Part shown: in pieces, positions 1 through 64,000 of the stretch
Layout of the letters: every line of letters starts with the position of its first letter
How positions within the stretch are numbered: position 1 is the first letter of the stretch
Origin: a virus
Lineage: Duplodnaviria; Caudoviricetes
Direction: 5' to 3' (one strand)
Virus record (IMG/VR): IMGVR_UViG_3300005546_000003
Location: 9,617 to 73,616 of that record
DNA length: 64,000 nt
Program-made: the position numbers and the translations under genes
Notes under the pieces: model-generated
The model's input: only the letters and a program-made list of their open reading frames with translations
The model's database searches: none
What the model was told of the DNA's origin: nothing

Positions 1-215
1 CTCTGGGCCGGACTCATTTCATCATAAGCATCCACCAAGCGCCTGAGCTGGTCATCTCGGTGAGAGCCCAGCCTAGCCATAGCCACCGCAGCTTCTCGAC
101 CTCCTACGCCCCTAAAGGCATAATCTAGCGTTCCAGCTACCTCTAGTCGCTTGAGGGCTCGGTCTCTTTTACGCCCCTGGCTTGCAAGCGCATCTGCTCT
201 TGTTCTTGTTCCCAT
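1..215 (-). CDS. hypothetical protein, 3'-partial (runs off window start)
   Basis: Open frame from ATG at 215 (MGTRTRADALASQGRKRDRALKRLEV...DEMSPAQ) with no stop before position 1; overlaps 143..364. Confidence 0.35.
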   Translation of the reverse strand, partial: MGTRTRADALASQGRKRDRALKRLEVAGTLDYAFRGVGGREAAVAMARLGSHRDDQLRRLVDAYDEMSPAQ

Positions 216-364
216 AGGAGTTCGTCGTCTATGTAGCTAATGTGGTCTGCGCCCCAGAGCTTTTCCGGCGGATTCGGCACAACTGGGGGTGGAAGGGTGC
301 GCTCTAGTACGGCTACGAGAGCTTCTAGGACTTCGGCTAGACGTTGGGTTTCTGGACTTACCAT
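143..364 (-). CDS. hypothetical protein
   Basis: 73-aa ORF in a tightly packed minus-strand run. Confidence 0.5.
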   Translation of the reverse strand: MVSPETQRLAEVLEALVAVLERTLPPPVVPNPPEKLWGADHISYIDDELLWEQEQEQMRLQARGVKETEPSSD

Positions 365-720
365 GAGTTTATATTAAAGACCCTTGATGGGGAATCACGC
401 CAGTTATCACCAATACCTAACTGTATTAGCTCTGTTTGAACTGGATAATCTTGATGCTTCACCCCAGTTCGACCATAAAACTTATCTATTTTAGCCCTCA
501 ATTCTGGAGTTTGCACCACAAATGAATACTTATCCCCAACCTGAACCCTGTAATTATTGTCGATTGGCCGAGAGTTTGGGTCAATCTCTGGTGCTACTCC
601 AACCTTGAAAGGACTGGGAATAATTGAGGTCTGCCACGCTAGGGCTAGCCCGAGTGCTGCTGAGCCTAGCCATTTCCCAAAGGTTCGTCTATTCAAATTT
701 GTTGACTCTGATTGGCTCAC
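358..720 (-). CDS. hypothetical protein with N-terminal signal/TM segment
   Basis: RRTFGKWLGSAALGLALAW resembles a twin-arginine/signal-like N-terminus; overlaps neighbours. Confidence 0.55.
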   Translation of the reverse strand: MSQSESTNLNRRTFGKWLGSAALGLALAWQTSIIPSPFKVGVAPEIDPNSRPIDNNYRVQVGDKYSFVVQTPELRAKIDKFYGRTGVKHQDYPVQTELIQLGIGDNWRDSPSRVFNINSW

Positions 721-1136
721 TCAGTTCCAGCCCTTCTAGTATAGCAGCGCACTGTATGAAATTCATCATATCCACCACAATATCCACACGAAACTCCGTA
801 TAGAGGTTGTTTACGTCCCAGTTCATAGTAATTTCGGATGTGTTCTGCTGGCTTAAAGGGCTCGAAATTAGCCCTGAACAGTCCCATTGAAGCTGCAGCG
901 TACATCTCTAGAAGCTCTTCTGGGGTTCGGCGAGACTTGAAGTCCCTGCAAGCAGCTTCAACTGCAGTTTCATCTGAAAGATGCTGGTCATTTAATGGAC
1001 CCCCAAGAAATGCCAAATTTGACGGCCAGTGGGGTTTAAGATAAGCTTGTGGGGGCTTACCATACAGCTTAATTGCAACTTTTACTAGTTTATCAGCAAT
1101 TCTAGCTTTCAAATTTATTAGCTTTAACTGGCTCAC
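717..1136 (-). CDS. hypothetical protein with C-terminal CxxC/HxxxC motif
   Basis: 139 aa, CGYC...HTVRC; coupled to flanking ORFs. Confidence 0.55.
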   Translation of the reverse strand: MSQLKLINLKARIADKLVKVAIKLYGKPPQAYLKPHWPSNLAFLGGPLNDQHLSDETAVEAACRDFKSRRTPEELLEMYAAASMGLFRANFEPFKPAEHIRNYYELGRKQPLYGVSCGYCGGYDEFHTVRCYTRRAGTE

Positions 1137-1611
1137 CGTCGTCTCCTAAGGTTGGCTCAAGCGCAGCAGCAGGTTCAATTCCTCTAGCTCTAGCTCCCTT
1201 GCCAACGGTTATTCTAGCTACCGGCCCCCTCTTTCTCTCCCCATCTACCAATTGCCCACTATCGCTCCGCTGCGTTTCCAATACCGGCAGCTCATGCTCA
1301 ATTCTCATAGCATCGGGCGCGGTGGCTTGGGTTTCGCCTAGCTTTCGGCTGACTCGAATGCTTTGTTTGACTGGGGTGGTTTTGGGGTCAGGATCATCCC
1401 CTAATAGTCTCTCTAGCTTAATCTTAGCCTCATTATCCATAGGATAAGAGCTAATTGTGAGCTCTAGGTCAAAACTAGCGGTTGGAAAGGTCAAATGCGC
1501 TTGAAGCAGCTGGTTGTTATCTAGCTGGGCTTTGAAATCGTCTAGGATGATCTTCTTAAGTTCGGCCCCGTCAAGAGGATAGAACAATTTTGTAGTTGCA
1601 ATACTTGTCAT
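1102..1611 (-). CDS. hypothetical protein
   Basis: 169-aa ORF in operon-like run. Confidence 0.6.
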   Translation of the reverse strand: MTSIATTKLFYPLDGAELKKIILDDFKAQLDNNQLLQAHLTFPTASFDLELTISSYPMDNEAKIKLERLLGDDPDPKTTPVKQSIRVSRKLGETQATAPDAMRIEHELPVLETQRSDSGQLVDGERKRGPVARITVGKGARARGIEPAAALEPTLGDDGEPVKANKFES

Positions 1612-1615
1612 AATC

Positions 1616-1861
1616 TTACCAATTTGGTTCCTCTGGGTGGACTGGACTAGCTAGCTCAACTGCCATTCGGGCTTTCATCTCGTCTAGAATCTCTTGACCT
1701 CGCTTGGTATAGCTCTCTAGCGCGAGTACTAGCACTCCAGTTTCAACATGGGCTACCTTTAGCCAACATCCTTTAAGTGGAATGGATTCGCCTACCCTAA
1801 ATTCCCCTATAACTCGGGCCCCTTGGCTGGTATATTCTGGTCTTTTAGCTCGCTTGGTCAT
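1616..1861 (-). CDS. hypothetical protein
   Basis: 81-aa ORF, packed spacing. Confidence 0.55.
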   Translation of the reverse strand: MTKRAKRPEYTSQGARVIGEFRVGESIPLKGCWLKVAHVETGVLVLALESYTKRGQEILDEMKARMAVELASPVHPEEPNW

Positions 1862-2183
1862 AATAGAACTGCTCCCGCGCTACAGGGTCTCTCAAATTGG
1901 CCTCATAGAGCTTGAGCAAGCCTTCCAGCCTGTCTCCAGTTGGTAAACTGCCCTCACGGGCCAACCAACCGTAAACAGACCTACCTGAGCACCCTAACTG
2001 GCGGGCAAAAATCTCTGGACTCAGCCCTAAGCTCTCGTAAACTACCTTCACAAAATCCAAACACCAAGCTCGACGCTCTTTATTTAGATATTGAGGGTCA
2101 AAAATAGCCTTGATTTGCCTAGTTTCGGGCCAATTAGCTAGCTTGGGCAGGCTCTGGGCTGGATTTGGGGGTCTCTTGGGCAT
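1845..2183 (-). CDS. XRE/Cro-like helix-turn-helix protein
   Basis: LSPEIFARQLGCSGRSVYGWLAREGSLP fits an HTH pattern. Confidence 0.55.
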   Translation of the reverse strand: MPKRPPNPAQSLPKLANWPETRQIKAIFDPQYLNKERRAWCLDFVKVVYESLGLSPEIFARQLGCSGRSVYGWLAREGSLPTGDRLEGLLKLYEANLRDPVAREQFYYDQAS

Positions 2184-2622
2184 CTTTTGGTCTAAAAATC
2201 ACTATCATACTAGGAAATGGAGCTGAACTAGGAGCACCTACGAACTTTAGTCTGCCTCGAATGAACCTGATTTCCCCATATGGGAGACAAAAATCATGGA
2301 ACCACTTGGTATCAGTGCGAGCCGGGAGGAGACAAACTGTTGGGGCTCCGTTTTGGCTCTCATTGTAAGCTTTTTCTACCCATTTGCCAATTTCTCTCCC
2401 ATATGGGGGGTTGAGCCAAACATACGAATCCTCTGGCATCAGCCCCCAAGCCTTCTCTAGTGCCCCCTCGCTGTAGTAATTGGCAAGCTTGTGGTTCTGC
2501 TCATTTGCAGCAGCATCTAGCTCAAAGTGAAACTCCCTGTCGAGCTCATCCCAGAGCTCCTGTGGAGTCTCCCAATCATCTCGATTGGAGCTGAACATGG
2601 CTTTTTGGGTTGCTGGGGTCAT
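2134..2622 (-). CDS. phage DNA N6-adenine methyltransferase (small phage Dam-like family)
   Basis: DDWETPQ, FELDAAA, VWLNPPYG, LLPARTDTKWFH, IRFIRGRLKF, APFPS motifs. Confidence 0.9.
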   Translation of the reverse strand: MTPATQKAMFSSNRDDWETPQELWDELDREFHFELDAAANEQNHKLANYYSEGALEKAWGLMPEDSYVWLNPPYGREIGKWVEKAYNESQNGAPTVCLLPARTDTKWFHDFCLPYGEIRFIRGRLKFVGAPSSAPFPSMIVIFRPKDAQETPKSSPEPAQAS

Positions 2623-2633
2623 GATATAAAAGT

Positions 2634-2727
2634 TTGTCTAAGGAACCAGCAAACTGAGGCATTTTACCTATACCCCCGAAGGGGCTTCGAGTCGAACGAA
2701 GTATCTCAGTTCTTCACCATTAGACAA
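2634..2727 (-). ncRNA. Y-RNA-like ncRNA (Y5), remote from Ro60
   Basis: TTGTCTAA/TTAGACAA terminal stem; TGGTGAAG...GATACTTC...GTTCC consensus shared with 9919-10642 elements; internal T-arm CTTCG-TTCGACT-CGAAG. Confidence 0.75.
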
Positions 2728-2801
2728 GAGGTCAAGTCAGCAGAAGCTAGTAGCCCTTTGGAACGCTTTCTGCTCGTTACCGGCTGCACGACTCTATAAA
2801 T

Positions 2802-3008
2802 TTAAGCAAATCCAGCCAAAAACTTAATCAAAACCAGCACCGCGATTACAATAACAACCGCGATGGCATATTTCTGAAACGGCTCTGGCGCAAAGGTGAT
2901 AATGAGCCAATAAAGCAGCGAAAGCACTATTAGAAATATTAGTACTGGGATTATCAGCGAGGTCAAGCCAGCCATGCTGGAGCCTGCTAGAAGGGTTAAG
3001 AGTAACAT
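2802..3008 (-). CDS. small membrane protein (2-3 TM)
   Basis: 68 aa, almost entirely hydrophobic. Confidence 0.65.
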   Translation of the reverse strand: MLLLTLLAGSSMAGLTSLIIPVLIFLIVLSLLYWLIITFAPEPFQKYAIAVVIVIAVLVLIKFLAGFA

Positions 3009-3014
3009 TTTGGG

Positions 3015-3176
3015 TTATTTTCCTCGTTTGTGTTTATTGGCCTCAATAGCCCTTAGTTGAGCCTCGGCTTTTTCTTTGCTTTGGGGCTTTTTGCTAAAGG
3101 TCTTGTTGGAGTTCTCTTTCTTGACCTTGTAGCCCCCTGGAACTTTTACTACGGTTGCAGTTGAAGTATGATTCAT
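3015..3176 (-). CDS. small basic protein (53 aa; not in ORF track)
   Basis: MNHTSTATVVKVPGGYKVKK...AEAQLRAIEANKHKRGK; SD GAGGAG upstream, directly behind promoter 3213-3241. Confidence 0.65.
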   Translation of the reverse strand: MNHTSTATVVKVPGGYKVKKENSNKTFSKKPQSKEKAEAQLRAIEANKHKRGK

Positions 3177-3212
3177 TTCTCTCCTCTACAGGCGATTGCC
3201 AGTCAAGGATGG

Positions 3213-3241
3213 ACTATATCACCTTTTTTTCGCAATGTCAA
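3213..3241 (-). promoter_or_regulatory. sigma70-type promoter
   Basis: TTGACA-17-TATAGT with extended -10 TG. Confidence 0.75.
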
Positions 3242-3256
3242 CTGCAAAGATGAGCT

Positions 3257-4225
3257 TTAGTCCCCTACTCGCTGTGCAATAAGTTTACAATACTCTGGAT
3301 TGAGCTCTATTAAGATGGAGTTTCGTTCTAGTTGCTTAGCTACCACCCCAACCGTCCCAGAACCTGCAAAAGGGTCTAATACAGAATCCCCTTGATTGCT
3401 TCCAGCTAGAATGCAGGGCGCTACTAAATTCTCAGGAAATGTGGCAAAATGAGCCCCCTTGTATGGTTTGGTTGGAATTGTCCAAACAGTTCTAGCATTT
3501 CTACCCCGCTCCTCAAATCCACCCACTACTAATCTGTCCTTATTGTCCCCCCGGGCTTTGACGCTATGATATGGTAAATTGGCCTTATAAGGAGCTTTCT
3601 GCTCATATACACGGCCAGCCCGTAAACGCTGCCGGTATCGTGCATCGCTAGATGGAGAATATGGCTCAAATTGTTGATTAAATAGGTACTTTGGGCTTTT
3701 TGTTAGCAAAAACACGTATTCATGAGCCATTGTAAACCGATCTCTTACTGAACTTGGCATCACATTAGGTTTGTGCCAAATAATGTCATTCCGCAGGTAC
3801 CATCCATCAGCTTGCAGAGCTAGGGCTACCCGCCAGGGAATGCCAACTAAGTCTTTTGGTTTCAGCGTGTTGTGATGTGGAATCCTGATGGCTTGTCGGT
3901 TAACCCCAAAATTAGCTCCTTTATTGGTATTTTGCTTCTGACTCAATTCATAAGTGCCGCCAGAACCTTTTCTGGAGCCAAAGTAGCTATCCCCAAGATT
4001 TAGCCACACAGTGCCAGAATCAGTAAGTTTCTCACCAATAGCCGCAAACAGCTCTACCAAACGCTCAACATATACTTCTGGTGTTTCCTCGTGCCCAATC
4101 TGACCGTTCACGCCATAATCCCGCAGTCCCCAATATGGAGGGCTGGTTATACAGCACTGAACCGATAAGTTGGGAATTTTGGAGACTTCTGCTATTGCAT
4201 CCCCGCAAATAATAGTGGTTGTCAT
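3257..4225 (-). CDS. site-specific DNA methyltransferase, beta class (N4-C/N6-A)
   Basis: ITSPPYWGLRDY near N-terminus, DPFAGSGT near C-terminus; start moved to MTTTIICGD (ATG 4225), downstream of promoter. Confidence 0.9.
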   Translation of the reverse strand: MTTTIICGDAIAEVSKIPNLSVQCCITSPPYWGLRDYGVNGQIGHEETPEVYVERLVELFAAIGEKLTDSGTVWLNLGDSYFGSRKGSGGTYELSQKQNTNKGANFGVNRQAIRIPHHNTLKPKDLVGIPWRVALALQADGWYLRNDIIWHKPNVMPSSVRDRFTMAHEYVFLLTKSPKYLFNQQFEPYSPSSDARYRQRLRAGRVYEQKAPYKANLPYHSVKARGDNKDRLVVGGFEERGRNARTVWTIPTKPYKGAHFATFPENLVAPCILAGSNQGDSVLDPFAGSGTVGVVAKQLERNSILIELNPEYCKLIAQRVGD

Positions 4226-4234
4226 TTGATGGTC

Positions 4235-4264
4235 ACAATACCACGAACCCCTTATTTTTGTCAA
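4235..4264 (-). promoter_or_regulatory. sigma70-type promoter, near-leaderless for the methyltransferase
   Basis: TTGACA-18-TATTGT with TG; ATG 10 nt after -10; no SD. Confidence 0.6.
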
Positions 4265-4745
4265 ATTCACAAAAAAAAATATCCCCCAAGTCCGGTAACT
4301 TTACCACACCCCCGTGTGCGCCCCCGCGACAACTAGAGCTACTATGAGACTATGAGCGCCCAGGCAGGTGAGCCCCCGAGAGCTAAGGCCTTTAGATGGA
4401 GTAGTTAAGTCTAGTGTCGGGGGCTCAGCCCCACTCCCCCAAACCTACGTGGATGGGTGTATGGTGTATTACACCTATGTACTGATTCAGTACAGTCTGT
4501 ATCTCAATCTCAGTCTCTCTATTTGTGCGACTACTCATATACCTAATGTAAAGCTTTAACTATTTATCAACAACTTATGGAATACAATATAGAGTATACT
4601 ATATTTAAGTATATACAAGATGTAGAAAGGTGTTACTAAAAGTGACACTTCGAGGGGTGTATTACTGTCTCAAAAGCATACATGCACCGAGGTTAGGTGT
4701 AGTGGAGTTGTGTTGGGGAAACAGGTCTTGGGTGGTCAATTTGAC

Positions 4746-4774
4746 TTGACTTTGGGTGTATTCTAGTGTATACT
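4746..4774 (+). promoter_or_regulatory. sigma70-type promoter, leaderless for 4782 ORF
   Basis: TTGACT-17-TATACT; ATG at 4782; no SD. Confidence 0.7.
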
Positions 4775-4781
4775 GCAATAC

Positions 4782-5213
4782 ATGAAAGACAAACTCACCA
4801 AGAGACTTTACGATAAGAACCTCTACAGAACAAGCTGGAAGCGTAGATTCACGATAATGCTAGAGAGAGCACAGAATAGGTCTAAGAAGCGCAATCACCC
4901 ACAGGTTACTCTTACCATAAGAGACCTTTTAGAGCTACTTAAAGCTCAGGATAACAAAGACTTCTACACTGGTAGAGAGTTAGATTTAACTCAAGTAGGC
5001 AACGAACAAGCTGTATCGCTAGATAGGTTGGATTCTACTAAGCCTTACGAGAAAGGGAATGTGGTCTTAACTACTTGGGGCATCAATAAGGCCAAGCAAC
5101 GATTGAGTGTTGAGGAATTTGTTGAACAATGCAAAGAGGTTATTGAACACAAGAGACCTGACCTTAGTTCGTTGCTAATTGTTGAAAGGGAAACTACTTG
5201 GGCTTTTGATTAG
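4782..5213 (+). CDS. HNH/His-Me finger-like endonuclease
   Basis: FYTG...SLDRLDSTKPYEKGNVVLTTWGINKAK pattern typical of phage HNH-like proteins. Confidence 0.65.
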   Translation: MKDKLTKRLYDKNLYRTSWKRRFTIMLERAQNRSKKRNHPQVTLTIRDLLELLKAQDNKDFYTGRELDLTQVGNEQAVSLDRLDSTKPYEKGNVVLTTWGINKAKQRLSVEEFVEQCKEVIEHKRPDLSSLLIVERETTWAFD

Positions 5214-5293
5214 CTCTCATGCCCGCAGGTGCGGAAAGGATTTTGTGGCACGCCGTTTGCGTCCAGCGGCACTAAGCGGCCTGGAATCAGCGG

Positions 5294-5464
5294 TTTGCGG
5301 ATTTTTGCCCGAAATTTTGGACTTTCTTGCGATTTTTGGTCCAAATTTTCGGATTTTGGCCGTCGATTTTCGCCACGCAATCGCCGTGCCAATGCGGTTT
5401 TTGTTGGCGTTTTTGCGATTTTTGGCGCTGTGGCACGGCCTTTGCCCTTGTTCGCCCCGCTTTT
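5294..5464. repeat. helically phased T-tract array (predicted bent DNA)
   Basis: T3-5 runs at ~5295,5304,5316,5324,5335,5347,5355,5368,5400,5412,5421,5442,5452,5462 in GC-rich background. Confidence 0.65.
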
Positions 5465-5556
5465 CGGCGCTAGCCCAAAACGGCCTTCGGGCCACAAGTT
5501 TGGGCAAGGGCGCTATATAAAGACCGTGCGGGTCTAAAACGCAAGGGAGAATGATT

Positions 5557-5997
5557 ATGGCAAATGAAAAGAGCACGCCCGCAGGAACAAATGCAGCGGG
5601 CAAGACCATTCGCAAGGTGCTGAGCGGGATTAACCTCGGCAGCGCGGCCGCGAGAGAGACCGTGCAGAGCGATGGAAGGCCGCAAGCGACAGGCTTGCTA
5701 GTCGAGGCAGGAGCAACATTTGAGGCCCCAAGCAAGGGCTTTCTGGTCTTCATGCCGGAATACGCGACCCAGAGCGAAGATCAGGCAGAGACAGGGAATT
5801 TCACGCTCGGAAGCTCAATCGGTTCCCGGCCTGTGCGGGCACTCGATGGCGGTCAGCCCGTGATGGTCAAGGATGGCGACGCAGACACGCACAAGGTGCT
5901 ATTCACGTGCAGCGTCTACGCCGCGAATATCGACGCGCTCAAGGCCAAAGCCGCCGCGAGAAAGGCGCTCAAGGCAGGGCAGGCGAAAGCCGCCTAA
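5557..5997 (+). CDS. hypothetical protein (Ala/Lys-rich C-terminus)
   Basis: SD AAGGGAG 7 nt before ATG 5557; GC-rich coding style. Confidence 0.7.
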   Translation: MANEKSTPAGTNAAGKTIRKVLSGINLGSAAARETVQSDGRPQATGLLVEAGATFEAPSKGFLVFMPEYATQSEDQAETGNFTLGSSIGSRPVRALDGGQPVMVKDGDADTHKVLFTCSVYAANIDALKAKAAARKALKAGQAKAA

Positions 5998-6185
5998 TCG
6001 CATGGGCGGTTAGATTCACACGCATCATGCGCCTGCACTCTCACGGGTGTGGGCGCATAGGTGTGCCTAACGGGCGGGCGGGTAGCGCGTCAGGTATGCG
6101 CCTAGGTGTGTGCGGGTGTGAGCTGGCTTTAGACTCTTAGCATAGCAATTTTAGTGGTGGAGCTTAGCAAAAAGGAGCCCATATA

Positions 6186-6407
6186 GTGCCATTGAGCCAA
6201 CAAGAGTGGTTGGAAAGCCAATGCCCCCGATGTGAGGGATGTAATGAATATGTAACTCAAGGTTGCATCATCCAGCGCATGTTTTATTGCACTAAATGCG
6301 CTGATGGGCTTAAGCAGCAAGCTAGTGAGAGTTATGCTAACCTACCACGCAATGAGCAAGGCAAGGTTATTGCGAGAAACCCTAAGGAGGAGACAACTCA
6401 TGACTAA
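6186..6407 (+). CDS. small zinc-finger protein
   Basis: CPRC...CTKC. Confidence 0.55.
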   Translation: MPLSQQEWLESQCPRCEGCNEYVTQGCIIQRMFYCTKCADGLKQQASESYANLPRNEQGKVIARNPKEETTHD

Positions 6408-6507
6408 ACGCTTAGGTTTTGAACTCGAATGGTATAGAAGGCCATTGCAGGTGTTTCTGTTTTTAGGCTTCGGGCCAAGTCCGAGCTGGATTCTCAAACT
6501 CTGGTAG
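6400..6507 (+). CDS. mini-protein, 35 aa
   Basis: AAGGAGGAGACAACTC-ATG; MTKRLGFELEWYRRPLQVFLFLGFGPSPSWILKLW. Confidence 0.5.
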   Translation: MTKRLGFELEWYRRPLQVFLFLGFGPSPSWILKLW

Positions 6508-6519
6508 AGGAGACAATCC

Positions 6520-6648
6520 ATGACAACTCAACAGATTAACGAACTCATAGTCTGGTGGCGAATGGCTAATAATATTCGCGCTGGTCGTTTCTATGCGCAT
6601 GTGGGCTGGAGATTAAGTCAGCCCCAGTATTGGACTTGCCCAAACTGA
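6520..6648 (+). CDS. mini-protein, 42 aa
   Basis: GAGGAGACAATCC-ATG; MTTQQINELIVWWRMANN...WTCPN. Confidence 0.5.
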   Translation: MTTQQINELIVWWRMANNIRAGRFYAHVGWRLSQPQYWTCPN

Positions 6649-6661
6649 AGGAGACAACCTA

Positions 6662-6922
6662 GTGCCAAAACTCAATAATTGGTCAATAGGCCATCACCCA
6701 AGAGATGCTTATCTGCCCCCTGAGTGTAGGACTAGGCATTTGAGTGGAACTCTAGCTAGAAATTATAAGCGGTGGAAAGCTGGAGACAGCATAACAACGT
6801 CGCGCATAGTTTCTATTTCAAATGGCGTGGTTACTACAAGGTCAGGAAGTAAATATCGGCTAGGGAAGCCTAGTGCGGATTATTTGAAAGCTTTTCCAGA
6901 AGCAATAAAACTGCTGAAATGA
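6662..6922 (+). CDS. phage hypothetical protein
   Basis: SD AAGGAG; LNNWS...GDSITTSRIV...VTTRSGSKYRLG resembles a recurrent phage small-protein pattern. Confidence 0.65.
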   Translation: MPKLNNWSIGHHPRDAYLPPECRTRHLSGTLARNYKRWKAGDSITTSRIVSISNGVVTTRSGSKYRLGKPSADYLKAFPEAIKLLK

Positions 6923-6935
6923 AAGGACTTCTATA

Positions 6936-7484
6936 GTGCCGAAAGAACCCCTCGATCTCGATACCCTAGACCCAATGAAGCTAGCCAGAGCTCTTGGGCG
7001 ATGGACTAAGATCAGAGAAAGCCTAGATATGGCGCTACATTACAAAAGCGACATTCAGGCTAGCTGCCGGTTGCATGGCATGAGGTTGATGGAGTGCTAT
7101 CATTGTTCTGGGAGCAGGGAGATAGCTAAGGAAATTGCAACCGTGGATAAGAAGCTCCGAGGGATTAGGTTCCTATTGCGCTTATGTAAGGTTAGTGAGG
7201 AAACGGGGAATAACAGTGCAGCTAGCATAATGGACGAGATGGCTTTTGAAGCTAAGCTGGCTAAGATAATAGCTAAGGTCAATTCAACTCCAACAACCGA
7301 GCAGAGAAGCTATAGCGCAATGGATAGGGGGAATAAGAGGCCGATAGCTGCTAAGGTGCGAGCTGTTCATACGAGTAAGCGTGGGCAGGTGAACTATAAC
7401 GAGCTTGGGGCTGGAAGGTATAATACGGTTATTAATTGGGGCCGGAAGTTCAATCCTGCGACTGGGGGTTATGAGAAGATATAA
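6936..7484 (+). CDS. hypothetical protein
   Basis: 182 aa, SD AAAGGA, CYHC motif. Confidence 0.65.
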   Translation: MPKEPLDLDTLDPMKLARALGRWTKIRESLDMALHYKSDIQASCRLHGMRLMECYHCSGSREIAKEIATVDKKLRGIRFLLRLCKVSEETGNNSAASIMDEMAFEAKLAKIIAKVNSTPTTEQRSYSAMDRGNKRPIAAKVRAVHTSKRGQVNYNELGAGRYNTVINWGRKFNPATGGYEKI

Positions 7485-7753
7485 TGCCATGCTATGATGA
7501 TAGAGACTCGCCATCAAATGTGCGGGCAGAATCTCAAGCACAAATTGACAAGCTAACCAGATTGCTCTGTGAGGCTTGCCTGACCATTACCAACGTAGAG
7601 AATAAAGCAATTTGCAGCGTTGAGCTGCGAGAGTGGTGGGCCAATCATCAGAAAATCGACAAGAAGCGCAAGCAAGAGGAACGGCAAGCTAAGAGAGGCA
7701 TAATAGTTATGGCTGAACTAACTAAAGCAGAAAGAGAGGCTCTAGGCTTGTAG
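7484..7753 (+). CDS. phage hypothetical protein
   Basis: MPCYD...LTRLLCEAC...EWWANHQKID; TAATG overlap. Confidence 0.65.
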   Translation: MPCYDDRDSPSNVRAESQAQIDKLTRLLCEACLTITNVENKAICSVELREWWANHQKIDKKRKQEERQAKRGIIVMAELTKAEREALGL

Positions 7754-8165
7754 CTAGTTTTCTCTGTTCTCAAACCCCTAACTCTACAAGAGCTATGACA
7801 ATTTAGTCAGGCAAGGCATAAGATGGAATCGCCTTGGCTCAGGGTAGGGGTTTGAGATGAGGGAAAAGCTAAGCTATAGCAGGGTTAGGGAAGGTTGGCT
7901 AATTGGGCAACTGGTAATCTTGCTTAGGGATTAAGCCAGAGAACAATCTTAGTCCTAGTGCAATGCTAGGGAGTGAGAATGAAGCTCAGCTTAATTGCTG
8001 GCCCTGGGTGGCTGCGGTAGGAGTGAGCGGGGGTTTTGAGTAGCAAATACAGACCAGCCCTAGCTCTAGGTTTGAGCTTGCACCTAATACAGCTGCCAGC
8101 CTAATCAAGCTCCTGCTGTTCGGGCTGCCTGGGGCTTGTATATTTGAGGGAGGAGCGGAGGAAAA

Positions 8166-8837
8166 ATGATAAACACCAACGTGAAGAGAGAAGTTGACCT
8201 AGACTCACACTCCAAAGTCGTGCTTTACAAAGATGGGAGCATAATTCTTACAGTCCATGGTGAGTCAATATCAATGTCTGAGCCAGCAACTGAAGCCCTA
8301 AAGCAGCTCTTAACTCCCCCAGCCGAAGGTAAGCTCAAGGAGACCATTAAGAATCTCCTGCGCCTCACACGTCAGTACAGCCCACGGGCGGGTCAACTCA
8401 CTGTGGACGGCTACCTTGACGCCTACGCTAATAGTATAGCTGCTATGATTCCAGCTAAGCTCCAATGGACTCGGGAGAAGCCGAAGGTTGATGGGTGGTA
8501 CTGGCGCATGGGAGAGGCCAAGAACCCGATGTTCCCAGTTGTTGTTAGCCACGGCTATGCTAAAGCTTGGGGAGCTCCCGGAATGTCACAGGTGTATTCA
8601 GCATCAGCAAGTGACAAAGGTTGGAGTCTCATAGCTGATTACAAATCTGGTTGGTGGGCAGGCCCAATAGCCGAGCCGGAGATGCCAGAGGAGCCCAAGA
8701 GCGTCGAGACCATTGTAACCCAGCGTTCATGGTGCTGTCCGAAGTGTTATCGTAGCTGTTTTGTAAATGTTGCGGATGGCTTTGAGATTCACAACAAGTG
8801 TCTAACTTGCGGTCAGGAGGTCAAGCTGGAATGCTGA
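8166..8837 (+). CDS. hypothetical protein, C-terminal zinc ribbon
   Basis: SD GGAGG; LQWTREKPKVDGWYW; CPKC...CLTC. Confidence 0.7.
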   Translation: MINTNVKREVDLDSHSKVVLYKDGSIILTVHGESISMSEPATEALKQLLTPPAEGKLKETIKNLLRLTRQYSPRAGQLTVDGYLDAYANSIAAMIPAKLQWTREKPKVDGWYWRMGEAKNPMFPVVVSHGYAKAWGAPGMSQVYSASASDKGWSLIADYKSGWWAGPIAEPEMPEEPKSVETIVTQRSWCCPKCYRSCFVNVADGFEIHNKCLTCGQEVKLEC

Positions 8838-8990
8838 GCCAACAACAAATTGATGCTAGAGCCCAAACGCGCCGTGGGCTCAGGGAGTTCTTCAAGCGCC
8901 GAGGGGCATTGACTCCCCTGCTAGTGCGCCAGGTCGTGCATGTAGTAGCTGGCCGCGACGGCAGGCCGGTTGATGGAAAGGAAGCTCTAA

Positions 8991-9218
8991 GTGGCAAGCA
9001 TGAAATTCACCGTTAAGGTTGGGTTTGTCCGTAGGGCGGCTTTTATAAGTGAGCTGGAAAGGGTTTGCTTTAAGTATGACATAGTTCTTGAAGTGAGAAA
9101 GGCTCCAGGAATTTTGTCAACCGATTATTATGTACGTGTCGAGCACCCAGATTGGGAAATTCTAGAGGCTCTCAAGAGAGCCCTTCAGGAGGTCTCAGAG
9201 AGGTCTCAGATTAGATAA
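8991..9218 (+). CDS. hypothetical protein
   Basis: 75 aa, packed between neighbours. Confidence 0.55.
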   Translation: MASMKFTVKVGFVRRAAFISELERVCFKYDIVLEVRKAPGILSTDYYVRVEHPDWEILEALKRALQEVSERSQIR

Positions 9219-9397
9219 TGCCCCAAAAACGAAAACGCAAAAGGATAGTTCGCATAACTACTGAGCTAAACCGCATAGGAACTAAGCGAGCTGGTAGTGG
9301 CTGGGCAGCTAAGCAGGCTGGCAAGAGGCATAACCAAGGCAAGAAGGTCTCAATGAGGACTATTCGCAAGAGAATGAAAAAGAAAGGTGGAAGCTGA
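9218..9397 (+). CDS. highly basic 59-aa peptide (not in ORF track)
   Basis: TAATG overlap; MPQKRKRKRIVRITTELNRIGTKRAGSGWAAKQAGKRHNQGKKVSMRTIRKRMKKKGGS, 22 K/R and 1 acidic residue. Confidence 0.55.
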   Translation: MPQKRKRKRIVRITTELNRIGTKRAGSGWAAKQAGKRHNQGKKVSMRTIRKRMKKKGGS

Positions 9398-9502
9398 TGA
9401 GCCAACAAGTGCTTGACAATCTCAGGGCCCGAATGCTCTTCACTATTGGCGCCCAGCTGGGGTTGTGACTAGGACTTTTCAACGGGTAGCGGGGAGGAAG
9501 GT

Positions 9503-9880
9503 ATGGGCAGCTTAATCGGTTGGACTACTTATGTTGTTGGAATAATAATCATCATGACCTTTGCTGTTCATCAGTATCAAGAGGATGGGGATGAGGAAAG
9601 GATTGCATTTGGAGTATTCTGTGGCATATTTTGGCCTCTCATCCTAGTTTTCTGTGTATTGGTAGGGGCCGCAGCTGTGCCATTCTATTTCCTGCCCAAA
9701 GGACTATTAGCACTTCCGGGGGCCATTAGAGGAATCAGGAAATGGCACCAGGATAGGAATAGGAAAAGGGGCAAAAATCTTGTATTAAAGAAGCCAGCTG
9801 AACCCAGCAAAGGAGATTGGACTAGTGGGGAATCTGTGAGCGCGGTGGAGCCTGGGAGGTGGATGCAAACTTCAGATTAG
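9503..9880 (+). CDS. membrane protein (2-3 TM)
   Basis: SD GGAGG; hydrophobic segments, GIFWPL motif. Confidence 0.65.
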   Translation: MGSLIGWTTYVVGIIIIMTFAVHQYQEDGDEERIAFGVFCGIFWPLILVFCVLVGAAAVPFYFLPKGLLALPGAIRGIRKWHQDRNRKRGKNLVLKKPAEPSKGDWTSGESVSAVEPGRWMQTSD

Positions 9881-9918
9881 CCCTCAGCCCCGGCGGGTTG
9901 AGAGTTATTCTAATGTTT

Positions 9919-9985
9919 GGCCAGTAGTGAAGAGCTGGGATACTTCAATTGGATGAAAAACTCCTAGCTTGTTTGTTCTCTGGCC
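9919..9985 (+). ncRNA. Y-RNA-like ncRNA (Y1, minimal)
   Basis: GGCCAG/CTGGCC stem; TAGTGAAG-stem-GATACTTC...GTTT-GTTCT; upstream of Ro60. Confidence 0.75.
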
Positions 9986-9990
9986 TTTGA

Positions 9991-10072
9991 TTACGTTGGG
10001 CGGCTAGTGGGAGCGCCGTCTAACCAGAGGAGGCACGGGGCTCTACCCACTCACCTACCGACCTCCTCGTAT
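9991..10072 (+). ncRNA. two-hairpin element with loop-loop complementarity
   Basis: TTGGGCGGC/GCCGTCTAA and GAGGAGG/CCTCCTC hairpins; loop AGTGGG complementary to CCCACT. Confidence 0.4.
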
Positions 10073-10079
10073 GAATTAA

Positions 10080-10236
10080 AGCAGAATGGCGTAGCATAGG
10101 GATACTTCGACTCTAATCGGGAGGTCGCAGGTTTAAGTCCTGCCTCCAGTCTTACGGCTGGAGTAGCTCAGTTGATAGAGCGCCTGACTGAAAGCCTTGT
10201 GCGATTGAGCCCCATTGGGCTCTAGTTCCTTCTGCT
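10080..10236 (+). ncRNA. YrlA-like Y RNA with circularly permuted tRNA-like domain (Y2)
   Basis: AGCAGAA/TTCTGCT stem, GATACTTC, T-arm GCAGG-TTTAAGT-CCTGC, acceptor CTCCAGTC/GGCTGGAG closed by TTAC loop, D-arm GCTC-AGTTGATA-GAGC, CCTGA/TCGGG stem. Confidence 0.85.
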
Positions 10237-10245
10237 AGTTTGAGA

Positions 10246-10315
10246 CTTGAAAATGTTGCGTGGGTTGAGGGACTTCCCCCACTCTAGCTCCTCCGAGAGC
10301 TGAAACGTTTTCAAG
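10246..10315 (+). ncRNA. structured RNA-like hairpin (not Y consensus)
   Basis: 12-bp closing stem CTTGAAAATGTT/AACGTTTTCAAG. Confidence 0.35.
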
Positions 10316-10327
10316 GCTGAGAATCTT

Positions 10328-10438
10328 GGTAGCATAGCGTAGTTGGGGGATACTTCTTCTGCAAAAATGGCCTCTAAAGCCATTAGAAGACCGAGAGCAA
10401 GTCTCTCAGTCATGCTCCTAGCGATTGTTCTTGCTGCC
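10328..10438 (+). ncRNA. Y-RNA-like ncRNA (Y3)
   Basis: GGTAGCA/TGCTGCC stem; TAGCGTAG-stem-GATACTTC...GATT-GTTCT. Confidence 0.75.
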
Positions 10439-10445
10439 TTTTAAG

Positions 10446-10563
10446 TTTGCGCGGTCATTGAGGGCGGTAGCCTTTGAGCACACGGTCTCTGACTAGCGAG
10501 CAGGCGTAATAGCTTGATCTAGCAGTATGACGAGAGACGCTGAGCGACCTGAAGCCGCGCAAA
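10446..10563 (+). ncRNA. multi-stem structured RNA-like element (not Y consensus)
   Basis: TTTGCGCGG/CCGCGCAAA closing stem; inner GTCTC/GAGAC and CTAG/CTAG pairings. Confidence 0.4.
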
Positions 10564-10568
10564 TGATT

Positions 10569-10642
10569 TTGAGCAATGGTGAAGATTGGGATTCCTTCTA
10601 CTGTTAATAGACAATGAGCCCAGTCGTTTGTTCCTTGCTCAA
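10569..10642 (+). ncRNA. Y-RNA-like ncRNA (Y4)
   Basis: TTGAGCAA/TTGCTCAA stem; TGGTGAAG-stem-GATTCCTTC...GTTT-GTTCC; immediately before Ro60. Confidence 0.75.
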
Positions 10643-10669
10643 CTAACTTGATGAAAGAAGGCTAAAACT

Positions 10670-12031
10670 GTGGCGAAAACTAACTCTAGCTCCAAGCGAG
10701 CACCAATATTTACGTATGAAGGCGCAAGAGCGGCTCATGCAAACCCAGTCCAGCAGCTGCGCAGGCTGACTATGGCGCATATGCTTTGGGAGGACCAGTT
10801 TTATGTGGATGGCAAGAGCTCAGCTGAGCTGCTTGCGCAGGCTGTCAAGGATTGTAAACCAGCTGATGTGCTGGAGATAGCCATTGAAGCGCGAGAGAAA
10901 CAACACTTGCGTCACGTTCCGTTATTTCTAGTGCGCGAGGTTGCGCGGGATAGCTCTAAGCTGAAGGACAAAGGGCTGGTAGCTGAAACGCTCGGGCGGG
11001 TAATTCAGCGAGCCGACGAACTGGCTGAGTTTCTGTCTATCTATTGGAAAGACAAGCGGCAGCCATTGAGTGCGCAGGTGAAGAAAGGGCTAGCTATGGC
11101 TTTCACTAAGTTTGGTGCCTATCAGCTGGCTAAGTACAACCGAGACAATGCGGTTAAGTTGCGAGATGTGCTGTTTCTGTGTCATGCCAAGCCAAGAGAT
11201 AAGGAACAAGCTGGAGTGTGGGCCAAGCTGGTTGAAGGAACCCTTGAGCCCCCGGATACCTGGGAAGTTGCGCTGAGCGCTATATCCAAAGACAACAAGG
11301 CTTCCCGACGAGAAGTATGGACTCGACTACTGGCGGGGGAGAAGCTTGGAGGGCTAGCCTTCCTACGCAATCTCCGTAATATGCGTGAGGATGAAATGTC
11401 TGATGCTTATATTGCGGGAGCTTTCGAGCAAGTTAACTTCAACCGAGTCCTGCCATTTAGGTTTGTAGCAGCTGCTATACACAACCCCACGTTGGAGCCA
11501 GCCATTGAAGTAGCTATGCTCAGGGCATGTGAGAGCTTGCCCCGGCTGGCTGGTAAGACCGCGTTGGTGGTTGATAACTCGGGCTCGATGTATCATGCTA
11601 AAATCAGTGCCAAGAGCGAGCTTGAGCGCATTGACGCGGCGTGTGCGCTGGCTATTATGGCTCGGGAGGTTTGCGAGGATATTGTGGTGCTGAGCTATAG
11701 CACCAAGCCAAGCATAGTTCCAGCTCGTCGGGGATTCGCGCTGCGGGATGCTATTAAAGCTGCTTGCACTCCAAATAGTACCAACACACAGGACGCCATT
11801 TTTGCGGCGGCTGAGCAAGGATACGATAGGATCATCGTCATCACAGATGAGCAAAGCCACCAAAGGATTAGCAACCCCCTGGTAGCTACGAGTGCTTACA
11901 TTATTAATGTGGCAGCCTATCGCAATGGCATTGGCTATGGCCAGGGATTCGTCACGGTGGATGGCTGGAGTGAGAATACTCTAGCATTCATTGGTCAGCT
12001 TGAGGAGGGAGAGAGTGGCAGCGGCGAATGA
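10670..12031 (+). CDS. Ro60/TROVE-domain RNA-binding protein with C-terminal vWA domain
   Basis: TYEG...QLRR...LWEDQFY, LRHVPL, RADEL, YQLAKY, CHAKP, PDTWEVALS, LRNLRN, VLPFRF; vWA VDNSGSM, VITDEQ. Confidence 0.92.
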   Translation: MAKTNSSSKRAPIFTYEGARAAHANPVQQLRRLTMAHMLWEDQFYVDGKSSAELLAQAVKDCKPADVLEIAIEAREKQHLRHVPLFLVREVARDSSKLKDKGLVAETLGRVIQRADELAEFLSIYWKDKRQPLSAQVKKGLAMAFTKFGAYQLAKYNRDNAVKLRDVLFLCHAKPRDKEQAGVWAKLVEGTLEPPDTWEVALSAISKDNKASRREVWTRLLAGEKLGGLAFLRNLRNMREDEMSDAYIAGAFEQVNFNRVLPFRFVAAAIHNPTLEPAIEVAMLRACESLPRLAGKTALVVDNSGSMYHAKISAKSELERIDAACALAIMAREVCEDIVVLSYSTKPSIVPARRGFALRDAIKAACTPNSTNTQDAIFAAAEQGYDRIIVITDEQSHQRISNPLVATSAYIINVAAYRNGIGYGQGFVTVDGWSENTLAFIGQLEEGESGSGE

Positions 12032-12476
12032 GAAGAAAGCAGCAGGTAAGTCTAAGCTAGGGTGCAAATGGGCTGATGTTCTAGTGTTTGCGCCTTACTG
12101 TAGTTGCGATGAGCGTTGTGCTAATCCAGATTGTGATGAGGGTGATGAAGGGGGCGGCTTTACTCGGCTTATGTGCTGTGGGATTCTGGAGTACAGTGGG
12201 CTGAGTTCAATCACTAGCCACTCTAGAGCCGTAGCTCTGCGGGTAGCAGCTAGGCTGGTTGGAAATTCAGGTTATGTTATCTGCACTAGTACTAGGGATG
12301 GCACTGTTACTAAACATCTGATTAGTGCTGGGTTCCAGGTCTTGACTCCAAGCTTCAAGAACCCGCGATCGGGCTCTATTATAACTCTCTGGGGAGCCCT
12401 AACATTGCACCCTGATGAGGTTGATATAATTGGTGGGCCAGATGACGAAGACGATGATGATGATGAGGATTGGTGA
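12015..12476 (+). CDS. Cys-rich hypothetical protein with acidic tail
   Basis: SD GAGGAGG before GTG 12015; CSC..C...C, CCGILE, FKNPRSGSIITLW. Confidence 0.65.
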   Translation: MAAANEKKAAGKSKLGCKWADVLVFAPYCSCDERCANPDCDEGDEGGGFTRLMCCGILEYSGLSSITSHSRAVALRVAARLVGNSGYVICTSTRDGTVTKHLISAGFQVLTPSFKNPRSGSIITLWGALTLHPDEVDIIGGPDDEDDDDDEDW

Positions 12477-12480
12477 TTAA

Positions 12481-12858
12481 ATGAGCAGCACAAAAACAGC
12501 AACGGATGATCCAAAGCTAATCCGCAAAGCGTGGTTACGGGCTCTAACTAACGACCTCAAGGTTCTCAAAGGCTGGGACAGGAAGAAATACAAACGCTTG
12601 GCTAAGAGCATTGAGGCTTTTCTTGGTGGTCATATGAATAACGATGGCCAGGTTCTTGCGCTTATTGCTGGAACCATTCAGCTGCCCCAGGATACCAGAA
12701 CTATCCACAACATCAGGGCATCCATCTTGGCTATGTGGCGAGATTTGGATATGGTTACCAGCGAAGAGATTCGGAAACTAGAGAACGATAGTACGGAGAC
12801 CCAAAATGACAGCGATGATGATGACCAAAACCCATTCGCTCTCGCACCAGAGCTCTGA
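12481..12858 (+). CDS. hypothetical protein
   Basis: 125 aa, packed. Confidence 0.6.
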   Translation: MSSTKTATDDPKLIRKAWLRALTNDLKVLKGWDRKKYKRLAKSIEAFLGGHMNNDGQVLALIAGTIQLPQDTRTIHNIRASILAMWRDLDMVTSEEIRKLENDSTETQNDSDDDDQNPFALAPEL

Positions 12859-13279
12859 ACCGGAGAATGAGCCTAGGCTGGCTCTAGTGTTTGTTTATGG
12901 GAGCTTAAAGCGGGGGTATTGGAACTACGATAGGTACCTAGCTGCCACAACTGGCTCAGAGTTTCTGGGTGAAGCCAGCACGGAGCCGATTTATAGGCTT
13001 TTTACTAATGGGGCTTTTCCTTATCTGGTGAAGGATGAGGCCAATGGCTATGCGGTGCAAGGGGAGATTTTTGCAGTTGACGAGCCAACACTCATGCGGC
13101 TCGACAGGCTCGAAGGAGTGCCGGGGCATTATAGGAGAGAAAGGGCTGTTCTCCAGCGGTTTGAGCTAGAGGAGGCGTTGTACAAGGATCTGGAGCAGAT
13201 TGAGCCTTTCGTTTACGTCTACTACGGAGATACAAGGAGATTACATGAAGTCAAAAGCGGCAACTGGAAAGGCGAATAG
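12806..13279 (+). CDS. gamma-glutamylcyclotransferase (GGCT/AIG2-like)
   Basis: VFVYGSLKRG, FPYLV, VQGEIF, LDRLEG, YRRE, VYVY. Confidence 0.88.
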   Translation: MTAMMMTKTHSLSHQSSEPENEPRLALVFVYGSLKRGYWNYDRYLAATTGSEFLGEASTEPIYRLFTNGAFPYLVKDEANGYAVQGEIFAVDEPTLMRLDRLEGVPGHYRRERAVLQRFELEEALYKDLEQIEPFVYVYYGDTRRLHEVKSGNWKGE

Positions 13280-14447
13280 GGGTAAGCTAACGGCTACAGC
13301 TGCTCAGCAGCTTGGGATGGGAATTAGACGGGCTGATGGGACTGAGGGGGTGCTTGTCTACCCAAGTACCCTACAGTCTCTAAGGGGGGGCTATACGTCC
13401 TATCTCTACCAGTCAGGCGATGTGGAAATAGATCCCCCAGCTGGGGCGCAGCCAACCCATGGTGGCTATCACTACAGCACTGGGAGCGATCCTGAGGTCT
13501 TTGCGCTTGATGCTAATGGGATTGTGATTCCGGCTTGGAAGTATTTGAAGTCTAAGAAAGAAAATCCCAGCGTCTTCTATGATGGCTTCCAAGCTGAGTT
13601 AACTACCCTAGCTGGTAGCTGTCATGATGGCCAGTGTGGGGCTATTCGAGCTGGGCTATTAGCTATTCGCAAAGCCGCTAGGGCTTTTGACCCTAAAGCT
13701 ACCCTGAGCTCCAAGTGCGTAGTTGAGATTCCTCGGTCCATGATGCTTGAAGCCAGGGATGAACACGCAATGCTAGGCTGCGCGCCGAGCTTGAATATCT
13801 ACGGTGATGTGCCGGAGCTGAACATTGAAGCTCCAAGGGACCTTGGTATCAGATTTGCTGGTTGCCATATTCACCAAGGAACCAAAGTGAGGTATCAGCC
13901 TGCTGTGGAGCGGGTGATTAAGATGCTGGATAACATTGTGGGCGTCGGACTCACGAGCTTGCTGGATGGGCTGGAAGACCCAAGACGCAGGCGGTTTTAT
14001 GGCAAAGCCGGAGAGTATAGGCTTCCGGCTCATGGGTTTGAGTATCGAGTGCCAAGCTCTGCTGTGCTTTGTTCACCTACGATTGTTTACCTAACGCTTG
14101 ACTTAGTGCGAGCGGTTGCACATTATGGTCTAGTGGGAGGCTCCTGGAAAGCTACCGAGGCTGAGACTCGGGAAGCGATTGACCAGCTAGATGTGAAGTT
14201 GGCCAGGAAGTTGCTCAAGAGGAATAAGGACACCCTGACTGTGTTTCTGGAGAGGCTTTATGGATATTATAGCACTGAGGCAGGGGCCTTTGCTTATGAA
14301 GCCATTATGGGGGGAGCAAAGGAGCTAATTGAGACTGAAATGGAGAAGACTTGGAATTTTAGTGCAGCACCTTTCTCTGGCATGAGAGTCCGAGATGTTG
14401 GGCCAGCTATCATGAGCTCACGAGCTAGAGCAGCCAAGGCTGCTTAA
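13245..14447 (+). CDS. phiEco32-like COOH-NH2 ligase (type 2)
   Basis: GSDPEVF, DGFQAEL, GCAP, RFAGCHIH, YGKAGEYRLPAHGFEYRVPSS; SD AAGGAG before ATG 13245. Confidence 0.85.
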   Translation: MKSKAATGKANRGKLTATAAQQLGMGIRRADGTEGVLVYPSTLQSLRGGYTSYLYQSGDVEIDPPAGAQPTHGGYHYSTGSDPEVFALDANGIVIPAWKYLKSKKENPSVFYDGFQAELTTLAGSCHDGQCGAIRAGLLAIRKAARAFDPKATLSSKCVVEIPRSMMLEARDEHAMLGCAPSLNIYGDVPELNIEAPRDLGIRFAGCHIHQGTKVRYQPAVERVIKMLDNIVGVGLTSLLDGLEDPRRRRFYGKAGEYRLPAHGFEYRVPSSAVLCSPTIVYLTLDLVRAVAHYGLVGGSWKATEAETREAIDQLDVKLARKLLKRNKDTLTVFLERLYGYYSTEAGAFAYEAIMGGAKELIETEMEKTWNFSAAPFSGMRVRDVGPAIMSSRARAAKAA

Positions 14448-14575
14448 CTTAAAATCTCTCCACGCGCCTGATGGGTAGCAGCTTAGGAGCCTCTGGGGCT
14501 TCGGCTTTGGACTGCAACTAAGATTAAGGCACGGACGAAGGTGTTTAATCAACTGGAATCGGGCCTGTAGACTAC

Positions 14576-14917
14576 TTGGGGGTAGAAGTGAGACATTTGC
14601 TCCTTCGAGCGTGGAGAGATTTTAGATTAAACCTAACGAGACAGGAGATGGTTATGCTAGCATTAAGCGGCCAGGCTGCTACAATGGCTCAAGCCAATGG
14701 TGGGATACCGAAGATTAAAGCTCTTAAGGAGTGCCCAAAGTGCGATACTGGGAGCTTTGATAGGGAGCTTGAATGGTGTGTTGGGTGTGAGGAGCTTGAG
14801 GCAGTTGAGCACCTGCATGTGAGCTGCAAAAAGTGTGGCTACGATCGGCTAGCTATGTGCCATGATTGGGAACCACCTAAGAACGAAGTTGGCGGAGTGG
14901 AGCCAGCAGCTGGGTAA
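14576..14917 (+). CDS. zinc-ribbon hypothetical protein
   Basis: CPKC, CVGC, CKKC; true start may be downstream. Confidence 0.55.
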   Translation: MGVEVRHLLLRAWRDFRLNLTRQEMVMLALSGQAATMAQANGGIPKIKALKECPKCDTGSFDRELEWCVGCEELEAVEHLHVSCKKCGYDRLAMCHDWEPPKNEVGGVEPAAG

Positions 14918-14923
14918 AAAAAA

Positions 14924-16084
14924 ATGAAATACATGTTCTCCGACAACTGGGGGGAAGTCGATCCCTTTGCATCCATGAAACCAAAAGCTAAGGAATACTC
15001 GCCGAGTGAGGCCGAGTATCGCAGACTAACAAGGTTTGCCACTACTGGCACCGAGAGCGGAGTGCTCAGGAGCCCGATTGATGTTAGACTAGAGCTGCTA
15101 CCAACGGTTGCTAAAGTAGCCAAGCAAAATATGGATTGGCTCTGGCGGAATTTAATGGGGCGGTGCTCTAATTGGAAGGCCAAATCGTTGCTACTGGCTT
15201 TGAAGCTCAGTCAAAAAGAATCTAGGAGTGAGCGCACCAAGAGCGCCCGACAGGTGGCTGATCAGGTGCGCAACACTAGCCAAATGGAGCAACTGATAGC
15301 TCAAACGCAAGAGCTTGGTGGAAGCTTGGGCAACGTTAGGGGAATGCTACAGGAATGGCTTAACCGGGCTAAAGTGTGGGAGCTATTGAGGAGCAAGGAA
15401 CGGGTGGCAGAATGGATAGCCCTAGCTCATCCAAAGCCTAGGGATAAAGAGCGAGAAGAGGTTTTCGGGTTTATTCTTGGCCGCGAGGGAGCGCAGGTTA
15501 CTACTCCGGTTCTGGTAGTTTATCAGAAAGTCGAGAGCCCAGACACTCCATTTAGGCTCCGGATTAGCCTAGCTAAGCAATATGGAGTGCCACTAGGACT
15601 GCTTGGAGATGGATTGGCCAAAAGCCCTAAACTTTGGGCTCCAGCTGAAGAGCTGGGGAGAAGGCATTATAGTGTTCTCTCAATAGCTGATGCTAGAAGG
15701 CTGGAAAGTTTAGGAGTCGATGTGGCTCCTCTGGTGAGCGGATTTATACACCAAGTTGCTGGCTGGGACAAGCTCCAAGTTGGCTGGGGGCTGATCAGGT
15801 ACACCTTTTCTAGGCTCTTGCTGATGGGGAATAAAGAGCATCCACTATGGGAGACCCTAGCTAAATGGGTTGACCTAGTAGCCAGCGAGCGCAAGGGAAA
15901 GCTTGGGGCTAGTAGCCTTGGAATTGAGCTTGGGGGAGCTAGTAAGTTCCCGAGCACGATGCCTTGGGTTAGATATGAGCCAACTGCTGAAATGCCGGAG
16001 CAACAAAACGTGCTGGTGGTTGAAGGGGAGTTTACTGAGGAGATTTGCAAGGCTATTTTTGCTTGGCTGGGGGGGAATGGGTAA
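14924..16084 (+). CDS. hypothetical protein, possible divergent TROVE-like helical protein
   Basis: EWIALAHPKPRDKEREEVFGFI resembles Ro60 DVLFLCHAKPRDKEQAGVWAKL; no vWA motif. Confidence 0.5.
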   Translation: MKYMFSDNWGEVDPFASMKPKAKEYSPSEAEYRRLTRFATTGTESGVLRSPIDVRLELLPTVAKVAKQNMDWLWRNLMGRCSNWKAKSLLLALKLSQKESRSERTKSARQVADQVRNTSQMEQLIAQTQELGGSLGNVRGMLQEWLNRAKVWELLRSKERVAEWIALAHPKPRDKEREEVFGFILGREGAQVTTPVLVVYQKVESPDTPFRLRISLAKQYGVPLGLLGDGLAKSPKLWAPAEELGRRHYSVLSIADARRLESLGVDVAPLVSGFIHQVAGWDKLQVGWGLIRYTFSRLLLMGNKEHPLWETLAKWVDLVASERKGKLGASSLGIELGGASKFPSTMPWVRYEPTAEMPEQQNVLVVEGEFTEEICKAIFAWLGGNG

Positions 16085-16353
16085 TGGAGCTGATAGATGG
16101 TGAAAATAGAGTCCGGGTCAGTGCGTTGCATGATTTTTTCCTAGGGGGCCGGGATATAATGGAAGCCAGCTTCATGGGAATGAGGATTCATTTTCATGGG
16201 GTCACCATAATGCCAGAACAGACAGAGTGGCTAGTAGCTTGCATTAATGGTAGATGTACTTATCAGTATAGGGGCCAAAGTGAGCAAGAGAGACCAGAAG
16301 CGAGCGGGCAAGCTATTGAGGCAGGCTCAGGCGAGCTTAGAGCTGGCAGCTAA
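16084..16353 (+). CDS. hypothetical protein
   Basis: TAATG overlap with upstream stop. Confidence 0.5.
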   Translation: MELIDGENRVRVSALHDFFLGGRDIMEASFMGMRIHFHGVTIMPEQTEWLVACINGRCTYQYRGQSEQERPEASGQAIEAGSGELRAGS

Positions 16354-16474
16354 AGCGCTAAGGGGGGATATGAATCTGACGGCTCAACGGGCTGAAAAGG
16401 TAGCTCTAGCGTTGGTGGTGGTGCTTGAGCATCCGGTGGGGGAGCTGGAGAGATTGGTGGAGCTTAATAAATGA
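16280..16474 (+). CDS. hypothetical coiled-coil protein
   Basis: GTG start; helical heptad-like sequence. Confidence 0.45.
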   Translation: MSKRDQKRAGKLLRQAQASLELAAKALRGDMNLTAQRAEKVALALVVVLEHPVGELERLVELNK

Positions 16475-16653
16475 AGCAAAAAGAATTTGAAAAACTCCAA
16501 ATTGGGGATCGGGTGACTAATATTGCTGCTCTTAATGGAGTTATAGTTACCCACAGACTGGAAGATTCTAGAGGTCATGTTACCTTCTTAGGCATCCTGC
16601 CGGTAAAGATTGATCGGGCAGCTGGGTGGGCGAAGATTAAGAGAAAGAAATGA
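16471..16653 (+). CDS. hypothetical protein
   Basis: ATGA overlaps at both ends. Confidence 0.55.
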   Translation: MKQKEFEKLQIGDRVTNIAALNGVIVTHRLEDSRGHVTFLGILPVKIDRAAGWAKIKRKK

Positions 16654-17636
16654 GCAACGAAAAAGCACAGCCAGTCCCAGCGGAGCCAAAGCGTCACGCA
16701 TTCGCCAAGCCAACATCATCCGAGCCGCTTGGGTGCATTCAATGCGGACTCCCTGCGTCAGCAGAAGTACATTGGGCACCGTGGATTTGTGGTGACTGCG
16801 GGAAGCCAAGAGCCATGACGATAACAGCGACCGCCGCCGACTTTTGCTGTCGCTACTGCTTTTCAACTAAAGGTATCGCTCCAGTACATCAGCCAGCAGG
16901 CGAGCTACTACCGCCCGTTCCCGAGAAGCCGCCGCCCGGCGGGAGAAACGGACACCAACACCAATGGGGATACGTTGACGTTGATCCGCGCTTTGGGCAT
17001 TCGTACTTTCGCTGTGCTGACTGCCTGTTAGCGGTGTTGCCGCCATCGTCTAAGCCAGCAGCCGAGCATGAGGGAGGGCCGCGAGAGGAAGTGGAACCAT
17101 GTCCGTTTTGCATAACAAAAGGTAAGCCGTTCGCGTGGGAATCCCGCGATCCCAAAGCCAATAATCGCATCGTTTGGTGCATCGCCTGCGAAGTGTGCGC
17201 CTGTGAGGGGCCGGAAGCGGACACGGAAGGTCAAGCAGTTAAGCTATGGAATACCCGCGCCCGTCCTTCTCCAGCCGCCACCCTTTCACCTTCAGAAGCA
17301 GCACGGCGAGCGGCAGAGCGGATCGGCATGTTTACGATGGACGATCTCAGTAACGACGAGATCGCGTCCATTATCTCTGCGGAACTAGATAAAGAGACCG
17401 AGCTTTACAACGAAGACGGCAGTTATACGCCCGTAGCGCAAAACATCTGGAATCATTCGGCTGACGTGGCGCGACGGGATGCGTTTGATGAAGCGATTGC
17501 GGCAGTACCACCGTTAATTCCCAAGTACGACGAGTTTGATAATTTTCACCCCAGCGGCAAGGACATTGATCCTCGATACGCGTCAGGATGGAACGCAGCT
17601 ATTGCCGCTTTAGAAGCTGCAAAGGAGAGCAAGTGA
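16650..17636 (+). CDS. multi-zinc-ribbon protein with Lar/Ral-like restriction-alleviation motif
   Basis: PCPFC...VWCIAC...QAVKLWNTRA plus CIQC, CGDC, CRYC, CADC. Confidence 0.6.
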   Translation: MSNEKAQPVPAEPKRHAFAKPTSSEPLGCIQCGLPASAEVHWAPWICGDCGKPRAMTITATAADFCCRYCFSTKGIAPVHQPAGELLPPVPEKPPPGGRNGHQHQWGYVDVDPRFGHSYFRCADCLLAVLPPSSKPAAEHEGGPREEVEPCPFCITKGKPFAWESRDPKANNRIVWCIACEVCACEGPEADTEGQAVKLWNTRARPSPAATLSPSEAARRAAERIGMFTMDDLSNDEIASIISAELDKETELYNEDGSYTPVAQNIWNHSADVARRDAFDEAIAAVPPLIPKYDEFDNFHPSGKDIDPRYASGWNAAIAALEAAKESK

Positions 17637-17845
17637 CACCAGAAGAACATAGAGACGCCGCCACTGATGCGATGAATCGCGGGCTTGGCAAAGTAGAAGT
17701 TGCAACCTATCACGCGACGATGGGCGTCTTAGAAGCCCTCTTGCAAATGGATACCTGCGGACACGGCACACGCGGATTCTGTAAGGACTGTTTTTGGCTT
17801 GAGTTTAGACAATGGCCGATTATGGTAAAGGAGCAAACCAAGTGA
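17633..17845 (+). CDS. hypothetical protein
   Basis: SD AAGGAG, GTGA overlap; CGHG...CKDC. Confidence 0.55.
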   Translation: MTPEEHRDAATDAMNRGLGKVEVATYHATMGVLEALLQMDTCGHGTRGFCKDCFWLEFRQWPIMVKEQTK

Positions 17846-18168
17846 GAGGCACCAATAAAAAAGCAACAGTTATTGACATAAAGCTTGAGTCTATTATTGT
17901 GGACTTTAGTGAGCAAGAGCAAGTTAAGGCTATCATGGATGGGGTAGTTAAGGAGCTTACTAAGGCTTTTGCTGCTAGGATAGAAGAGCTAACAGATAAG
18001 CCGACTCAGATTACAGGTCATGTAAAGTGCTACGAAGCGTTGCTGTGGGATGAGATACTGGATTTGACTGGTGGAGCTATGCGGGAGGTTGATAAGCCAG
18101 AGGAAAGTGCCGCTGAGGCTGAGCGCTGGCCTAATGTTATTGGGGGAGGGGATGAGACGGAGGAATAA
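17812..18168 (+). CDS. hypothetical protein
   Basis: 118 aa, acidic C-terminus. Confidence 0.55.
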   Translation: MADYGKGANQVRGTNKKATVIDIKLESIIVDFSEQEQVKAIMDGVVKELTKAFAARIEELTDKPTQITGHVKCYEALLWDEILDLTGGAMREVDKPEESAAEAERWPNVIGGGDETEE

Positions 18169-18171
18169 AAA

Positions 18172-18387
18172 ATGGTTGCGATAACTGGACAAGAAGCTAA
18201 CTTACTACTCTACCTCTTCGATGCTACCTACAGAGTCGATAATCAAGGGAAGGTCGATAAACTGATGACCAACTTTAGTGTGGGCTTCCCCAGTGGGCAT
18301 CCAGTCCAACGTCCTAGTCAGTTTGAACTACAAGCCCTGAGAGATAAGCTATTTAATGGACATGAGCATCCAGAGGAGGGAAGTTGA
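18172..18387 (+). CDS. hypothetical protein
   Basis: SD GGAGG. Confidence 0.6.
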   Translation: MVAITGQEANLLLYLFDATYRVDNQGKVDKLMTNFSVGFPSGHPVQRPSQFELQALRDKLFNGHEHPEEGS

Positions 18388-19172
18388 TCTATCTTTACAA
18401 ACGCAATACCGGAATGGGCAGGCTGGCTAGGAAGTTGGGAATTAGTGTAGCAATTAGGTCTCAAACTGGAATGGCTGGGTTTGCAGCCGTTGGCCGAAGA
18501 TACATTACTGATCCAGGCGTTAATTGGGGCTGCGGGAGCCAATTTGTTGACTTTATTGGGAATGGAAAGCTACTTAATGGCAATCTTAACCTAGCTCTCA
18601 GCAAACGTCGGTCTTTTGAAGCCTTCGAGAAAGCTGGCCTGCCGTATCCACGATGGAGCAATAACTTCGCTGAGTTGCGCAAACAAATAGGCCCAGACCG
18701 AGACATCCTACACCGAGTAGACGGCCAGCATGGGGGGAGCGGGATTGATATTATTCGGGCCGGAACTAACCCAGTCACCCTGACGCCTCAAGAGCGCTCC
18801 TTTTTTGTCGAGCGCCTTAGCTATCAGCGAGAAGCTAGAGTTCACGTCTGGTGCGATGAGATTATCGCCACTCAAGTCAAGCTATTGGAGCCGGGAAATG
18901 GGAATCCGATTCATAGCTTTGATGTTGGGAATGCCAGCTTTACGACTAAGCTGGAGGGCAGGCTTGAGCCAGCCCTAGCTACCAAAGCTGGAGAGCTTGC
19001 TAGGGCTGCTGTTAAGGCGCTGGGGTTGGACTTTGGAGCAGTTGACCTGATGCTAACCAAGCGCAGCAAGCTTTATGTACTGGAGGTCAACACAGCCCCC
19101 GGCATTCGGAGCAAGAGCATCGAAGATGCTTATAGTTATGGGCTAGGGAGATTGAAGAAGGAGAGAAAATGA
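18384..19172 (+). CDS. ATP-grasp peptide ligase (RimK/YheC-D-like)
   Basis: NWG, SKRRSF, GSGI, REARVHV, LGLDFGAVD, VLEVNTAPG. Confidence 0.88.
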   Translation: MIYLYKRNTGMGRLARKLGISVAIRSQTGMAGFAAVGRRYITDPGVNWGCGSQFVDFIGNGKLLNGNLNLALSKRRSFEAFEKAGLPYPRWSNNFAELRKQIGPDRDILHRVDGQHGGSGIDIIRAGTNPVTLTPQERSFFVERLSYQREARVHVWCDEIIATQVKLLEPGNGNPIHSFDVGNASFTTKLEGRLEPALATKAGELARAAVKALGLDFGAVDLMLTKRSKLYVLEVNTAPGIRSKSIEDAYSYGLGRLKKERK

Positions 19173-19426
19173 CCAAAATAAAGATTTATGGGGACGATGA
19201 GCCTAAACCAGAAAAGATTATCAACTTGAGATTGCGTCGGCTGTTTGCAGGATCAGGCAGGTCAGTTGTGTCTCTTGATGTAGTCTCTGAGTCAGGCGAA
19301 TTAATAAGCAGCATCTTGGAAGTGTCGGTAGATGGGGTTCGCTTGACTAGGTATGGAGCTGCTTCACGGAGTGGGCTTCCAATGGACCCCGCTAATCCGA
19401 ATCAAGTTAAGTTAATTGCTAGTTAG
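19169..19426 (+). CDS. hypothetical protein
   Basis: SD AAGGAG, ATGA overlap. Confidence 0.6.
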   Translation: MTKIKIYGDDEPKPEKIINLRLRRLFAGSGRSVVSLDVVSESGELISSILEVSVDGVRLTRYGAASRSGLPMDPANPNQVKLIAS

Positions 19427-19437
19427 GGAGTCAAGCT

Positions 19438-20373
19438 TTGCACGAACTAGAAGGTCCAAACTGTAAACTCTGCCACGGAGACCCTATGAAGTTCCTAGTA
19501 CCGCTTCGGGCCTGGGAATCCAAGCTGGCCGGAGAAATGGAAAGTCTCCGCTTGGTAAGCTTGGAGCTCGAAGCCACCAGTTCTGGCACCAATGCTAAAC
19601 CCTACCCTGACGCTAAGTGGGGCAGCAGCAGGATGCCCAGCTTGACTCCAGCTGTTTATGCTTGCTTCAAGAAATGGGGAGCTACCATAGGGCGAGACCG
19701 AATTGGCCCAGCAGGGTTTGAAATCTGCACAGCTCCAGCTCAGGGCTTAAAGTTCATCCGGCAAATGAAGGATTGGGAAGAAGCATTTGAAGCTGATAAG
19801 ATTTATGTTACCAAGGAGCATGGAGCCCATGTTCACACCGATGCTAGGGACTTTTGCATGGCCGAGCTAAGGAACCTAATGATGCTGTTTCGTAGCATTC
19901 AGCCTGCGTTGTTTAGGATGGTTCCAAAAGCTAGAAGGCTGCCTTATAGCGAAGGTGGGCCTTGTGGGAGGATAAAGTATGAGCCAGAGCTGGTAGAGAA
20001 GCTTGTGGCAGCGGATACGCCAAAAAAGATAGCGAATTTCATGGCTGCGAGGTTTTTTGATAGCGGTTATACTTCCGTAAATCCTCTTGCCTACGACAGA
20101 CATGTTGGGTGCAACATAGCCTTTAGCTTCCGAGCCCACCGGACAGTGGAGTGGAGGCTCCCTCCTGGCACGGTTAGCTCAACTGATATGATTGGCTGGG
20201 CCAGAATGTTTGCCAAGATAATGGATTATGCCAAGCAAATGGAACCGTCTGATGCCGAGGCTTTAGTGAAGCGCGGGTGGACTGGTAAGCGCTCTATAAC
20301 CTGGCTCTGGGAAGTGCTGAATTCGGAGCGCTGCGTTGAGTTTATTGAACAAAAACTAAAGGAGAGTAAGTGA
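19438..20373 (+). CDS. putative amidoligase (COOH-NH2 ligase superfamily)
   Basis: SLELE, GFEICTAP, GAHVHTD, VNP, TVEWR. Confidence 0.8.
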   Translation: MHELEGPNCKLCHGDPMKFLVPLRAWESKLAGEMESLRLVSLELEATSSGTNAKPYPDAKWGSSRMPSLTPAVYACFKKWGATIGRDRIGPAGFEICTAPAQGLKFIRQMKDWEEAFEADKIYVTKEHGAHVHTDARDFCMAELRNLMMLFRSIQPALFRMVPKARRLPYSEGGPCGRIKYEPELVEKLVAADTPKKIANFMAARFFDSGYTSVNPLAYDRHVGCNIAFSFRAHRTVEWRLPPGTVSSTDMIGWARMFAKIMDYAKQMEPSDAEALVKRGWTGKRSITWLWEVLNSERCVEFIEQKLKESK

Positions 20374-22112
20374 GTTTAGTTACTTATTTCGCTGCTGCGC
20401 GAAGACTTGGCACGGCGGTTTGGTGTGTATGCCCAGTTTGTATTCTTGCTAGAAGGGTTACTCCTAGGCCTCTTTTGCTATGCCCTAGGTGTGGGCGAAA
20501 TCCAGCTGTCATTGATACTTTCTGCAACCATTGTAGCGAATGTTGTGAATGTTATGTATGCGAAGGCTGCAACGTTAGGGGTTTAGATCCTGATTTTGGC
20601 TGCATGGAGTGCTTTAGGTGTCCTTTTTGTGGCTGCATTTGTGACGGGAGCAATGGAGCTGCTAGAGAAGCTGGACTTGAAACCCCGCATCGACGCCGCC
20701 GGAGAGCTTTTTCTCCAACCAGAGCCAAACAGCTCAAAGCTGCCGCAGAAGGAGCTCAAGTGCGCCGGAGTCCAGCTAAGCTGGTAGATGATGAAGAAGG
20801 TTCAAGGATGGAAAATGACGCGGGAGTGACGTTTCATCTAGCAGGTCGGAAGGAATTCAAATGTAATCCACTGCAAAGGTTCTTGAGTGTGGAGATCGAA
20901 GTAGCTGAGCTGAGCGGCGAGTATCGGGGGATTAATGTACTGGGCTTGGATACCAAGACTCTGGAGATAAATGAAGTTGTCGAGCGCTGGCGCGGACAGC
21001 TGGTGAGGGACATTAGCTTACCAAGGGGTGGATTTGAAATAAACTCGGCTCCAGCAAATGGAGATAAATTCATCCAACAACTTGAGGAAATAACTCGGGT
21101 GCTGAGGAAGTTTGGAGCTAGTTGCGAAAATACTATGGACCCCGAAAAGCGAGTCCAGCCTTGTGGCCTGCATGTGCATGGGGATGCTAGAGATTTTAGC
21201 TATTGGGACTTAAGAAGGTTCTTTATGCTTTATGCTTTTCTGGAGCCCACGTTGTATAAGATGCTCCCAGGGTGGAGACGGAACTCTCATTACGCCCAGC
21301 GTTGTGGGGTTAAGCTCTTGAAGCTGGTGCTAGCAGGTAAGCCATTGAAGCCAAAGGATAGAAAGAAGCTCAAGCAAAGCGGGCCGGGGCAGGTTAAGGC
21401 TGGCTTAATAGCTGAAACCTACCAAGACCGCCTGCCAGCTATGCAGGACAAACGCTCCTGTCCACAAGAGGTGAGGTACCGGGCGCTGAATACTCATGCT
21501 TGGTTTTATCGGGGAACCTTGGAGTTCCGACATATGTATGGAACTGTGGAGCTAAGCGAGATGCTCGGCTGGGCTATGTTGGTTGGGAGTATACTTGACC
21601 TAGCTTATAGGATGCCTGAGGCCTGGATAGCTCAGTTGCCGAAGAGCGGGGAAAAGCCAGAGGAGTTGCTCAAAGCGCTGGCCTGTAATGACATGGTGGA
21701 AAAGTTTATTGATCAACAGCTGGGTAGGTTTGCTGGCGAGCTAGATGATGTACCAGAGAGCCCGATTCTGGGTCGGGTAGAGCGAAGTCGTAGGCGAACG
21801 ATAGCTGATGTTCCACCGCAGCTTGTAGTTGATGCATCTAGGCTTTATGCGGGAACGATGGCTACTGGGGGTGAGATGAGCTGGTCTAGCATCCGAGCTT
21901 CGGACCTTCCATTACCACCAGATCCAGAAAGCTTGGCTCAAGCCGCCGAAAGACAAATAGCAAGTGAACTGCAAGCTCGGGCCCGAGAGATTTTAGATCA
22001 AGCCCAGCAAGCCCAGCAATCTCAAGCTCAAGCGTTGCAAGCTGAAATTGATAGCTTGCTTGATGATATGGAACCAGAATTTGACCCAGAAGTCGAATTT
22101 CTTGATGATTAG
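20370..22112 (+). CDS. putative amidoligase with Cys-rich N-terminal extension
   Basis: SVEIEV, GFEINSAP, CGLHVHGD, RYRALN, TLEFRH; 18 Cys in first ~91 aa. Confidence 0.85.
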   Translation: MSLVTYFAAARRLGTAVWCVCPVCILARRVTPRPLLLCPRCGRNPAVIDTFCNHCSECCECYVCEGCNVRGLDPDFGCMECFRCPFCGCICDGSNGAAREAGLETPHRRRRRAFSPTRAKQLKAAAEGAQVRRSPAKLVDDEEGSRMENDAGVTFHLAGRKEFKCNPLQRFLSVEIEVAELSGEYRGINVLGLDTKTLEINEVVERWRGQLVRDISLPRGGFEINSAPANGDKFIQQLEEITRVLRKFGASCENTMDPEKRVQPCGLHVHGDARDFSYWDLRRFFMLYAFLEPTLYKMLPGWRRNSHYAQRCGVKLLKLVLAGKPLKPKDRKKLKQSGPGQVKAGLIAETYQDRLPAMQDKRSCPQEVRYRALNTHAWFYRGTLEFRHMYGTVELSEMLGWAMLVGSILDLAYRMPEAWIAQLPKSGEKPEELLKALACNDMVEKFIDQQLGRFAGELDDVPESPILGRVERSRRRTIADVPPQLVVDASRLYAGTMATGGEMSWSSIRASDLPLPPDPESLAQAAERQIASELQARAREILDQAQQAQQSQAQALQAEIDSLLDDMEPEFDPEVEFLDD

Positions 22113-22177
22113 GAGAAAGAAACAGACAAGACCTAGAGGCGCATGCCTTTGGGCATAGAGAAGGGAGCGGTACGGCG

Positions 22178-23719
22178 ATCTGCGGGATACTCGGTTGGCA
22201 AAGAGGCTCAAGTAGCAAACTAACTCATGAGCAACTAAAAATAGCGCTTACAGCTATGATCATCTACATGGACGTTAGAGGAGGAGACTCTTGGGGCGCG
22301 GTTGCTGATGGAGACATAGTAAAGGGGAAAGGTCTAGCTACCTTTGGGGCGGATATTGAGAAACTAGCTAGGGCCCAGACGCTGATACTTCACACCCGCA
22401 AAGCTACTGTGGGGGCTGTAACTGCCGAGAACTCGCACCCGTTTGTGTTTGGAGACTTCACTGGGGTGCATAATGGCTCGGTTAGCAATTATCGAGCCCT
22501 AAATGCGAAGCTTCATCGAGATCTGGATGTGGATTCGATGCATATTTATGCTCATATGGCCGAGGGGAGAGACCTAGGGGAGCTTTCAGTGCGGGGGGCT
22601 ATAGTTTATCTTGATGCCAAGGAGCCAGAGAAACTGTTTCTGGACAGACTTAGCTCTGGTTCGCTTTCTATTGTTGGCGTGGAGAGCTTGAAGGCTCAAA
22701 CTGATGTCTTCTTTGCCAGCACCCCCAGCGCGGTTAATGCGGGGCTCACAATGGCAGCGGTGCCAAAATGGTTTCCTTATACTACCAAAGACAACATTCG
22801 ATATCATGCTGTTAACGGCAGGTTGTTTCATGATACACCAAATGTTGACCTGGGGTTCGGAAAAAACGTGCTGGATTTTCAATATGGGGCCGTCAGCAAG
22901 ACAGGATATTACTCCTCTACTGATAGAGATAGCCGGGCAGCTGGGTATACATCAAATTTTGTTACTCGAAACTTCATAGCTGAAGCTCGGCGCGCTGGAT
23001 ATTTGGAGGCTTATTACGGCAACGATAATTGCAGCGATTGCAGCATCACAGCCGCAGTGAGGGCCAAGGCCACTGGTTTTCTATATTGCACTTATTGTTG
23101 GCTCGCGTATGAGAAGCTGGGTTTTTTCGCCAAGAGTCAGCAGCAGAAGGGAGAACCGGAGGGGGACCCGCTCCCAGCTGGGGCTATTAGTGAAGATATT
23201 ACCTGTGAGTGGAACTGCGATGATCAACCGGCGAGTTGGTTGGTAGGGTGGCAGAACTCTGGCTGGCTGGTTTGCACACAATGTAAGGGTTACGTGGACG
23301 CTCCGGGGACTATGAGCAATGGGTCTTGGGTGATGGAGTTGAGTGATTTTAATGTCACGGCAGATGTCAGGTCAACCAATAAGTGCTTCTGCGGCCTACA
23401 TGCTGGAGTGGCGCATTACAGGTCAACCACTGAGGGCAAATTGCTGTGGTGTTGTCAGGCTTGTTTGAAGAATGAGATAATGGTAGACTTAGGCAACGAG
23501 CCGGAGCCAAAATCAAAGACCGATGCGGAGAAGCGGGAGAAAATGAGAGCTCATCTAGAGATCGTGCCGCCTCCTGTTGCGGATGATCATAAACCGCTTG
23601 GGACTACTGGCAAGCTCTCTGCTCGGAAGGATGGAATAGTCCGGCACAATCGGGTCGGCGAAGCTGGTTGGGGAGAAATGATAAATGATCTATTCAAACG
23701 CGGAGGGAGAGAACATTGA
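22178..23719 (+). CDS. class II (Ntn) glutamine amidotransferase with Cys-rich C-terminus
   Basis: In-frame CGILG at 22181 upstream of the listed ATG; RG.DSWG, HTRKAT, NSHPF, HNG, VDS; start proposed at ATC 22178. Confidence 0.85.
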   Translation: MCGILGWQRGSSSKLTHEQLKIALTAMIIYMDVRGGDSWGAVADGDIVKGKGLATFGADIEKLARAQTLILHTRKATVGAVTAENSHPFVFGDFTGVHNGSVSNYRALNAKLHRDLDVDSMHIYAHMAEGRDLGELSVRGAIVYLDAKEPEKLFLDRLSSGSLSIVGVESLKAQTDVFFASTPSAVNAGLTMAAVPKWFPYTTKDNIRYHAVNGRLFHDTPNVDLGFGKNVLDFQYGAVSKTGYYSSTDRDSRAAGYTSNFVTRNFIAEARRAGYLEAYYGNDNCSDCSITAAVRAKATGFLYCTYCWLAYEKLGFFAKSQQQKGEPEGDPLPAGAISEDITCEWNCDDQPASWLVGWQNSGWLVCTQCKGYVDAPGTMSNGSWVMELSDFNVTADVRSTNKCFCGLHAGVAHYRSTTEGKLLWCCQACLKNEIMVDLGNEPEPKSKTDAEKREKMRAHLEIVPPPVADDHKPLGTTGKLSARKDGIVRHNRVGEAGWGEMINDLFKRGGREH

Positions 23720-23925
23720 GTGATATTAGCGCGAGATTTGATTCCCCGATTGAGAATTCCTTGAATGGCCCAAAAGTTACCCTTCAAACGGCCCCTGACC
23801 GTGTTGCCATATTGTTTAATCGTGGTGATGTAGTAGGGCTCATTGAACAACTTGAAGCAGCCTTGAGTGAATGGAGAGTGTACGACAAAAAGCGGCTGGA
23901 ACATAAATATGAGACAATATTATGA
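23716..23925 (+). CDS. hypothetical protein
   Basis: overlapping stops/starts. Confidence 0.5.
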   Translation: MSDISARFDSPIENSLNGPKVTLQTAPDRVAILFNRGDVVGLIEQLEAALSEWRVYDKKRLEHKYETIL

Positions 23926-24152
23926 CAAGAATCTACGGGAGCCTAGCGAGCCACAAGGGACACGGAGTGGAGCTGGCTGGAGTTGGGAGTCAACTGGTGC
24001 TACAATGCTTGGAATGCGGAGTGGTGCTGATGGAGATTGAAACTAAACTGGTAGTGGTTGCTAGTCCGGCTTGCCGGAGGTGTGAGCTGGTGCCGATTGT
24101 GGAGAGCTGCGGAGAATGTGAAGGTGGGGATGAGCGAGCGGTTGGGGAATGA
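23922..24152 (+). CDS. small zinc-binding protein
   Basis: CLEC, CRRC, CGEC. Confidence 0.55.
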   Translation: MTRIYGSLASHKGHGVELAGVGSQLVLQCLECGVVLMEIETKLVVVASPACRRCELVPIVESCGECEGGDERAVGE

Positions 24153-24462
24153 GAAATTTACAATACTATTAGACATTGATTTAGATACTTTGGGCCTTAA
24201 TTTTGAGAATCAGGGGCATGTTGATGTTGCGGTTGACCTCAGCGACCCAGCTTTTGAAGAACAGGTCTTGAGCGCGGCTGGTAGGTTTCGGGCCCTGAAG
24301 CGCAAAACCCGAGCTGGAGCCCATGCTAGGCCGGTTATTTGTGGCGAGTGTGGGGAAAGGTTGCCTAGGACTGAGGACTTGGGGCCGCATAGGTTGGTTT
24401 GCGAAGGACAAAGCGGCGAAAAGCTGTTTACCCATACAGGATGGAAAGATGAGCGAAGGTAG
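24130..24462 (+). CDS. hypothetical protein with C2H-type zinc motif
   Basis: CGEC...H...C. Confidence 0.5.
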   Translation: MSERLGNEKFTILLDIDLDTLGLNFENQGHVDVAVDLSDPAFEEQVLSAAGRFRALKRKTRAGAHARPVICGECGERLPRTEDLGPHRLVCEGQSGEKLFTHTGWKDERR

Positions 24463-24501
24463 TGATAGACCTATTGCTCTTTTAGTCTTTGTTGTGCTAC
24501 T

Positions 24502-25719
24502 ATGCGCAACATGGCACAGACCCTAGAGTTTCCAGCCCAGCGCATCCAGACAGTTAGTGAAATTGCAGCCCAAGCTAAGTGGGCCAAATTGACCCAGGAG
24601 TTCCGTAAATGGTTCCATGAGCCAGATATAGGGGCTTTTCAGATAGCCTTGGCGGTTGCAGTTACGCATTATTTCAAGAAAGATCAACCCGTTTGGCTCA
24701 TGATTTTAGGAGCGCCAGGATCTGGAAAAACAACCATGATTAACATGATTGATGCTCTGGATGAGGCGAGACAGATTGATGACCTTACACCTAAGACCTT
24801 GCTAAGTGGCTTCAACTCTGGCAACTCTTTGCTGCATCGAATCGGTACAGAAGATGACCGGAGTGCTATCTTACTTATGCCCGATTTTAGTACAATCGTC
24901 AGCATGAGGGACGATAGCAAGCGGGAACTGGCGAGCCAGTTTAGGCGGGTCTTTGACGGCAAGATGAACAAAGAGGTTGGGGTAGGCCGGAGCTTGGAGT
25001 GGGAAGGCAAGATTACGATGATTGTGGCGGCTACTCCGGCTGCTGAGAGAGCTTGGAGCGTTATGCGGGACCTAGGCGAGAGATTTATGCAAGTCCGGTG
25101 GCCTAGAGGGGATGGGATTGAGCAAGCTAGGGCTGCTACTACACAAATCGGTGAGGAACAAGCTATAATGGAGCGCCTGCGCCGGATGACTAGAGATTTT
25201 GTTGACCTAGATTCAATGGCCAAGCAGATAGCTAGGGGGGAGATTTGCAAGACTCTGCCAGATGTGGTGGAGAGCGGGATAGCTCCAATGGCTGATATGG
25301 TGGCTCATTTGAGGGGGCATGTTCATAGGGATAGGTGGGACAAGGAAATACTGGAGGTTCAGGAGCCAGAAGGGCCAACTCGAATCATGAAAGCCATGAG
25401 CCAACTAGCGAGGGCTAGTGCGGCTATGTTTCGGAGGGCTAATGTTGAGCGGAGCGACTTGGCCTTGGCTAAAAGGCTAGGGCTCGATTCGATACCCCAA
25501 GCTAGAAGGAATATTCTCAGCCATTTGCTCAGAGAGGAAAAGGGTTGGGCAACTCTAGTGCGAGCTACTGGCCTGCCGCCGACTAGCATGACGAAGAGTT
25601 GTGAAGATATGGTAGCACTGGGGATACTCAAGGTTGAGGATAAGGTCGAAAAGACCTATAGCCTCAGCGAGAAATTTGCGGAGCTTGTTGCTAAAGCGGC
25701 TCCGGTTTTGAATAGCTAA
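24502..25719 (+). CDS. AAA+ ATPase, MCM-like, with C-terminal winged helix (putative replicative helicase/initiator)
   Basis: Walker A GAPGSGKTT, Walker B LLMPDFS, IVAATP sensor, ERF arginine finger, C-terminal HTH. Confidence 0.7.
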   Translation: MRNMAQTLEFPAQRIQTVSEIAAQAKWAKLTQEFRKWFHEPDIGAFQIALAVAVTHYFKKDQPVWLMILGAPGSGKTTMINMIDALDEARQIDDLTPKTLLSGFNSGNSLLHRIGTEDDRSAILLMPDFSTIVSMRDDSKRELASQFRRVFDGKMNKEVGVGRSLEWEGKITMIVAATPAAERAWSVMRDLGERFMQVRWPRGDGIEQARAATTQIGEEQAIMERLRRMTRDFVDLDSMAKQIARGEICKTLPDVVESGIAPMADMVAHLRGHVHRDRWDKEILEVQEPEGPTRIMKAMSQLARASAAMFRRANVERSDLALAKRLGLDSIPQARRNILSHLLREEKGWATLVRATGLPPTSMTKSCEDMVALGILKVEDKVEKTYSLSEKFAELVAKAAPVLNS

Positions 25720-25731
25720 AGGAGAAAGATT

Positions 25732-26148
25732 ATGTCAAGTGGAAAGTGGGTTTTACTGGGCATGGCAGTAGTAGTGCTTGTCATTGGCCTTTGGGTACTC
25801 AATCGAACGGTCTTTGTTGGTACCTCGCTAGTAGAGAAAGCTACCGACCCCGACAAGATCATCAGCAACTACGAAGAATTCCAGACCATCTGGAACACTT
25901 GCCAGAAACTTGACGCAGACTTAAAAACTATCTGCGACACACCAGACGCCGACCCGATGTTCGCTCAGTTCAGTAAAAGCGCAATGGTAGCCCAGAAGCG
26001 TCAGAAGATGACTCGCTGGGTCCAGGAATACAATGCCAAGAGCAAGATGGTTACGAGGCAATACTGGAAAGCTGCTAAGCTGCCCTATCAGCTAAGTGAG
26101 GAGGACTTTCCCAACTACAACTGCAACAACAAAGGAGATGGAAGATGA
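25732..26148 (+). CDS. membrane-anchored hypothetical protein
   Basis: N-terminal TM; QEYNAKS..V...YW..LP. Confidence 0.7.
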   Translation: MSSGKWVLLGMAVVVLVIGLWVLNRTVFVGTSLVEKATDPDKIISNYEEFQTIWNTCQKLDADLKTICDTPDADPMFAQFSKSAMVAQKRQKMTRWVQEYNAKSKMVTRQYWKAAKLPYQLSEEDFPNYNCNNKGDGR

Positions 26149-26753
26149 CGAAGCGGAAAACTTTTCTAACCCTGATGGCTATTGGGGTTTTGCTGCTGTT
26201 TACGGCGGCTTGGGGTGTAGGCTGTGCTGCCAGCCCCGAAGGGAACAAAACAGCGAAACAAGAACAGATTGAGACCGAGAAAAACCAAACTCATCTAAAC
26301 CAGGTTCAGCCTCCGCCGAAGCTCGACTGGTCCCTTGAGCGCGACAATCTCATCAAGCGATTCAAGCTACAGAACGACCGCGCTTTGAGCTTCTATATGT
26401 ACGTGTTCATTGAGGGCGTCGCGCAACCTGTTGGTTATTACCAGATCAACAAGGTTAGCTCAGTTGACAGTCAACTCACCAATCCATCGCAGCTAATTCA
26501 GGATTGCTCATACAATGTTCAAGGCTGTGTTGACGGCGTCGTCGAGAGCCCCGCTGAAGATGGCAGCTACGGTACCAACGGTACTGGCGTGTTTGGCTTT
26601 ACTCCAGAAGATGTCTACATTGAGCACAACATGCACTATTTGGTCAGTACCATTCCGCTGACCTTTGCTCAACCTGTGGTGCGGCTGGCGGTGGTGGACA
26701 CGGATGAAGCTCGGAAGATGCTTGAGGCCAGCAAGGCTGTGATGAAGAAGTGA
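26145..26753 (+). CDS. predicted lipoprotein
   Basis: Signal with lipobox-like GVGC; KVSSVDSQLTNP, EDGSYGTNG. Confidence 0.7.
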   Translation: MTKRKTFLTLMAIGVLLLFTAAWGVGCAASPEGNKTAKQEQIETEKNQTHLNQVQPPPKLDWSLERDNLIKRFKLQNDRALSFYMYVFIEGVAQPVGYYQINKVSSVDSQLTNPSQLIQDCSYNVQGCVDGVVESPAEDGSYGTNGTGVFGFTPEDVYIEHNMHYLVSTIPLTFAQPVVRLAVVDTDEARKMLEASKAVMKK

Positions 26754-26774
26754 ACCGGGGGTTCAAGGTTAAAC

Positions 26775-26804
26775 TTGACATTAGCCAAGACGCTATGGTA
26801 GTCT
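26775..26804 (+). promoter_or_regulatory. sigma70-type promoter, leaderless; contains 8-bp inverted repeat
   Basis: TTGACA-18-TAGTCT with TG; ATG 26811; GCCAAGAC/GTCTTGGC. Confidence 0.65.
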
Positions 26805-26810
26805 TGGCCT

Positions 26811-27989
26811 ATGCCTTTTTTAATTGACAGATCGAGATTGCAGCGATACTATGATTGTCCACGAGCATTTTTCTGGCAATACCTATATGGAGGCCTTGGA
26901 GTCGCCCCAGCCCGCACTAGCATTCCCCTCGTTGTTGGAGGGGCAGTGCATAAGGGACTTGAGCGATTGCTCCTTGGAGACCCAGAGGATGTGGCGGCAA
27001 GTAGTGCTGTTGGTGAGTTTACGGATCGCTTGGGCTCAGGTCTCGCACTTGAGCCAAGAGAGAATGCTAGCCAAGTCTATGCCGAGCAAGCTAGCTTGGT
27101 GGAGGGATTAGTTAGGGTTTATGCTAGGCGGGGGTTGCCGAGGTTATTGGAGGAATATGAAGTTCTTGAGGTCGAACGAGAGGACAACTTGGAGGTTGCA
27201 CCAGGGGTCATTCTTATGGCTCGTGCTGATGGCTTGTTACGCAAGTGTAGCAATGGTCAGCTATTCGTTCTTAGCTTCAAGACTGCCAAGCATTATACTA
27301 ATCAGCATTCTAGCGACGGAAGCCATGATGTTCAGGGATTATCGGAATCGGCTATTATTGAATCACGGTTAGGCCAAGAAGTAACCGGAACCTTAATGGT
27401 TTACTTGGTGAAAGGAGACCGAAGTGAATATCCACCGGACAGCGGAACATATATCCAGTCAAGTCCTCTTGTTCACCCTTGGGTGCGCAGTAGTGCAGGG
27501 GGTTCTGTTGGGGTTGGCGATCTTGCTCATAGCTTCAAATGGCGAGACACCACTGGGGGTCATACCTTAGGCAAAGGGTGGTATAGGGGAAACATTGAAG
27601 ACTACATGCCCATATCAGAATGGATCACCTTACTGGATGAGAATAAAATCCAGCCTGAGGCGGGCGATATTCTTGAATCGCTCATTGTCCAACCGCCACC
27701 GTACATGCGCAGACGTTCCGAGGCGCAGGATTGGCTTGAGCAAACGGCGGGGCTAGGGAATAGGATTAAGCTAGATGCTGAGGCCTTGAGCTCAGAGCTA
27801 GGATTCAGGGACAAAGGCCATGCACTTAATGTCTTGTTCCCCCAGAACCGTCGGAGCTGTGACTGGCCTAGCAAGTGCCCGTTCCAAGATATATGCTTTG
27901 GGCCAGCAGGGGAGCCGCTAGAGAGCGGATTGTATAAGGAGAGGGAGCCACATCATGAACGAGAAATCGAGCAGGCAAAACGATCCTGA
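26811..27989 (+). CDS. Cas4/RecB-like PD-(D/E)XK exonuclease
   Basis: YYDCPR, G..VHKGLE, EVE, RADGL, SFKT, C...C.....C Fe-S-type cysteines. Confidence 0.85.
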   Translation: MPFLIDRSRLQRYYDCPRAFFWQYLYGGLGVAPARTSIPLVVGGAVHKGLERLLLGDPEDVAASSAVGEFTDRLGSGLALEPRENASQVYAEQASLVEGLVRVYARRGLPRLLEEYEVLEVEREDNLEVAPGVILMARADGLLRKCSNGQLFVLSFKTAKHYTNQHSSDGSHDVQGLSESAIIESRLGQEVTGTLMVYLVKGDRSEYPPDSGTYIQSSPLVHPWVRSSAGGSVGVGDLAHSFKWRDTTGGHTLGKGWYRGNIEDYMPISEWITLLDENKIQPEAGDILESLIVQPPPYMRRRSEAQDWLEQTAGLGNRIKLDAEALSSELGFRDKGHALNVLFPQNRRSCDWPSKCPFQDICFGPAGEPLESGLYKEREPHHEREIEQAKRS

Positions 27990-28149
27990 GCTTCGTTGTA
28001 TTGAGTGCGGCTGGACTGGCGATTTTTACGAAACAAAAGGTACTACCGAGTGCCCAATTTGTTGGAATGATTATTGTATAGTGACCGCCAATGAGCAGCA
28101 AACGTCGTCTACGCCGAAAGAGTTGCGAGGGCAAACAAAGATACAGTAG
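27955..28149 (+). CDS. small zinc-ribbon protein
   Basis: CIECGW...CPIC. Confidence 0.55.
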   Translation: MNEKSSRQNDPELRCIECGWTGDFYETKGTTECPICWNDYCIVTANEQQTSSTPKELRGQTKIQ

Positions 28150-28263
28150 CATGGTGGATGCTACCAAACGAGCTAAGGCTGCTGCTTTGCACACCAAGTC
28201 ACGCATTGGGCCTTATAAGTGTAGATTTGGTCGTCATTATCATATAGGACATAAAGGAAACAA

Positions 28264-29127
28264 ATGTTAACAAATCAAGCAATAACCAGCCTGAGCTACG
28301 GAGCTAGCGGCACTTACAAGACAACAGCAGTGGGCCATTTCGCCCGCTACATTCACGAGAAGACTAAGAAAAAGACTCGCCTAATAGCTAGCGACACCAA
28401 CGTGGAGCCGATTCAGGATTACATAGATAGTGGCCTAGTTGAGCCAATCTTTCTAACCGAAAATCCAGACCTCCTTGGCTTCGCTGTGCAGCTCTGCCGG
28501 GGCTATTGGCCTAAAGATGGCAAGCTAGTAGCTGGCTTTGGAATGGAGGAAGTTGGAGGCTATGCTATGGAAGGCTTGACTAGCCTTAGTCAGCTCCTAA
28601 TGACCCACTTTGCCCAAAAGGGTCAGAAGATTCAAGAGGAAGTAGTTGGGATGTTTAGTGAAGCTGGGGTTAAGTTTGGGGCTAATCCTAGGTCTCACTA
28701 TGGCTTTGTGCAGGGGCAGATATACAACATATTGACTGACCTCCGGGCTCTCCCAGTTGAGCGGGTCTTCATAACAGCTCATGAAGGAAAGGGGCAGGAT
28801 GATTTTAGCAAACAGCTTGTTTATGGCCCAGCTGCTGTTGGCACGGCAGCTACTGCGCGTATCCCACCTTATGTCGGGGATTTGTTCCACCATGATATTG
28901 TTGAGGTGGGTAGCGGCTCTGCAAAGTCCATTGAAGTTAGGGCCTTCCTCCAGCCCCACCCAGACCCGCAGACCAAGGTAATGTGGCCTGCTAAGACCCG
29001 GCTGAGGCCTAGCATAGTGAAGCAGGTTATGGAGAGATTTCCAGAAGGATACATCAGGCTCGGGTTGGATTCTGGAATTGACCAATACTTCAGAGTGCAA
29101 GATGAGATAAGGGAGAAGAGCAAATGA
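28264..29127 (+). CDS. Sak4-like AAA ATPase (recombination)
   Basis: YGASGTYKTT, VFITAHE, between Cas4-like nuclease and SSB-like gene. Confidence 0.75.
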   Translation: MLTNQAITSLSYGASGTYKTTAVGHFARYIHEKTKKKTRLIASDTNVEPIQDYIDSGLVEPIFLTENPDLLGFAVQLCRGYWPKDGKLVAGFGMEEVGGYAMEGLTSLSQLLMTHFAQKGQKIQEEVVGMFSEAGVKFGANPRSHYGFVQGQIYNILTDLRALPVERVFITAHEGKGQDDFSKQLVYGPAAVGTAATARIPPYVGDLFHHDIVEVGSGSAKSIEVRAFLQPHPDPQTKVMWPAKTRLRPSIVKQVMERFPEGYIRLGLDSGIDQYFRVQDEIREKSK

Positions 29128-29375
29128 GCGTAGCCAAGACCTTTACTAAGGAAGAGTTCGAGCAAATGGTAGATGAGCGGCTTCTGGCTGTAAAGGGTAG
29201 AATGGTTACTGACATTATAATGAGTGTGGACAAGATTCTGCTAGAGCAAATCCGAGATGACCTTAAAGCGGAGGTTGAGCGCATGGTGGTAATGCACACC
29301 CAAACAAAAAGTCTATGCCCACATTGTAATGAGATTGTCTCGATTACGCTGACTCCTTTGAAAGGATCAAAATGA
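29124..29375 (+). CDS. hypothetical protein
   Basis: ATGA overlap; CPHC. Confidence 0.55.
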   Translation: MSVAKTFTKEEFEQMVDERLLAVKGRMVTDIIMSVDKILLEQIRDDLKAEVERMVVMHTQTKSLCPHCNEIVSITLTPLKGSK

Positions 29376-29644
29376 GCGCAACACACATCATAACCCCAAG
29401 CGGTAGCATAGCTTGCGGGGCTAGAGTAGTTCGGGGCTTCATGGAAGCTGACCTCTATCGGAGGCTCCGAAATGCCGATAAGCTACCAACCCAGATCAAA
29501 ACCTCCGTGCACCATTCCTGCGGCCACAGAGAGCTGGGGGAATGCTACAAAATCATCAGCGGCAAAAAAGAACTTGCAAATTGCCCGCGCAGGAGCTATA
29601 CTTCGACTCGAATATGTCAAGCTTGTATTAGGAGAATTCACTAA
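29372..29644 (+). CDS. hypothetical protein
   Basis: ATGA overlap; Cys/His motifs. Confidence 0.5.
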   Translation: MSATHIITPSGSIACGARVVRGFMEADLYRRLRNADKLPTQIKTSVHHSCGHRELGECYKIISGKKELANCPRRSYTSTRICQACIRRIH

Positions 29645-29678
29645 AGCGGAATCTTTTTTAGCTAAGAGAGGATATTGA

Positions 29679-30287
29679 ATGAGTAATATGGGAACTAAAT
29701 CAGCCGCAGATATTAATAATCTGCAACTAGCTGACGAGGGCTTTGACCCTACAGCTAACCAGTATGCGGCTCCGAGGCCGCCGACTCCAGGGATCTACCT
29801 AGCCAGCTTGGACTTCCGTGAGGAAGACCCCGAAAAGCGGTTCCGAATTATGCCATATAACAGCGAGAAGTACCCAGCCAAGGCTGGTACGGCTTATCTC
29901 AAGACCGAGCTTCTGGGCACGATTACCGAGGTTGGTAATGAGTTTGAAGGTCGGAAGGTCAGGGATCGGTTCATGAGCACCGGCATCTTCAATAAGCCAA
30001 CCTCTGGTGTGGCTAGTCTGTTGCTCACGCTTGGTGAGACTCTCCAAGGTAACGAAGGCCATCAGGAGCTAGCTAATATGCTCAGCAATATCTTGGCCGG
30101 AGAGCCCACGGTGCGAATCCGCACTGACTGGGAGTGGCAGGGGAGCAAAGAGGGTGGCTACCAGACCATCAAGGGATACAAGAACTTCCCTGAGGTTAAT
30201 GGAACGGTTAACCACATCGTCGAGGACGAGACCACAGGCGAGAAGTTTGCAGCCTATGGGATCATTACGGGCTACTTGATTAACTAA
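29679..30287 (+). CDS. putative single-stranded DNA-binding protein (OB-fold type)
   Basis: PTPGIYLA, YLKTE, GRKVRD; canonical position after Sak4. Confidence 0.6.
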   Translation: MSNMGTKSAADINNLQLADEGFDPTANQYAAPRPPTPGIYLASLDFREEDPEKRFRIMPYNSEKYPAKAGTAYLKTELLGTITEVGNEFEGRKVRDRFMSTGIFNKPTSGVASLLLTLGETLQGNEGHQELANMLSNILAGEPTVRIRTDWEWQGSKEGGYQTIKGYKNFPEVNGTVNHIVEDETTGEKFAAYGIITGYLIN

Positions 30288-30288
30288 T

Positions 30289-30428
30289 GGTAGCATTGTG
30301 CCCCCATCCTTCTACAACGGACAAGGCTTTGGCACGGAATCGGCGGTCGCTCTGCCGCAAGGCAACGATCTAGAGGGATAAACCCGTGGTGGGTAGCGAG
30401 TGGTTGACCAAGAAGGATGGGGGCTACC
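30289..30428 (+). ncRNA. structured RNA-like element A
   Basis: Perfect 14-bp stem GCCCCCATCCTTCT/AGAAGGATGGGGGC enclosing sub-hairpins including GCC-GCAA-GGC. Confidence 0.55.
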
Positions 30429-30553
30429 TTTCTAGCAGGGTCGGGCCTGCTAGTCTGAGCTAGCCGAGGGCTTAACGAGACTTGGCCTAGAGCTCAGCTT
30501 AGAACTGAGAGCCGGATAGCTTCGCAGCCAGTCCGGCTTTTGGTCCTAAGAGC

Positions 30554-30648
30554 TAGAGAGTAAGCAGTAGTTCAATTGGTTAGAACGCTAGCCACTGAAG
30601 GTTTGACCTACTAGCATATCCGGTTCAAGTCCGGCTGCTTACTCTCTA
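30554..30648 (+). ncRNA. tRNA-like element with expanded anticodon arm, no CCA
   Basis: 14-bp acceptor-like stem; D-arm GTTC-AATTGGTTA-GAAC; T-loop TTCAAGT on CCGG/CCGG; 19-nt anticodon-position loop. Confidence 0.6.
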
Positions 30649-30657
30649 CCTAGAGCT

Positions 30658-30730
30658 CGCCCCATTCCGCCTCCTAAGGACAAGAGGGATCAGGGGAGTG
30701 GGGCGTCCGGCATGAGGCCTGATCCCTCTT
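30658..30730 (+). ncRNA. H-type pseudoknot-like element
   Basis: Stem CGCCCCATTCC/GGAGTGGGGCG interleaved with AAGAGGGATCAGG/CCTGATCCCTCTT. Confidence 0.55.
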
Positions 30731-30732
30731 AG

Positions 30733-30841
30733 AATAGAGAGCCAAGACTGGAATCCTGCTAATAACTGCTCAGTGGGAAGTAAGTCCGCAAGTGAGTAAG
30801 CAGCACCTGAGCGGACGAAACTCCTTTACTTGCTCTCTATT
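30733..30841 (+). ncRNA. structured RNA-like element E
   Basis: AATAGAGAGC/GCTCTCTATT; competing CTGCTCAG/CTGAGCGG and GTCCGC/GCGGAC pairings. Confidence 0.5.
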
Positions 30842-30847
30842 TTAAGC

Positions 30848-31001
30848 TCGTGGCATCGAATAAGTAGTGACGCTATATAAAATGGTTCGCCAAGGGGCAA
30901 TCCCACGCGGCAACGAAAGTTGCGGAATGGTGGAGCGATAGCGAATGGCGCTCTGGCCTTGGAGGAGCAGGGTGGAGAAGCGGGACTCCCTGCTGCCACG
31001 A
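30848..31001 (+). ncRNA. multi-junction structured RNA-like element F
   Basis: TCGTGGCA/TGCCACGA; CCAAGG/CCTTGG; GCAA and GAAA tetraloops; CGCTAT/ATAGCG pseudoknot. Confidence 0.55.
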
Positions 31002-31007
31002 CAAAGT

Positions 31008-31104
31008 TGAGGTTGAAGGTTCGATAGGTAAGTAACTGCCTATTGGGGGGAGTTCTGGATTCTCTTGCGAGAACTTCTTTTTTTTTTAGGTTCCTTCAAC
31101 CTCA
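31008..31104 (+). terminator. terminator-like hairpin with T10 tract nested in a 12-bp outer stem
   Basis: GGAGTTCT/AGAACTTC then T10 (31078-31087); outer TGAGGTTGAAGG/CCTTCAACCTCA. Confidence 0.45.
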
Positions 31105-31107
31105 TTA

Positions 31108-31238
31108 TGACCCCCTTACAGGACGACTGCACTATCTATGGAGCGGCTGGGGTAAGAGGTACCTCGGTCCAGCCACTACTCCTAGCTAGGTACGCCGCTC
31201 GGCACTAGCGCAGAGAGGGACAGGTCCTGAGGGGGTCG
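31108..31238 (+). ncRNA. structured RNA-like element H / leader of 31249 gene
   Basis: TGACCCCCT/AGGGGGTCG; GAGCGG/CCGCTC; GGCTGG/CCAGCC; GTACCT/AGGTAC. Confidence 0.45.
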
Positions 31239-31248
31239 TCAAAAGGTT

Positions 31249-31569
31249 ATGAGTGAAACTTTATATACAACTAATGAGCTGATCCAGGTTCTTGAGTCTT
31301 CTTACATGAGGGATGTAATTGGGGGAAGTCCTTATATGAGAGGATATTCGGCTGGCATGACTGATCTTGCTAGAACTCTGGCATTCAGGCTCAAGAACAA
31401 TACAATTCGTGGAGTAGAGATTCCAAAGGAGACTCACCACCACACCCTATGTTGCTCAGGCTGGCCAGAGGAGATGGATTGTGAAGGAGTCTCAGAGAAC
31501 TGTTCTTGTTTGACTGGGAAGGCTTCAACCTCGGGGCTATGTGCTAGATGTAGATTGGAGAAACTATGA
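31249..31569 (+). CDS. hypothetical protein
   Basis: 106 aa; Cys-rich C-terminus. Confidence 0.55.
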   Translation: MSETLYTTNELIQVLESSYMRDVIGGSPYMRGYSAGMTDLARTLAFRLKNNTIRGVEIPKETHHHTLCCSGWPEEMDCEGVSENCSCLTGKASTSGLCARCRLEKL

Positions 31570-31829
31570 TAAAAGTAAGTCAACTACCAGATAACCCAAA
31601 AACTGGGGTAATGCTCTTATGTCCAGCAGGGCTAGAGGAATATTCGGCCAACCCAGATGACTACTGGCATCTTCCTCCAGATTACATAATTCGGTGCGAG
31701 CACCACGGTGTTGAGCTGATATTAGTCCACAAGCAGACAACATGGGAAACAATTTCGCCAGCGGAGGCAAATCATGTCGAAGACCCTAAATCGCACACAA
31801 GTGCGGACCGAGATAGCAAGACTGATTGA
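31566..31829 (+). CDS. hypothetical protein
   Basis: SD GGAG, ATGA overlap. Confidence 0.55.
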   Translation: MIKVSQLPDNPKTGVMLLCPAGLEEYSANPDDYWHLPPDYIIRCEHHGVELILVHKQTTWETISPAEANHVEDPKSHTSADRDSKTD

Positions 31830-32175
31830 TGTTCAATCAGAACGGGCCCAAACCTGGGAAGAATATTGGGCTATTCGAGACGCGGGGAAGCTCTTTAGGG
31901 CTTTTCTATTTGAGCATGAGCTACCATTAACTAAAGGAGACCTGTATGTTTCAATCTTTATCAGCCCGCGAGCTCGAAAGCCTGCGGCGGCTAAACGGAA
32001 GGCTAAACGTTCGACCGGCTCGCTCAGACAGAGTGAGCTATCAGAGTTTCGAGAATTTCACGCTGGCTCTAGTAAGGAGGAGGCAAACCTTGAGGGTAGG
32101 TGTAAGCAAAAGAAATCCAATCGACCGAGAAGATCCAGCAGTGGGCAAGCAGGTGGCGCTGGTGAGGGCTTATAG
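31774..32175 (+). CDS. hypothetical protein, basic C-terminus
   Basis: SD GGAGG. Confidence 0.5.
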   Translation: MSKTLNRTQVRTEIARLIDVQSERAQTWEEYWAIRDAGKLFRAFLFEHELPLTKGDLYVSIFISPRARKPAAAKRKAKRSTGSLRQSELSEFREFHAGSSKEEANLEGRCKQKKSNRPRRSSSGQAGGAGEGL

Positions 32176-32197
32176 GGTTAGGGGGACGAGGATTTAG

Positions 32198-32512
32198 ATG
32201 GCTGATGAATCCCCAAGTACACGTTTGCGCTCCCTAGATGAGGACCACTTCTACTTTGACGGAGTGTTGATCGACCTAGTAATGCTCCGCCATATGAGAG
32301 ACCGACTCAATAAGGGAGTTCCAAAAGGCCAGTGGAGAGACGTTCATGGGCGCAACTCCGCAGTTTACATGCTTGAGGTCTATGCTGGTGGACTAGCAGG
32401 TACTAATCACTGTGGAGATCTGGTGACACCCGAAAAGGTGGCTAAATACTTAAAGGAGTGCCACGCATTCAATCTACCAACGGGCTGGGAGGAAGAGAAG
32501 CAGATTCTATAG
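32198..32512 (+). CDS. hypothetical protein
   Basis: SD GAGG. Confidence 0.55.
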   Translation: MADESPSTRLRSLDEDHFYFDGVLIDLVMLRHMRDRLNKGVPKGQWRDVHGRNSAVYMLEVYAGGLAGTNHCGDLVTPEKVAKYLKECHAFNLPTGWEEEKQIL

Positions 32513-32629
32513 CCCTATCCGCAGGGCTATAGTCGGCCAGTCGGGCAGCGCTCCTTGGCTGGAGAGCTCCCAACATAGGTAGCCTTTTAGCCTAAACGCA
32601 AAGACTGCCCATCGCATAGGCTGGTCTAG

Positions 32630-32665
32630 AGGGGGAGTGAGCTTCGGCTTGCTCTCCCTTTTTTT
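32630..32665 (+). terminator. intrinsic terminator
   Basis: AGGGGGAGTGAGC-TTCG-GCTTGCTCTCCCT followed by T-run. Confidence 0.75.
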
Positions 32666-32742
32666 GTGACTAGAAGCTGAGCTCTCACCGCGAGGGCTTG
32701 GAGACAGAAACAAGCCAGGTTAACCTTAAGGAGAACTGAAAG

Positions 32743-33084
32743 ATGAAAAGACTTTACGTTTGGCTCGTGGTCAGCACCATGCTTATGTTCAATGACCAGG
32801 AAACGGGTGGTGGCGCTACCAGCGTCAGTGAGCCAGTGGCGCTCGAAGGCGACGTTGAGGAAGTGGTCTCGGGCGGCGAGCCCGCAGCTCAGCCTTACGG
32901 CTTCGAGGACAAGCTCATTGATGCAATCAACGCCGCCGTGGGGGATACCAGTATCGAAGACCCCGGCCTCGTCGTCACGACCGCGTTCTGCGGCTGGCTC
33001 CGCGACAACAACGTAGACCCATCGGCATTCGCCTCCCTGCAAGGCGAAACCACGAGCGAGGCATCGGCTTCGGTCGCGGCCTAA
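32743..33084 (+). CDS. acidic hypothetical protein with N-terminal signal-like segment
   Basis: SD AAGGAG; GC-rich, CTAG-free segment. Confidence 0.65.
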   Translation: MKRLYVWLVVSTMLMFNDQETGGGATSVSEPVALEGDVEEVVSGGEPAAQPYGFEDKLIDAINAAVGDTSIEDPGLVVTTAFCGWLRDNNVDPSAFASLQGETTSEASASVAA

Positions 33085-33180
33085 GGAAGCAGGAAACTAG
33101 AGAGGGGAAAATCCACTCGACCGTGTGGGGCAGGGAGAATTCACACTCTTCCTGCCCCTTTAGTTTAAAGGAGATGTAGA

Positions 33181-33396
33181 ATGGCACGACTTGTGATAGA
33201 AAATCTTACGCTGGTTCAGGCTAAAGAGCTAGCCCATTGGTACGAGGGACAGGGCGAGCAAGATGCCAACATCTGGTTTGAATGTCAAGATCCTCCCTGT
33301 AGTGTACCTTACGTTGATGTCCACCGTAAACCTTGGATGCAGATTGATGATAACACCGTAACAATCTACTGCAACAGGGGAGAGGACAATAAGTGA
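33181..33396 (+). CDS. phage hypothetical protein
   Basis: SD AAGGAG; QAKELAHWYEGQGEQDA..W. Confidence 0.65.
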   Translation: MARLVIENLTLVQAKELAHWYEGQGEQDANIWFECQDPPCSVPYVDVHRKPWMQIDDNTVTIYCNRGEDNK

Positions 33397-33647
33397 GAAA
33401 ATACGCCAGCCCAGTCCAGCTAGCTGTCTTGAGGTATCTTGCTAGTGGGGGTAAGATAGCTAGGCAGGAGCCCGACTCGAATCCTAGAGCTTGGCAACCT
33501 GAGTTCTACAAGGAAGGCGACTATGAAGCGGTGCAGCGGCACACAGTTCAGTCTACCTTAGAGCGGGGTTGGACTGAAATGGATGGGAACCAACTCGTGC
33601 TAACTATCGGAGGCGCTCTTTATCTCAAACATCGCAGAGCTCGTTAG
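33393..33647 (+). CDS. hypothetical winged-helix-like protein
   Basis: QLAVLRYL...TLERGW...LTIGG pattern. Confidence 0.55.
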   Translation: MRKYASPVQLAVLRYLASGGKIARQEPDSNPRAWQPEFYKEGDYEAVQRHTVQSTLERGWTEMDGNQLVLTIGGALYLKHRRAR

Positions 33648-33802
33648 CTCTTCTCAAGCAGCCAAACTAGGTCAAGCAGGGAGACGCTGCTAGCCCTCTC
33701 CCGAACAGGTGGGTCTAGATGAGCTCACCAACCTGTACCTCGTTTGGCTGCTTCGGGAGAACTACTTGAAGCGGAAACTATAAGCACATTAGAAGGACAA
33801 AA

Positions 33803-34045
33803 ATGAACAAGATAAAAATCGACTCTGGAATTCCTCTCGCCCCTATTGGGCGCAATGTGAGTTCCTTTTCCCATAAACTCCGCGAGACCCTTGCTAGTAT
33901 GCGCAGGGGGCAGAGCTTCGCGCTGCCGACGGGCGCGAGTTCGGGTACGATTAGCCAGGTTTATCAGCAAGCGAAAGACCTTGACCTCAAAGTCGCGGTG
34001 AGAAAAGTCGGGGTGAATAAGTTTCGGGTTTGGCGCACGAGCTAG
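33803..34045 (+). CDS. small putative DNA-binding protein
   Basis: KIDSGIPL...MRRGQSF...RVWRT. Confidence 0.65.
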   Translation: MNKIKIDSGIPLAPIGRNVSSFSHKLRETLASMRRGQSFALPTGASSGTISQVYQQAKDLDLKVAVRKVGVNKFRVWRTS

Positions 34046-34192
34046 ACTCTTAGGCTTAGCGACACCTGCTAAGACAGTGTGCGCGCAGCGCGGCTGTCAA
34101 CGAGTGGTTGAAACCTAGGGCTGGTGAGGTGAAGCCTACAATAGAGCGAAAGCTCTCCCAGCAGCTCCAAAAATGAAAGAGGAGGAAAGGGC

Positions 34193-34366
34193 ATGAAACG
34201 ATTTGCAGATTGGTATTTTGATATGGGCGGGTGGGTCATTTTCACCATTCTTGGGGGTGTTGTCGGCCTAGGGCTTTCCTACATCCGCAGGGGGTGGCTC
34301 TATGGGCTGTTGTTGATAATTGCTTGGATTACATTCATGAGCCTATTGATCATCTGGTACCGCTAA
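34193..34366 (+). CDS. small membrane protein (57 aa; not in ORF track)
   Basis: SD GGAGG; two hydrophobic segments. Confidence 0.55.
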   Translation: MKRFADWYFDMGGWVIFTILGGVVGLGLSYIRRGWLYGLLLIIAWITFMSLLIIWYR

Positions 34367-34367
34367 G

Positions 34368-34397
34368 TTGACTCTAAGCTGATCCTTGTGGTATCAT
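34368..34397 (+). promoter_or_regulatory. sigma70-type promoter, leaderless for DNA polymerase
   Basis: TTGACT-18-TATCAT with TG; ATG at 34405. Confidence 0.65.
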
Positions 34398-34404
34398 GCT
34401 GCCC

Positions 34405-37167
34405 ATGCAGCAGATACTTTCTCAGTTACCGATAATCAAGAATCGCCCCCGAGCTCACCCTAGCTCTTGCTCTGGCTGTCCGCTTGATAAGCTTGGGGTT
34501 GGCTTTGCAGAGCCAGAGGGCAAATGTACTCTCGGCGTCTTGATTGTAGGTGAAGCTCTAGGAGAAGCTGAGTCTAAAGACTCTCTTCCCTTTAGACCTT
34601 ATGCTCAAGCAGGTTCAGTTCTTGATAGAATAATTAGAAAGGCAACTTTTAGCCGTGAACAGTTTGGATTCTTTAACCTCGTCAATTGCAGGCCCCCAGA
34701 CAACGCCCTCGACGGAGCCCCTTGGGAGCTCGGAGCGGTCAACCATTGCAGTCCAAATCTCCGTAGAGTTGTCGAGCATTTCCGCCCTAAGGTCATACTC
34801 GCGCTTGGTGGAGTCCCTCTTCGACACCTTACAGGCATGGCGGGCCGAAAGCGAGGGATCTCCCTGCTTCGAGGTTTCGCTCTCCAGGCAATTCAATATC
34901 GGGGAGACGACGGAAGACCACTAACTGTTATATCAAGTTATCATCCCAGCTTTATAGCTAGGGGAGCTAGTAAGTTAATTGGAGTCCTAATTAGGGATAT
35001 CCAATTCGCAGTCCAGGTTGCTAGGGAGGGCATAGAGCGTGAAACGCCACATTACATTGAATTTCCCACGGCTAAGGATGCAAGTGAATTTATACATGAG
35101 CTGGAACAGGATATCTCAGCTCCTGTCGCTTACGATATCGAGACAGACTATTCGACCAGAGAGGCCGATGAAAGTGAGCTCCAAGGTAGAGGGGCTATTA
35201 CGCAGATTCAGTTCTCCCTGCGGCCAGGAAGCGCCATCGTTTGCCCGTGGCAGGGAAGATGGATAGAATTTAGCAAAAAGGTTCTAGCTAGCCCGAACCC
35301 CAAATGGGGCTGGAACAGCGCAGGCTTTGACGATAGGATACTAAAGGCTAATGGCATTCAAATCTCAGGTCCTCGGCACGATCTCATGCGAGCATGGGGA
35401 CATTCGCAACCTGACCTTCCCAAAGGGCTCCAGTATGCTACGAGTTTCTATGCCCCTACGTTGCCCCCTTGGAAGCACTTGGCTGACAGTCAAGCCGAGT
35501 TCTATGGGGGACTTGACGTTGATAGTGTTCAGAGGATCGGGCGAAAGATCTTTACTGACCTTTCAGCGGCTGGAATCAGGAGTGGCTATGACCGACACGT
35601 CGCAGGGCTCATTCCAGTTCTTGAACGAATGTGCGCTCGGGGGCTCCCAGTTGACCCAAAGCGTAGGGAGGCTTTTAGAGCGGAAGTTGAACTGGCGCGT
35701 AAAGCTGCTGGTGAAAGCATTCAAGAGCTTGTTCCAGAAGAGCTCAAGCAAAAGCACCCAGCTCAAGGATATAAAGTCAATCCCAAGCCCATCCGGCTCT
35801 GGCTCGCTGAGGCTGGCATCAAGTTCAAGCCAAAAGAAGACCGGCACTACAGCCCAGAGCTCATCGAAGCGGCCAAAGCTGAGGGTTATAGATGGGGGAG
35901 CTTCGAGGGCCAAGAACGGTTCTACCAAGAGCTCCCGTTCCTTGCGACCTCTACCCAACAGGTCTTGGCCTACATCAGGGCCAAGGGGCACAGGGTCCCG
36001 CTAGGGCTGAAGAGTCGAAAGGAGACTACTGAGAAGAAAGAGCTACTGAGACTGGCTCAGAGGACTGGAGATAACTTTTATCTCAAAGTAGTAGAGTATC
36101 GAGAGCTTCTAAAAGTAGTTTCTACTTATATCGACGGCTGGGACTTGGATAGTGAGGGGAGAGTTCATAGCACTATTCTTCCTGGCCCAGCAACAGGACA
36201 GCTAGCTAGTAGAGATCCTAATATACAGAATATCCCGAAAGCCGGAAAGTTAGCTAAGGCCTTTAGAAACATCATTGTCCCAAAGACTGGCCATGCTCTC
36301 GTAGCATTTGACTTTGTTGGATTCCACAGCTTAATGACTGGGTATCTTGCAAAAGACCCAGGCTTCATGCTATTATCAAGGCTGGGAATCCATGATTATC
36401 TCAGTGGGCACTTACTAAGGCTGCCAAAGGTGGATGAGTGGTTAGGCTGGTCAATCGAAGATCTAGCTGCCATTCTAGCAGAAACAAAAGAGAAACACCC
36501 AGACACAAGGAGAAAAGCAAAGTCTGCCCTTCATGGATACAACTTCGGAATGAAGGCGCAACGACTGTATGATGAAAACATTGAAAACTTCAAATCCAAA
36601 AAAGAAGCCCAAGATATCCTTACGATGCTTGATAGCCTCTTCCCTAGAGAAGCGGCATGGAGGGAAGAGGTCAAAGAGCTCGCAGCGAGACAGACATATC
36701 TCTTGTCTCCACACGGTTATATTAGACGATTCTATGATGTCTACCACAATCGAGAAGTCAGCCGGAGCTACGAGCCCCAGCATGGAGACAGACTCTTTAG
36801 CAGAGGGGGGAAACTATACAAGCGCATAACTGGAGAAGAAGCAGAAGATGCTATAGCTTTTGGGCCTGCTAACTGTGCCTTTGGTGAGATCAAGGATAGA
36901 ATGCTAGTTTGTGAGGAGCTGGATTATAATGCAAGATTTCGACTCATTAACCAGATCCATGACGAATTATTTTTTGAGCCTCCTGTTAAATTGGTGGATG
37001 AATGTTTGGCTTCTGTTGCGGAGGTTATGGAGAGTGCAAGTAAGGTATTGATTGATCCTGAGGTTGCCCCCAATGGATTGAAGGTAGGGGTTGAAGCCTC
37101 AGTTGGATATGATAGTTGGGCTCAAATGAAAACAGTTTACCAGACTGATGTAAGGAGCTTATTGTAA
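34405..37167 (+). CDS. family A DNA polymerase fused to N-terminal uracil-DNA glycosylase (family 4-like) and 3'-5' exonuclease
   Basis: UDG: CSGCPL, IVGEA, NLVNCRPP, YHPS; exo YDIET; pol ATGQLASRDPNIQNIP, K..., IHDEL. Confidence 0.92.
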   Translation: MQQILSQLPIIKNRPRAHPSSCSGCPLDKLGVGFAEPEGKCTLGVLIVGEALGEAESKDSLPFRPYAQAGSVLDRIIRKATFSREQFGFFNLVNCRPPDNALDGAPWELGAVNHCSPNLRRVVEHFRPKVILALGGVPLRHLTGMAGRKRGISLLRGFALQAIQYRGDDGRPLTVISSYHPSFIARGASKLIGVLIRDIQFAVQVAREGIERETPHYIEFPTAKDASEFIHELEQDISAPVAYDIETDYSTREADESELQGRGAITQIQFSLRPGSAIVCPWQGRWIEFSKKVLASPNPKWGWNSAGFDDRILKANGIQISGPRHDLMRAWGHSQPDLPKGLQYATSFYAPTLPPWKHLADSQAEFYGGLDVDSVQRIGRKIFTDLSAAGIRSGYDRHVAGLIPVLERMCARGLPVDPKRREAFRAEVELARKAAGESIQELVPEELKQKHPAQGYKVNPKPIRLWLAEAGIKFKPKEDRHYSPELIEAAKAEGYRWGSFEGQERFYQELPFLATSTQQVLAYIRAKGHRVPLGLKSRKETTEKKELLRLAQRTGDNFYLKVVEYRELLKVVSTYIDGWDLDSEGRVHSTILPGPATGQLASRDPNIQNIPKAGKLAKAFRNIIVPKTGHALVAFDFVGFHSLMTGYLAKDPGFMLLSRLGIHDYLSGHLLRLPKVDEWLGWSIEDLAAILAETKEKHPDTRRKAKSALHGYNFGMKAQRLYDENIENFKSKKEAQDILTMLDSLFPREAAWREEVKELAARQTYLLSPHGYIRRFYDVYHNREVSRSYEPQHGDRLFSRGGKLYKRITGEEAEDAIAFGPANCAFGEIKDRMLVCEELDYNARFRLINQIHDELFFEPPVKLVDECLASVAEVMESASKVLIDPEVAPNGLKVGVEASVGYDSWAQMKTVYQTDVRSLL

Positions 37168-37171
37168 GGCC

Positions 37172-37684
37172 ATGCTAAAGAAATCTGACATCTGCACCAA
37201 CATAAACGAGCCAGAGGACAAAGATATCCTAACCCGACCGCTCTTCGCAGTCAACATGAGGCTTTTTAGGACCAGTCCCAAGTATAAGGCTCTAGTCCTA
37301 GCAGCTTGTGACTACATAGCTGAATGCTGCCAGCATGAGCAGGATGGGAGGGAGAGCTATATTGGCTTCAGCGGAGCTAATGCTGGGGTGCCTTGGGATA
37401 TTATAGCTGTCAAGCGGGCCAACGGAACTGGACCAATCGTGATGCTTAATACCGCTCTGGAGATGAGTCAGAGAGCTCCTATGAAATCTTACGAGTCTTG
37501 TGGCTCTATTCCTAATGGGCGCACGTTCATGGTAGACAGAGACCCTCAGGTTGTGGCGATTTACTACAACCGTGAGGGGCAGAGGAGTAGTTACGTCTCA
37601 GACGGTTTCAGCGAAAGCACCGTTATTCAACACGAAGTAGACCACAATGATGGAATATTATTGACAGATAGGGCAATCAAGTGA
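37172..37684 (+). CDS. def: peptide deformylase
   Basis: GFSGANAG (motif 1 variant), ESCGSI (EGCLS variant), QHEVDHNDG. Confidence 0.8.
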   Translation: MLKKSDICTNINEPEDKDILTRPLFAVNMRLFRTSPKYKALVLAACDYIAECCQHEQDGRESYIGFSGANAGVPWDIIAVKRANGTGPIVMLNTALEMSQRAPMKSYESCGSIPNGRTFMVDRDPQVVAIYYNREGQRSSYVSDGFSESTVIQHEVDHNDGILLTDRAIK

Positions 37685-37815
37685 GACAACCAATAATCTA
37701 CGGCTCCTACCAGCAGATTCTCGCTAGAGAGCGGAGGCTGGGGTTGAGGCTAAAAGAGTTCAGTTGGAGCTTAGGCTATTTGGTTATTGTGTTGCTTAGG
37801 AAGGCTAAGGTCTAG

Positions 37816-38061
37816 ATGACTCGACCAACAGAATCTGAAATCCTAATCGAACGAGCCGAAGGCACCAAGTGTCCTAGGTGCTGGAACTACCACAAAGTCC
37901 GAAAGAACTTCATGGATATGTGTGATAGATGCCAGCTAGCTTGCCTAGAGGGAGCGGCTGACTGGGTAGCTAACGGCCAGCTCACGCAAGAGGAAGCCGA
38001 TCAGCTAGTAGCAGGAATAAAGGAGAGCGCAGAGCAATGGCGGAGCCAAACAATAAAGTAG
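37816..38061 (+). CDS. stand-alone IleRS-C-terminal/FPG-type zinc finger protein
   Basis: ERAEGTKCPRCWNY...MCDRC. Confidence 0.6.
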   Translation: MTRPTESEILIERAEGTKCPRCWNYHKVRKNFMDMCDRCQLACLEGAADWVANGQLTQEEADQLVAGIKESAEQWRSQTIK

Positions 38062-38234
38062 TCCTAGACTCCCTCCGGGGAGTCCGCAGGACTCTAGACC
38101 ACAAATGCAAAGCCTGTGGCGGCGATCAGTATTGGTTCTGGTGGGAAACCAAGAAGCGAGAAGTTTACCAGTGCGCTAATGAAGATTGCAATGTTTTGTT
38201 TATAGAGGAGCTAAGAGAGGAAATTGTGATATGA
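38037..38234 (+). CDS. small zinc-ribbon protein
   Basis: CKAC...YQCANEDC. Confidence 0.55.
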   Translation: MAEPNNKVVLDSLRGVRRTLDHKCKACGGDQYWFWWETKKREVYQCANEDCNVLFIEELREEIVI

Positions 38235-38322
38235 ATTGGGAATTCGTTGGCTACGGAGCTGTTGGACTGGGGATTGTCTTGGGTCTTTATCTCTGGATAT
38301 CACATTACGACAGGAACCAAGA

Positions 38323-38883
38323 CTAGAGAATCGAATCTGCAAGTCCAATTTTAACTGCTGCCTTTGGTGAGAGCCAAGTGTTGTAACCATACTTAGAGTT
38401 CATTTCTCTCACACTCAAGCCCATCTGGTCTGCTAGGATTTTATAGTATCTATCTCTAATTTGAACACAAGCCTTAGCAGTTCTAGCAGTATTCTCATCT
38501 AAATCTTCTCCTGTAGAACTATGACCGGGGTGAATCATAAACTCTGTATTGGCCCCAAGCACTCGCTCATCTCCTGCCTGAAGTACAATAACCGCAGTGC
38601 TAACTATGGCTCCATAGCCAATGATCTTTACGGCTAATGGACAAGCTCGAATAAGGTCAAAAATTCCCAGCCCAGCTGTCTTGGAGCCTCCGAAGCTATT
38701 CAGGTAAATAGTAATTGGCTCCCCCGCAAACCCCAGCAAGTGCAGCCCTTTAGCTAATTGGTCAGCCATTTGCTGGTTGATTTCACCAGCCAGGAAAATT
38801 GTAGAGCTCGGGACAAAAAGGTGGTCCCTAAACAGGCCCGCACTCATCGAATCCAGTTGTTCGGGTTGAATTATTACGGACAT
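38323..38883 (-). CDS. ClpP-like protease subunit
   Basis: IFLAGEIN, IYLNSFGG, IVST, FMIHP, WLSPKAAVKIGLAD. Confidence 0.8.
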   Translation of the reverse strand: MSVIIQPEQLDSMSAGLFRDHLFVPSSTIFLAGEINQQMADQLAKGLHLLGFAGEPITIYLNSFGGSKTAGLGIFDLIRACPLAVKIIGYGAIVSTAVIVLQAGDERVLGANTEFMIHPGHSSTGEDLDENTARTAKACVQIRDRYYKILADQMGLSVREMNSKYGYNTWLSPKAAVKIGLADSIL

Positions 38884-39205
38884 CTTTTAGCTCCTCATAC
38901 AAGTAACCCATTACATTGAACATAATTGCACAGAGAGCTTCCTCTTTACTCTCTCTAGCTTCTTCGCTCCAGCCTCTATGGTGAAGCCACAGGTCATGAA
39001 AGTGTCGCCAGAGGCTTTTGATGTAGGCATCCTTTGGTATTCCTCGCTGCCAGTTATCTGAAGCTCTTGTGTTTCCATCTGCCTGAACTCGGTTCTTAGC
39101 CATGTACTCGCTGAAGCGCAGTAGAACTACAGGGCTAAAGAACCCCTCTGGGTCAAACTTTCCTTCGTCGGTATCTCTGGTTGCTCCGGTGCTGAATTGT
39201 CGCAT
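38828..39205 (-). CDS. DUF5664-like dATP/dGTP diphosphohydrolase-family protein
   Basis: QFSTGATRD, DNWQRGIP, SLWRH. Confidence 0.7.
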   Translation of the reverse strand: MRQFSTGATRDTDEGKFDPEGFFSPVVLLRFSEYMAKNRVQADGNTRASDNWQRGIPKDAYIKSLWRHFHDLWLHHRGWSEEARESKEEALCAIMFNVMGYLYEELKDVRNNSTRTTGFDECGPV

Positions 39206-39429
39206 TCTGTCCTTCCTGTTATCCAGTTAAAGATTCTTCGCAGAGTGTAGCTGCGAGCTATGCTAACTGCCGTAAACCAAGTTGTGAGGATAACCTGGGT
39301 CCCTAGTGTGACTTTAATTCCATAAGCTCCTAGAATGATAATGTTGGAGACGAGGCCTATGGTATAACCTACTGCTACATTGACTAGGCTTTCAATAAAA
39401 CTGCCCTTTCGAGTCTGTCCATAACTCAT
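39127..39429 (-). CDS. small membrane protein
   Basis: QTRKGSFIESLVNVAVGY...SIARSYTLRRIFN. Confidence 0.7.
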   Translation of the reverse strand: MSYGQTRKGSFIESLVNVAVGYTIGLVSNIIILGAYGIKVTLGTQVILTTWFTAVSIARSYTLRRIFNWITGRTECDNSAPEQPEIPTKESLTQRGSLAL

Positions 39430-39433
39430 AAAC

Positions 39434-40180
39434 TTAGCCTCCTTTAGTTATCGCTGCCGTGAAGTTTCTACCACAGCTTTGGCAGCTCATGATTTGCTTC
39501 CTAACTCCAGCGGCTGTTATTCGATACCCCCTACGTTGAACTTTGGAGCTGGCACATCCTGGGCAGTCTGCTTTAGATCCCCCAGCCATTACCGCTGCGT
39601 GGGTCTTAACTGGAGCATAAGCTTGGAGCTTGTGAAAGACATCCTCTACTAGCACAACGTCTCGTTTGCAGTAGGAGATCATCTTAGCTAAAGCTGCTTT
39701 GTTGTTCTCCAGCGTGACCTTCCGCCATAGCCCGCCATAATCTTCTATCTTCTCTTTGCCTCCAACTCCAAGAAACTGACCTATATAATCTAGACGATTA
39801 GAGTTAAACTTGAACCTGCCTCTGCTAATCTTCAGTGTATCAACCCCTTGAATTAACACAGACATAGGAATGCCATGAAAAGCACATCTAGTTCTAAGCC
39901 ATTTGAGATCGAACTTATCACTATTATGCCCGATAACTTCCGTTGCGGACTCTAGGATTTTGACAAATTCCTGGAGAAGTTGTTTGTCGTCCCCATTGTC
40001 CCATCTTAGGCAATAAACCCTACGTTCCCCTTCCCACTTATAGCAAGCACAAATTATAGCCCGTTCCTTAACGATGTTCTGATATGGAATAGTTTGCTCC
40101 CAACCAGCACTCCAACAAAGAGCCACATTGGGGCTAACCTCTAGGTCAAAGAACAATCTGCGAATCTTTGGTTTACTCAT
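39434..40180 (-). CDS. RNase H-fold (DEDD-type) exonuclease with C-terminal zinc ribbon
   Basis: FFDLE, GHNSDKFD, DTL, NRLDY, YCKRDV; CPGC...CQSC. Confidence 0.85.
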   Translation of the reverse strand: MSKPKIRRLFFDLEVSPNVALCWSAGWEQTIPYQNIVKERAIICACYKWEGERRVYCLRWDNGDDKQLLQEFVKILESATEVIGHNSDKFDLKWLRTRCAFHGIPMSVLIQGVDTLKISRGRFKFNSNRLDYIGQFLGVGGKEKIEDYGGLWRKVTLENNKAALAKMISYCKRDVVLVEDVFHKLQAYAPVKTHAAVMAGGSKADCPGCASSKVQRRGYRITAAGVRKQIMSCQSCGRNFTAAITKGG

Positions 40181-40292
40181 AAAGTCCTCTAAAGGCGCGA
40201 GGGCAGATTACCTTAGCTAAGGTTTTACCCGAGCTGCGCTCGGAACTGCCACGACTTTGCGCCATCATGGGGTGAGGGAAATTCCTCCCCGC

Positions 40293-40508
40293 TTAAACTA
40301 CAGGCGTTCCGCTAACGGGGCTCACGTTTTGTCTCACTATCCAAGTCAACAGAGCGCCCATAAAGATATCTAGCTCAACAACCTGGGCAGTCGTTATCGG
40401 GGCACCAAATGATACCATTAACAAGATGCCGGTGTGGACTAGAAATGCGGTAGCCACAGGCTCGCCACGGATGCGGCTCCAGATGAATTTTAGGATTTTA
40501 GAAATAAT
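40293..40508 (-). CDS. putative holin (not in ORF track; start uncertain)
   Basis: RIRGEPVATAFLV...ITTAQV...WIVRQNVSP, two TM segments, directly after lysozyme. Confidence 0.6.
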   Translation of the reverse strand: MISKILKFIWSRIRGEPVATAFLVHTGILLMVSFGAPITTAQVVELDIFMGALLTWIVRQNVSPVSGTPVV

Positions 40509-40939
40509 TCTCTCTCCCTAGCTCGACGCTTGATTAGTCCAGGAAGCGCCTTTGGTGGCTTGCCTGCAAAGATCCAGCGCCCGAATTGCTCGGCAGCTCC
40601 GGCGTAGTCGCGGCGATTTAGTTTGCGAAGCAAGGTTGATTTGGCAAGGTTGCCTGAGCCGAGGTTAAATATAAAGGAAACAAGAGCCGCGAACTGGTTG
40701 TCCGAAATTGGTACACTCACCAGTTTCTCTACAGCTCGCTCAGCGCTAGCTAGATCATCCCGCAAGAGCTGCTCAGCTCTAGCTTGGGTGATTTTGTCTC
40801 CTATCTTGAGTTTGTCTTTTGCTAGAACCAGATGCCCGTAGCCCACAGTGGGAAGACCCACGGGATCGCGGTAAACCACGAGCCGTAGGCCTTCTGATTG
40901 CTGGATTAGCTCTAGTCCTGCTTGATTTATCTTACGCAC
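40490..40939 (-). CDS. endolysin, phage lysozyme (GH24)
   Basis: LIQQSEGLRL..YRDPVGLPTVGYGH, QFAALVSFIFNLG, GLIKRR..E. Confidence 0.92.
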   Translation of the reverse strand: MRKINQAGLELIQQSEGLRLVVYRDPVGLPTVGYGHLVLAKDKLKIGDKITQARAEQLLRDDLASAERAVEKLVSVPISDNQFAALVSFIFNLGSGNLAKSTLLRKLNRRDYAGAAEQFGRWIFAGKPPKALPGLIKRRARERELFLKS

Positions 40940-40945
40940 AACGGG

Positions 40946-40974
40946 ATTCTACCTTGTTGGCTGGGATTTGTCAA
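40946..40974 (-). promoter_or_regulatory. sigma70-type promoter, leaderless for endolysin
   Basis: TTGACA-17-TAGAAT; GTG begins 7 nt downstream. Confidence 0.75.
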
Positions 40975-40983
40975 GCCTTAGGG

Positions 40984-41190
40984 CTAGGCGCTTGGGGTAT
41001 TGGCTACCACTGCATCGCTGAGCTTAGTGCTTTCAGCCTTGAGGGAATCTACTACTGCCTGGAGGGCAACAGGATCTACACCTGCTTGGGCAATGCGATC
41101 TGCAATGCCGTTAATGAGCACAATAGCACTCTCCTGGACCGTAACGCTTGCTTCTACAGCAGCTTTCAGGTCGTCGATTGACTGGGACAT
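40984..41190 (-). CDS. small helical protein in lysis region
   Basis: DDLKAAV...DPVALQAVVDSL...AVVANTP. Confidence 0.7.
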   Translation of the reverse strand: MSQSIDDLKAAVEASVTVQESAIVLINGIADRIAQAGVDPVALQAVVDSLKAESTKLSDAVVANTPSA

Positions 41191-41193
41191 ATT

Positions 41194-41436
41194 TTAGTTT
41201 TCCTTTTCTTGGGGTTGGTTAGAGTCAACGGCGGCATCGAGGGCCTCCGTAGCTTGGTTGAGTTTGGCAACTTGAGCTTCGATTGCGTCTTTGTCTTGAC
41301 CGGCTATGGCTTGGGCTATAATAGCCAGCCACTTGCCGGTACTATCGGCATGGCGGTTAACCGCGCCGATAAGGGCATTGAGCTTGAAATCGAGAGCTGC
41401 AAATTGCCGCTCACTGAATTTGGTGCATTCCCTCAT
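41194..41436 (-). CDS. small helical protein in lysis region
   Basis: C-terminus resembles the 40984 ORF. Confidence 0.65.
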   Translation of the reverse strand: MRECTKFSERQFAALDFKLNALIGAVNRHADSTGKWLAIIAQAIAGQDKDAIEAQVAKLNQATEALDAAVDSNQPQEKEN

Positions 41437-41439
41437 GAG

Positions 41440-41589
41440 TTAGCACTGGAAATCAGGGTCATTGGGGAAGGCCGCACGGATTGAGTTAAATACTTTAACG
41501 CAAATCTTTCGGACCTTTTCTTTCTTAGCTGGGTTCTTAATGACTCCGAGCAGGATGCTCACGGCCATATTGATCAACATTTCTTCCAT
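41440..41589 (-). CDS. small protein (49 aa), lysis region
   Basis: SD AAAGGA before ATG 41589, downstream of promoter 41623-41652. Confidence 0.6.
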   Translation of the reverse strand: MEEMLINMAVSILLGVIKNPAKKEKVRKICVKVFNSIRAAFPNDPDFQC

Positions 41590-41622
41590 TGGTTTTTCCT
41601 TTCTTTGCAAAGAAGTAGCTAG

Positions 41623-41652
41623 AGTATACCCTAGCTGGAGGGAGTTTGTCAA
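41623..41652 (-). promoter_or_regulatory. sigma70-type promoter heading lysis cassette
   Basis: TTGACA-18-TATACT. Confidence 0.7.
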
Positions 41653-41655
41653 GAC

Positions 41656-42045
41656 TTATTGCTGCAATACGCCCCAGATAATTGCAGCCACACCGATGGC
41701 TCCAACAATGTAGCCCCACCAGTTGGCAAGGCTTTTGTTGCCGCCTTGTTGCGCTAGGACATAGGCTAGGATTGGGTCTATCTTGGTGTCTACCTTTTCT
41801 ATAGCTGCCTTAAGGTCATCCTTAGTAGCATAATGTCCCCTCTCGCTATTGATTTGCTCGCGCAGCTCGTTGGCTTTTTCGTCCTTATAGGTCTGGATTT
41901 CCCGAGCCAACAACAGAGCGTTCCGGTCTGCTTCGTCTTTTATCTTGAGGGCTTTCTCACGCTCTTGGGCCACTTCACTATAGCGGCGGTCGCTCTCGCG
42001 GGCTAGAATTGCGAGCTCTCTGTGGGTTAAGTTTATGTCATACAT
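41656..42045 (-). CDS. coiled-coil protein with C-terminal TM
   Basis: heptad-rich; WWGYIVGAIGVAAIIW. Confidence 0.7.
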   Translation of the reverse strand: MYDINLTHRELAILARESDRRYSEVAQEREKALKIKDEADRNALLLAREIQTYKDEKANELREQINSERGHYATKDDLKAAIEKVDTKIDPILAYVLAQQGGNKSLANWWGYIVGAIGVAAIIWGVLQQ

Positions 42046-42539
42046 TACTGAGGCTTCGATACGAGGAAGTTCCTTTCTATAGCTTGGAGGGTAGAGGTAG
42101 TAGCTTGGGAGGTAGCTTCCATTCCCTTGAGAGCTATCACTACTTCAGCTAGAGCTTGGGTTTGTTCAACGTGGTTTCTGGCTAAATGGCGGTCAGCCCG
42201 TTCGAATCTCTCCCTACCCTCTTTGACCCAGTCAGCTATAGTTTGAACTAGGGGTCTAAGGTCAGTAGCCGCACTTAGACGGCCTATTTCTTCTGACTTG
42301 GCTACGCTTTCATTCCGGAGCCTGTCTACTGTCTCGCGGCGCACTTTGAGCTCTTCGGCTTGAGCATTAACGGCTAGGGTGAGTTGAGCTATTTCATCTG
42401 CCTGCCCTTGCTTGCTGCGACGAGAAAAGAATTGCCAGCCATTAAGAATGGATAAAACTCCAAGTCCGAGCCATTGAATTACAGCGGCGGTTGGAGAGAG
42501 GAGGATAGTTGGGAGGTCAATTAGAAGTAGTGAAGTCAT
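42045..42539 (-). CDS. membrane-anchored coiled-coil protein
   Basis: N-terminal TM then coiled coil. Confidence 0.65.
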   Translation of the reverse strand: MTSLLLIDLPTILLSPTAAVIQWLGLGVLSILNGWQFFSRRSKQGQADEIAQLTLAVNAQAEELKVRRETVDRLRNESVAKSEEIGRLSAATDLRPLVQTIADWVKEGRERFERADRHLARNHVEQTQALAEVVIALKGMEATSQATTSTLQAIERNFLVSKPQ

Positions 42540-42545
42540 TTTAGT

Positions 42546-45500
42546 TTATGGGCTGGTTTGGGTGTAGGGTTTAAGGGCGGTTTTATAACGACCTAGGAGG
42601 TCTTTTTGTTGGGCGGGTGGAAGCTCTAGGAGCTTGGGAAGGGTCTTGAGCATTACAGGTAGAGCCTCTTGACGCTCTTTGGTGTTGGCCTTTTTCCAGA
42701 CTTTTAGGCGCTCTTCTGGGGTGTGGAGCTGCTCAAAGCGGCGCTGGAATTCTGGAGTCTGGGCATTAGTAAAGGTTTGCTCAATGTCTTTGGGGGTTAT
42801 CAGGCCAGATTCGCGGGCTTGGGTGGCTAGGGTTTGGGCCTTTTGAAAGTCATGCTTAGCGGCAGCTTGGCGAATCTTGAATAGAGCTTGGTATCGGTCA
42901 GACTGGGCTCTGGTCTTGGAGCCTTCCGGTCTGGTGGTTTGCTCGATATTATACATCTCTTCCTCAGCTGCTGTTTGATTGATATCAGCTGGAGCTGGAG
43001 TCAGACCAAAGAAAGCAGGAATGCTCTTGGCAAAGCTAGAGCCACGTTCGCGTTCCTTGGCCACGTTCTGGATTCCATAGGGGAGGAATTGCTTGCCTGT
43101 GAATCTGGCGATGTCTTTTAGTTTCTGGCCTAGAGGATCATCTTCGTTGTAGATCTCGACACCAAAATAGTCTTGATTCTGGAGCATGTCGGCGGTATAG
43201 CCCAGCAACGGGTGGAGCTTATTGATTAAAGTCCGGCGAGACTTAGGGCCAACCCGCCAGAGATCCTGGTAGTGAACTATGTCTTTAATGTAGCTTGGTA
43301 GACTTACTCGTTCTGGATTGCCGCGTTCATCGGTTGCTCCAGTGCGAGGGAAGTAGGCATCCTTGAGTTCTTCTGGGCCTTTGCCATTGTAGAGATAATG
43401 GATTATAGAACCTAGCATAGCAGTCCAAATAGGTAGAGCTATTAGGTAGCTAGTGCGATAGCTCAAGCCTTTGCCTCGGAGAGTTTTAGTAAACACATCT
43501 GTAGCTCCCCCACCAAGCTCGCGGAAAGTTCCTAGGTTCCAGCCAACCGAACGAACTGTGGCATGGGCTATGTCTTTAGCAGCTCGGTGCCAGAATAGGT
43601 TATCATAGACCATTTGACCTAGGCGATTGTCAACGCTATCAACGACTTTGGAGAATAAAATCCTGGCACTCTCTTGGTCTATGTTGGGGTTCTTCTGGAT
43701 TTCCATTCTATAGAGATCATAAGCCACCCCAAGCTTCATCCTCGGGACGGTATATCTCATAACTGGCTCTGAGGCTTTTTCAATGGCTGCAAAGGGGGCT
43801 CGAATAGCTGCTCCAAGGACGTTGCCGTCTCGCCAAGCGGTCTTCATCTTGCGCACCATTTCGTTGGTATAGACTCGTTCTTGCTGGAACCTACCACCGC
43901 CCATTTGATGGGCAGCTACTGCTTCAGCATACTTGGTGTCCTGAGAGCCTGGAGTTCTGGCTTCCTGAAGCATCCTAGAGCCTCGGTAGAGGGTTTCAAG
44001 TGGAGCAGTGATAGGGTTGGATCGAGCTACTGAGCCTGCCCCTTCTAAAAATTGCCCCGAGGCCATTTGGTTGAGCGCTAGTGAGAGCTTGCTGGTGCTG
44101 GCATCAACAGTTACAAAGCCCAAGTGAAATGCGCTTAAGCCAAGTTGAACTTGGTTGAGAGTATTGGCTAGAAACATATAACCTCTAAAGCCAGTGTTGC
44201 CGCGAAGGCCAGGGCTAAGGTAGTTGTTTAGAACTCTAGCTGCTGGTTCTGGTAGGTAGTACTCGCCTCTGATTAGCTTGCCCCCTTGGGGTCTGCTATC
44301 TGGTCCACCAAAGACAGTGAACATAGAATCGTTAACCTTGGCGTAGCCGTCTGGAGCTTGATGGCCGGACTTGACGTATTTGCTCAGGCCTTTTTCTTTG
44401 AGCTCAGCAGCTATCTCAGCAGCTTTAAGGAACTTCAACATTTCATGATACTTTAGCACAAACATATCAGCTGGATTAGTGCTAACTGGAACTAGCCCTG
44501 CATCAATGCCATCCTTAAAGGTTGCAAAAGTTCGTTGGCGCATAAACCCTTTGCGGCCAGCTAGGGGGCGAGTAGAGCTTTGCTTGCGCATAAGGTCTTG
44601 GTAGAGCTCGGTAGCCTTGGCTGGATCTTTCCATAAGTGACCAAAGTAGTTCTCTATTGCCTCCTTCAGCTTGCCGTGGCGCTGGATCATAGCTGTAGCT
44701 TCATCATTGAGCCTGCGCATAGTACGAGCTACTGGTTGGAGATGGTCTGGGAGTTGATCGATTTGGCCGAGCTCGATTTTGTCAATCAGATCATAGCGCT
44801 CTGGAACTGAGAGGGTTTCAAGCAGCTTCCGTCCGTCTTCGACTGCATAGATAGCATGGTTGAGCCTGCGATCTTCGACTGCGCTGCGCTCGCGGACTAT
44901 CATGGCAGCTCTGAGAGCACTGGGGCCTCGGGAGGCTGGCGCTAGATAACGCTGGAAGGTGTCTTTGGTATCGAGGAGGCCTCGGGCGATTTTCTTGGAA
45001 GCTCCGATGATATCATCGCTGATGAATTTCCCTAGGGCCATATCCCACAGGGCTCGCAGGTGAGGGCGGATTCCTGGTCCGTGCATGATGGTCATGCGGG
45101 TGTTCCAGTCTTTGAAACTTTGAACACCTTTCATCAAGAGCTTGCCGGATTCAACTATGCCCTTGATGCCGAGACTAATTGGGTCAGCAGCATGGAGAAT
45201 GCTGGAGTTGAACTGATCATAGGTGCCAAGGTTGCCGATGGCGGACTTGACCTGGGTTGGGTCTAGGGCTATGTAGCTGATAGAACCTGGGTCCTCACTT
45301 GCGTTCTTGTAGCGAACTCCGTCGTATCCCATCTCCTGAAGCTTGGCTCGAACTACGCCCATAGCAGCGGCTTGCTGAGCCTTAGGTCCACCTTCAGTCT
45401 TTCGGTAAACGCTACGTATCTGCTGGATATCTGGCTCAGTAAAGACTCCTGCATCAGCCAATGCCTTAGCCACACCAAGGGGCGCTGCGAAGTTTCCTAG

Positions 45501-48500
45501 GTCTGGAAGGGTAACTGGGTTCTCGATCCTTACATAAGTTGGTAGGACGTTTAGAGGTTTCTTGGCTACCAGAGCTTCCTTTGGTCTACCAGGCCACTGC
45601 TCTAGAACTCCCGTTTGGCGCTCTGTGCTACTAGCTCTTCTCTCATAACCTTCTCCCCTGACAGCCACTGAGTCAATGCTTTCAGTGATTCTATCTACCG
45701 CCGCCTTAGAGGTACCAAAATGAATACCTAAGTCCCCATTGAGTTTGAAGGCCTCAAAGTCTTTAGTGGTGCCGTGGTAGAGCTCTTGGAACGATCCATC
45801 GCTGCGCTTAAAGATACTCTTAGGCCCCATAAACTCAGTGAGCCGTTCATGCTGCTCCCGCTCAGCTGGGTCCTCTAGGTTGAACTTACGTTCTTGGAAG
45901 ATAGAGGCGCTTGGCTTGCTGACCCGCTCTTCGCTGCCCGCAAGACCTTCTCGAAGTTCACTCCCTCTTGGCTCGCCATATCCTGGAGTGCCTTGAGTGC
46001 TGCTGGATTGTTTAAGTTGTGCATTATCAGCACCAGAAAGTCCAGTTCGTCGTCGCTCAAAGGCTCGGGTACGCTCGTTGCTGATGCGCTTGTCGTAGGT
46101 GATGAGTTTTTCATAAAATGATTCTCCGCCTCGTTCTAGGAGGCCTATTAGATTTTCCCTGTGCTGCTTTAGGATGCTTCGAGAGAGCTGAAGGTTTTCT
46201 TTCAGAGCCAGCTCGAACATTCGGTCGGGTTTTGGTGCATGAGGGAGCTCGGTGTGGGTTAGTTCATGGATGGTGCTGGCGATCCAGTCCCGAGCTACGT
46301 ACTTTGGCAGGGCGTCTTCTGCTAGAGTACCATTATTAAACAGACGAATAGCTTCCCGCACAGACGCGAATGGGTTAACAAAGCTTCCCTCGCCCGGGCT
46401 GTGAACTCCTTTATGCCAACCTAGAGTTATGCCGCCGAACTTGGTATCCTTGTAGAGACCCTGCATATATTCGTTGCCGCCCCAGCTGGCTTGGATTTTA
46501 GCCCTAGCATCCTCGAAGACTTGCCGCAAGTAGGTTACAGCAGAGCCTAGTTCAGGGTCAGAAGCTATCTCGGCTCGGAGCTCTGGCGGAGCGGCTTTGT
46601 CGGGATCGACAATATATAGAGGCTCTTCCTCAGAGCTAGAGCGTAGACGTTCGGCTCTATAGGTTAGCTGAGCTTCAGGTACAGTTGTGCCTTCTGGTGC
46701 GATCTCATCGAAGCCAATGGGCATGTTGGGGTCATATTGCTCAAGGGCGTCTCGGATTTCGTAGTCTTGCTGGGCTGAGAATTTCTTCTTTTGTAGCTCT
46801 GGCTTTATCTGCTCTGTTGCTGCTTTTGATTGATACCACTCAGGGTGCGCATCAAACATGGCCCGCCCCGTAGCCAAAGCCTTTTCTTTCCCCACGTAAG
46901 ACTTCACTTGTCCGGGCGCACTGTATTCCATCGGCTTCCCGTTAATGTAAGGAGCAAACCTCCCATCTCCCATAGACTTGACCGTAACCTGTGCAGACTT
47001 CGTTTGCTCCACTACTTCACCAGAGACTTCAGGTCTAGCTGGCTGCTCTAGGGGTGAAGCAACGGGGGCTGCGCTGGATGGTTCTTTCCCTGCCTCAAAG
47101 CTAGGGTACTTGATCGTTTCATAAACCTTAGCTCGGTGTACTGCGGTTGCTCCGCGTACTAAGTCGGCGGCTTCTAGCCCGCGACCGTCTTCGGTTTGAA
47201 GTACCGTGGCTGTTGGATACTTTTTCTGCAACTCTGCGGCAGTTCGTTTACTCCACTCGCTATAGGATTCACTTGGCGGTGTTGGATCTTCAGTCCACGT
47301 CTGACCTTGCTCTCGAATACGAATACTCTCTGGTGTCTCTGCTTCAACCTGTTTAGCAGCTGCTTCAGCTTCTGCTCTAGCTGCTGGTGAGGTTGGCTCC
47401 TTTGGAACTAGGGTCTCCCCACTAATACTCTGCACCCTAGCAGCTCGCTGAGCTCTAATCGCTTCAATCTTCTGCGCCCTGCTCTTAACCTCAGCCCCAC
47501 TAAGCACATCGCTATCTTTTGGCCCACGCATAGGTGCAAGCTTGGATTCAAGGTAACTTGGAGGTAGGACTTCAATTTTGCCTCGCTGAATTGGAATCAA
47601 ATCTCTAGCTGTTGCGGGGCGAACAGTTCCAGTCTTAGCATCTCTAACCTTAACTCTCTCCGGCCCCATAGTGCTAAGAGCTCCCATATTCAAGCCCCCA
47701 GCTAGAGCCTCTGGTAGTTCAGCTCCTTCAGCCAATCCCTGCCCAGTAGCTGCCGTACCCCAGATAAGAGCATTAGCTACTCGCCCAAGTGGGGCAGTCA
47801 AGCCCATACCAAAGTGATAAACCATACCCTCACCAAAGCCCCTAGCCATTCCCTTAGTACCTTCGCGTCCCCGTTGCATGGCCATTTGGAGTGGTAAGTT
47901 AGCAGCGCCGAGAACTTCGCCTCCAGCCACAAGAGCTGGAAGCTGGACTCCAGTGCTACCAATACCTTCATTGAGGGCTAGGCCAAAGCGTTCAACAGCA
48001 TTCCTTGGAGCTGGAGCTAGAGCTCTCATCTCCTCCTGTTTGCCTTTGAGCCAATCCTCGGCTTTATAAAAAGGCTGAGCCATAGCTGTAGTAGGTCTTG
48101 GGTTATCCCGACCTGTGGCTACATCATAAATGTCTTCAGCTACTAGGACTGGAATATTCCCATACCTTATACCACTACCAATCATGCCCAGGAAGCCTCC
48201 AACCCCACCAACTACACCGCGAGTAACAGCGGCTGCTCCAGGATTAAAAGCCGAGCTAGCTGCTATAGACTCGCCAAGGGAGGGCCTAGCTGAAGAGGCG
48301 ATGGAACTTACTTCTCCTTCAACTCTAGCGCCTGCCATGCGATTTTGTGTTGGAGCCTGGGGTTGCACAGGGGCCTGAGCTGCTGGCTGAGTTACTTGTC
48401 CCTTTGGCCGCTTGGTTCTAACTTGCTGCTCTAGCTGTTGAAGGAATCCCCCACCCCTAGGTTGCTGTTGAACCGGGGTTCCACCTAGGATCTTCTGCAC

Positions 48501-48917
48501 ATAATCTTGAGTTTCTCTATATGGGGGAATGCCACCATACTTCTTCACCGCGCCCTCACCAGCATTATAACCCGCTAGGGCTAAACTTAGATCTCCCTTA
48601 AACATCCCCAGCAAATCACTCATGTAGCGCTTCCAGCCCTGAATGGAGCTAACAGGATCATTAACATCTACCCCATAACGCGCCGCCGTTCCCGGCATAA
48701 ACTGGGCGAACCCACGAGCTCCCTTAGGACTAACAGCATTGCTCTTGTAGCTAGACTCCTGCCCCAGCTGCCGAAGGGCAACATCGTGTGGAATACCAAT
48801 TTCATCCGCCGAGCTCCGGATAAGCGAATCCAGTTCTGGAGTCAAACCTCCAGCCCTGCTTCGAGTCCGCCGTCTTGGTGTGATTTTACTTTCTAGCTCT
48901 TCGAGGAATCCTGGCAT
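42546..48917 (-). CDS. giant internal virion/ejection protein: SLT lytic transglycosylase, ADP-ribosyltransferase-like domain and helical C-terminal region
   Basis: QESS...SPKGARGFAQFMPGTA...YNAGEG...ETQDYV; LYHGT...GIHFG...GYDG...YIALDPTQVKSAIGN. Confidence 0.85.
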   Translation of the reverse strand: MPGFLEELESKITPRRRTRSRAGGLTPELDSLIRSSADEIGIPHDVALRQLGQESSYKSNAVSPKGARGFAQFMPGTAARYGVDVNDPVSSIQGWKRYMSDLLGMFKGDLSLALAGYNAGEGAVKKYGGIPPYRETQDYVQKILGGTPVQQQPRGGGFLQQLEQQVRTKRPKGQVTQPAAQAPVQPQAPTQNRMAGARVEGEVSSIASSARPSLGESIAASSAFNPGAAAVTRGVVGGVGGFLGMIGSGIRYGNIPVLVAEDIYDVATGRDNPRPTTAMAQPFYKAEDWLKGKQEEMRALAPAPRNAVERFGLALNEGIGSTGVQLPALVAGGEVLGAANLPLQMAMQRGREGTKGMARGFGEGMVYHFGMGLTAPLGRVANALIWGTAATGQGLAEGAELPEALAGGLNMGALSTMGPERVKVRDAKTGTVRPATARDLIPIQRGKIEVLPPSYLESKLAPMRGPKDSDVLSGAEVKSRAQKIEAIRAQRAARVQSISGETLVPKEPTSPAARAEAEAAAKQVEAETPESIRIREQGQTWTEDPTPPSESYSEWSKRTAAELQKKYPTATVLQTEDGRGLEAADLVRGATAVHRAKVYETIKYPSFEAGKEPSSAAPVASPLEQPARPEVSGEVVEQTKSAQVTVKSMGDGRFAPYINGKPMEYSAPGQVKSYVGKEKALATGRAMFDAHPEWYQSKAATEQIKPELQKKKFSAQQDYEIRDALEQYDPNMPIGFDEIAPEGTTVPEAQLTYRAERLRSSSEEEPLYIVDPDKAAPPELRAEIASDPELGSAVTYLRQVFEDARAKIQASWGGNEYMQGLYKDTKFGGITLGWHKGVHSPGEGSFVNPFASVREAIRLFNNGTLAEDALPKYVARDWIASTIHELTHTELPHAPKPDRMFELALKENLQLSRSILKQHRENLIGLLERGGESFYEKLITYDKRISNERTRAFERRRTGLSGADNAQLKQSSSTQGTPGYGEPRGSELREGLAGSEERVSKPSASIFQERKFNLEDPAEREQHERLTEFMGPKSIFKRSDGSFQELYHGTTKDFEAFKLNGDLGIHFGTSKAAVDRITESIDSVAVRGEGYERRASSTERQTGVLEQWPGRPKEALVAKKPLNVLPTYVRIENPVTLPDLGNFAAPLGVAKALADAGVFTEPDIQQIRSVYRKTEGGPKAQQAAAMGVVRAKLQEMGYDGVRYKNASEDPGSISYIALDPTQVKSAIGNLGTYDQFNSSILHAADPISLGIKGIVESGKLLMKGVQSFKDWNTRMTIMHGPGIRPHLRALWDMALGKFISDDIIGASKKIARGLLDTKDTFQRYLAPASRGPSALRAAMIVRERSAVEDRRLNHAIYAVEDGRKLLETLSVPERYDLIDKIELGQIDQLPDHLQPVARTMRRLNDEATAMIQRHGKLKEAIENYFGHLWKDPAKATELYQDLMRKQSSTRPLAGRKGFMRQRTFATFKDGIDAGLVPVSTNPADMFVLKYHEMLKFLKAAEIAAELKEKGLSKYVKSGHQAPDGYAKVNDSMFTVFGGPDSRPQGGKLIRGEYYLPEPAARVLNNYLSPGLRGNTGFRGYMFLANTLNQVQLGLSAFHLGFVTVDASTSKLSLALNQMASGQFLEGAGSVARSNPITAPLETLYRGSRMLQEARTPGSQDTKYAEAVAAHQMGGGRFQQERVYTNEMVRKMKTAWRDGNVLGAAIRAPFAAIEKASEPVMRYTVPRMKLGVAYDLYRMEIQKNPNIDQESARILFSKVVDSVDNRLGQMVYDNLFWHRAAKDIAHATVRSVGWNLGTFRELGGGATDVFTKTLRGKGLSYRTSYLIALPIWTAMLGSIIHYLYNGKGPEELKDAYFPRTGATDERGNPERVSLPSYIKDIVHYQDLWRVGPKSRRTLINKLHPLLGYTADMLQNQDYFGVEIYNEDDPLGQKLKDIARFTGKQFLPYGIQNVAKERERGSSFAKSIPAFFGLTPAPADINQTAAEEEMYNIEQTTRPEGSKTRAQSDRYQALFKIRQAAAKHDFQKAQTLATQARESGLITPKDIEQTFTNAQTPEFQRRFEQLHTPEERLKVWKKANTKERQEALPVMLKTLPKLLELPPAQQKDLLGRYKTALKPYTQTSP

Positions 48918-50493
48918 TTGGCTTAGCTACTTCCCCGCCTGGATTGGGCCACGGCGTGAGATCGTCTTGCAATACTATAATCTGTCCAGCTGCATAGGCG
49001 TTCTTCACAGCCGTCCAGACTTGATTAGCTGCGTCTGAGTTTTCTGCTCCAGCCCGCTTGGCAGTCTCTAGAACCTCTCTTAGCATAATGGGCTCTTTGC
49101 CCTGCATAGCATAAGTAAAGAAGGTTCCTGACATAGCCTCTCTAAATTTATCTGCTTCCTTCTGGGCCATACGTATAGCGGAGCTCTTAATAGCTCCTGG
49201 ATTAGCCTTTAATAGTTGGAGCTCGTGCATCATTTCTGGATCTAGAGCTTGAATAGTTCCACTCTGCTGCGCTAGGTTAAGCTCACTTGTCAGTTGCTGT
49301 TCAATCTCCAGCGCCTTAGCTTTAACATACTCATCCCTCTGCTGCGGCCCGAAGACCATCATGCTCTTCATTTGAGCAGCTTTAGCAGCATCTTGCGGGT
49401 CAGTCTGTGAGCCCTCTCGATTGCGCTTGGCTATTTCACTTAGAGTATTTTGAATGTTGGCCTTCTGGCCCAGTCGTGCAGTCTGAAGAGCTTCAAGCTG
49501 ATTCTTGGCGGCTTGTCTTTCGGGGAATGGGGCATTAGGGTCAGAGGCTTTTCTATAAAGATTAGCCTCAGTCTGGATCTCTTCCTCAGCTGGGCCAAGT
49601 TTGATTCCAGCTAGCTGATTGATCTCCATAGGATTTAATGGGGTTCCTCTAGCATCCCCGATGGCCTTTACTCTAGCCTGAAACTCAGCTGAAATCATTG
49701 CCAACTGGCTCTGCTCTCTAGCTTGAGATTCAATCCCAAAGTTCTGCAACGCAGTCTTTTGACTCAAGGCACTTTCCAACTGATGCATTCCCCATTGGCG
49801 CTCCAGTTCACTGTCCCTCAGCCTTTGCTGCCTAGCTTCTTGCATTTGCTGCTGACTCATCCCTAAGCTGCTCTTCATCATCGGAGCTCCATGCCGAAGC
49901 GATTGTTGGATGCCAGCTATCCGCTGGTCTAGTTCGTCTATTTGATTTCCGATTCCTCCGGTATATCTACTAGTAACCGGAGCTGGGCCCTCTATAGCTG
50001 GGCTCCCACCAGTTGGTGGTAAGATAGCTGGATGGTCCACCAGTGGATTCCGTGGCATTGGGGCCATTGCTCCAGCCATACCGCCAACTCGTTGATCCTG
50101 TGGTTGGCTTCTGCCTGGGGGCAGAGGGGCATTATTATCCACTGGAACCTGTTGCTGTAGTGCTGGTCCTTGAGGCATCGGCGGCACAACTGGTTGGCCC
50201 TGGATCTTAGGCGTAGCCACGCTGGGCGGTGCCTCTTCAGCCATATACTGACCGCTCTCTACCATTATATCTGGCACCAGAGCAGCTGCTAGTTCATCCG
50301 GCATGCCGAGGTTCTTTAAGCCCAATCTCTTAGCATGCCCAGGAAGGTTAGGATCATTTATCAGCGCACTAAGAGCTAGCTGTCGCTGAGACTGCTCCAT
50401 AGCGTAGTCCTGCTCTCGCTTACGCGCATATCCTCGCTCCATTGTGCCGCCGAAGCCTTTAACTAGGCCTGCAAATAAGTTTCCTGCTCCCAT
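48886..50493 (-). CDS. internal virion/ejection protein
   Basis: Pro/Gln-rich N-terminus, long helical body; position in podovirus-type ejection cluster. Confidence 0.65.
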   Translation of the reverse strand: MGAGNLFAGLVKGFGGTMERGYARKREQDYAMEQSQRQLALSALINDPNLPGHAKRLGLKNLGMPDELAAALVPDIMVESGQYMAEEAPPSVATPKIQGQPVVPPMPQGPALQQQVPVDNNAPLPPGRSQPQDQRVGGMAGAMAPMPRNPLVDHPAILPPTGGSPAIEGPAPVTSRYTGGIGNQIDELDQRIAGIQQSLRHGAPMMKSSLGMSQQQMQEARQQRLRDSELERQWGMHQLESALSQKTALQNFGIESQAREQSQLAMISAEFQARVKAIGDARGTPLNPMEINQLAGIKLGPAEEEIQTEANLYRKASDPNAPFPERQAAKNQLEALQTARLGQKANIQNTLSEIAKRNREGSQTDPQDAAKAAQMKSMMVFGPQQRDEYVKAKALEIEQQLTSELNLAQQSGTIQALDPEMMHELQLLKANPGAIKSSAIRMAQKEADKFREAMSGTFFTYAMQGKEPIMLREVLETAKRAGAENSDAANQVWTAVKNAYAAGQIIVLQDDLTPWPNPGGEVAKPNARIPRRARK

Positions 50494-51302
50494 TATGGCC
50501 CCGACTTTCCGGGAAGACTCAGAGGCTTAGAAGTCTTTCCTTTATTAAGTAGTCCGCCTGGAGATAGCAATATCCCCAGCAAGTTCCCAATGCCTTCGCC
50601 AAAGGCTCCAGACTTTTCAGCACTTTGCTGAGACTTAAACATCTCTAGTTGATTCTGCTGGCCTTGCTGACCTAATAGGGCTTGAAGAATGCCATTCATT
50701 CCCCCGGTAGCTCCAGTTTGCAAATTAACTCCGCTCCCCAGCAGTCCCTGCCCTATTCCTGCTAAGCTACTCGCAGCTCCACTTTGTGCCCCAAATCTCA
50801 ATCGTGCTATTTGACTTCCTAGCTGGCTTTGCTGGTCGCCTAATAGTTGGGCCGTGTTTCCTCTAGGTGCAAACTTAGCAATATTCTGCAGCTGCGCTTG
50901 GCTGCCAGTTCTAAGATCTGATATCGGCCCGGCTAGGGCCCTATTCAATCCCTCGCCGCCACCAAGTAGGTTCTTGAAGTAATCCCCAGCATTGGTCATG
51001 TAGCCAGCACCTTGACCTACTAGGGGTTTCCCTTGGTCTATCAGCCCTTGGCTCATAGTGCCCTGTTTGGCTATGGCATCTCTAAGAGCCTGATTAGTTG
51101 CTAGTTGGTCTGGGTTAGCACTAGAGCTAGAACCCGAACTAGAACTTCCACCCCTAGAATTCAGTAATCCTCCGGCAGCACCGGCTGCTGCGCCAATGCC
51201 ACCTGCCAGCTTAGCACCGATACCTACCAGCGGTCCTATGCCAGGAATCAGGCTAGCAGCTATTGGCAGCCCTACCTTGAGGACCTTTTTCATAAACGAC
51301 AT
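50493..51302 (-). CDS. Gly/Ala-rich ejection (pilot) protein
   Basis: GAAAGAAGG hydrophobic stretch, Gln/Ser/Gly-rich. Confidence 0.65.
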   Translation of the reverse strand: MSFMKKVLKVGLPIAASLIPGIGPLVGIGAKLAGGIGAAAGAAGGLLNSRGGSSSSGSSSSANPDQLATNQALRDAIAKQGTMSQGLIDQGKPLVGQGAGYMTNAGDYFKNLLGGGEGLNRALAGPISDLRTGSQAQLQNIAKFAPRGNTAQLLGDQQSQLGSQIARLRFGAQSGAASSLAGIGQGLLGSGVNLQTGATGGMNGILQALLGQQGQQNQLEMFKSQQSAEKSGAFGEGIGNLLGILLSPGGLLNKGKTSKPLSLPGKSGP

Positions 51303-51303
51303 C

Positions 51304-51666
51304 CTAGTTTTTTCCTGCTACTTTCCTAAAAGCCCGCATAGGCACCTCTTCCATTCCACCGCGTTTGCAGAGTTTGGCTACCCTATCATCGCTGGGGAAT
51401 ATGTAATATTCAACTCCCTGCATAACTGATTCAACGCCCCGCTGAAATTCCCTCCAATTTACTTTAGCTCTGTATTCTGGCTCCACATACATTGGCTCAG
51501 CGTGAGGCACCAGCTGCACTACATGAAACCCGACCACCTTGCCTTCATCATTCAATGCGCCGTAAATAGCGCTTAGCTTGGGGTCAGGCAGCTCGCCGCC
51601 ATTGACATCAAATATAGCTCTAAGACTCTCCACTTCCTGCGGCTCCAGCCATCTATAGGTAATCAT
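51304..51666 (-). CDS. putative GNAT-fold protein
   Basis: VVGF..., YVEPEYR, LCKRGGM; position like podovirus internal-protein acetyltransferase-like genes. Confidence 0.5.
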   Translation of the reverse strand: MITYRWLEPQEVESLRAIFDVNGGELPDPKLSAIYGALNDEGKVVGFHVVQLVPHAEPMYVEPEYRAKVNWREFQRGVESVMQGVEYYIFPSDDRVAKLCKRGGMEEVPMRAFRKVAGKN

Positions 51667-52142
51667 TATTTTGCAGCCCCCTTCACTTTCTGAGACGCCC
51701 TCAGGTACTGGATTGCCTTCTGAAGAACGTCAATGTTGTCATCGGCCCTGCTCAAAAGATTGTTACACTTGTCGCAGAGTAACCCTCTTACTAACCCCGT
51801 ACTATGGCAGTGGTCAATTCCAAGCCGCTTCTGCCGTGCATTTTGGGTTTCCTTCCGCCCACAGATGGCACATTTGCCTTGCTGGTTCGCCCACATAATC
51901 TGGTAGTCCTCTTCTGTAATGCCATATCGAGAATACATATGAGTGGCCCATCTCTTATGTGGATCAGCATGGAGGGCGTAGTAAGCCCGTTTCTTGGCCT
52001 TTAGCTCATCAAGATTTTCAAGCCTCCATTGACGGATGAACTTAGCTTGACAGGGCTTACAATAAGAGGCCCTGTGCGGGGCTTTACACAAGTGGAAGTC
52101 ATCCAGAGGCTTCGTTTCTTTACAGATTTTGCATTGCTTCAT
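51666..52142 (-). CDS. endonuclease VII-like HNH homing endonuclease
   Basis: CKICK, YGITEEDY, QQGKCAICG, IDHCH.TG.VRGLLC.KCN. Confidence 0.88.
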   Translation of the reverse strand: MKQCKICKETKPLDDFHLCKAPHRASYCKPCQAKFIRQWRLENLDELKAKKRAYYALHADPHKRWATHMYSRYGITEEDYQIMWANQQGKCAICGRKETQNARQKRLGIDHCHSTGLVRGLLCDKCNNLLSRADDNIDVLQKAIQYLRASQKVKGAAK

Positions 52143-52483
52143 TTTGGGCCCCAGCCACTTCTAGTGGAATTTCCAGTCTCCTTAACATACAACACTGTAG
52201 CCGCTCCGCCTTTTTGGTCTACATATAGATCTCCAACACTCCCCAAAACGCTTCCCTCTGGAGTTCCATTACCGGAGCTGATCTTAATTGGAGCGCTGAG
52301 ACCTAGATTCAATCCTTGTTCTAACAAGCCCCCAGTTCTAGCTGCTGGAACCTCCTTCTGGGTTGCCCCTTTAAGCTCATCTAAGCTGCCCTTCAGAATC
52401 TCCACATAGTCAAACAACATCCTGATAGCCTTAGCTACCCGATCATCTGCCTTGCCCTGAACCTCTATCCGTGTCATTGCCAT
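52139..52483 (-). CDS. virion-associated hypothetical protein
   Basis: GNGTPEGSV.G.VGDLY...LYVKETG...GW resembles tail-fibre N-terminal motif. Confidence 0.6.
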   Translation of the reverse strand: MAMTRIEVQGKADDRVAKAIRMLFDYVEILKGSLDELKGATQKEVPAARTGGLLEQGLNLGLSAPIKISSGNGTPEGSVLGSVGDLYVDQKGGAATVLYVKETGNSTRSGWGPK

Positions 52484-52485
52484 AA

Positions 52486-55400
52486 TTAAATCTCCGCAGC
52501 TGTGCCTCCATGCTCTAGAGGTCTATCCACCCCAAACGGATGAAAGACCTGATAGTCTCCCTCGCTGCCCCAGACCTTGGCTCGAACTTCGCTATCGTCT
52601 GCATAGAGCCGGAAATTCGTAGTGCTAGTCAGTCGGAACTGAAAGCTCTTGCCCTTGAGTACAGGAAGCACCAAATAGGTCTTCCTGTGCAGGCCGCCGC
52701 TATTTGGGATTGTCATTGTAGTATCAGTTCCATCTACGCTAATCACGAAGGTGATATCGCTGGTGCTCCGGTGGGTAATGTAGCAATCTTTGAGATGGTA
52801 GAATCCTAGAGGATTCATCACATCCCGGCCAGGCTCAAGGACCATTCCGGGGGTAATGTAATTCTTAACTAGCTCAGCTTCTGGGACCCAGACCCAGTTG
52901 ATTTTCCAGACCCGGATATTACCATTGGGCAAGAGCCGCATTTCATGAACAATCGGCAGCTGACCGCTAGCACTTGGGGTGAGGCTATAAGGCACGACCA
53001 ACCGACCGTTATGGTTCGCCGTGAACGTCTCAAGTGTAGCACCATCTCCTTGAAGTGTCAAGGTGACATTTGAGCCCCCAGTATCTGCTTCGAGCTCGAA
53101 TCCCTGGAGCCATTTAGCTCTTGGGTCTCCGTCATCGCTGTAATCGGGTTGGAGAGCCAGAAACTCCGGCACCAACTCATAAATCCAGTCCACCCCCTCT
53201 AGGTACCAAGGGGTCTCATCAGCACCAACCCCTGGTGTCCAAGGTCCGAGCCTTAGCAGTTTAGCAATAAACGGAGTCGCTAGGGCATAAGCAATCTTCC
53301 GCTGGCCATTATGGTTGACGGTAAATGTTTGAGCTACCACCCCACCATCATACTGGATCTGAATTGATTTATTATTATTATATGTGTCCGCGTCAATTAT
53401 AAATCCAGTAACTCGTTTGTCCCCCGGAATCCCAGCATCAGTCCAATCTGTAAACCTGGCCTCGGTTTGCTCAGACTTGACCAGCCAACTTGGACTCCAC
53501 TCATACAGAGCCATTGTAACTGCGTCAGTCCAGGTTAGTTCGAGCGCAATGGTTCTAGCCAGAACCCCAATGCCGCTATTCACATCTATTATAGCCTGCT
53601 GTCTTCCAGCACCAGAAGCTCCACCAGATAGTGTGAATGTCTGATAGACTGTTGACAGGTTGTTATTTATATATATCTTAACTGTCAGTGTTCCAGCCGG
53701 AGTTGCCCCAAAGCCGCCCCGGTCAGCATCAATAACTATATCTCGAATTAACTTCTGACTCCTCGAATCGCCAAGGTCATAAAATGGCGTCAACACCCTG
53801 TGGCTGCTGGTATCAGCACCAGTACCGTACTTATAAACTGTCCCGTTGCTAAGCCCAAAGAAGGAACCATATTGACCATCGCCCTCCTGCTGGTAATAGC
53901 AAACTATAGTCGGGCTGTAAACCTCCTGGAACCATGCTTCTCGCCTTAGGTCATAAACTAGTGTGTAATAAACTCCACTTGTTTTATAGATAAAATACAG
54001 AAAGTCATTAGATTGACTGAGCCTGAAAAACTTCGGTGCGGTTATATCTAATGCAATCAGGCCTTGGTATTCCAGCCCAACTAGGGTATTCGCTCCAGCA
54101 TCATGCGGGAAGAAATTGTAAAGCCCAGCATCAGTCAGGCTCTTAACTGTACCAGTCCCATCGGTTGCATAAATTCCATCCTTAGAGACAAAGAAAATCT
54201 TTTCGCCAACCGCCACACACCAGCGACCAATGACCCCCTTGCTATTAGCTACCTCTTGAGCTACGAAATCACTAGTGCCATCAAAACTCCGGTTAATAAC
54301 ATACATCCGCTCGGAGGTAAAAACATAAGGCCTACCATCATATATACAGCCAGCAACTAGGGGCTCGGATGGAGAAGTAATCTCAAGCTGATTCGCTGTC
54401 GGGGCACTGTCTGGGTCATTGCCTTTAGTCCAGAACAAGGTTCCAGGCTGTTGAGTCGAACCCAGTGCAAATATGAATATCCCAGTTTCTCCACCCCCAT
54501 AGGGGCCAAAGAGAACTGGTAGTGGCTGGCCTTGTAGCGTTGGGCTGGGAAGAGTGAATGCCACCCCAGACTTGGTGCCGACATTTTCTACTGTTTCCAA
54601 AACTGTGGTGGAAGTCGGGCTGGCATATAGAGTATAAGCCACACCGTCGATGATGATAATAGATCCTGGAGCCCAACTAGTGTTAAAATTATCTCCGCTA
54701 GCTCTAGTTACCTTAGTGCCCGATACATTGCAAGTACCAGCTTTGGGGGTATCCAGAACTGGAAAAGGCTGAAAGTTATCAAACTCCAGTATTGGATTAC
54801 TAAAGAGCTCATCGTCTAGGTAGTTATCAGTAAACGTAGTTGTAGCATTAGCCACGCTACCAACGTAGGTCCAATCCAGCAAGGTCCCGCCGCGACGATA
54901 GATGTCCTTAAAGTCAACCTGGCTGTCCGAGCTGGCGGTCAGACCAGTAAGCACAACCTGCTCCCTGTGGGGCTCAACTCCAGACCTCAAGCCTGGGCTT
55001 GGGTTGCTAACTGCTCCAGTAGTGGAGCTCCGGTATCGCCACCGATAGGTAATGGGGTTCTCTTGTGCATCCGGTCCGTAGCTGCCACCTATCCACCAAG
55101 AGTCCATATCTAGATTGATTGCTGCCGTAACGTTAACTTGGACTCTAATAGCTTTAACATCCCGAAGGGTCTTTGTGGTATCTGAGCCAACCCTAACTAA
55201 ATCCTTGAGCTTGAACTTCAGTTCCGACCACTGGGAGTCACCACTAGCAGTTTGCCCCGGACTCGCGCTACCACCAGTTGGATCACCTGGAAGTCCTGGC
55301 CCAAGGCCGGAGGGCCCAGCGCCACCTTGGCCGAACTTAGAAGTATCGCCGGGCCAGTTAGGATCTCCATAACCAGATTCAATCATGGCTTTGGTTATAA

Positions 55401-56883
55401 GACTACCCTTCCAGTCTAGCTCGAAGCCTGGAGGCTGATAATAAGAAAGCTTAACCTCTTGTAGCAAGTCTCGTTGGTTGTTGCGGAGTTCTTCAATTTC
55501 TCGCTGAAGGGCAATCTGCTCAGCAGCTAGAGTGGTCTGAAGATTAGCTATTGCTCCAGTTAGATCATTTGGTCTAAAGGCGAAGTAGAAATAGTTCTGG
55601 GTGAAATCATTGGTTGAACCATCAACATCAAAGTACAGCCGCCCTTCAGTTAGAGCTGTTAGGTGGTCAACTCTAATAGAGCAATGAATTTCGTCGTCCT
55701 CCGCATAAGGTCTGCCGCTGGCTGAGCTTACAGATAGATCCAGCGCCGAGGTCGCATCTACGTAGCCAATACCAGTCGTGACAGCCGAAGTCATGAATGT
55801 AGCCTTAAGCGCATCCCCGCCCGCTCGGGTGCCGGTAAGATAGGCTCTAAAGCTAGCAGGTCCTTGAATAACATTCGTAGCTGCAAATGTAGCCGCCGTA
55901 CTACACCGGAAGCTAACCAGCCCATCCGGCCCCGCAGTTACATCTAGAACCCTAACATACTCAGTCTGGGTGCTATTATACAATAGCATATTCGGAGCAA
56001 TCCCAATAGGACTCGGGACTCCAAGTTGGATTGTGCAAAGTCCACTGGTGCCAGAATCGTAAGTGATACTTCCAATAGTTGAATCTGCTACTGGGCTAAA
56101 AACTTGCTCGACCACAGCTATCTCAGCTGCTGCTCCGAAGGTAAGCCTAAGCCCCGGCTGAATATCATCAGTCATTGCTGTGGGCTTAACTAAAGCCCAG
56201 CCTGTGGTGCCCGAGTCATACAAGATTGCTGCGATGGTTGTGTTAACTCTATTATCCGCAGTCACACTTGGGGCCCCAGCTGTGCCGCCTTGGGTCCAGC
56301 CCGCAGCGGTATCAAAATCACTAATAACCTTACGAGTCGGAATTCCAAGGGCAGCGGCGGCAGCTGTATTAGGGGGAGCTATGCCAATGGGGTAATCAGT
56401 GCCAGCCACGTTTATCTTACGCATCTTGGAGCTGTCTCCAATATACATCCAAGGCTCTGGACTAGAGCTTGGTCGGGTTGGAACTATTGACAAGGGATTG
56501 CCCGAATAACCAGTGTCGCGCTCTGTTAGGGTCGAAAATGGGTAGTCGCTGGTGTATAGTTTGGTTCCCCCACCAACCACCAGAGCAGCTGCTTGGGAAG
56601 CTCCAGCTACATCATTATTAAGCCGCCGAATGCTGTGGATCGGGGTGTCAACCGCTGGGGAAGTAACAGCCGTCAGCCCTGGCCGCTGCTGAATTGCGCC
56701 GTCTTGTTGGACTCGGACGTTTTTGAGGCTAAGAAAATACCCCTCATCCAGAAGGTCAACTGGTCGAGAGATCTGAATGCCTCTAGTGGTAAATTTTATA
56801 GACTTACGTTGAAATTCAGCCATTAGCAGCCTCCACTCTGGGGCGTTGGACTTCTTCTCGATTCGGTCCATAGACTGAATCAA
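52486..56883 (-). CDS. large tail tubular/stabilisation (nozzle-like) protein
   Basis: 1465 aa beta-rich; NVRV.QDGAIQQRPG N-terminus; follows adaptor gene. Confidence 0.65.
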   Translation of the reverse strand: MIQSMDRIEKKSNAPEWRLLMAEFQRKSIKFTTRGIQISRPVDLLDEGYFLSLKNVRVQQDGAIQQRPGLTAVTSPAVDTPIHSIRRLNNDVAGASQAAALVVGGGTKLYTSDYPFSTLTERDTGYSGNPLSIVPTRPSSSPEPWMYIGDSSKMRKINVAGTDYPIGIAPPNTAAAAALGIPTRKVISDFDTAAGWTQGGTAGAPSVTADNRVNTTIAAILYDSGTTGWALVKPTAMTDDIQPGLRLTFGAAAEIAVVEQVFSPVADSTIGSITYDSGTSGLCTIQLGVPSPIGIAPNMLLYNSTQTEYVRVLDVTAGPDGLVSFRCSTAATFAATNVIQGPASFRAYLTGTRAGGDALKATFMTSAVTTGIGYVDATSALDLSVSSASGRPYAEDDEIHCSIRVDHLTALTEGRLYFDVDGSTNDFTQNYFYFAFRPNDLTGAIANLQTTLAAEQIALQREIEELRNNQRDLLQEVKLSYYQPPGFELDWKGSLITKAMIESGYGDPNWPGDTSKFGQGGAGPSGLGPGLPGDPTGGSASPGQTASGDSQWSELKFKLKDLVRVGSDTTKTLRDVKAIRVQVNVTAAINLDMDSWWIGGSYGPDAQENPITYRWRYRSSTTGAVSNPSPGLRSGVEPHREQVVLTGLTASSDSQVDFKDIYRRGGTLLDWTYVGSVANATTTFTDNYLDDELFSNPILEFDNFQPFPVLDTPKAGTCNVSGTKVTRASGDNFNTSWAPGSIIIIDGVAYTLYASPTSTTVLETVENVGTKSGVAFTLPSPTLQGQPLPVLFGPYGGGETGIFIFALGSTQQPGTLFWTKGNDPDSAPTANQLEITSPSEPLVAGCIYDGRPYVFTSERMYVINRSFDGTSDFVAQEVANSKGVIGRWCVAVGEKIFFVSKDGIYATDGTGTVKSLTDAGLYNFFPHDAGANTLVGLEYQGLIALDITAPKFFRLSQSNDFLYFIYKTSGVYYTLVYDLRREAWFQEVYSPTIVCYYQQEGDGQYGSFFGLSNGTVYKYGTGADTSSHRVLTPFYDLGDSRSQKLIRDIVIDADRGGFGATPAGTLTVKIYINNNLSTVYQTFTLSGGASGAGRQQAIIDVNSGIGVLARTIALELTWTDAVTMALYEWSPSWLVKSEQTEARFTDWTDAGIPGDKRVTGFIIDADTYNNNKSIQIQYDGGVVAQTFTVNHNGQRKIAYALATPFIAKLLRLGPWTPGVGADETPWYLEGVDWIYELVPEFLALQPDYSDDGDPRAKWLQGFELEADTGGSNVTLTLQGDGATLETFTANHNGRLVVPYSLTPSASGQLPIVHEMRLLPNGNIRVWKINWVWVPEAELVKNYITPGMVLEPGRDVMNPLGFYHLKDCYITHRSTSDITFVISVDGTDTTMTIPNSGGLHRKTYLVLPVLKGKSFQFRLTSTTNFRLYADDSEVRAKVWGSEGDYQVFHPFGVDRPLEHGGTAAEI

Positions 56884-58165
56884 ACATTGGCACTGCTGCT
56901 TTTAGGCGACCGTTGTATCTAGTAGCAGCCCGAATGAATCGCTTATAGAGCTCGGTGCTGTCTTTGAATTCCTTGCCTCCCTGCTTGAAAGCGGCTAGAT
57001 GCTGAGCGTAGTCTAGAATGGTATCTAAGTATTCTCGGCCAACCTGTAAATAGTCTCCATCCACACTAGGCACAACTGCGTTGCGCACTACATCTAGCAC
57101 TACGCTGTAGATTCCATCTGGAACCGGATACAGGGCTAGCAGATTAGCTCCGTTGAGAGCTATAACTTCTGGTGCCCCGCTGGTGCTTTGCCAAGTTGGA
57201 TAGGCTGAGTCTAGATCGAATGTGCTACATATAGTAGCATCCGTGCCATTTAGCAAGGCATGAGTAATCCCGCCTTCCATGCCAGCCAATGCCAGCCCTT
57301 CTTGCCAACGCTGCTCGCAATACTGGGCCCTGGACTCATCCCTGGCTGGGCCGTCTTTAGCGAGCAAATCTGCAAGGGCTCCCCATTTGATAACATGAGC
57401 AAAATCATCCATAACTCCCAGCAAGGTGCCTGTGGTTACATCTAGATTAGCTCCAGTCTCAACACTCAGGACATGAATTTTCCCTGTTGAAATCGGACTC
57501 GGGGCGAGCTCAATGTAGGTCTCTGGCAAAGCTGCTATAGTGTAGGTTCCTGGAACTCCCTGGGTAAGGTTCCATCCTAAGCTAAGCTGAGAGAGCTGAT
57601 AGTTATCAACCCGCCACAAGCCGGTGTAGCTAGTCTCGGTGCTTCCGGTAACGTCTATCCAAGCTACTCGGCGGACATCAATGGTGGTATCAGGGAGGCT
57701 AATTTTGGCAACCCCTGGCATTACATTGAACTTGGTGGCACTGATGATCTGGCCTGTTTCTAGCAAGAACTGGTTCCTTCGCCTCTGCACTGCTTGCACA
57801 AGGTCAGCCATACTGAACATCTCGGTGCCTGACCAGCTGGTAGAGCTGCTCCAGTTATTAGCAGGTTCTAGGAGGTGATACTGGAGTTCATTCACAATAT
57901 CCCGATCTCGTAGGGTGCTCGCTAGAATCTTCTCCCCGCTGCCATTATCCAGCTCTGTTCTGATATCATAAAGACTAGTTCCAGAGCTAGTGCTGAATAG
58001 ACCTTTATCCCGAAAGCTCATACTCAAAGCTCCCCAGGTGCGCAAGGCGTCTTTGATGTATAGATTTAGTTCAGCTGAAGTCCAGAAGGTCTGATTAGTG
58101 TCCCCAAGTCTAAGAGCAAGTTGGGTTCTTGCAGCCGCTAAAGTTGTGTGGCTGAAGGATGCCAA
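56816..58165 (-). CDS. head-tail adaptor / tubular protein
   Basis: RTQLALRLGD...FWTSAELNLYI duplicated helix motif; YHLLEP. Confidence 0.65.
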   Translation of the reverse strand: MASFSHTTLAAARTQLALRLGDTNQTFWTSAELNLYIKDALRTWGALSMSFRDKGLFSTSSGTSLYDIRTELDNGSGEKILASTLRDRDIVNELQYHLLEPANNWSSSTSWSGTEMFSMADLVQAVQRRRNQFLLETGQIISATKFNVMPGVAKISLPDTTIDVRRVAWIDVTGSTETSYTGLWRVDNYQLSQLSLGWNLTQGVPGTYTIAALPETYIELAPSPISTGKIHVLSVETGANLDVTTGTLLGVMDDFAHVIKWGALADLLAKDGPARDESRAQYCEQRWQEGLALAGMEGGITHALLNGTDATICSTFDLDSAYPTWQSTSGAPEVIALNGANLLALYPVPDGIYSVVLDVVRNAVVPSVDGDYLQVGREYLDTILDYAQHLAAFKQGGKEFKDSTELYKRFIRAATRYNGRLKAAVPMFDSVYGPNREEVQRPRVEAANG

Positions 58166-58167
58166 GT

Positions 58168-58482
58168 TTACCTTTCATCTAGCGTTACATGAAGCTTCTG
58201 GCTAGCTGTGGTGATGCTCCAAGCAAAGATTCCCAAGGTGCTCTCGCTATTGAACGCACAGCCAGAGTCTAGACTAAAAACATCATTGGCTTCCAGACGT
58301 TGGCCGTAAACTGTGGCACTTATATTGGCCCCGCCAATTAGCACTGGATTAGCATTTGCATTATCTGCTACTATGCTAATGCCGCCAAAGTAAGCACCTT
58401 CGTTTGGAGCTATAGCTTTAATTAGAGTGTTGATGTTATAAGCCTGCCCTGCGGTTGTTAAGGTTAGTGTGTATGATCTCAT
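58168..58482 (-). CDS. small virion beta-protein
   Basis: IVADNAN...VLIGG...GQRLEA. Confidence 0.55.
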   Translation of the reverse strand: MRSYTLTLTTAGQAYNINTLIKAIAPNEGAYFGGISIVADNANANPVLIGGANISATVYGQRLEANDVFSLDSGCAFNSESTLGIFAWSITTASQKLHVTLDER

Positions 58483-58494
58483 TTAATGTGTCCT

Positions 58495-59580
58495 TTATGG
58501 CCCTCCTACGACTACGTAATTGTAAACATACGTCGTACTGCCCCCAAGGGCTATTGTGCCTGTGTTCACCGTGAATGTCGTGGTCGTGCTGCCGACAAAA
58601 GGAAGGAAGCCGAGAGTAGCCGCAGCCGCGTTTGCAGGCCAGATAACAACGTAAGGCGCGGTTCCGTAGGCAGCAGCAAAAGTCACTGTGACTGCAACAG
58701 CTGAAACAGACGGCAGTGTGCCGGTAATGATTGTGATTTGCCCCGCTGCGTCTGTGCCTGCAACGGTTGGGGTGCCGGGAGTTGTGCCAGCACCTGCCCC
58801 GTTAGCGATGGAAGGGGTAGAGCCGGAGCCGACAAAATGGGGGGCTATCAAAGAAGTCCCAAAGTAACCTGTACGGGGTCTAACCTGTCCGCTTCTCCCG
58901 ATGTCATTGTTGTTATCTGCGTTAAACGTTATTCCCCCGCTGCCTCCACCCGCGCCGTAGCCGATTTGCACTAAACCACCGACATCCAGCGGGGTGTTCG
59001 CTACGCCACTAAAACCTGGATTGATAAACCCAAACCCATCACCCGTTGAATCGTAACCAATTATTACCCTCTTGTTGACGTTTCCAGAGTCTTGCAGCCG
59101 AAGCTGTCCTAGGGGGGTGGACTGTAGAGCCGGAGATGTAAGCACCACATCCCCACCGTCGTTTATGACTGCTGAGCTTGACTGCGCCGTCGCCCCTCCC
59201 GTTCCATCTGCTCTCAGGATTGCATTATCAGTTGAGCCAGTTGAGCCGCCAATACCGCTGGAGCTGCCATTACTGGCAGCTGTAATTCTACCCTTTTGAT
59301 CTACAGTAAGATTGGTGCTAGTATAACTCCCCGGCGTCACTGCCGTATCATTTATAGACACAACTGGAGTAGTAGTACCTGTAGCAACAGCTATCGGACT
59401 CGTCCCAGTAACCTCAGTTACGGTTCCAGCACCCCCAGCCCCCAGAGCTGTACTAGCACCATTTATCCTAGCCTTCAGCTCATTAGTAGCAGTATTGTAC
59501 CAAATGTCTCCATTGCTTGGAGAGCTTGGGTCAGCTGCGAGTTTTCGTATTCGGCCTAGGGCCCATCTAATTATGTTCAT
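58495..59580 (-). CDS. tail fibre protein
   Basis: PSSPSNGDIWYNT, VTPGSYTSTNLTVDQKGRITAAS; G/S/T-rich. Confidence 0.8.
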   Translation of the reverse strand: MNIIRWALGRIRKLAADPSSPSNGDIWYNTATNELKARINGASTALGAGGAGTVTEVTGTSPIAVATGTTTPVVSINDTAVTPGSYTSTNLTVDQKGRITAASNGSSSGIGGSTGSTDNAILRADGTGGATAQSSSAVINDGGDVVLTSPALQSTPLGQLRLQDSGNVNKRVIIGYDSTGDGFGFINPGFSGVANTPLDVGGLVQIGYGAGGGSGGITFNADNNNDIGRSGQVRPRTGYFGTSLIAPHFVGSGSTPSIANGAGAGTTPGTPTVAGTDAAGQITIITGTLPSVSAVAVTVTFAAAYGTAPYVVIWPANAAAATLGFLPFVGSTTTTFTVNTGTIALGGSTTYVYNYVVVGGP

Positions 59581-59584
59581 TATC

Positions 59585-61993
59585 TTAGTAACTCGGTATC
59601 CATTTTGCTGAGCTAGATGAGTACGAGAAAGTCATAGCTCTATCTACAGTTGCCGTGCCGCCTGCTGCTGGAACCACTATATTACCCGTAGCATCATAAG
59701 TAAAAGCTGCATCTGGAATCAATGTAACCGTTCCACCAGTAAATCCAGCAGGCACAGTGATGTTTTTAATAAGCCCCGCGCCACAGTGATGAATTTCATT
59801 TGTTGGCGCAACTGCATTACTGGAGATTGAAAGCACTGCACCCTCACCCCGCCACAGGACTTTAGTTACTACTCCATTTCCAACCAAGCTATAAACGTCT
59901 CCATCAGTGCCGCTGATAGCTTCTATTCTTGCCGCCTGGTTAGAAGAAATTGTAACTGCCCTACCGGCTTGGGGAATAATCCAAACATCAGCACCCGTAG
60001 GCTTTGCTGCAACGATCTTACCAAGCCCGGCAAATCTGCCATCATCTATAGCAAGGGCAAGATTTGTAGCTGTTACCGCGAGTTGGGCTGGCGTATCATC
60101 AGAGCCGAGGATGAAATCCACTCCAGAGGTATAAGTGGTAGTCAAAGGACTAGCAGCTTGAATTGGACTGGTTGTTATTGTTACTGCAACTGCTCCAAGA
60201 AGGTTCGATACCACCCGAAACAATCTCCGCCCATTTCCGGGCAGTAGATACAAATGCCCACCAGTAGATGAGCCGTATCCATTGTTTGGGGCTCCTGCCC
60301 AGCCGCTTTCGGCTTGGAGCGACAAGAAATTGGGCTGCTGGCCTGTATCAATAATAGCCGTTCCCAAAGAAAGGGACGCACCTTGGATTGGAGCGCTAGA
60401 GTTAATATATGAATTTCCCAGCACCCGCCCATTGACAAAGTTATCAAGTCCTACATTTGAATTAAATGGGAACTGCACACTACCAGTTTTACCAACGTCA
60501 AACCACCAATTATTGCCTTTCAGGATAATAGGCACTTCAGATGTCAAGCTAGCATCAATCCAGACATTTCCCGTAAAGGTGGTGTAGCGTTGGATAGAAA
60601 CTCCAGAAGGCATTCTAGGATTATTGCCGTTAGCTGTACCATTTATTATTGTTGCTCCGATGCCTCCCACAATTAAGTTATGATCATAGCGATTCCCCGC
60701 CATATCCATGTTCCCATTAGCTTGATACTGATGGAACGCAAACCCAGAAAGGCCGCGAAATTCATTGTAGCCTACATAATTATCCCCACCACTCATGTAG
60801 ATCCCATGTTGAGTGCCACCGTTACCGATGTTGATAATCCTGCATCCTATAAGGGAGTTTCCATTACTGGTGAAATCAACTGCTGTGGCATATCTAGAAT
60901 CATGAAAGTAGCAATCAATAACCTTAACCCGAGAGAATCCCTCATCATACCCCGTAACAGAATCGCTGGCTCCATGATTCTGGGCAAATGTGGCTGTAAA
61001 TGTGGTAGTAGTGGTTGAAGTAACAATAATGTCTTCGGTTGTCCCGCCTATGCGCAGGGCCGCCCCAGAATTTATACCAACCATCGACGCCGGGGTAACA
61101 GTTCTTTCTCCTGCTGTGATAACTGTTCCCAGAGTTGTGCTAACAATTACCTGAAGTCCACCATCTCCAACACCAACACTTTCAGCTCCAGCTGTGGTGT
61201 TGTTATCATTAAAGTTGGTTACTTCAATCCTCTCGATTCGGTTGTCGGTATTTGGCCCTCCACCACCAGCGATGGCAATTAGCCCAGAACTGTTGAAGAC
61301 ATTATTAGTAAGGTCTGGACCAACTATGGTCAAATCATGAACCCAACAATTACTCCCCAGGCCCCCAACAATGCGATTTCCACTAGCTCCCTTTACAATA
61401 GTAGTTGGCATGACTATAACTGTCTTGCCAATGCCATCTCCGAAGAGTTCTACATTATCGCTGGTTAGGAGGTCTATTAAGTTTGTATGTGCTGTAAAGT
61501 CAGCCTGGACGAACCTATAAGTCCCAGCGGGCATATAAACTCGCTTAGTCCCAGCAGCCACCGCAGCAGTTATAGCAGCAGCAATTCCAGTATAAGGACT
61601 AGTAGCTCCAGTTTTGTCTGCATTATATGGACTGGCTGTTACATCCGTAACGCTAGCTGAGCCTCCACCTCCGCTACCGGCTGGGTCGCTAACTACAATA
61701 TCACTAATAGTAAACGGGGTATCAATCCCCGCTCCACTAAATTTAATATCATAATGTGCCCCACTAGCAACATAAAAGTACCACTCCGCGTTAGCAGAAG
61801 CGGTAAAGGGGTTAGCTTTGGGGGTTGAGCTGCTATCTGAATAGATAGAGCTCAGCGAAGTCGTCCCGGCGGCATAAACAGTCACAGTACACAGTGGAAA
61901 TGAATCCAATGAATAGCTGGAGCTGTTAACGCCCGAGGTTACAACAAACTGCCCACCCTGCTCGGCTAGGCCTTGAACTTTAATTAAGGCCAA
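59585..61993 (-). CDS. tailspike with predicted right-handed beta-helix (depolymerase-like)
   Basis: NPFTA..WYFY head domain; PYNAD.TG...AIT...RVYMPAGTY; N/G-rich repeats. Confidence 0.8.
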   Translation of the reverse strand: MALIKVQGLAEQGGQFVVTSGVNSSSYSLDSFPLCTVTVYAAGTTSLSSIYSDSSSTPKANPFTASANAEWYFYVASGAHYDIKFSGAGIDTPFTISDIVVSDPAGSGGGGSASVTDVTASPYNADKTGATSPYTGIAAAITAAVAAGTKRVYMPAGTYRFVQADFTAHTNLIDLLTSDNVELFGDGIGKTVIVMPTTIVKGASGNRIVGGLGSNCWVHDLTIVGPDLTNNVFNSSGLIAIAGGGGPNTDNRIERIEVTNFNDNNTTAGAESVGVGDGGLQVIVSTTLGTVITAGERTVTPASMVGINSGAALRIGGTTEDIIVTSTTTTTFTATFAQNHGASDSVTGYDEGFSRVKVIDCYFHDSRYATAVDFTSNGNSLIGCRIINIGNGGTQHGIYMSGGDNYVGYNEFRGLSGFAFHQYQANGNMDMAGNRYDHNLIVGGIGATIINGTANGNNPRMPSGVSIQRYTTFTGNVWIDASLTSEVPIILKGNNWWFDVGKTGSVQFPFNSNVGLDNFVNGRVLGNSYINSSAPIQGASLSLGTAIIDTGQQPNFLSLQAESGWAGAPNNGYGSSTGGHLYLLPGNGRRLFRVVSNLLGAVAVTITTSPIQAASPLTTTYTSGVDFILGSDDTPAQLAVTATNLALAIDDGRFAGLGKIVAAKPTGADVWIIPQAGRAVTISSNQAARIEAISGTDGDVYSLVGNGVVTKVLWRGEGAVLSISSNAVAPTNEIHHCGAGLIKNITVPAGFTGGTVTLIPDAAFTYDATGNIVVPAAGGTATVDRAMTFSYSSSSAKWIPSY

Positions 61994-61996
61994 TGG

Positions 61997-62269
61997 TTAG
62001 TCTCCACCAAGTTGGAAAATGTCGTCAAGTGTGCTATCGAGCGACCCAGGATTCGCTGGGGTACTGTCATAGAACACGCTTGATATCTTATCCGAGCTCT
62101 CCGGTTTGGAAACCGATGGAACACGATTGCGTCCGCGCTCGCCGCCACCGGAATTTTCATTCGGCTTGCCCCAAACGTCTCTCTGGGTTCCATCCAAGGG
62201 CTTCTCTGGAGCACTTGAGCTGCCTCCGGGTCCTTTAATTTCAAATGTCATCGTACTGTCGAGTGCCAT
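61997..62269 (-). CDS. hypothetical protein
   Basis: 90 aa, SD AAGGA. Confidence 0.55.
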   Translation of the reverse strand: MALDSTMTFEIKGPGGSSSAPEKPLDGTQRDVWGKPNENSGGGERGRNRVPSVSKPESSDKISSVFYDSTPANPGSLDSTLDDIFQLGGD

Positions 62270-62284
62270 CGTTTTGTTTTTCCT

Positions 62285-62521
62285 TTACATATTCTGGCCT
62301 TTAGCCAGTTTGGTTATTGGTTGTCCCTTTTTATCTAGGGGGACAACGAAGTAGCGAAATTTCATCCCCTGCATAGCTGGGGGTGAGTGGTCAAATATCT
62401 TTGCTATCCCGTGCTTGAGTTCCATGCGGGCGATGACTTCTTCCAAAGTAAGGCCTGCGGTGAGATAGTCTTTGAGTTCCTGGAGGGTTGCAATTCGGTC
62501 CACAAGGTCCTTTACATCCAA
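62285..62521 (-). CDS. hypothetical protein
   Basis: 78 aa, overlaps upstream stop. Confidence 0.55.
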   Translation of the reverse strand: MDVKDLVDRIATLQELKDYLTAGLTLEEVIARMELKHGIAKIFDHSPPAMQGMKFRYFVVPLDKKGQPITKLAKGQNM

Positions 62522-63459
62522 TCAACTACGTGATTCTGAGCGTAGTTAGCATCAACTGGAGTCATGAACCCGCTTCGGCTTTCTGCAAAATGCATGGTCT
62601 GCATATAAGCGTCTTCGTCTTCACGGGCCGTTTTGACGTAAAGCTCATTGAACCTGCGATCTGCTTCAGCTGCTAAGTAGCGCCAATCACTTCCTGCCAG
62701 CTTTGGGTCTCCACCTTTTGCGCTTTCAGCCCACTGATAAGCATGATACTTAGCTCGCTCAAGCACCAGCTGCTCCGGTATAACTGGAGGAAACTCAGAA
62801 CTTGCTACCATGTCGCTTCCCCGGCCCTGATATAAAACCTGGTAGCTCCTCGCCACACTTGGAGTCGGCCAGAGCTCAAACATTGGTATGTTATCGGTAT
62901 CAGTCTTGTAACTCACCACATAAAGAGGATCTCCCTCAGTGTTGCGCTGGGGGTCGATTCGATTTATTTCCTCCTGCGTGTAGTGGAGCCGGATATGATA
63001 ATTAGTAACTAAATCTCGAACCGAAATGAATCGGGTAAAATCATCACTTGGGGGTCTAAAGTAAACACTCAGAACCTGATAGCTCGACCCGCTAACTGTA
63101 GCTTCCTGATAAGGCTCCTCTAGCACCAGAGTAGCTCCATCCCAGGTGCTGATATTGTAAATCCTCTCACCAGCGCTGAGCCTAAACTGTCTGCGCCCCA
63201 GTGGGGGATTAGTCCCAGCTGCATTGAGCGCTGCTATAGCAGTAGCATCTGGCGTGATCGTGGTGCTAAACTGTGTTGCGCTAACCGTCCCCGCTGTAAT
63301 CTTAGCCGGTACAATCAAAAACCCTTCCTTTAACAAAAAGCTCCAGCTTTTGCGCTGCCGGAGCTCCCGCCAAGCTCGATTAACAAATCTCTGAGCTAGA
63401 AAGGGGGAGAGTGAAGGAACATGAGCTAATAGCTCATTCCAGGTGTCCTGAAAAGCCAT
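62512..63459 (-). CDS. head-tail adaptor / tubular protein
   Basis: LAQRFVNRAWREL...WSFL; ELWPTP. Confidence 0.65.
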   Translation of the reverse strand: MAFQDTWNELLAHVPSLSPFLAQRFVNRAWRELRQRKSWSFLLKEGFLIVPAKITAGTVSATQFSTTITPDATAIAALNAAGTNPPLGRRQFRLSAGERIYNISTWDGATLVLEEPYQEATVSGSSYQVLSVYFRPPSDDFTRFISVRDLVTNYHIRLHYTQEEINRIDPQRNTEGDPLYVVSYKTDTDNIPMFELWPTPSVARSYQVLYQGRGSDMVASSEFPPVIPEQLVLERAKYHAYQWAESAKGGDPKLAGSDWRYLAAEADRRFNELYVKTAREDEDAYMQTMHFAESRSGFMTPVDANYAQNHVVDWM

Positions 63460-63573
63460 TTAACTTATTGCTCCTTCACTTTGGGGATTTTGGGGAGCCC
63501 CGCGGAATCTGGGTATCCAGCGCGAAGATCCCGCTTCACGCCTTCAAACCACGAGGCTCCCCAAACTTGAGAG

Positions 63574-64000
63574 TTAGATTCCCTCGAATCTAACCCGAAC
63601 TGTGACAGTTGAGAGATTAACTGCATTTGCTACCTGCACCAGAGCACCAGCAGCTACAGCTGTTCCAGTGAAAGCCGGAGCTGAGTTGGTACCCGCCGGG
63701 GTTCCAGCGGTATCGGAACTGGTAGTCAAATCTTGACCTCCAGTGCTTTCCAGTACACCTGCATTATTAGTCACCGCATCACCAGCCGTGCCCGCAGTAA
63801 CAGGAACTGTGTGACTATGAGCAGCCAAGGCTGAGCCGGTAAAAGTTGGAGCTGCTACAGTGCCAGCTGGAGTAAAACCTGCACTACGAAAGACCATGAG
63901 CTTTTTGTTCACGGTATCATAATGCACAGCATAACCCCCAGCTGCCGAGTTGCCCCCAAGCTTCACCGCTCCATTGATCTGGCTCCAACCCAGCGCCGAT
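63574..64000 (-). CDS. virion structural protein, 5'-partial
   Basis: Frame stays open to 64000; repeated TPAGT..AP.FTG. Confidence 0.6.
   Translation of the reverse strand, partial: SALGWSQINGAVKLGGNSAAGGYAVHYDTVNKKLMVFRSAGFTPAGTVAAPTFTGSALAAHSHTVPVTAGTAGDAVTNNAGVLESTGGQDLTTSSDTAGTPAGTNSAPAFTGTAVAAGALVQVANAVNLSTVTVRVRFEGI

What the first reader, a model, noticed from the sequence alone, without database searches (positions are those of the whole stretch)
9919..12031. Phage Ro60 with an array of modular Y RNAs and interleaved non-Y RNAs
Seen: four elements share stem-TRGYGWAG-stem-GATACTTC (GATTCCTTC in Y4)-variable-stem-GNTK-GTTCY-stem, each with a different variable module. Three other stem-closed elements sit between them, and U-rich linkers separate them up to the Ro60 start. 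Known: bacterial Ro60 binds Y RNAs that tether effectors such as PNPase, and some phages carry Ro60/YrlA. Inference: one scaffold protein displays a panel of RNA modules, i.e. a phage RNP toolkit for RNA decay control or anti-defence.
Basis: partly seen in the sequence, partly recalled or inferred. Interest (0 to 1): 0.85.

Follow-up and report, generated by a model that had tools for sequence, protein, structure and literature searches.

The report
Phage Ro60 with five Y RNAs
A complete 73.6-kb phage genome encodes a Ro60 RNA-binding ring protein and five small Y RNAs that share one conserved Ro60-binding "handle" but each display a different piece of tRNA, an arrangement I found beside Ro60 genes in about 70 other phage and bacterial loci although the Rfam Y-RNA model misses it.

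Summary
An intact Ro60 gene (TROVE + vWA/MIDAS) lies at 10670-12031. Four elements just upstream (Y1-Y4) share one scaffold. A fifth copy (Y5) lies at 2634-2727 on the other strand.

A covariance model built from this scaffold finds 155 elements in 50 phage or viral Ro60 loci. All are on the Ro60 strand except this phage's Y5, with 1-6 per locus (median 3). It finds 86 more in 21 bacterial loci; in all 17 where a Ro60 gene lies within the fetched 8 kb, the array is adjacent to it. All 16 scaffold pairs covary. The 5' box UGGYGWAG is a variant of the published Ro60-binding motif GNCGAAN0-1G.

The modules are tRNA parts:
- Y2: a permuted tRNA elbow.
- Y3 and Y4: anticodon-loop mimics (CUCUAAA, CUGUUAA), a loop type about 38-fold enriched in the family.
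- Y5: a T arm.
- Y1: minimal.

The three interleaved elements match no Y, tRNA or Rfam model and have no homologues, so their status as RNAs is unproven. Function (tethering or decoy, anti-defence) is inference. Expression and binding could not be tested.

Phage Ro60 with two Y RNAs is published (phiLo). Earlier notes of this scan report similar multi-RNA arrays on other DNA. I score it a new variant of a known kind.

The parts
9883..9902 (+). GC-rich hairpin just after the stop of ORF 9503-9880, with a weak U tract. It could be a leaky terminator or a processing or stability hairpin at the 5' edge of the array.
   Evidence: Terminator-like site. No sigma-70-like promoter was found between it and Ro60.
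9919..9985 (+). Y1: minimal Y RNA (67 nt). It has the scaffold plus one short hairpin, UUCA-AUUGGA-UGAA.
   Evidence: R1 57.9 bits, E 9e-13. R2 56.7 bits. Fold z -3.75.
9987..10079 (+). Interleaved element A (structured core about 9995-10062). It is not a Y RNA, and its status as an RNA of its own is unproven.
   Evidence: Inverted repeat of 17 nt at 71%. Fold z -1.58, with 17 of 200 shuffles as good. No hit with the covariance models, Rfam or ARAGORN, and no homologues.
10080..10236 (+). Y2: YrlA-type Y RNA with a circularly permuted tRNA-like module. Parts: first hairpin with loop CUCUAA, AGGUC, T arm 10127-10143, closed acceptor-like stem 10144-10163, UA, and D arm 10166-10181. An extra 16-nt hairpin (10207-10222) is inserted in the 3' strand of the handle.
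   Evidence: Rfam YrlA 34 bits, E 2.3e-5, below the gathering score of 69. R2 44.2 bits over 10080-10236. It is the only one of 35 T+D-arm elements listed (33 with the standard AGCUC D stem) with a UUU T loop together with a GA D loop. This is a G19:C56 to A19:U56 double change at the tRNA elbow pair.
10237..10327 (+). Interleaved element B (core 10243-10318). A 12-15 bp closing stem encloses two hairpins. It is not a Y RNA, and it may be a decayed Y copy or a spacer.
   Evidence: Inverted repeat of 15 nt at 87%. Fold z -2.31. No model hit and no homologues. Weak sense similarity to the 3' end of Y2, z 2.2.
10328..10438 (+). Y3: Y RNA with a long first hairpin whose tip (10357-10373) is a 5-bp stem with the 7-nt loop CUCUAAA, an anticodon-loop mimic with 'anticodon' CUA. 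A second hairpin follows.
   Evidence: R1 54.6 bits. R2 46.3 bits. Fold z -2.97. Loop class.
10439..10568 (+). Interleaved element C (core 10445-10564). A perfect 9-bp closing stem, extendable to 11 bp, encloses a branched interior. It is not a Y RNA.
   Evidence: (z -2.06). No model hit and no homologues. Its 19/21 complementarity to the 3' part of Y3 is not significant after multiple testing.
10569..10642 (+). Y4: short Y RNA whose single module hairpin (10597-10611) is UCUA-CUGUUAA-UAGA. The loop is identical to a tRNA-Asn anticodon loop. Its box is AUUCCUUC instead of GAUACUUC.
   Evidence: R1 46.3 bits. R2 52.5 bits. CUGUUAA is the commonest first-hairpin loop in the family: 8 phage plus 4 bacterial elements.
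10670..12031 (+). Ro60 (TROVE + vWA) gene. GTG start, with a Shine-Dalgarno-like AAGAAGG 8 nt upstream.
   Evidence: 8000 homologues at E<=1e-50, the nearest 64% identical.
2634..2727 (-). Y5: fifth Y RNA, unlinked and on the opposite strand, just upstream of a Dam methylase gene (2134-2622). Its first hairpin is a T-arm mimic, CUUCG-UUCGACU-CGAAG. A UUCG-capped hairpin follows.
   Evidence: R1 65.2 bits, E 1e-14. R2 53.5 bits. Pfam Dam. The whole genome has exactly five copies.

Best explanation
The region is a polycistronic Y-RNA array followed by the gene of its protein partner. Y1-Y4, and the unlinked Y5, are small non-coding RNAs. In each, the 5' and 3' ends pair into a two-helix handle: a basal stem, a bulged U, two G:C pairs, an internal loop YGWA / GNUUKUU, and an 8-bp upper stem. 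The handle carries a variant of the known Ro60-binding motif, and the phage Ro60 ring is inferred to bind it.

Above the handle, after the box GAUACUUC, each RNA displays a different tRNA-derived module:
- Y2: a whole permuted tRNA elbow.
- Y3 and Y4: anticodon stem-loop mimics (CUA, GUU).
- Y5: a T arm.
- Y1: almost nothing.

The RNAs are most likely cut out of a long rightward transcript at the AU-rich linkers, as happens for mycobacterial YrlA/YrlB and for Deinococcus Yrn2-tRNA-Yrn1. Each Ro60-Y RNP would then present its module to a different tRNA-recognising host or phage protein, either as a tether (as Y RNA tethers PNPase) or as a decoy.

Shown here: the anatomy, the family membership, the covariation and the linkage to Ro60. 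Inferred: Ro60 binding, processing, and what the modules recruit. The three interleaved elements are best treated as structured spacers or decayed copies until shown otherwise.
For: - Motif statistics.
- A covariance model from 15 elements finds 155 elements in 50 viral or phage Ro60 loci. All lie on the Ro60 strand except Y5, and most lie within 700 nt upstream. These include cultured Xanthomonas phage Tenjo (5), Brevundimonas phage Gurke (5) and Microcystis phage Mvi-JY20 (2).
- The second model finds 86 more in 21 bacterial genome loci. In 17 of these the 8-kb locus also holds a Ro60 gene 31-53% identical to this one, adjacent to the array.
- On 84 distinct sequences 92.4% of cells are paired, against 38-51% when the partner is slid. 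All 16 pairs have compensatory changes, and 0 of 500 shuffles reach the covariation score.
- UGGYGWAG corresponds to GNCGAAN0-1G, the proposed Ro60 contact of YrlA RNAs (PMC4201824). phiLo Yrl1 and Yrl2 have the same stem-bulge-stem plan and bind phage Ro60 in EMSA (PMC12135203).
- Y2 gives the only Rfam hit, to YrlA, and it carries the A19:U56 elbow covariation.
- CU-NNN-AA 7-nt loops: 15 in 153 elements, against 2 in 775 genomic controls and 1 in 765 shuffles. They sit at a fixed place, starting at position 26-30 of the element in 17 of 18 cases.
- A fold-independent search finds 25 of 153 such first hairpins in the phage set and 9 of 86 in the bacterial set.
- The linkers are AU-rich.
Against: No promoter or terminator defines separate RNAs, so the array could in principle act in cis within the Ro60 mRNA leader. 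Rfam YrlA scores Y2 far below its gathering score and does not see Y1, Y3, Y4 or Y5. The covariation alignment was fitted to the model's own structure, which favours it. In a global minimum-energy fold of the whole precursor, Y3 is disrupted by pairing with element C. The anticodon-mimic reading rests on predicted hairpins and a loop consensus, not on any assay.
Confidence: 0.8

Rival explanations
1. The elements are cis-acting leader structures of the Ro60 mRNA, for example autoregulatory Ro60 binding sites or stability elements, and not free-standing small RNAs.
For: Y4 ends 27 nt before the Ro60 start. No promoter-like or terminator-like site separates the array from the gene. Arrays lie directly upstream of Ro60 on the same strand in most loci.
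Against: Y5 is about 8 kb away on the opposite strand, upstream of a Dam gene. In L013 and in Microcystis phage Mvi-JY20 the elements lie downstream of Ro60. Arrays are interleaved with genuine tRNAs that must be excised: L014 has a tRNA-Lys between two Y elements. Bacterial Y RNAs are known to be processed from polycistronic precursors (PMC4201824).
Confidence: 0.1
2. The three interleaved elements A, B and C are functional non-coding RNAs of new classes, co-processed with the Y RNAs.
For: B and C have long closing stems flanked by AU-rich linkers, and few shuffles fold as well (5 and 2 of 200). Other arrays do interleave non-Y RNAs, namely tRNAs. Gaps of 90-130 nt are unusual in the family, where the median gap is 12 nt.
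Against: No match to the Y models even with filters off, to any Rfam family or to tRNA. No similar sequence in 60 related loci. Most long gaps in other arrays turn out to hold weak Y-like copies rather than a shared third class. Element A's fold is not better than shuffles. Apparent antisense matches to neighbouring Y RNAs are at chance after correction.
Confidence: 0.25
3. The elements are tRNA-derived repeats or pseudogenes that persist near tRNA and Ro60 genes without binding Ro60.
For: The modules are tRNA pieces. Some are annotated as tRNA in GenBank records: the 'tRNA-Ser' of Brevundimonas phage Gurke lies inside a Y element.
Against: The conserved part is the non-tRNA handle, which covaries at all 16 pairs and contains the published Ro60-binding motif. 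The handle is co-located with Ro60, on its strand, in every viral locus and in all 17 bacterial loci where a Ro60 gene lies within the fetched 8 kb.
Confidence: 0.04

Closest known systems
YrlA / YrlB Y RNAs with bacterial Ro60 (Rsr): Salmonella, Mycobacterium smegmatis (Rfam RF02553; Chen et al. 2014, PMC4201824; YrlA crystal structure, bioRxiv 10.1101/312249)
   Same: Encoded next to Ro60 on the same strand. A 5' motif of the GNCGAA(N)G type sits in a stem formed by the RNA's ends. One RNA per locus (Y2) carries a permuted tRNA-like domain with T arm, closed acceptor stem and D arm. More than one Y RNA per species, processed from one precursor. M. smegmatis YrlB also has a possible T arm.
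   Different: The Rfam model scores Y2 at 34 bits against a gathering score of 69, misses the other four, and reaches its gathering score in none of 16 related loci. The handle has an extra closing stem and its own boxes, GAUACUUC and CGNUUGUUCC. There are five RNAs rather than two. Salmonella YrlA 'lacks the anticodon loop', whereas here the first module hairpin often is an anticodon-loop mimic. Short non-tRNA members were said to have 'eluded bioinformatic discovery'.
Thermus phage phiLo Ro60 with Yrl1 and Yrl2 (PMC12135203; PDB 9KOP, 9L5Y)
   Same: A phage Ro60, homologous over its full length (E 1.3e-22), with Y-like RNAs directly upstream. Stem-bulge-stem plan with a CGAA-type motif. Binding to Ro60 and a ternary complex with host PNPase were shown in vitro.
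   Different: Two RNAs, not five. No tRNA-like or anticodon-like modules are described. There are no interleaved elements and no unlinked copy.
Deinococcus radiodurans Yrn2-tRNA(Asp)-Yrn1 polycistron and the Ro60-Y RNA-PNPase (RYPER) machine
   Same: Y RNAs are co-transcribed with another small RNA between them and are cut out of one precursor. The Y RNA module tethers an effector to Ro60.
   Different: The interleaved unit there is a real tRNA. Here A, B and C are not tRNAs. The effector for these modules is unknown.
Metazoan Y RNAs (human Y1, Y3, Y4, Y5)
   Same: A small family of RNAs shares a conserved bulged Ro60-binding stem and differs in the loop that recruits other proteins. The genes are clustered.
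   Different: No sequence homology was tested or claimed. The metazoan genes are separate Pol III genes, and their loops are not tRNA parts.

Membership tests
Ro60 / TROVE protein | TROVE (HEAT-repeat ring) domain | tested here: met
   Pfam PF05731 at 40.2 bits against a cut-off of 23. phrog_850 'RNA-binding protein' at 4e-43 over residues 11-445. Full-length match to phiLo Ro60 9KOP at E 1.3e-22.
Ro60 / TROVE protein | C-terminal vWA domain with MIDAS residues (DxSxS, T, D) | tested here: met
   VVDNSGSM, STNTQ and ITDEQS are present in the translation. Pfam vWA_Ro60 and VWA_2 hits fall below their cut-offs, at 20.5 and 20.8 bits.
Y RNA (Ro60 partner RNA) | The 5' and 3' ends pair into a stem that holds a conserved bulged helix or internal loop with the Ro60-binding motif | tested here: met
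   Folds. All 16 pairs of the two helices covary across 84 sequences. The box UGGYGWAG corresponds to GNCGAAN0-1G.
Y RNA (Ro60 partner RNA) | Encoded close to the Ro60 gene on the same strand | tested here: met
   Y1-Y4 lie 28-751 nt upstream on the + strand. Y5 does not meet this: it is about 8 kb away on the - strand.
Y RNA (Ro60 partner RNA) | Physically bound and stabilised by Ro60, and present as a discrete small RNA | not testable with these tools
No RNA-protein prediction tool is available.
YrlA (Rfam RF02553) | Reaches the curated gathering score of the family model | tested here: not met
   Y2 scores 34 bits against 69. Y1, Y3 and Y4 give no hit at E<=10, and Y5 gives none at gathering score. 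No YrlA hit at gathering score in 16 related loci.
YrlA (Rfam RF02553) | tRNA-like domain: T arm, closed acceptor-like stem, D arm, and elbow tertiary pairs | tested here: met
   Met for Y2 only. T arm 10127-10143, acceptor-like stem 10144-10163, D arm 10166-10181. The A19:U56 double change preserves the elbow pair. Y5 has a T arm only. Y1, Y3 and Y4 have none.
YrlA (Rfam RF02553) | 5' motif GNCGAAN0-1G | tested here: inconclusive
   The window's elements read GGCGUAG, AGUGAAG, AGCGUAG and GGUGAAG. This is the relaxed form RGYGWAG. Exact GGCGAAG occurs in relatives such as L003.
tRNA (for elements A, B, C) | Cloverleaf recognised by tRNA models | tested here: not met
   ARAGORN finds none. The Rfam tRNA model hits only inside Y2, at 19.3 bits.
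   There is only a 14-residue local match, LAHPKPRDKE against LCHAKPRDKE, at E 0.015. hhalign probability against a 23-sequence Ro60 profile is 2%. No Pfam TROVE hit, no PDB hit, no homologues. The AlphaFold model has pLDDT 37, too poor to search, and the Atlas search was uninformative.

The most novel reading that the evidence does not exclude
Ro60-associated Y RNAs form a programmable display system. A constant Ro60-binding handle presents interchangeable tRNA parts: elbow, T arm, or anticodon stem-loops whose middle triplet varies (GUU, CUA, UGU, GCA, UUU, CAU and others). Each Ro60-Y RNP would then capture, titrate or redirect a specific tRNA-recognising enzyme, such as an anticodon nuclease of a host defence system or a tRNA-modifying enzyme. 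This phage would carry a five-member panel for that purpose. Elements A-C would be further, still unclassified members of the same processed operon.
Probability: 0.2. Interest if true: 0.85.

Novelty: new variant of a known kind. Interest (0 to 1): 0.6.

Why it matters
Y RNAs are thought to work by tethering effectors to Ro60. Outside Deinococcus the effectors are unknown, and the second, short Y RNAs of bacteria have resisted computational discovery. This locus gave a handle-only model that recovers 1-6 Y RNAs per viral locus in 50 viral loci and up to 7 per locus in 21 bacterial loci.

The model shows that the variable modules are tRNA parts, including anticodon-loop mimics that the published YrlA description lacks. 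That turns 'what do Y RNA modules bind?' into a concrete test with defined small RNAs and candidate partners: tRNA-modifying enzymes, anticodon nucleases, RNase P/Z and PNPase. It also flags mis-annotated 'tRNA' genes in published phage genomes.

For phage biology, it suggests that Ro60 RNPs are a common multi-RNA accessory system. One published screen already links a phage Ro60-like protein to counter-defence (PMC11482910).

Tried and rejected
1. Antisense pairing between the interleaved elements and neighbouring Y RNAs. C against the 3' part of Y3 is 19/21 complementary, and A has 22 nt at 77% plus 8 perfect nt against the Y2 module. With dinucleotide-preserving shuffles, C-Y3 is reached in 36 of 3000 and A-Y2 in 152 of 2000. 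This is not significant over 12 comparisons, and the duplex energy is within shuffles. Rejected.

2. A/B/C as degenerate Y RNAs. There is no + strand hit with R1 or R2 with filters off. B has some Y-like strings (UGCGUGG, GGACUUCC, UAGCUCC), but this is not significant.

3. A/B/C as known RNAs. Rfam gives only noise, ceN69 at E 0.095.

4. Conservation of A/B/C. There are no close relatives to test. The best Ro60 in IMG/VR is 55% identical. P0003 (63%) was fetched as L050, but it has only two Y elements and a different neighbourhood.

6. Second TROVE paralogue at 14924-16084. Not supported.

7. Separate promoters in the spacers. None was found.

8. Genome-wide motif scan of GTDB genomes. The raw pattern is expected about 1000 times by chance in 596 Gb (my calculation), so the hits were re-scored with the covariance model. 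Only 21 of 80 loci were real, and in all 17 of those where Ro60 lay within the fetched 8 kb the array was adjacent to it.

9. The 22-bit R2 hit at 36563-36646, inside the DNA polymerase gene, is an artefact of its inclusion in the seed alignment. R1 gives it 14.6 bits at E 0.44.

10. The 2018 and 2020 reviews by Sim and Wolin are not held, so I cannot exclude that they mention larger arrays.
Full report
**Context.** The window is bases 9617-73616 of a 73,616-bp IMG/VR virus record with direct terminal repeats, rated 100% complete. Its genes are those of a tailed phage:
- DNA polymerase, exonuclease and a Sak4-like annealing protein
- internal virion proteins with a transglycosylase domain
- structural proteins

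The finding lies about 5 kb into the long rightward gene block.

**The protein.** ORF 10670-12031 has a GTG start with AAGAAGG 8 nt upstream. It is a Ro60:
- Pfam TROVE at 40.2 bits, above the cut-off of 23, with weaker vWA_Ro60 and VWA_2 hits.
- phrog_850 over nearly its whole length.
- A full-length match to the crystallised Thermus phage phiLo Ro60, 9KOP/9L5Y, at E 1.3e-22.
- MIDAS residues present.
- Thousands of homologues exist. The nearest are only 63-64% identical. Among cultured phages the best are Xanthomonas, Ralstonia, Brevundimonas, Caulobacter and Microcystis phages at 44-48%.

**The four elements.** Shuffles predict 0.09 matches. Each element folds with its ends paired, with z-scores of -2.0 to -3.75. 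The common plan is:
- a basal stem of 6-8 bp
- a bulged U
- two pairs, RG with CY
- an internal loop, YGWA opposite GNUUKUU
- an upper stem of 8 bp
- the box GAUACUUC
- a variable module
- the return strands

Y2 has an extra 16-nt hairpin inside the 3' strand of the handle.

**Comparative test.** I aligned 15 elements from the window and from IMG/VR loci that encode Ro60 relatives. From these I built covariance model R1 with only the two handle helices.
- R1 finds 155 elements at E<1e-3 in 50 viral or phage sources. There are 1-6 per locus, median 3. Apart from the window's Y5, every one is on the Ro60 strand, and most are packed directly upstream, with a median gap of 12 nt.
- Cultured phages are included: Xanthomonas phage Tenjo (5), Brevundimonas phage Gurke (5, one annotated as 'tRNA-Ser') and Microcystis phage Mvi-JY20 (2, downstream).
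- On the 84 distinct sequences of the model-fitted alignment, 92.4% of cells pair, against 38-51% for slid partners. All 16 pairs carry compensatory changes. That alignment leans towards the model's structure.
- The whole genome holds exactly five copies.
- A motif scan of GTDB genomes, re-scored with the second model R2, gave 86 further elements in 21 bacterial loci, in arrays of up to seven. In all 17 loci where a Ro60 gene lay within the fetched 8 kb, the array was adjacent to it.

So the array is not peculiar to this phage. It is the normal, largely unannotated company of this Ro60 clade.

**Relation to known Y RNAs.** Chen et al. 2014 defined YrlA by a 5' GNCGAAN0-1G motif, proposed as the Ro60 contact, and a tRNA-like domain. 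They found 355 candidates in 254 bacteria and 22 phages. They also noted that the second, short Y RNAs escaped computational discovery.
- The box UGGYGWAG is a relaxed form of that motif.
- Rfam's YrlA model sees only Y2, at 34 bits against a gathering score of 69. It reaches gathering score in none of 16 related loci.
- phiLo has two Yrl RNAs upstream of its Ro60. They have the same stem-bulge-stem plan and bind the protein in vitro, also together with host PNPase.

The kind is therefore known. The handle variant, the copy number and the module repertoire are not described in the literature I could reach.

**Modules.** Across the viral set:
- 35 elements carry T and D arms (the tRNA-like type, about 133-140 nt).
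- 24 carry a T arm only.
- 93 carry neither.

Y2 is the tRNA-like member. Its module runs: first hairpin, AGGUC, T arm, closed 7+1-bp acceptor stem, UA, D arm. Among the 35 T+D-arm elements listed (33 with the standard AGCUC D stem), Y2 alone has U at T-loop position 56 together with A at D-loop position 19. This double change keeps the elbow pair, which argues that the L-shape is under selection.

- Predicted 7-nt loops of the form CU-NNN-AA occur 15 times in 153 elements. Genomic control segments give 2 in 775 and shuffles give 1 in 765.
- In 17 of 18 cases the hairpin starts at position 26-30 of the element, so the UUC of the conserved box forms its 5' strand.
- A fold-independent search finds 25 such first hairpins in the viral set and 9 in the bacterial set. 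CUGUUAA, the tRNA-Asn loop, is the commonest in both, at 8 and 4.
- The flanks are fixed and the middle triplet varies, as in real anticodon loops.
- The published YrlA structure 'lacks the anticodon loop'.

In this window Y4 carries CUGUUAA. Y3 carries CUCUAAA on a 5-bp stem. Y2 has the related 6-nt CUCUAA. Y5 has a T-loop hairpin at the same place. Y1 has a 6-nt loop.

**The interleaved elements.** A, B and C have closing inverted repeats and AU-rich flanks. The evidence that they are RNAs of their own is thin.
- Folding z-scores are -1.6, -2.3 and -2.1.
- There is no match to either Y model with filters off, to Rfam or to tRNA.
- There is no similar sequence in 60 loci.
- Other arrays do interleave real tRNAs, for example tRNA-Lys between two Y elements in L014. 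This parallels the Deinococcus Yrn2-tRNA-Yrn1 precursor. However, most long gaps elsewhere hold weak Y-like copies.
- Apparent antisense matches to neighbouring Y RNAs do not survive correction.

I treat A-C as structured spacers or decayed copies, with about a one-in-four chance that they are functional RNAs.

**Mechanism.** The most likely mechanism is as follows. The array is transcribed with the surrounding operon, since no promoter or terminator lies inside it. It is cut at the AU-rich linkers, and each Y RNA is bound through its handle by the phage Ro60. The modules then offer tRNA surfaces to other proteins. Whether these act as tethers, as for PNPase, or as decoys is not known. One screen reports that a Ro60-like protein of phage Bas63 counters the ppl defence system. 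That makes an anti-defence role plausible, but it is untested here.

**Limits.**
- The closest genome relative could not be fetched.
- The claimed second TROVE paralogue at 14924-16084 was not supported.
- Earlier notes of this scan report similar Ro60-plus-array loci on many other genomes. My census was made independently and agrees with them.

Noticed in passing
window 30561-30642 (+), flanks 30550-30660: A tRNA-like element scores 39.9 bits with the Rfam tRNA model, but ARAGORN calls nothing. It has a 19-nt stretch where the 7-nt anticodon loop should be. Its acceptor stem is extended to about 19 bp by flanking complementary sequence, so no free CCA end is apparent. Fold z is -2.6.
   Followed up: partly
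window 12806-23719 (+): Directly downstream of Ro60 lies a run of peptide or amide-bond enzymes: a GGACT/gamma-glutamyl cyclotransferase-like protein, a phiEco32-type COOH-NH2 ligase, an ATP-grasp protein, two amidoligases and a glutamine amidotransferase-like protein. A Lar-like restriction-alleviation domain protein sits among them at 16650-17636.
   Followed up: partly
window 14924-16084 (+): This orphan 386-aa protein shares a 14-residue string (LAHPKPRDKEREEV) with the Ro60 HxKP region at the same distance from the N terminus. It shows no other detectable TROVE similarity and has no homologues in 5.8 billion proteins.
   Followed up: yes
L024 2266-2340 (Brevundimonas phage vB_BpoS-Gurke, ON529850.1): The annotated 'tRNA-Ser' next to the Ro60 gene lies inside a Y-RNA element (model hit 2267-2400). 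It is one of five in a row, so at least one published phage tRNA annotation is really the tRNA-like module of a Y RNA.
   Followed up: partly
L024 5842-6187: A permuted tmRNA (Rfam RF04321, 57.7 bits) lies about 2 kb downstream of the Ro60 gene of Brevundimonas phage Gurke.
   Followed up: no
L090 4175-5212 and L128 5921-6808 (Hyphomonadaceae genomes); L078 and L110 (Bradyrhizobium): Bacterial genomes carry the same handle in arrays of up to seven elements directly upstream of Ro60 genes about 50% identical to the phage's. I did not determine whether these loci are chromosomal or prophage.
   Followed up: partly
window 2134-4270 (-): Y5 sits in the leader of a Dam methylase gene. A second DNA methylase (N6_N4_Mtase, 3257-4270) lies upstream in the same leftward block.
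   Followed up: no

Follow-up and report, generated by a model that had tools for sequence, protein, structure and literature searches.

A structured, ORF-free array beside an SSB-like phage gene as a candidate cassette of fast-changing small noncoding RNAs

Phage T4 carries a tRNA cluster together with the co-transcribed stable RNA species 1 and 2. To our knowledge, the purpose of these stable RNAs is still an open question and phage noncoding RNAs besides tRNAs have barely been charted. Phage tRNA islands such as that of T4 lie within phage operons as polycistronic stretches that have no ORFs and encode compact RNAs closed by stems. The array described here resembles them in these respects but has no canonical tRNA, combines one tRNA mimic with nine unrelated domains that are larger and more elaborate, and has modules that are replaced between close relatives. 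GOLLD and ROOL RNAs are also similar in part, being phage-borne, hundreds of nucleotides long, ornate in their many stems and often located near tRNAs (10.1101/2024.12.08.627333; PMC5737381), whereas the array gives no match to their models, has no conserved core and varies in architecture among relatives. Y RNAs (YrlA, RF02553; Chen et al. 2014, PMC4201824; Yrl1/2 of Thermus phage phiLo, PMC12135203) share with the array a modular build in which the ends pair into a long stem around a variable interior, tRNA mimicry, several modules per locus and a Ro60 protein encoded in the genome. Unlike Y RNAs, the array is without a CGAA-type or local Ro60 handle, gives no match to the YrlA model and does not lie beside the Ro60 gene. 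Judged by its sequence, the array may be a variation on the known phage tRNA and stable-RNA islands, with modules that match no Rfam family except for one, D5.

The array occupies positions 30289-31238 of the window, by which we mean the whole 64-kb stretch of phage DNA analyzed, and is co-oriented with both flanking genes (Table 1). It sits in a replication/recombination module, with exonuclease, Sak4-like and SSB-like genes on one side and a family A polymerase gene on the other. The SSB-like gene product is probably an OB-fold SSB, judging from its AF2 model (pLDDT 95) and weak Foldseek matches to SSB, RPA, PrgE and PRD1 P12 (best E 0.017); it showed no Pfam or PHROG match and belongs to a family of 320 representatives. 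No promoter was found for the array.

The observation made in a sequence-only reading of this interval, that it is densely structured and holds no credible ORF, was confirmed. The + strand of 30288-31248 has no ORF of at least 60 aa, and a comparison of its 32 stop-to-stop frames of at least 20 aa with the arrays of relatives yielded no conserved peptide and no peptide match beyond short nucleotide patches (all E > 0.01). A scan of GC-regressed MFE in 150-nt windows identified 30289-31238 as the most structured block of ~950 nt on the + strand, and its entire length folds with an energy of -396 kcal/mol (z -5.3 on the + strand and -7.0 on the - strand). Perfect Watson-Crick inverted repeats of at least 10 bp, counted with a span of up to 220, are concentrated in the 961 nt of the array, which contains six of the 21 in the window; this corresponds to 6.2 per kb compared with 0.24 per kb elsewhere in the window, a 26-fold difference. 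Enrichment of CTAG was rejected as a hallmark of the array since the genome is CTAG-rich throughout.

Folding with a 200-nt span limit resolved the array into ten stem-closed domains in the exterior loop, D1-D10, which are separated by linkers of 0-6 nt consisting mostly of T or C (Table 1). The z-score of D6 is too weak because the topology of an H-type pseudoknot cannot be scored by the folding program. Several words recur along the array: GAGTAAGCAG occurs at 30558-30567 and 30794-30803, CCTAGAGCTC occurs at 30486 and 30649, and D5 and D7 have the closing words TAGAGAG / CTCTCTA in common. The 3' strand of D5 is complementary to the GAGTAAGCAG copy inside D7. Much of the sequence-only reading was borne out by these results, in that it had listed at least nine stem-closed elements (the fold gives ten, several with perfect helices of 8-14 bp), GNRA-capped hairpins (present by sequence reading in D1 and D8), a tRNA-like fold (D5) and shared words, including starts with TAGAGAG (a closing word of D5 and D7). 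It had also described short A/U-rich linkers, which are indeed short but only partly A/U-rich. An Rfam search, which it had proposed, was run on 29900-31600 and recognized D5 alone, as tRNA, with no other family at E <= 0.1. No tmRNA was detected in the array by ARAGORN or as an Rfam match.

Table 1. Features of the array, its flanking genes and a related module in the Ro60 leader (positions refer to the window)
Feature	Coordinates	Strand	Fold z	Remarks
SSB-like gene, upstream flank	29679..30287	+		202 aa; anchor for finding homologous arrays
D1, multi-branch	30289..30428	+	-1.75	perfect 14-bp closing helix (30300-30313/30411-30424); GCAA-capped hairpin
D2, hairpin	30432..30453	+	-3.7	8 bp, perfect
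D3, nested hairpin	30455..30497	+	-2.2	43 nt; CCTAGAGCTC at 3' end, repeated after D5
D4, long hairpin	30499..30549	+	-5.2	four G-U pairs
D5, tRNA-shaped module	30550..30658	+	-4.4	Rfam tRNA, 39.9 bits at 30561-30642
D6, candidate H-type pseudoknot	30659..30731	+	-1.2	from sequence reading, inverted repeat (S2) and MFE (S1)
D7, multi-branch	30728..30846	+	-3.5	~15-bp closing helix; internal GAGTAAGCAG
D8, multi-branch	30848..31001	+	-1.5	GAAA-capped hairpin; hairpin GGAG(AAGCGGGA)CUCC
D9	31008..31104	+	-4.4	perfect 12-bp closing helix around two hairpins
D10, 'handle plus variable insert' module	31107..31239	+	-2.8	conserved in L003/L004 and L005
Downstream flanking gene	31249..31569	+		106 aa; no family assigned
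Non-Y module in Ro60 leader	10446..10565	+		homologous to a module of the L005 replication-arm array

D5 combines a canonical D arm, T arm and elbow residues with features that are foreign to a decoding tRNA. In the Rfam alignment, U8, A14, G18, G19, A21 and the T-loop UUCAAGU are readable, and the RF00005 cloverleaf is present, with a 7-bp acceptor stem, D arm and T arm and a score above the gathering score of 29 bits. The acceptor helix is lengthened to 14 perfect bp (30554-30567 with 30635-30648). Where a decoding-competent tRNA has a 7-nt anticodon loop on a 5-bp stem, the anticodon stem of D5 carries a 19-nt loop in which an extra 4-bp helix capped by UUG is possible. A standard ARAGORN run found no tRNA gene in D5 or elsewhere in this phage; when introns were allowed, it returned for D5 a poor tRNA-Gln(UUG) that contains mismatches and has a 9-nt insert in a non-canonical position. 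The peptide deformylase encoded by the phage implies a bacterial host and makes an archaeal-type intron unlikely. D5 can be aligned to real tRNAs of the relatives, and its sequence marks it as a tRNA-derived body. It differs from Y RNAs in its extended acceptor stem and is not matched by the YrlA model.

In the candidate pseudoknot D6, S1 pairs 30659-30668 with 30695-30704 (10 bp) and appears in the MFE fold, and S2 pairs 30682-30694 with 30718-30730 (12-13 bp) and is among the perfect inverted repeats. D6, which lies downstream of the tRNA-like D5, was considered as an HDV-like or theta ribozyme and rejected. The nested double pseudoknot of these ribozymes has a P3/L3 hairpin between the 5' strand of P2 and the 3' strand of P1, but by sequence reading the 5' strand of S2 abuts the 3' strand of S1 and leaves no space for P3/L3; the ribozyme families of Rfam gave no match to D6. 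The second hairpin of D9 is followed by T10 and resembles a terminator on the + strand (~31046-31089), although it was not listed by a consensus terminator scan. In D10, the relatives keep an outer 8+6-bp helix together with the unpaired motifs that flank it while the interior varies, and the motif has no second copy in the window. Where D10 is present, it is always the last module of the array, immediately before the next start codon. The genes that follow it are non-homologous, and a Shine-Dalgarno sequence of their own is present for two of the three; D10 was rejected on these grounds as a switch that sequesters a Shine-Dalgarno sequence. A leader peptide, MTPLQ(D/G)DC, can be read from D10 both in this phage and in L003; it was likewise rejected, as L005 has AAG in place of ATG.

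Mismatches of the 1x1 type embedded in helices were G-U in 11 cases and A-C in one across the arrays, and this excess points to an RNA of the + strand; in the array of this window alone, the same count is zero G-U and one A-C. The + strand is more stable than the - strand in eight of the ten domains. Fold z-scores were rejected as a guide to the strand, as they are no weaker on the - than on the + strand, and the strand call therefore rests on the relatives, the gene orientation and the T-run.

Homologous positions were then compared through the SSB-like gene. Four distinct relatives with a complete gap (L002, L003/L004, L005 and L008) have an ORF-free array of 530-830 nt just 3' of the SSB-like homolog, and in a fifth (L007) the contig ends 347 nt into the gap. 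All four complete gaps split into stem-closed domains (fold z -5.7, -9.9, -2.9 and -4.5). Nucleotide identity is 65-70% in alignments of the flanking genes, but the arrays can be aligned in patches only, indicating that modules have been replaced; their order and content differ among the relatives. In the few modules common to relatives, the loop or handle sequence is kept and the stems co-vary. In alignments of two or three sequences, compensatory changes were found in four of 24 pairs of the D10 family, in a hairpin common to L003 and L005 (14 pairs, with two double and two single changes) and in the closing helix of the module shared by the Ro60 leader and L005 (three compensatory pairs). 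Covariation analysis had been suggested by the sequence-only reading, and it is in these few shared modules, at that depth of alignment, that stems co-vary. The 19-nt core of the SEQ3-containing hairpin of D8 is identical in L005, and no homologs of D1-D4, D6, D7 and D9 were detected. Like a tRNA island, L013 has in the equivalent position a 1-kb ORF-free stretch in which three tRNA genes (tRNA-Gly, tRNA-Pro and tRNA-Asn) are mixed with closed non-tRNA domains, and L014 also has tRNA genes in a comparable stretch. Wider searches returned nothing further. No relatives were found in IMG/VR with both flanking proteins and two RNA motifs as queries, and three TGGAGAAGCGGGACTCC matches there were rejected as chance occurrences within coding DNA. 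Nothing similar was found among INPHARED phages, in which all polymerase matches fell below 30% identity, or in GTDB genomes by protein alignment and a gapped D10 pattern. A scan of JGI metagenomes gave no new contig, and a D10 covariance model gave no additional members at any locus.

The comparative data, namely arrays at the same site with different modules, the admixture of tRNAs and the co-varying stems, favor a polycistronic small-RNA cassette, one of the interpretations offered by the sequence-only reading. From sequence comparison, we give about an even chance to the proposal that the array is a fast-turnover cassette of small noncoding RNAs on the + strand, about ten in number, each stem-closed and folding on its own, occupying a hot spot directly 3' of the SSB-like gene and akin to phage tRNA and stable-RNA islands. 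In such a cassette, read-through from the recombination/replication operon would provide transcription, which would stop mostly at the D9 hairpin and T10. There is a single terminator-like site, and separate small RNAs therefore depend on an assumed processing: the precursor may be cleaved in the short linkers by RNA-processing nucleases of the host, similar to those that act on tRNA operons. The long closing helices would then shield each module from exonucleases, giving stable small RNAs, and each module might offer a handle or loop to a putative protein partner, as a decoy or an adapter. D5 would mimic a tRNA body, and D10 and the GGTCATTGAGGGC family would have a Y-RNA-like layout of a conserved handle and a variable insert.

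Several other explanations were weighed against this cassette. We think it unlikely that the region acts only in cis, with D1-D9 as a structured tail at the 3' end of the SSB operon, serving to stop 3'-to-5' exonucleases and to end transcription at T10, D10 as the 5' leader of the next unit, and no trans-acting RNAs. The terminator-like hairpin of D9, the constant final position of D10 before a start codon, the co-orientation of the array with both neighbors and the repetition of CCCTTTAATTTTA after GC-rich stems at both ends of the L002 array would all fit. However, ten elaborate domains with a tRNA-shaped body and a pseudoknot exceed the needs of stabilization or termination, the equivalent array of L013 holds real tRNA genes, D10 precedes non-homologous genes of which most have their own Shine-Dalgarno sequence, and such fast exchange of modules would be unusual in a housekeeping cis-element. 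The tRNA genes of L013 and L014, the disrupted anticodon arm of the tRNA-derived D5 and the lack of a standard tRNA gene in this phage could instead reflect a decaying tRNA island, in which the domains are functionless remnants of tRNA genes and spacers and D5 is a pseudogene. This is quite improbable, as D5 alone obtains a tRNA score even at E <= 10, neutral decay would have erased the perfect closing helices of 12-14 bp and the 7-bp extension of the D5 acceptor stem, the modules common to relatives show compensatory changes, and fold z is strong in every relative. An element acting as DNA is extremely improbable. It might be a recombination hot spot, a replication origin whose structured primer transcript resembles ColE1 RNA II, or a stack of miniature transposable elements with terminal inverted repeats that look like stems. 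Such an element would agree with the location in a replication/recombination module and with the dense inverted repeats, but the 11 G-U mismatches against one A-C indicate that selection acts on the RNA of a single strand, iterons are absent from the array, the T10 run is its sole AT-rich tract and the interiors of the modules are structured in addition to their termini. The modules are also single-copy in the 73.6-kb genome, and neither there nor in motif scans of IMG/VR and GTDB genomes were found the multiple copies with terminal inverted repeats expected of a MITE or dispersed repeat.

The remaining two alternatives had been raised by the sequence-only reading, whose interpretation was only partly supported: the cassette is favored, a single large RNA fits poorly and a role as Ro60 cargo finds no direct support. 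We give very little credence to one large multidomain noncoding RNA of the GOLLD, ROOL or OLE kind that folds as a unit and perhaps multimerizes. With ~800-950 nt and tRNA-like elements close by in a phage genome, the array is reminiscent of GOLLD and ROOL (10.1101/2024.12.08.627333), and the complementarity between D5 and D7 and their common closing words could join domains, but no large RNA of Rfam, including these three, matched at E <= 10, and such RNAs have a conserved core whereas neither the order nor the content of the modules is kept among relatives. It is improbable that the modules are extra Y-RNA-like ligands of the phage Ro60 or its putative diverged TROVE paralog, encoded at 14924-16084. 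The Ro60 gene (10670-12031) lies 18 kb upstream of the array, and its Y-like leader contains a YrlA match (RF02553, 34 bits at 10095-10204) and three full copies of a handle, TRGYGWAG ... YGNTTGTTCY, of which the L013 leader also has three. Modules with a Y-like layout, in which both ends pair as a stem, are found in the array too, and a leader built in this way had served the earlier reading as a model; the likeness holds for the general architecture but not for the handle. Neither this handle nor GNCGAAN0-1G, the published Ro60-binding motif of Y RNAs (PMC4201824), has a copy in this array or any other replication-arm array, and the YrlA model matched nothing in 29900-31600 at E <= 10. Only two links connect the arrays with Ro60. 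One is the non-Y module of the leader (Table 1), which has GCGGTCATTGAGGGC and TGAGCGACCTGA in common with its L005 counterpart. The other is found in L013, where the TROVE (Ro60) gene abuts the SSB-like gene and the tRNA-containing array begins ~1.6 kb downstream of TROVE. Among the 120 proteins listed, close Ro60 homologs occurred on the L013 contig and none on the L002, L014 and L015 contigs.

A wider reading, possible though doubtful, would treat the spot downstream of the SSB-like gene and the Ro60 leader together as an 'RNA accessory island', in which independent genes for structured RNAs come and go and are exchanged among phages and between both loci. Each of them would either bind protein through a handle of its own, with the D10 and GGTCATTGAGGGC families as examples, or mimic a tRNA, and they would serve as decoys or adapters for diverting host enzymes of RNA processing or of tRNA-targeting defense. 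If true, such an island would be the RNA counterpart of protein anti-defense islands. The small-RNA cassette itself, if correctly read, would mean that a lineage of ~70-kb phages devotes 0.5-1 kb at a fixed site to rapidly changing, elaborate small RNAs. It would add several new RNA families, some of which follow the handle-plus-insert logic of Y RNAs with other handles, and would point to new RNA-binding partners. It may thereby offer a tractable case for studying why tRNA mimics and stable RNAs occur in phages.

The target array, the gene-free stretch of ~950 nt at 30289-31238, had been described in the sequence-only reading as lacking a credible ORF and tiled by stem-closed elements, and both descriptions hold. 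It contains no + strand ORF of at least 60 aa, and at the peptide level its reading frames match nothing in the corresponding stretches of relatives. The 950 nt fold with -396 kcal/mol (z -5.3) and, under a 200-nt span limit, divide into ten exterior domains (D1-D10) separated by linkers of 0-6 nt, with individual z values of -2.8 or lower in 6 of the 10. In a GC-adjusted scan no other ~950-nt block on the window's + strand is as structured as the array, which also contains 6 of the 21 perfect inverted repeats (at least 10 bp) present in the window, a 26-fold density excess. The GNRA caps (GCAA and GAAA tetraloops) and shared words noticed earlier are present, and the proposed pseudoknots find a candidate in D6, where one perfect helix of 10 bp and another of 12-13 bp have an H-type arrangement. 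The tRNA-like fold was recovered by Rfam as a tRNA at 30561-30642 (39.9 bits); no other family was found in the array at E 0.1 and ARAGORN called neither tRNA nor tmRNA.

The tRNA-shaped module, D5, has the elbow residues of a tRNA, its T loop is textbook, and it can be aligned to real tRNAs of related phages. It differs from a working tRNA on two counts: the anticodon stem bears a 19-nt loop, able to pair as an extra 4-bp helix with a UUG cap, and the acceptor helix extends into the flanks to reach 14 perfect pairs. When introns were allowed, ARAGORN gave a forced tRNA-Gln(UUG) that contains mismatches and a 9-nt insert. We read D5 as a tRNA-derived mimic turned into a stem-closed module rather than a decoding tRNA.

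The array lies in the + strand arm (~10.6 to 37.7 kb) of a phage whose 73.6-kb IMG/VR contig has 110-bp direct terminal repeats and supplies the window as bases 9617-73616. The protein encoded 5' of the array gave no match in a family search. Its structure model is confident (pLDDT 95) and has weak matches to OB-fold ssDNA-binding proteins only (PrgE, RPA, SSB, PRD1 P12), and its family is widespread and unannotated (320 representatives); it therefore probably represents a new family of phage SSBs. The tetramer CTAG, avoided by many bacteria and phages, occurs across the whole window at 6.6 per kb, more than the 3.9 per kb expected under equal base use. Further GC-adjusted folding outliers in ORF-poor parts (7751-8150, 5301-5450, 40851-41400 and 62251-62400 on the + strand; 63351-63600 on the - strand) may be additional structured RNAs.

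Genes of the window's + strand arm and ORF-free stretches after the SSB-like gene in relatives
Sequence	Feature	Position	Strand	Size or remark
Window	Ro60/TROVE gene	10670-12031	+	
Window	phiEco32-type amidoligase, ATP-grasp and GATase set	~10.6-37.7 kb arm	+	
Window	PD-(D/E)XK exonuclease and Sak4-like annealing protein	~10.6-37.7 kb arm	+	
Window	UDG-PolA fusion and peptide deformylase	~10.6-37.7 kb arm	+	
Window	Gene 5' of array	29679-30287	+	202 aa, probable SSB
Window	Gene 3' of array	31249-31569	+	106 aa
L002	ORF-free stretch			828 nt
L003/L004	ORF-free stretch			531 nt
L005	ORF-free stretch			653 nt
L008	ORF-free stretch			566 nt
L007	ORF-free stretch			> 347 nt, contig ends there

No relatives of this phage were found in the known-phage collection or in IMG/VR. 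Metagenome homologues of the 202-aa protein led to nine distinct usable contigs (L002, L003/L004, L005/L006, L007, L008, L013, L014, L015/L016 and L017), and in all closer relatives that have sufficient sequence there, the SSB-like gene is immediately followed by a long ORF-free stretch. The four complete stretches (z -5.7, -9.9, -2.9 and -4.5) also divide into stem-closed domains. Flanking genes share 65-70% nucleotide identity between phages and the arrays can be aligned in patches only: position and architecture are conserved, the modules are not. In L002, a 13-mer, CCCTTTAATTTTA, occurs at 3504-3516 and 4147-4159, where the first and the last array domain end, in both cases 3' of GC-rich stems; these copies may be terminator or processing signals bracketing that array.

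Some modules are shared. D10 is also the last module of the L003/L004 and L005 arrays, with the outer helix and the unpaired motifs CGAC and GCAGAGAGGRC kept around a variable interior and compensatory change in 4 of 24 consensus pairs. Hairpins of L003 and L005 have an identical 18-nt loop on stems that differ by two double and two single substitutions, and D8 and L005 have the same 19-nt hairpin core between different flanking stems. A module of the window's Ro60 leader (10446-10565) lacks the Y handle; a different one, GCGGTCATTGAGGGC ... TGAGCGACCTGA, encloses its variable insert. Its second family member is a 172-nt module in the L005 replication-arm array (1927-2098); both handle motifs are common to the two, the inserts are 125 nt in L005 and 76 nt in the window, and the closing helices are three compensatory pairs apart. 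Support from covariation, the check proposed earlier, is real but thin, as each alignment holds only two or three sequences.

In L013 (71.7 kb; region 8190-12529), a Ro60/TROVE gene 64% identical to the window's lies directly 5' of the SSB-like gene, behind a leader with tRNA-Cys and then three Y-like elements bearing the handle of the window's Ro60 leader; 0.9 kb downstream, a 1006-nt ORF-free stretch holds tRNA-Gly, tRNA-Pro and tRNA-Asn among non-tRNA closed domains. Another gap, in L014, has a normal tRNA-His adjoining an odd 81-nt tRNA-Phe(GAA)-like gene (5575-5655), called by ARAGORN with its anticodon at position 40 and not listed by Rfam at E <= 0.01, which may be another aberrant tRNA-like element of this phage group. 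Given these tRNA genes, the arrays and phage tRNA islands are one type of locus. Among the rival readings, that the target is simply such an island in decay is quite improbable, the third by weight. The second, also improbable, is that the modules are Ro60 or TROVE cargo strictly speaking. The suggestion of extra Ro60 cargo was not borne out: neither the Ro60-leader handle (TRGYGWAG ... YGNTTGTTCY) nor the published Ro60-related motif GNCGAAN0-1G (PMC4201824) occurs in the target or any replication-arm array, and the YrlA model matches the Ro60 leader only.

As to strand, among lone mismatches inside helices across the arrays, 11 are G-U and 1 is A-C (0 versus 1 in the window alone, which is uninformative), the + strand is more stable in 8 of the 10 window domains, and the flanking genes and T10 run are on the + strand; fold z-scores of the array do not separate the strands. 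One large ornate RNA, the rival fourth by weight, is very unlikely, and a DNA-level element, the fifth, is less likely still. The heaviest rival, a purely cis-acting structured tail and leader, is still unlikely.

The best-supported reading, to which we give an even chance, takes the array as a polycistronic cassette of small structured RNAs with fast turnover. It would be transcribed together with the recombination and replication operon, with the D9 hairpin and T10 as the main transcript end, and cutting within the linkers would release stable stem-closed RNAs that may serve as protein-binding decoys or adapters. Phage tRNA islands that include stable RNAs, arrays of Y RNAs and tRNA mimics are precedents for its components. 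What is new is an array of ten heterogeneous, elaborate domains without a common handle, located at a fixed position with rapid module replacement, and a module seemingly exchanged between the array of one phage (L005) and the Ro60 leader of another (window 10446-10565).
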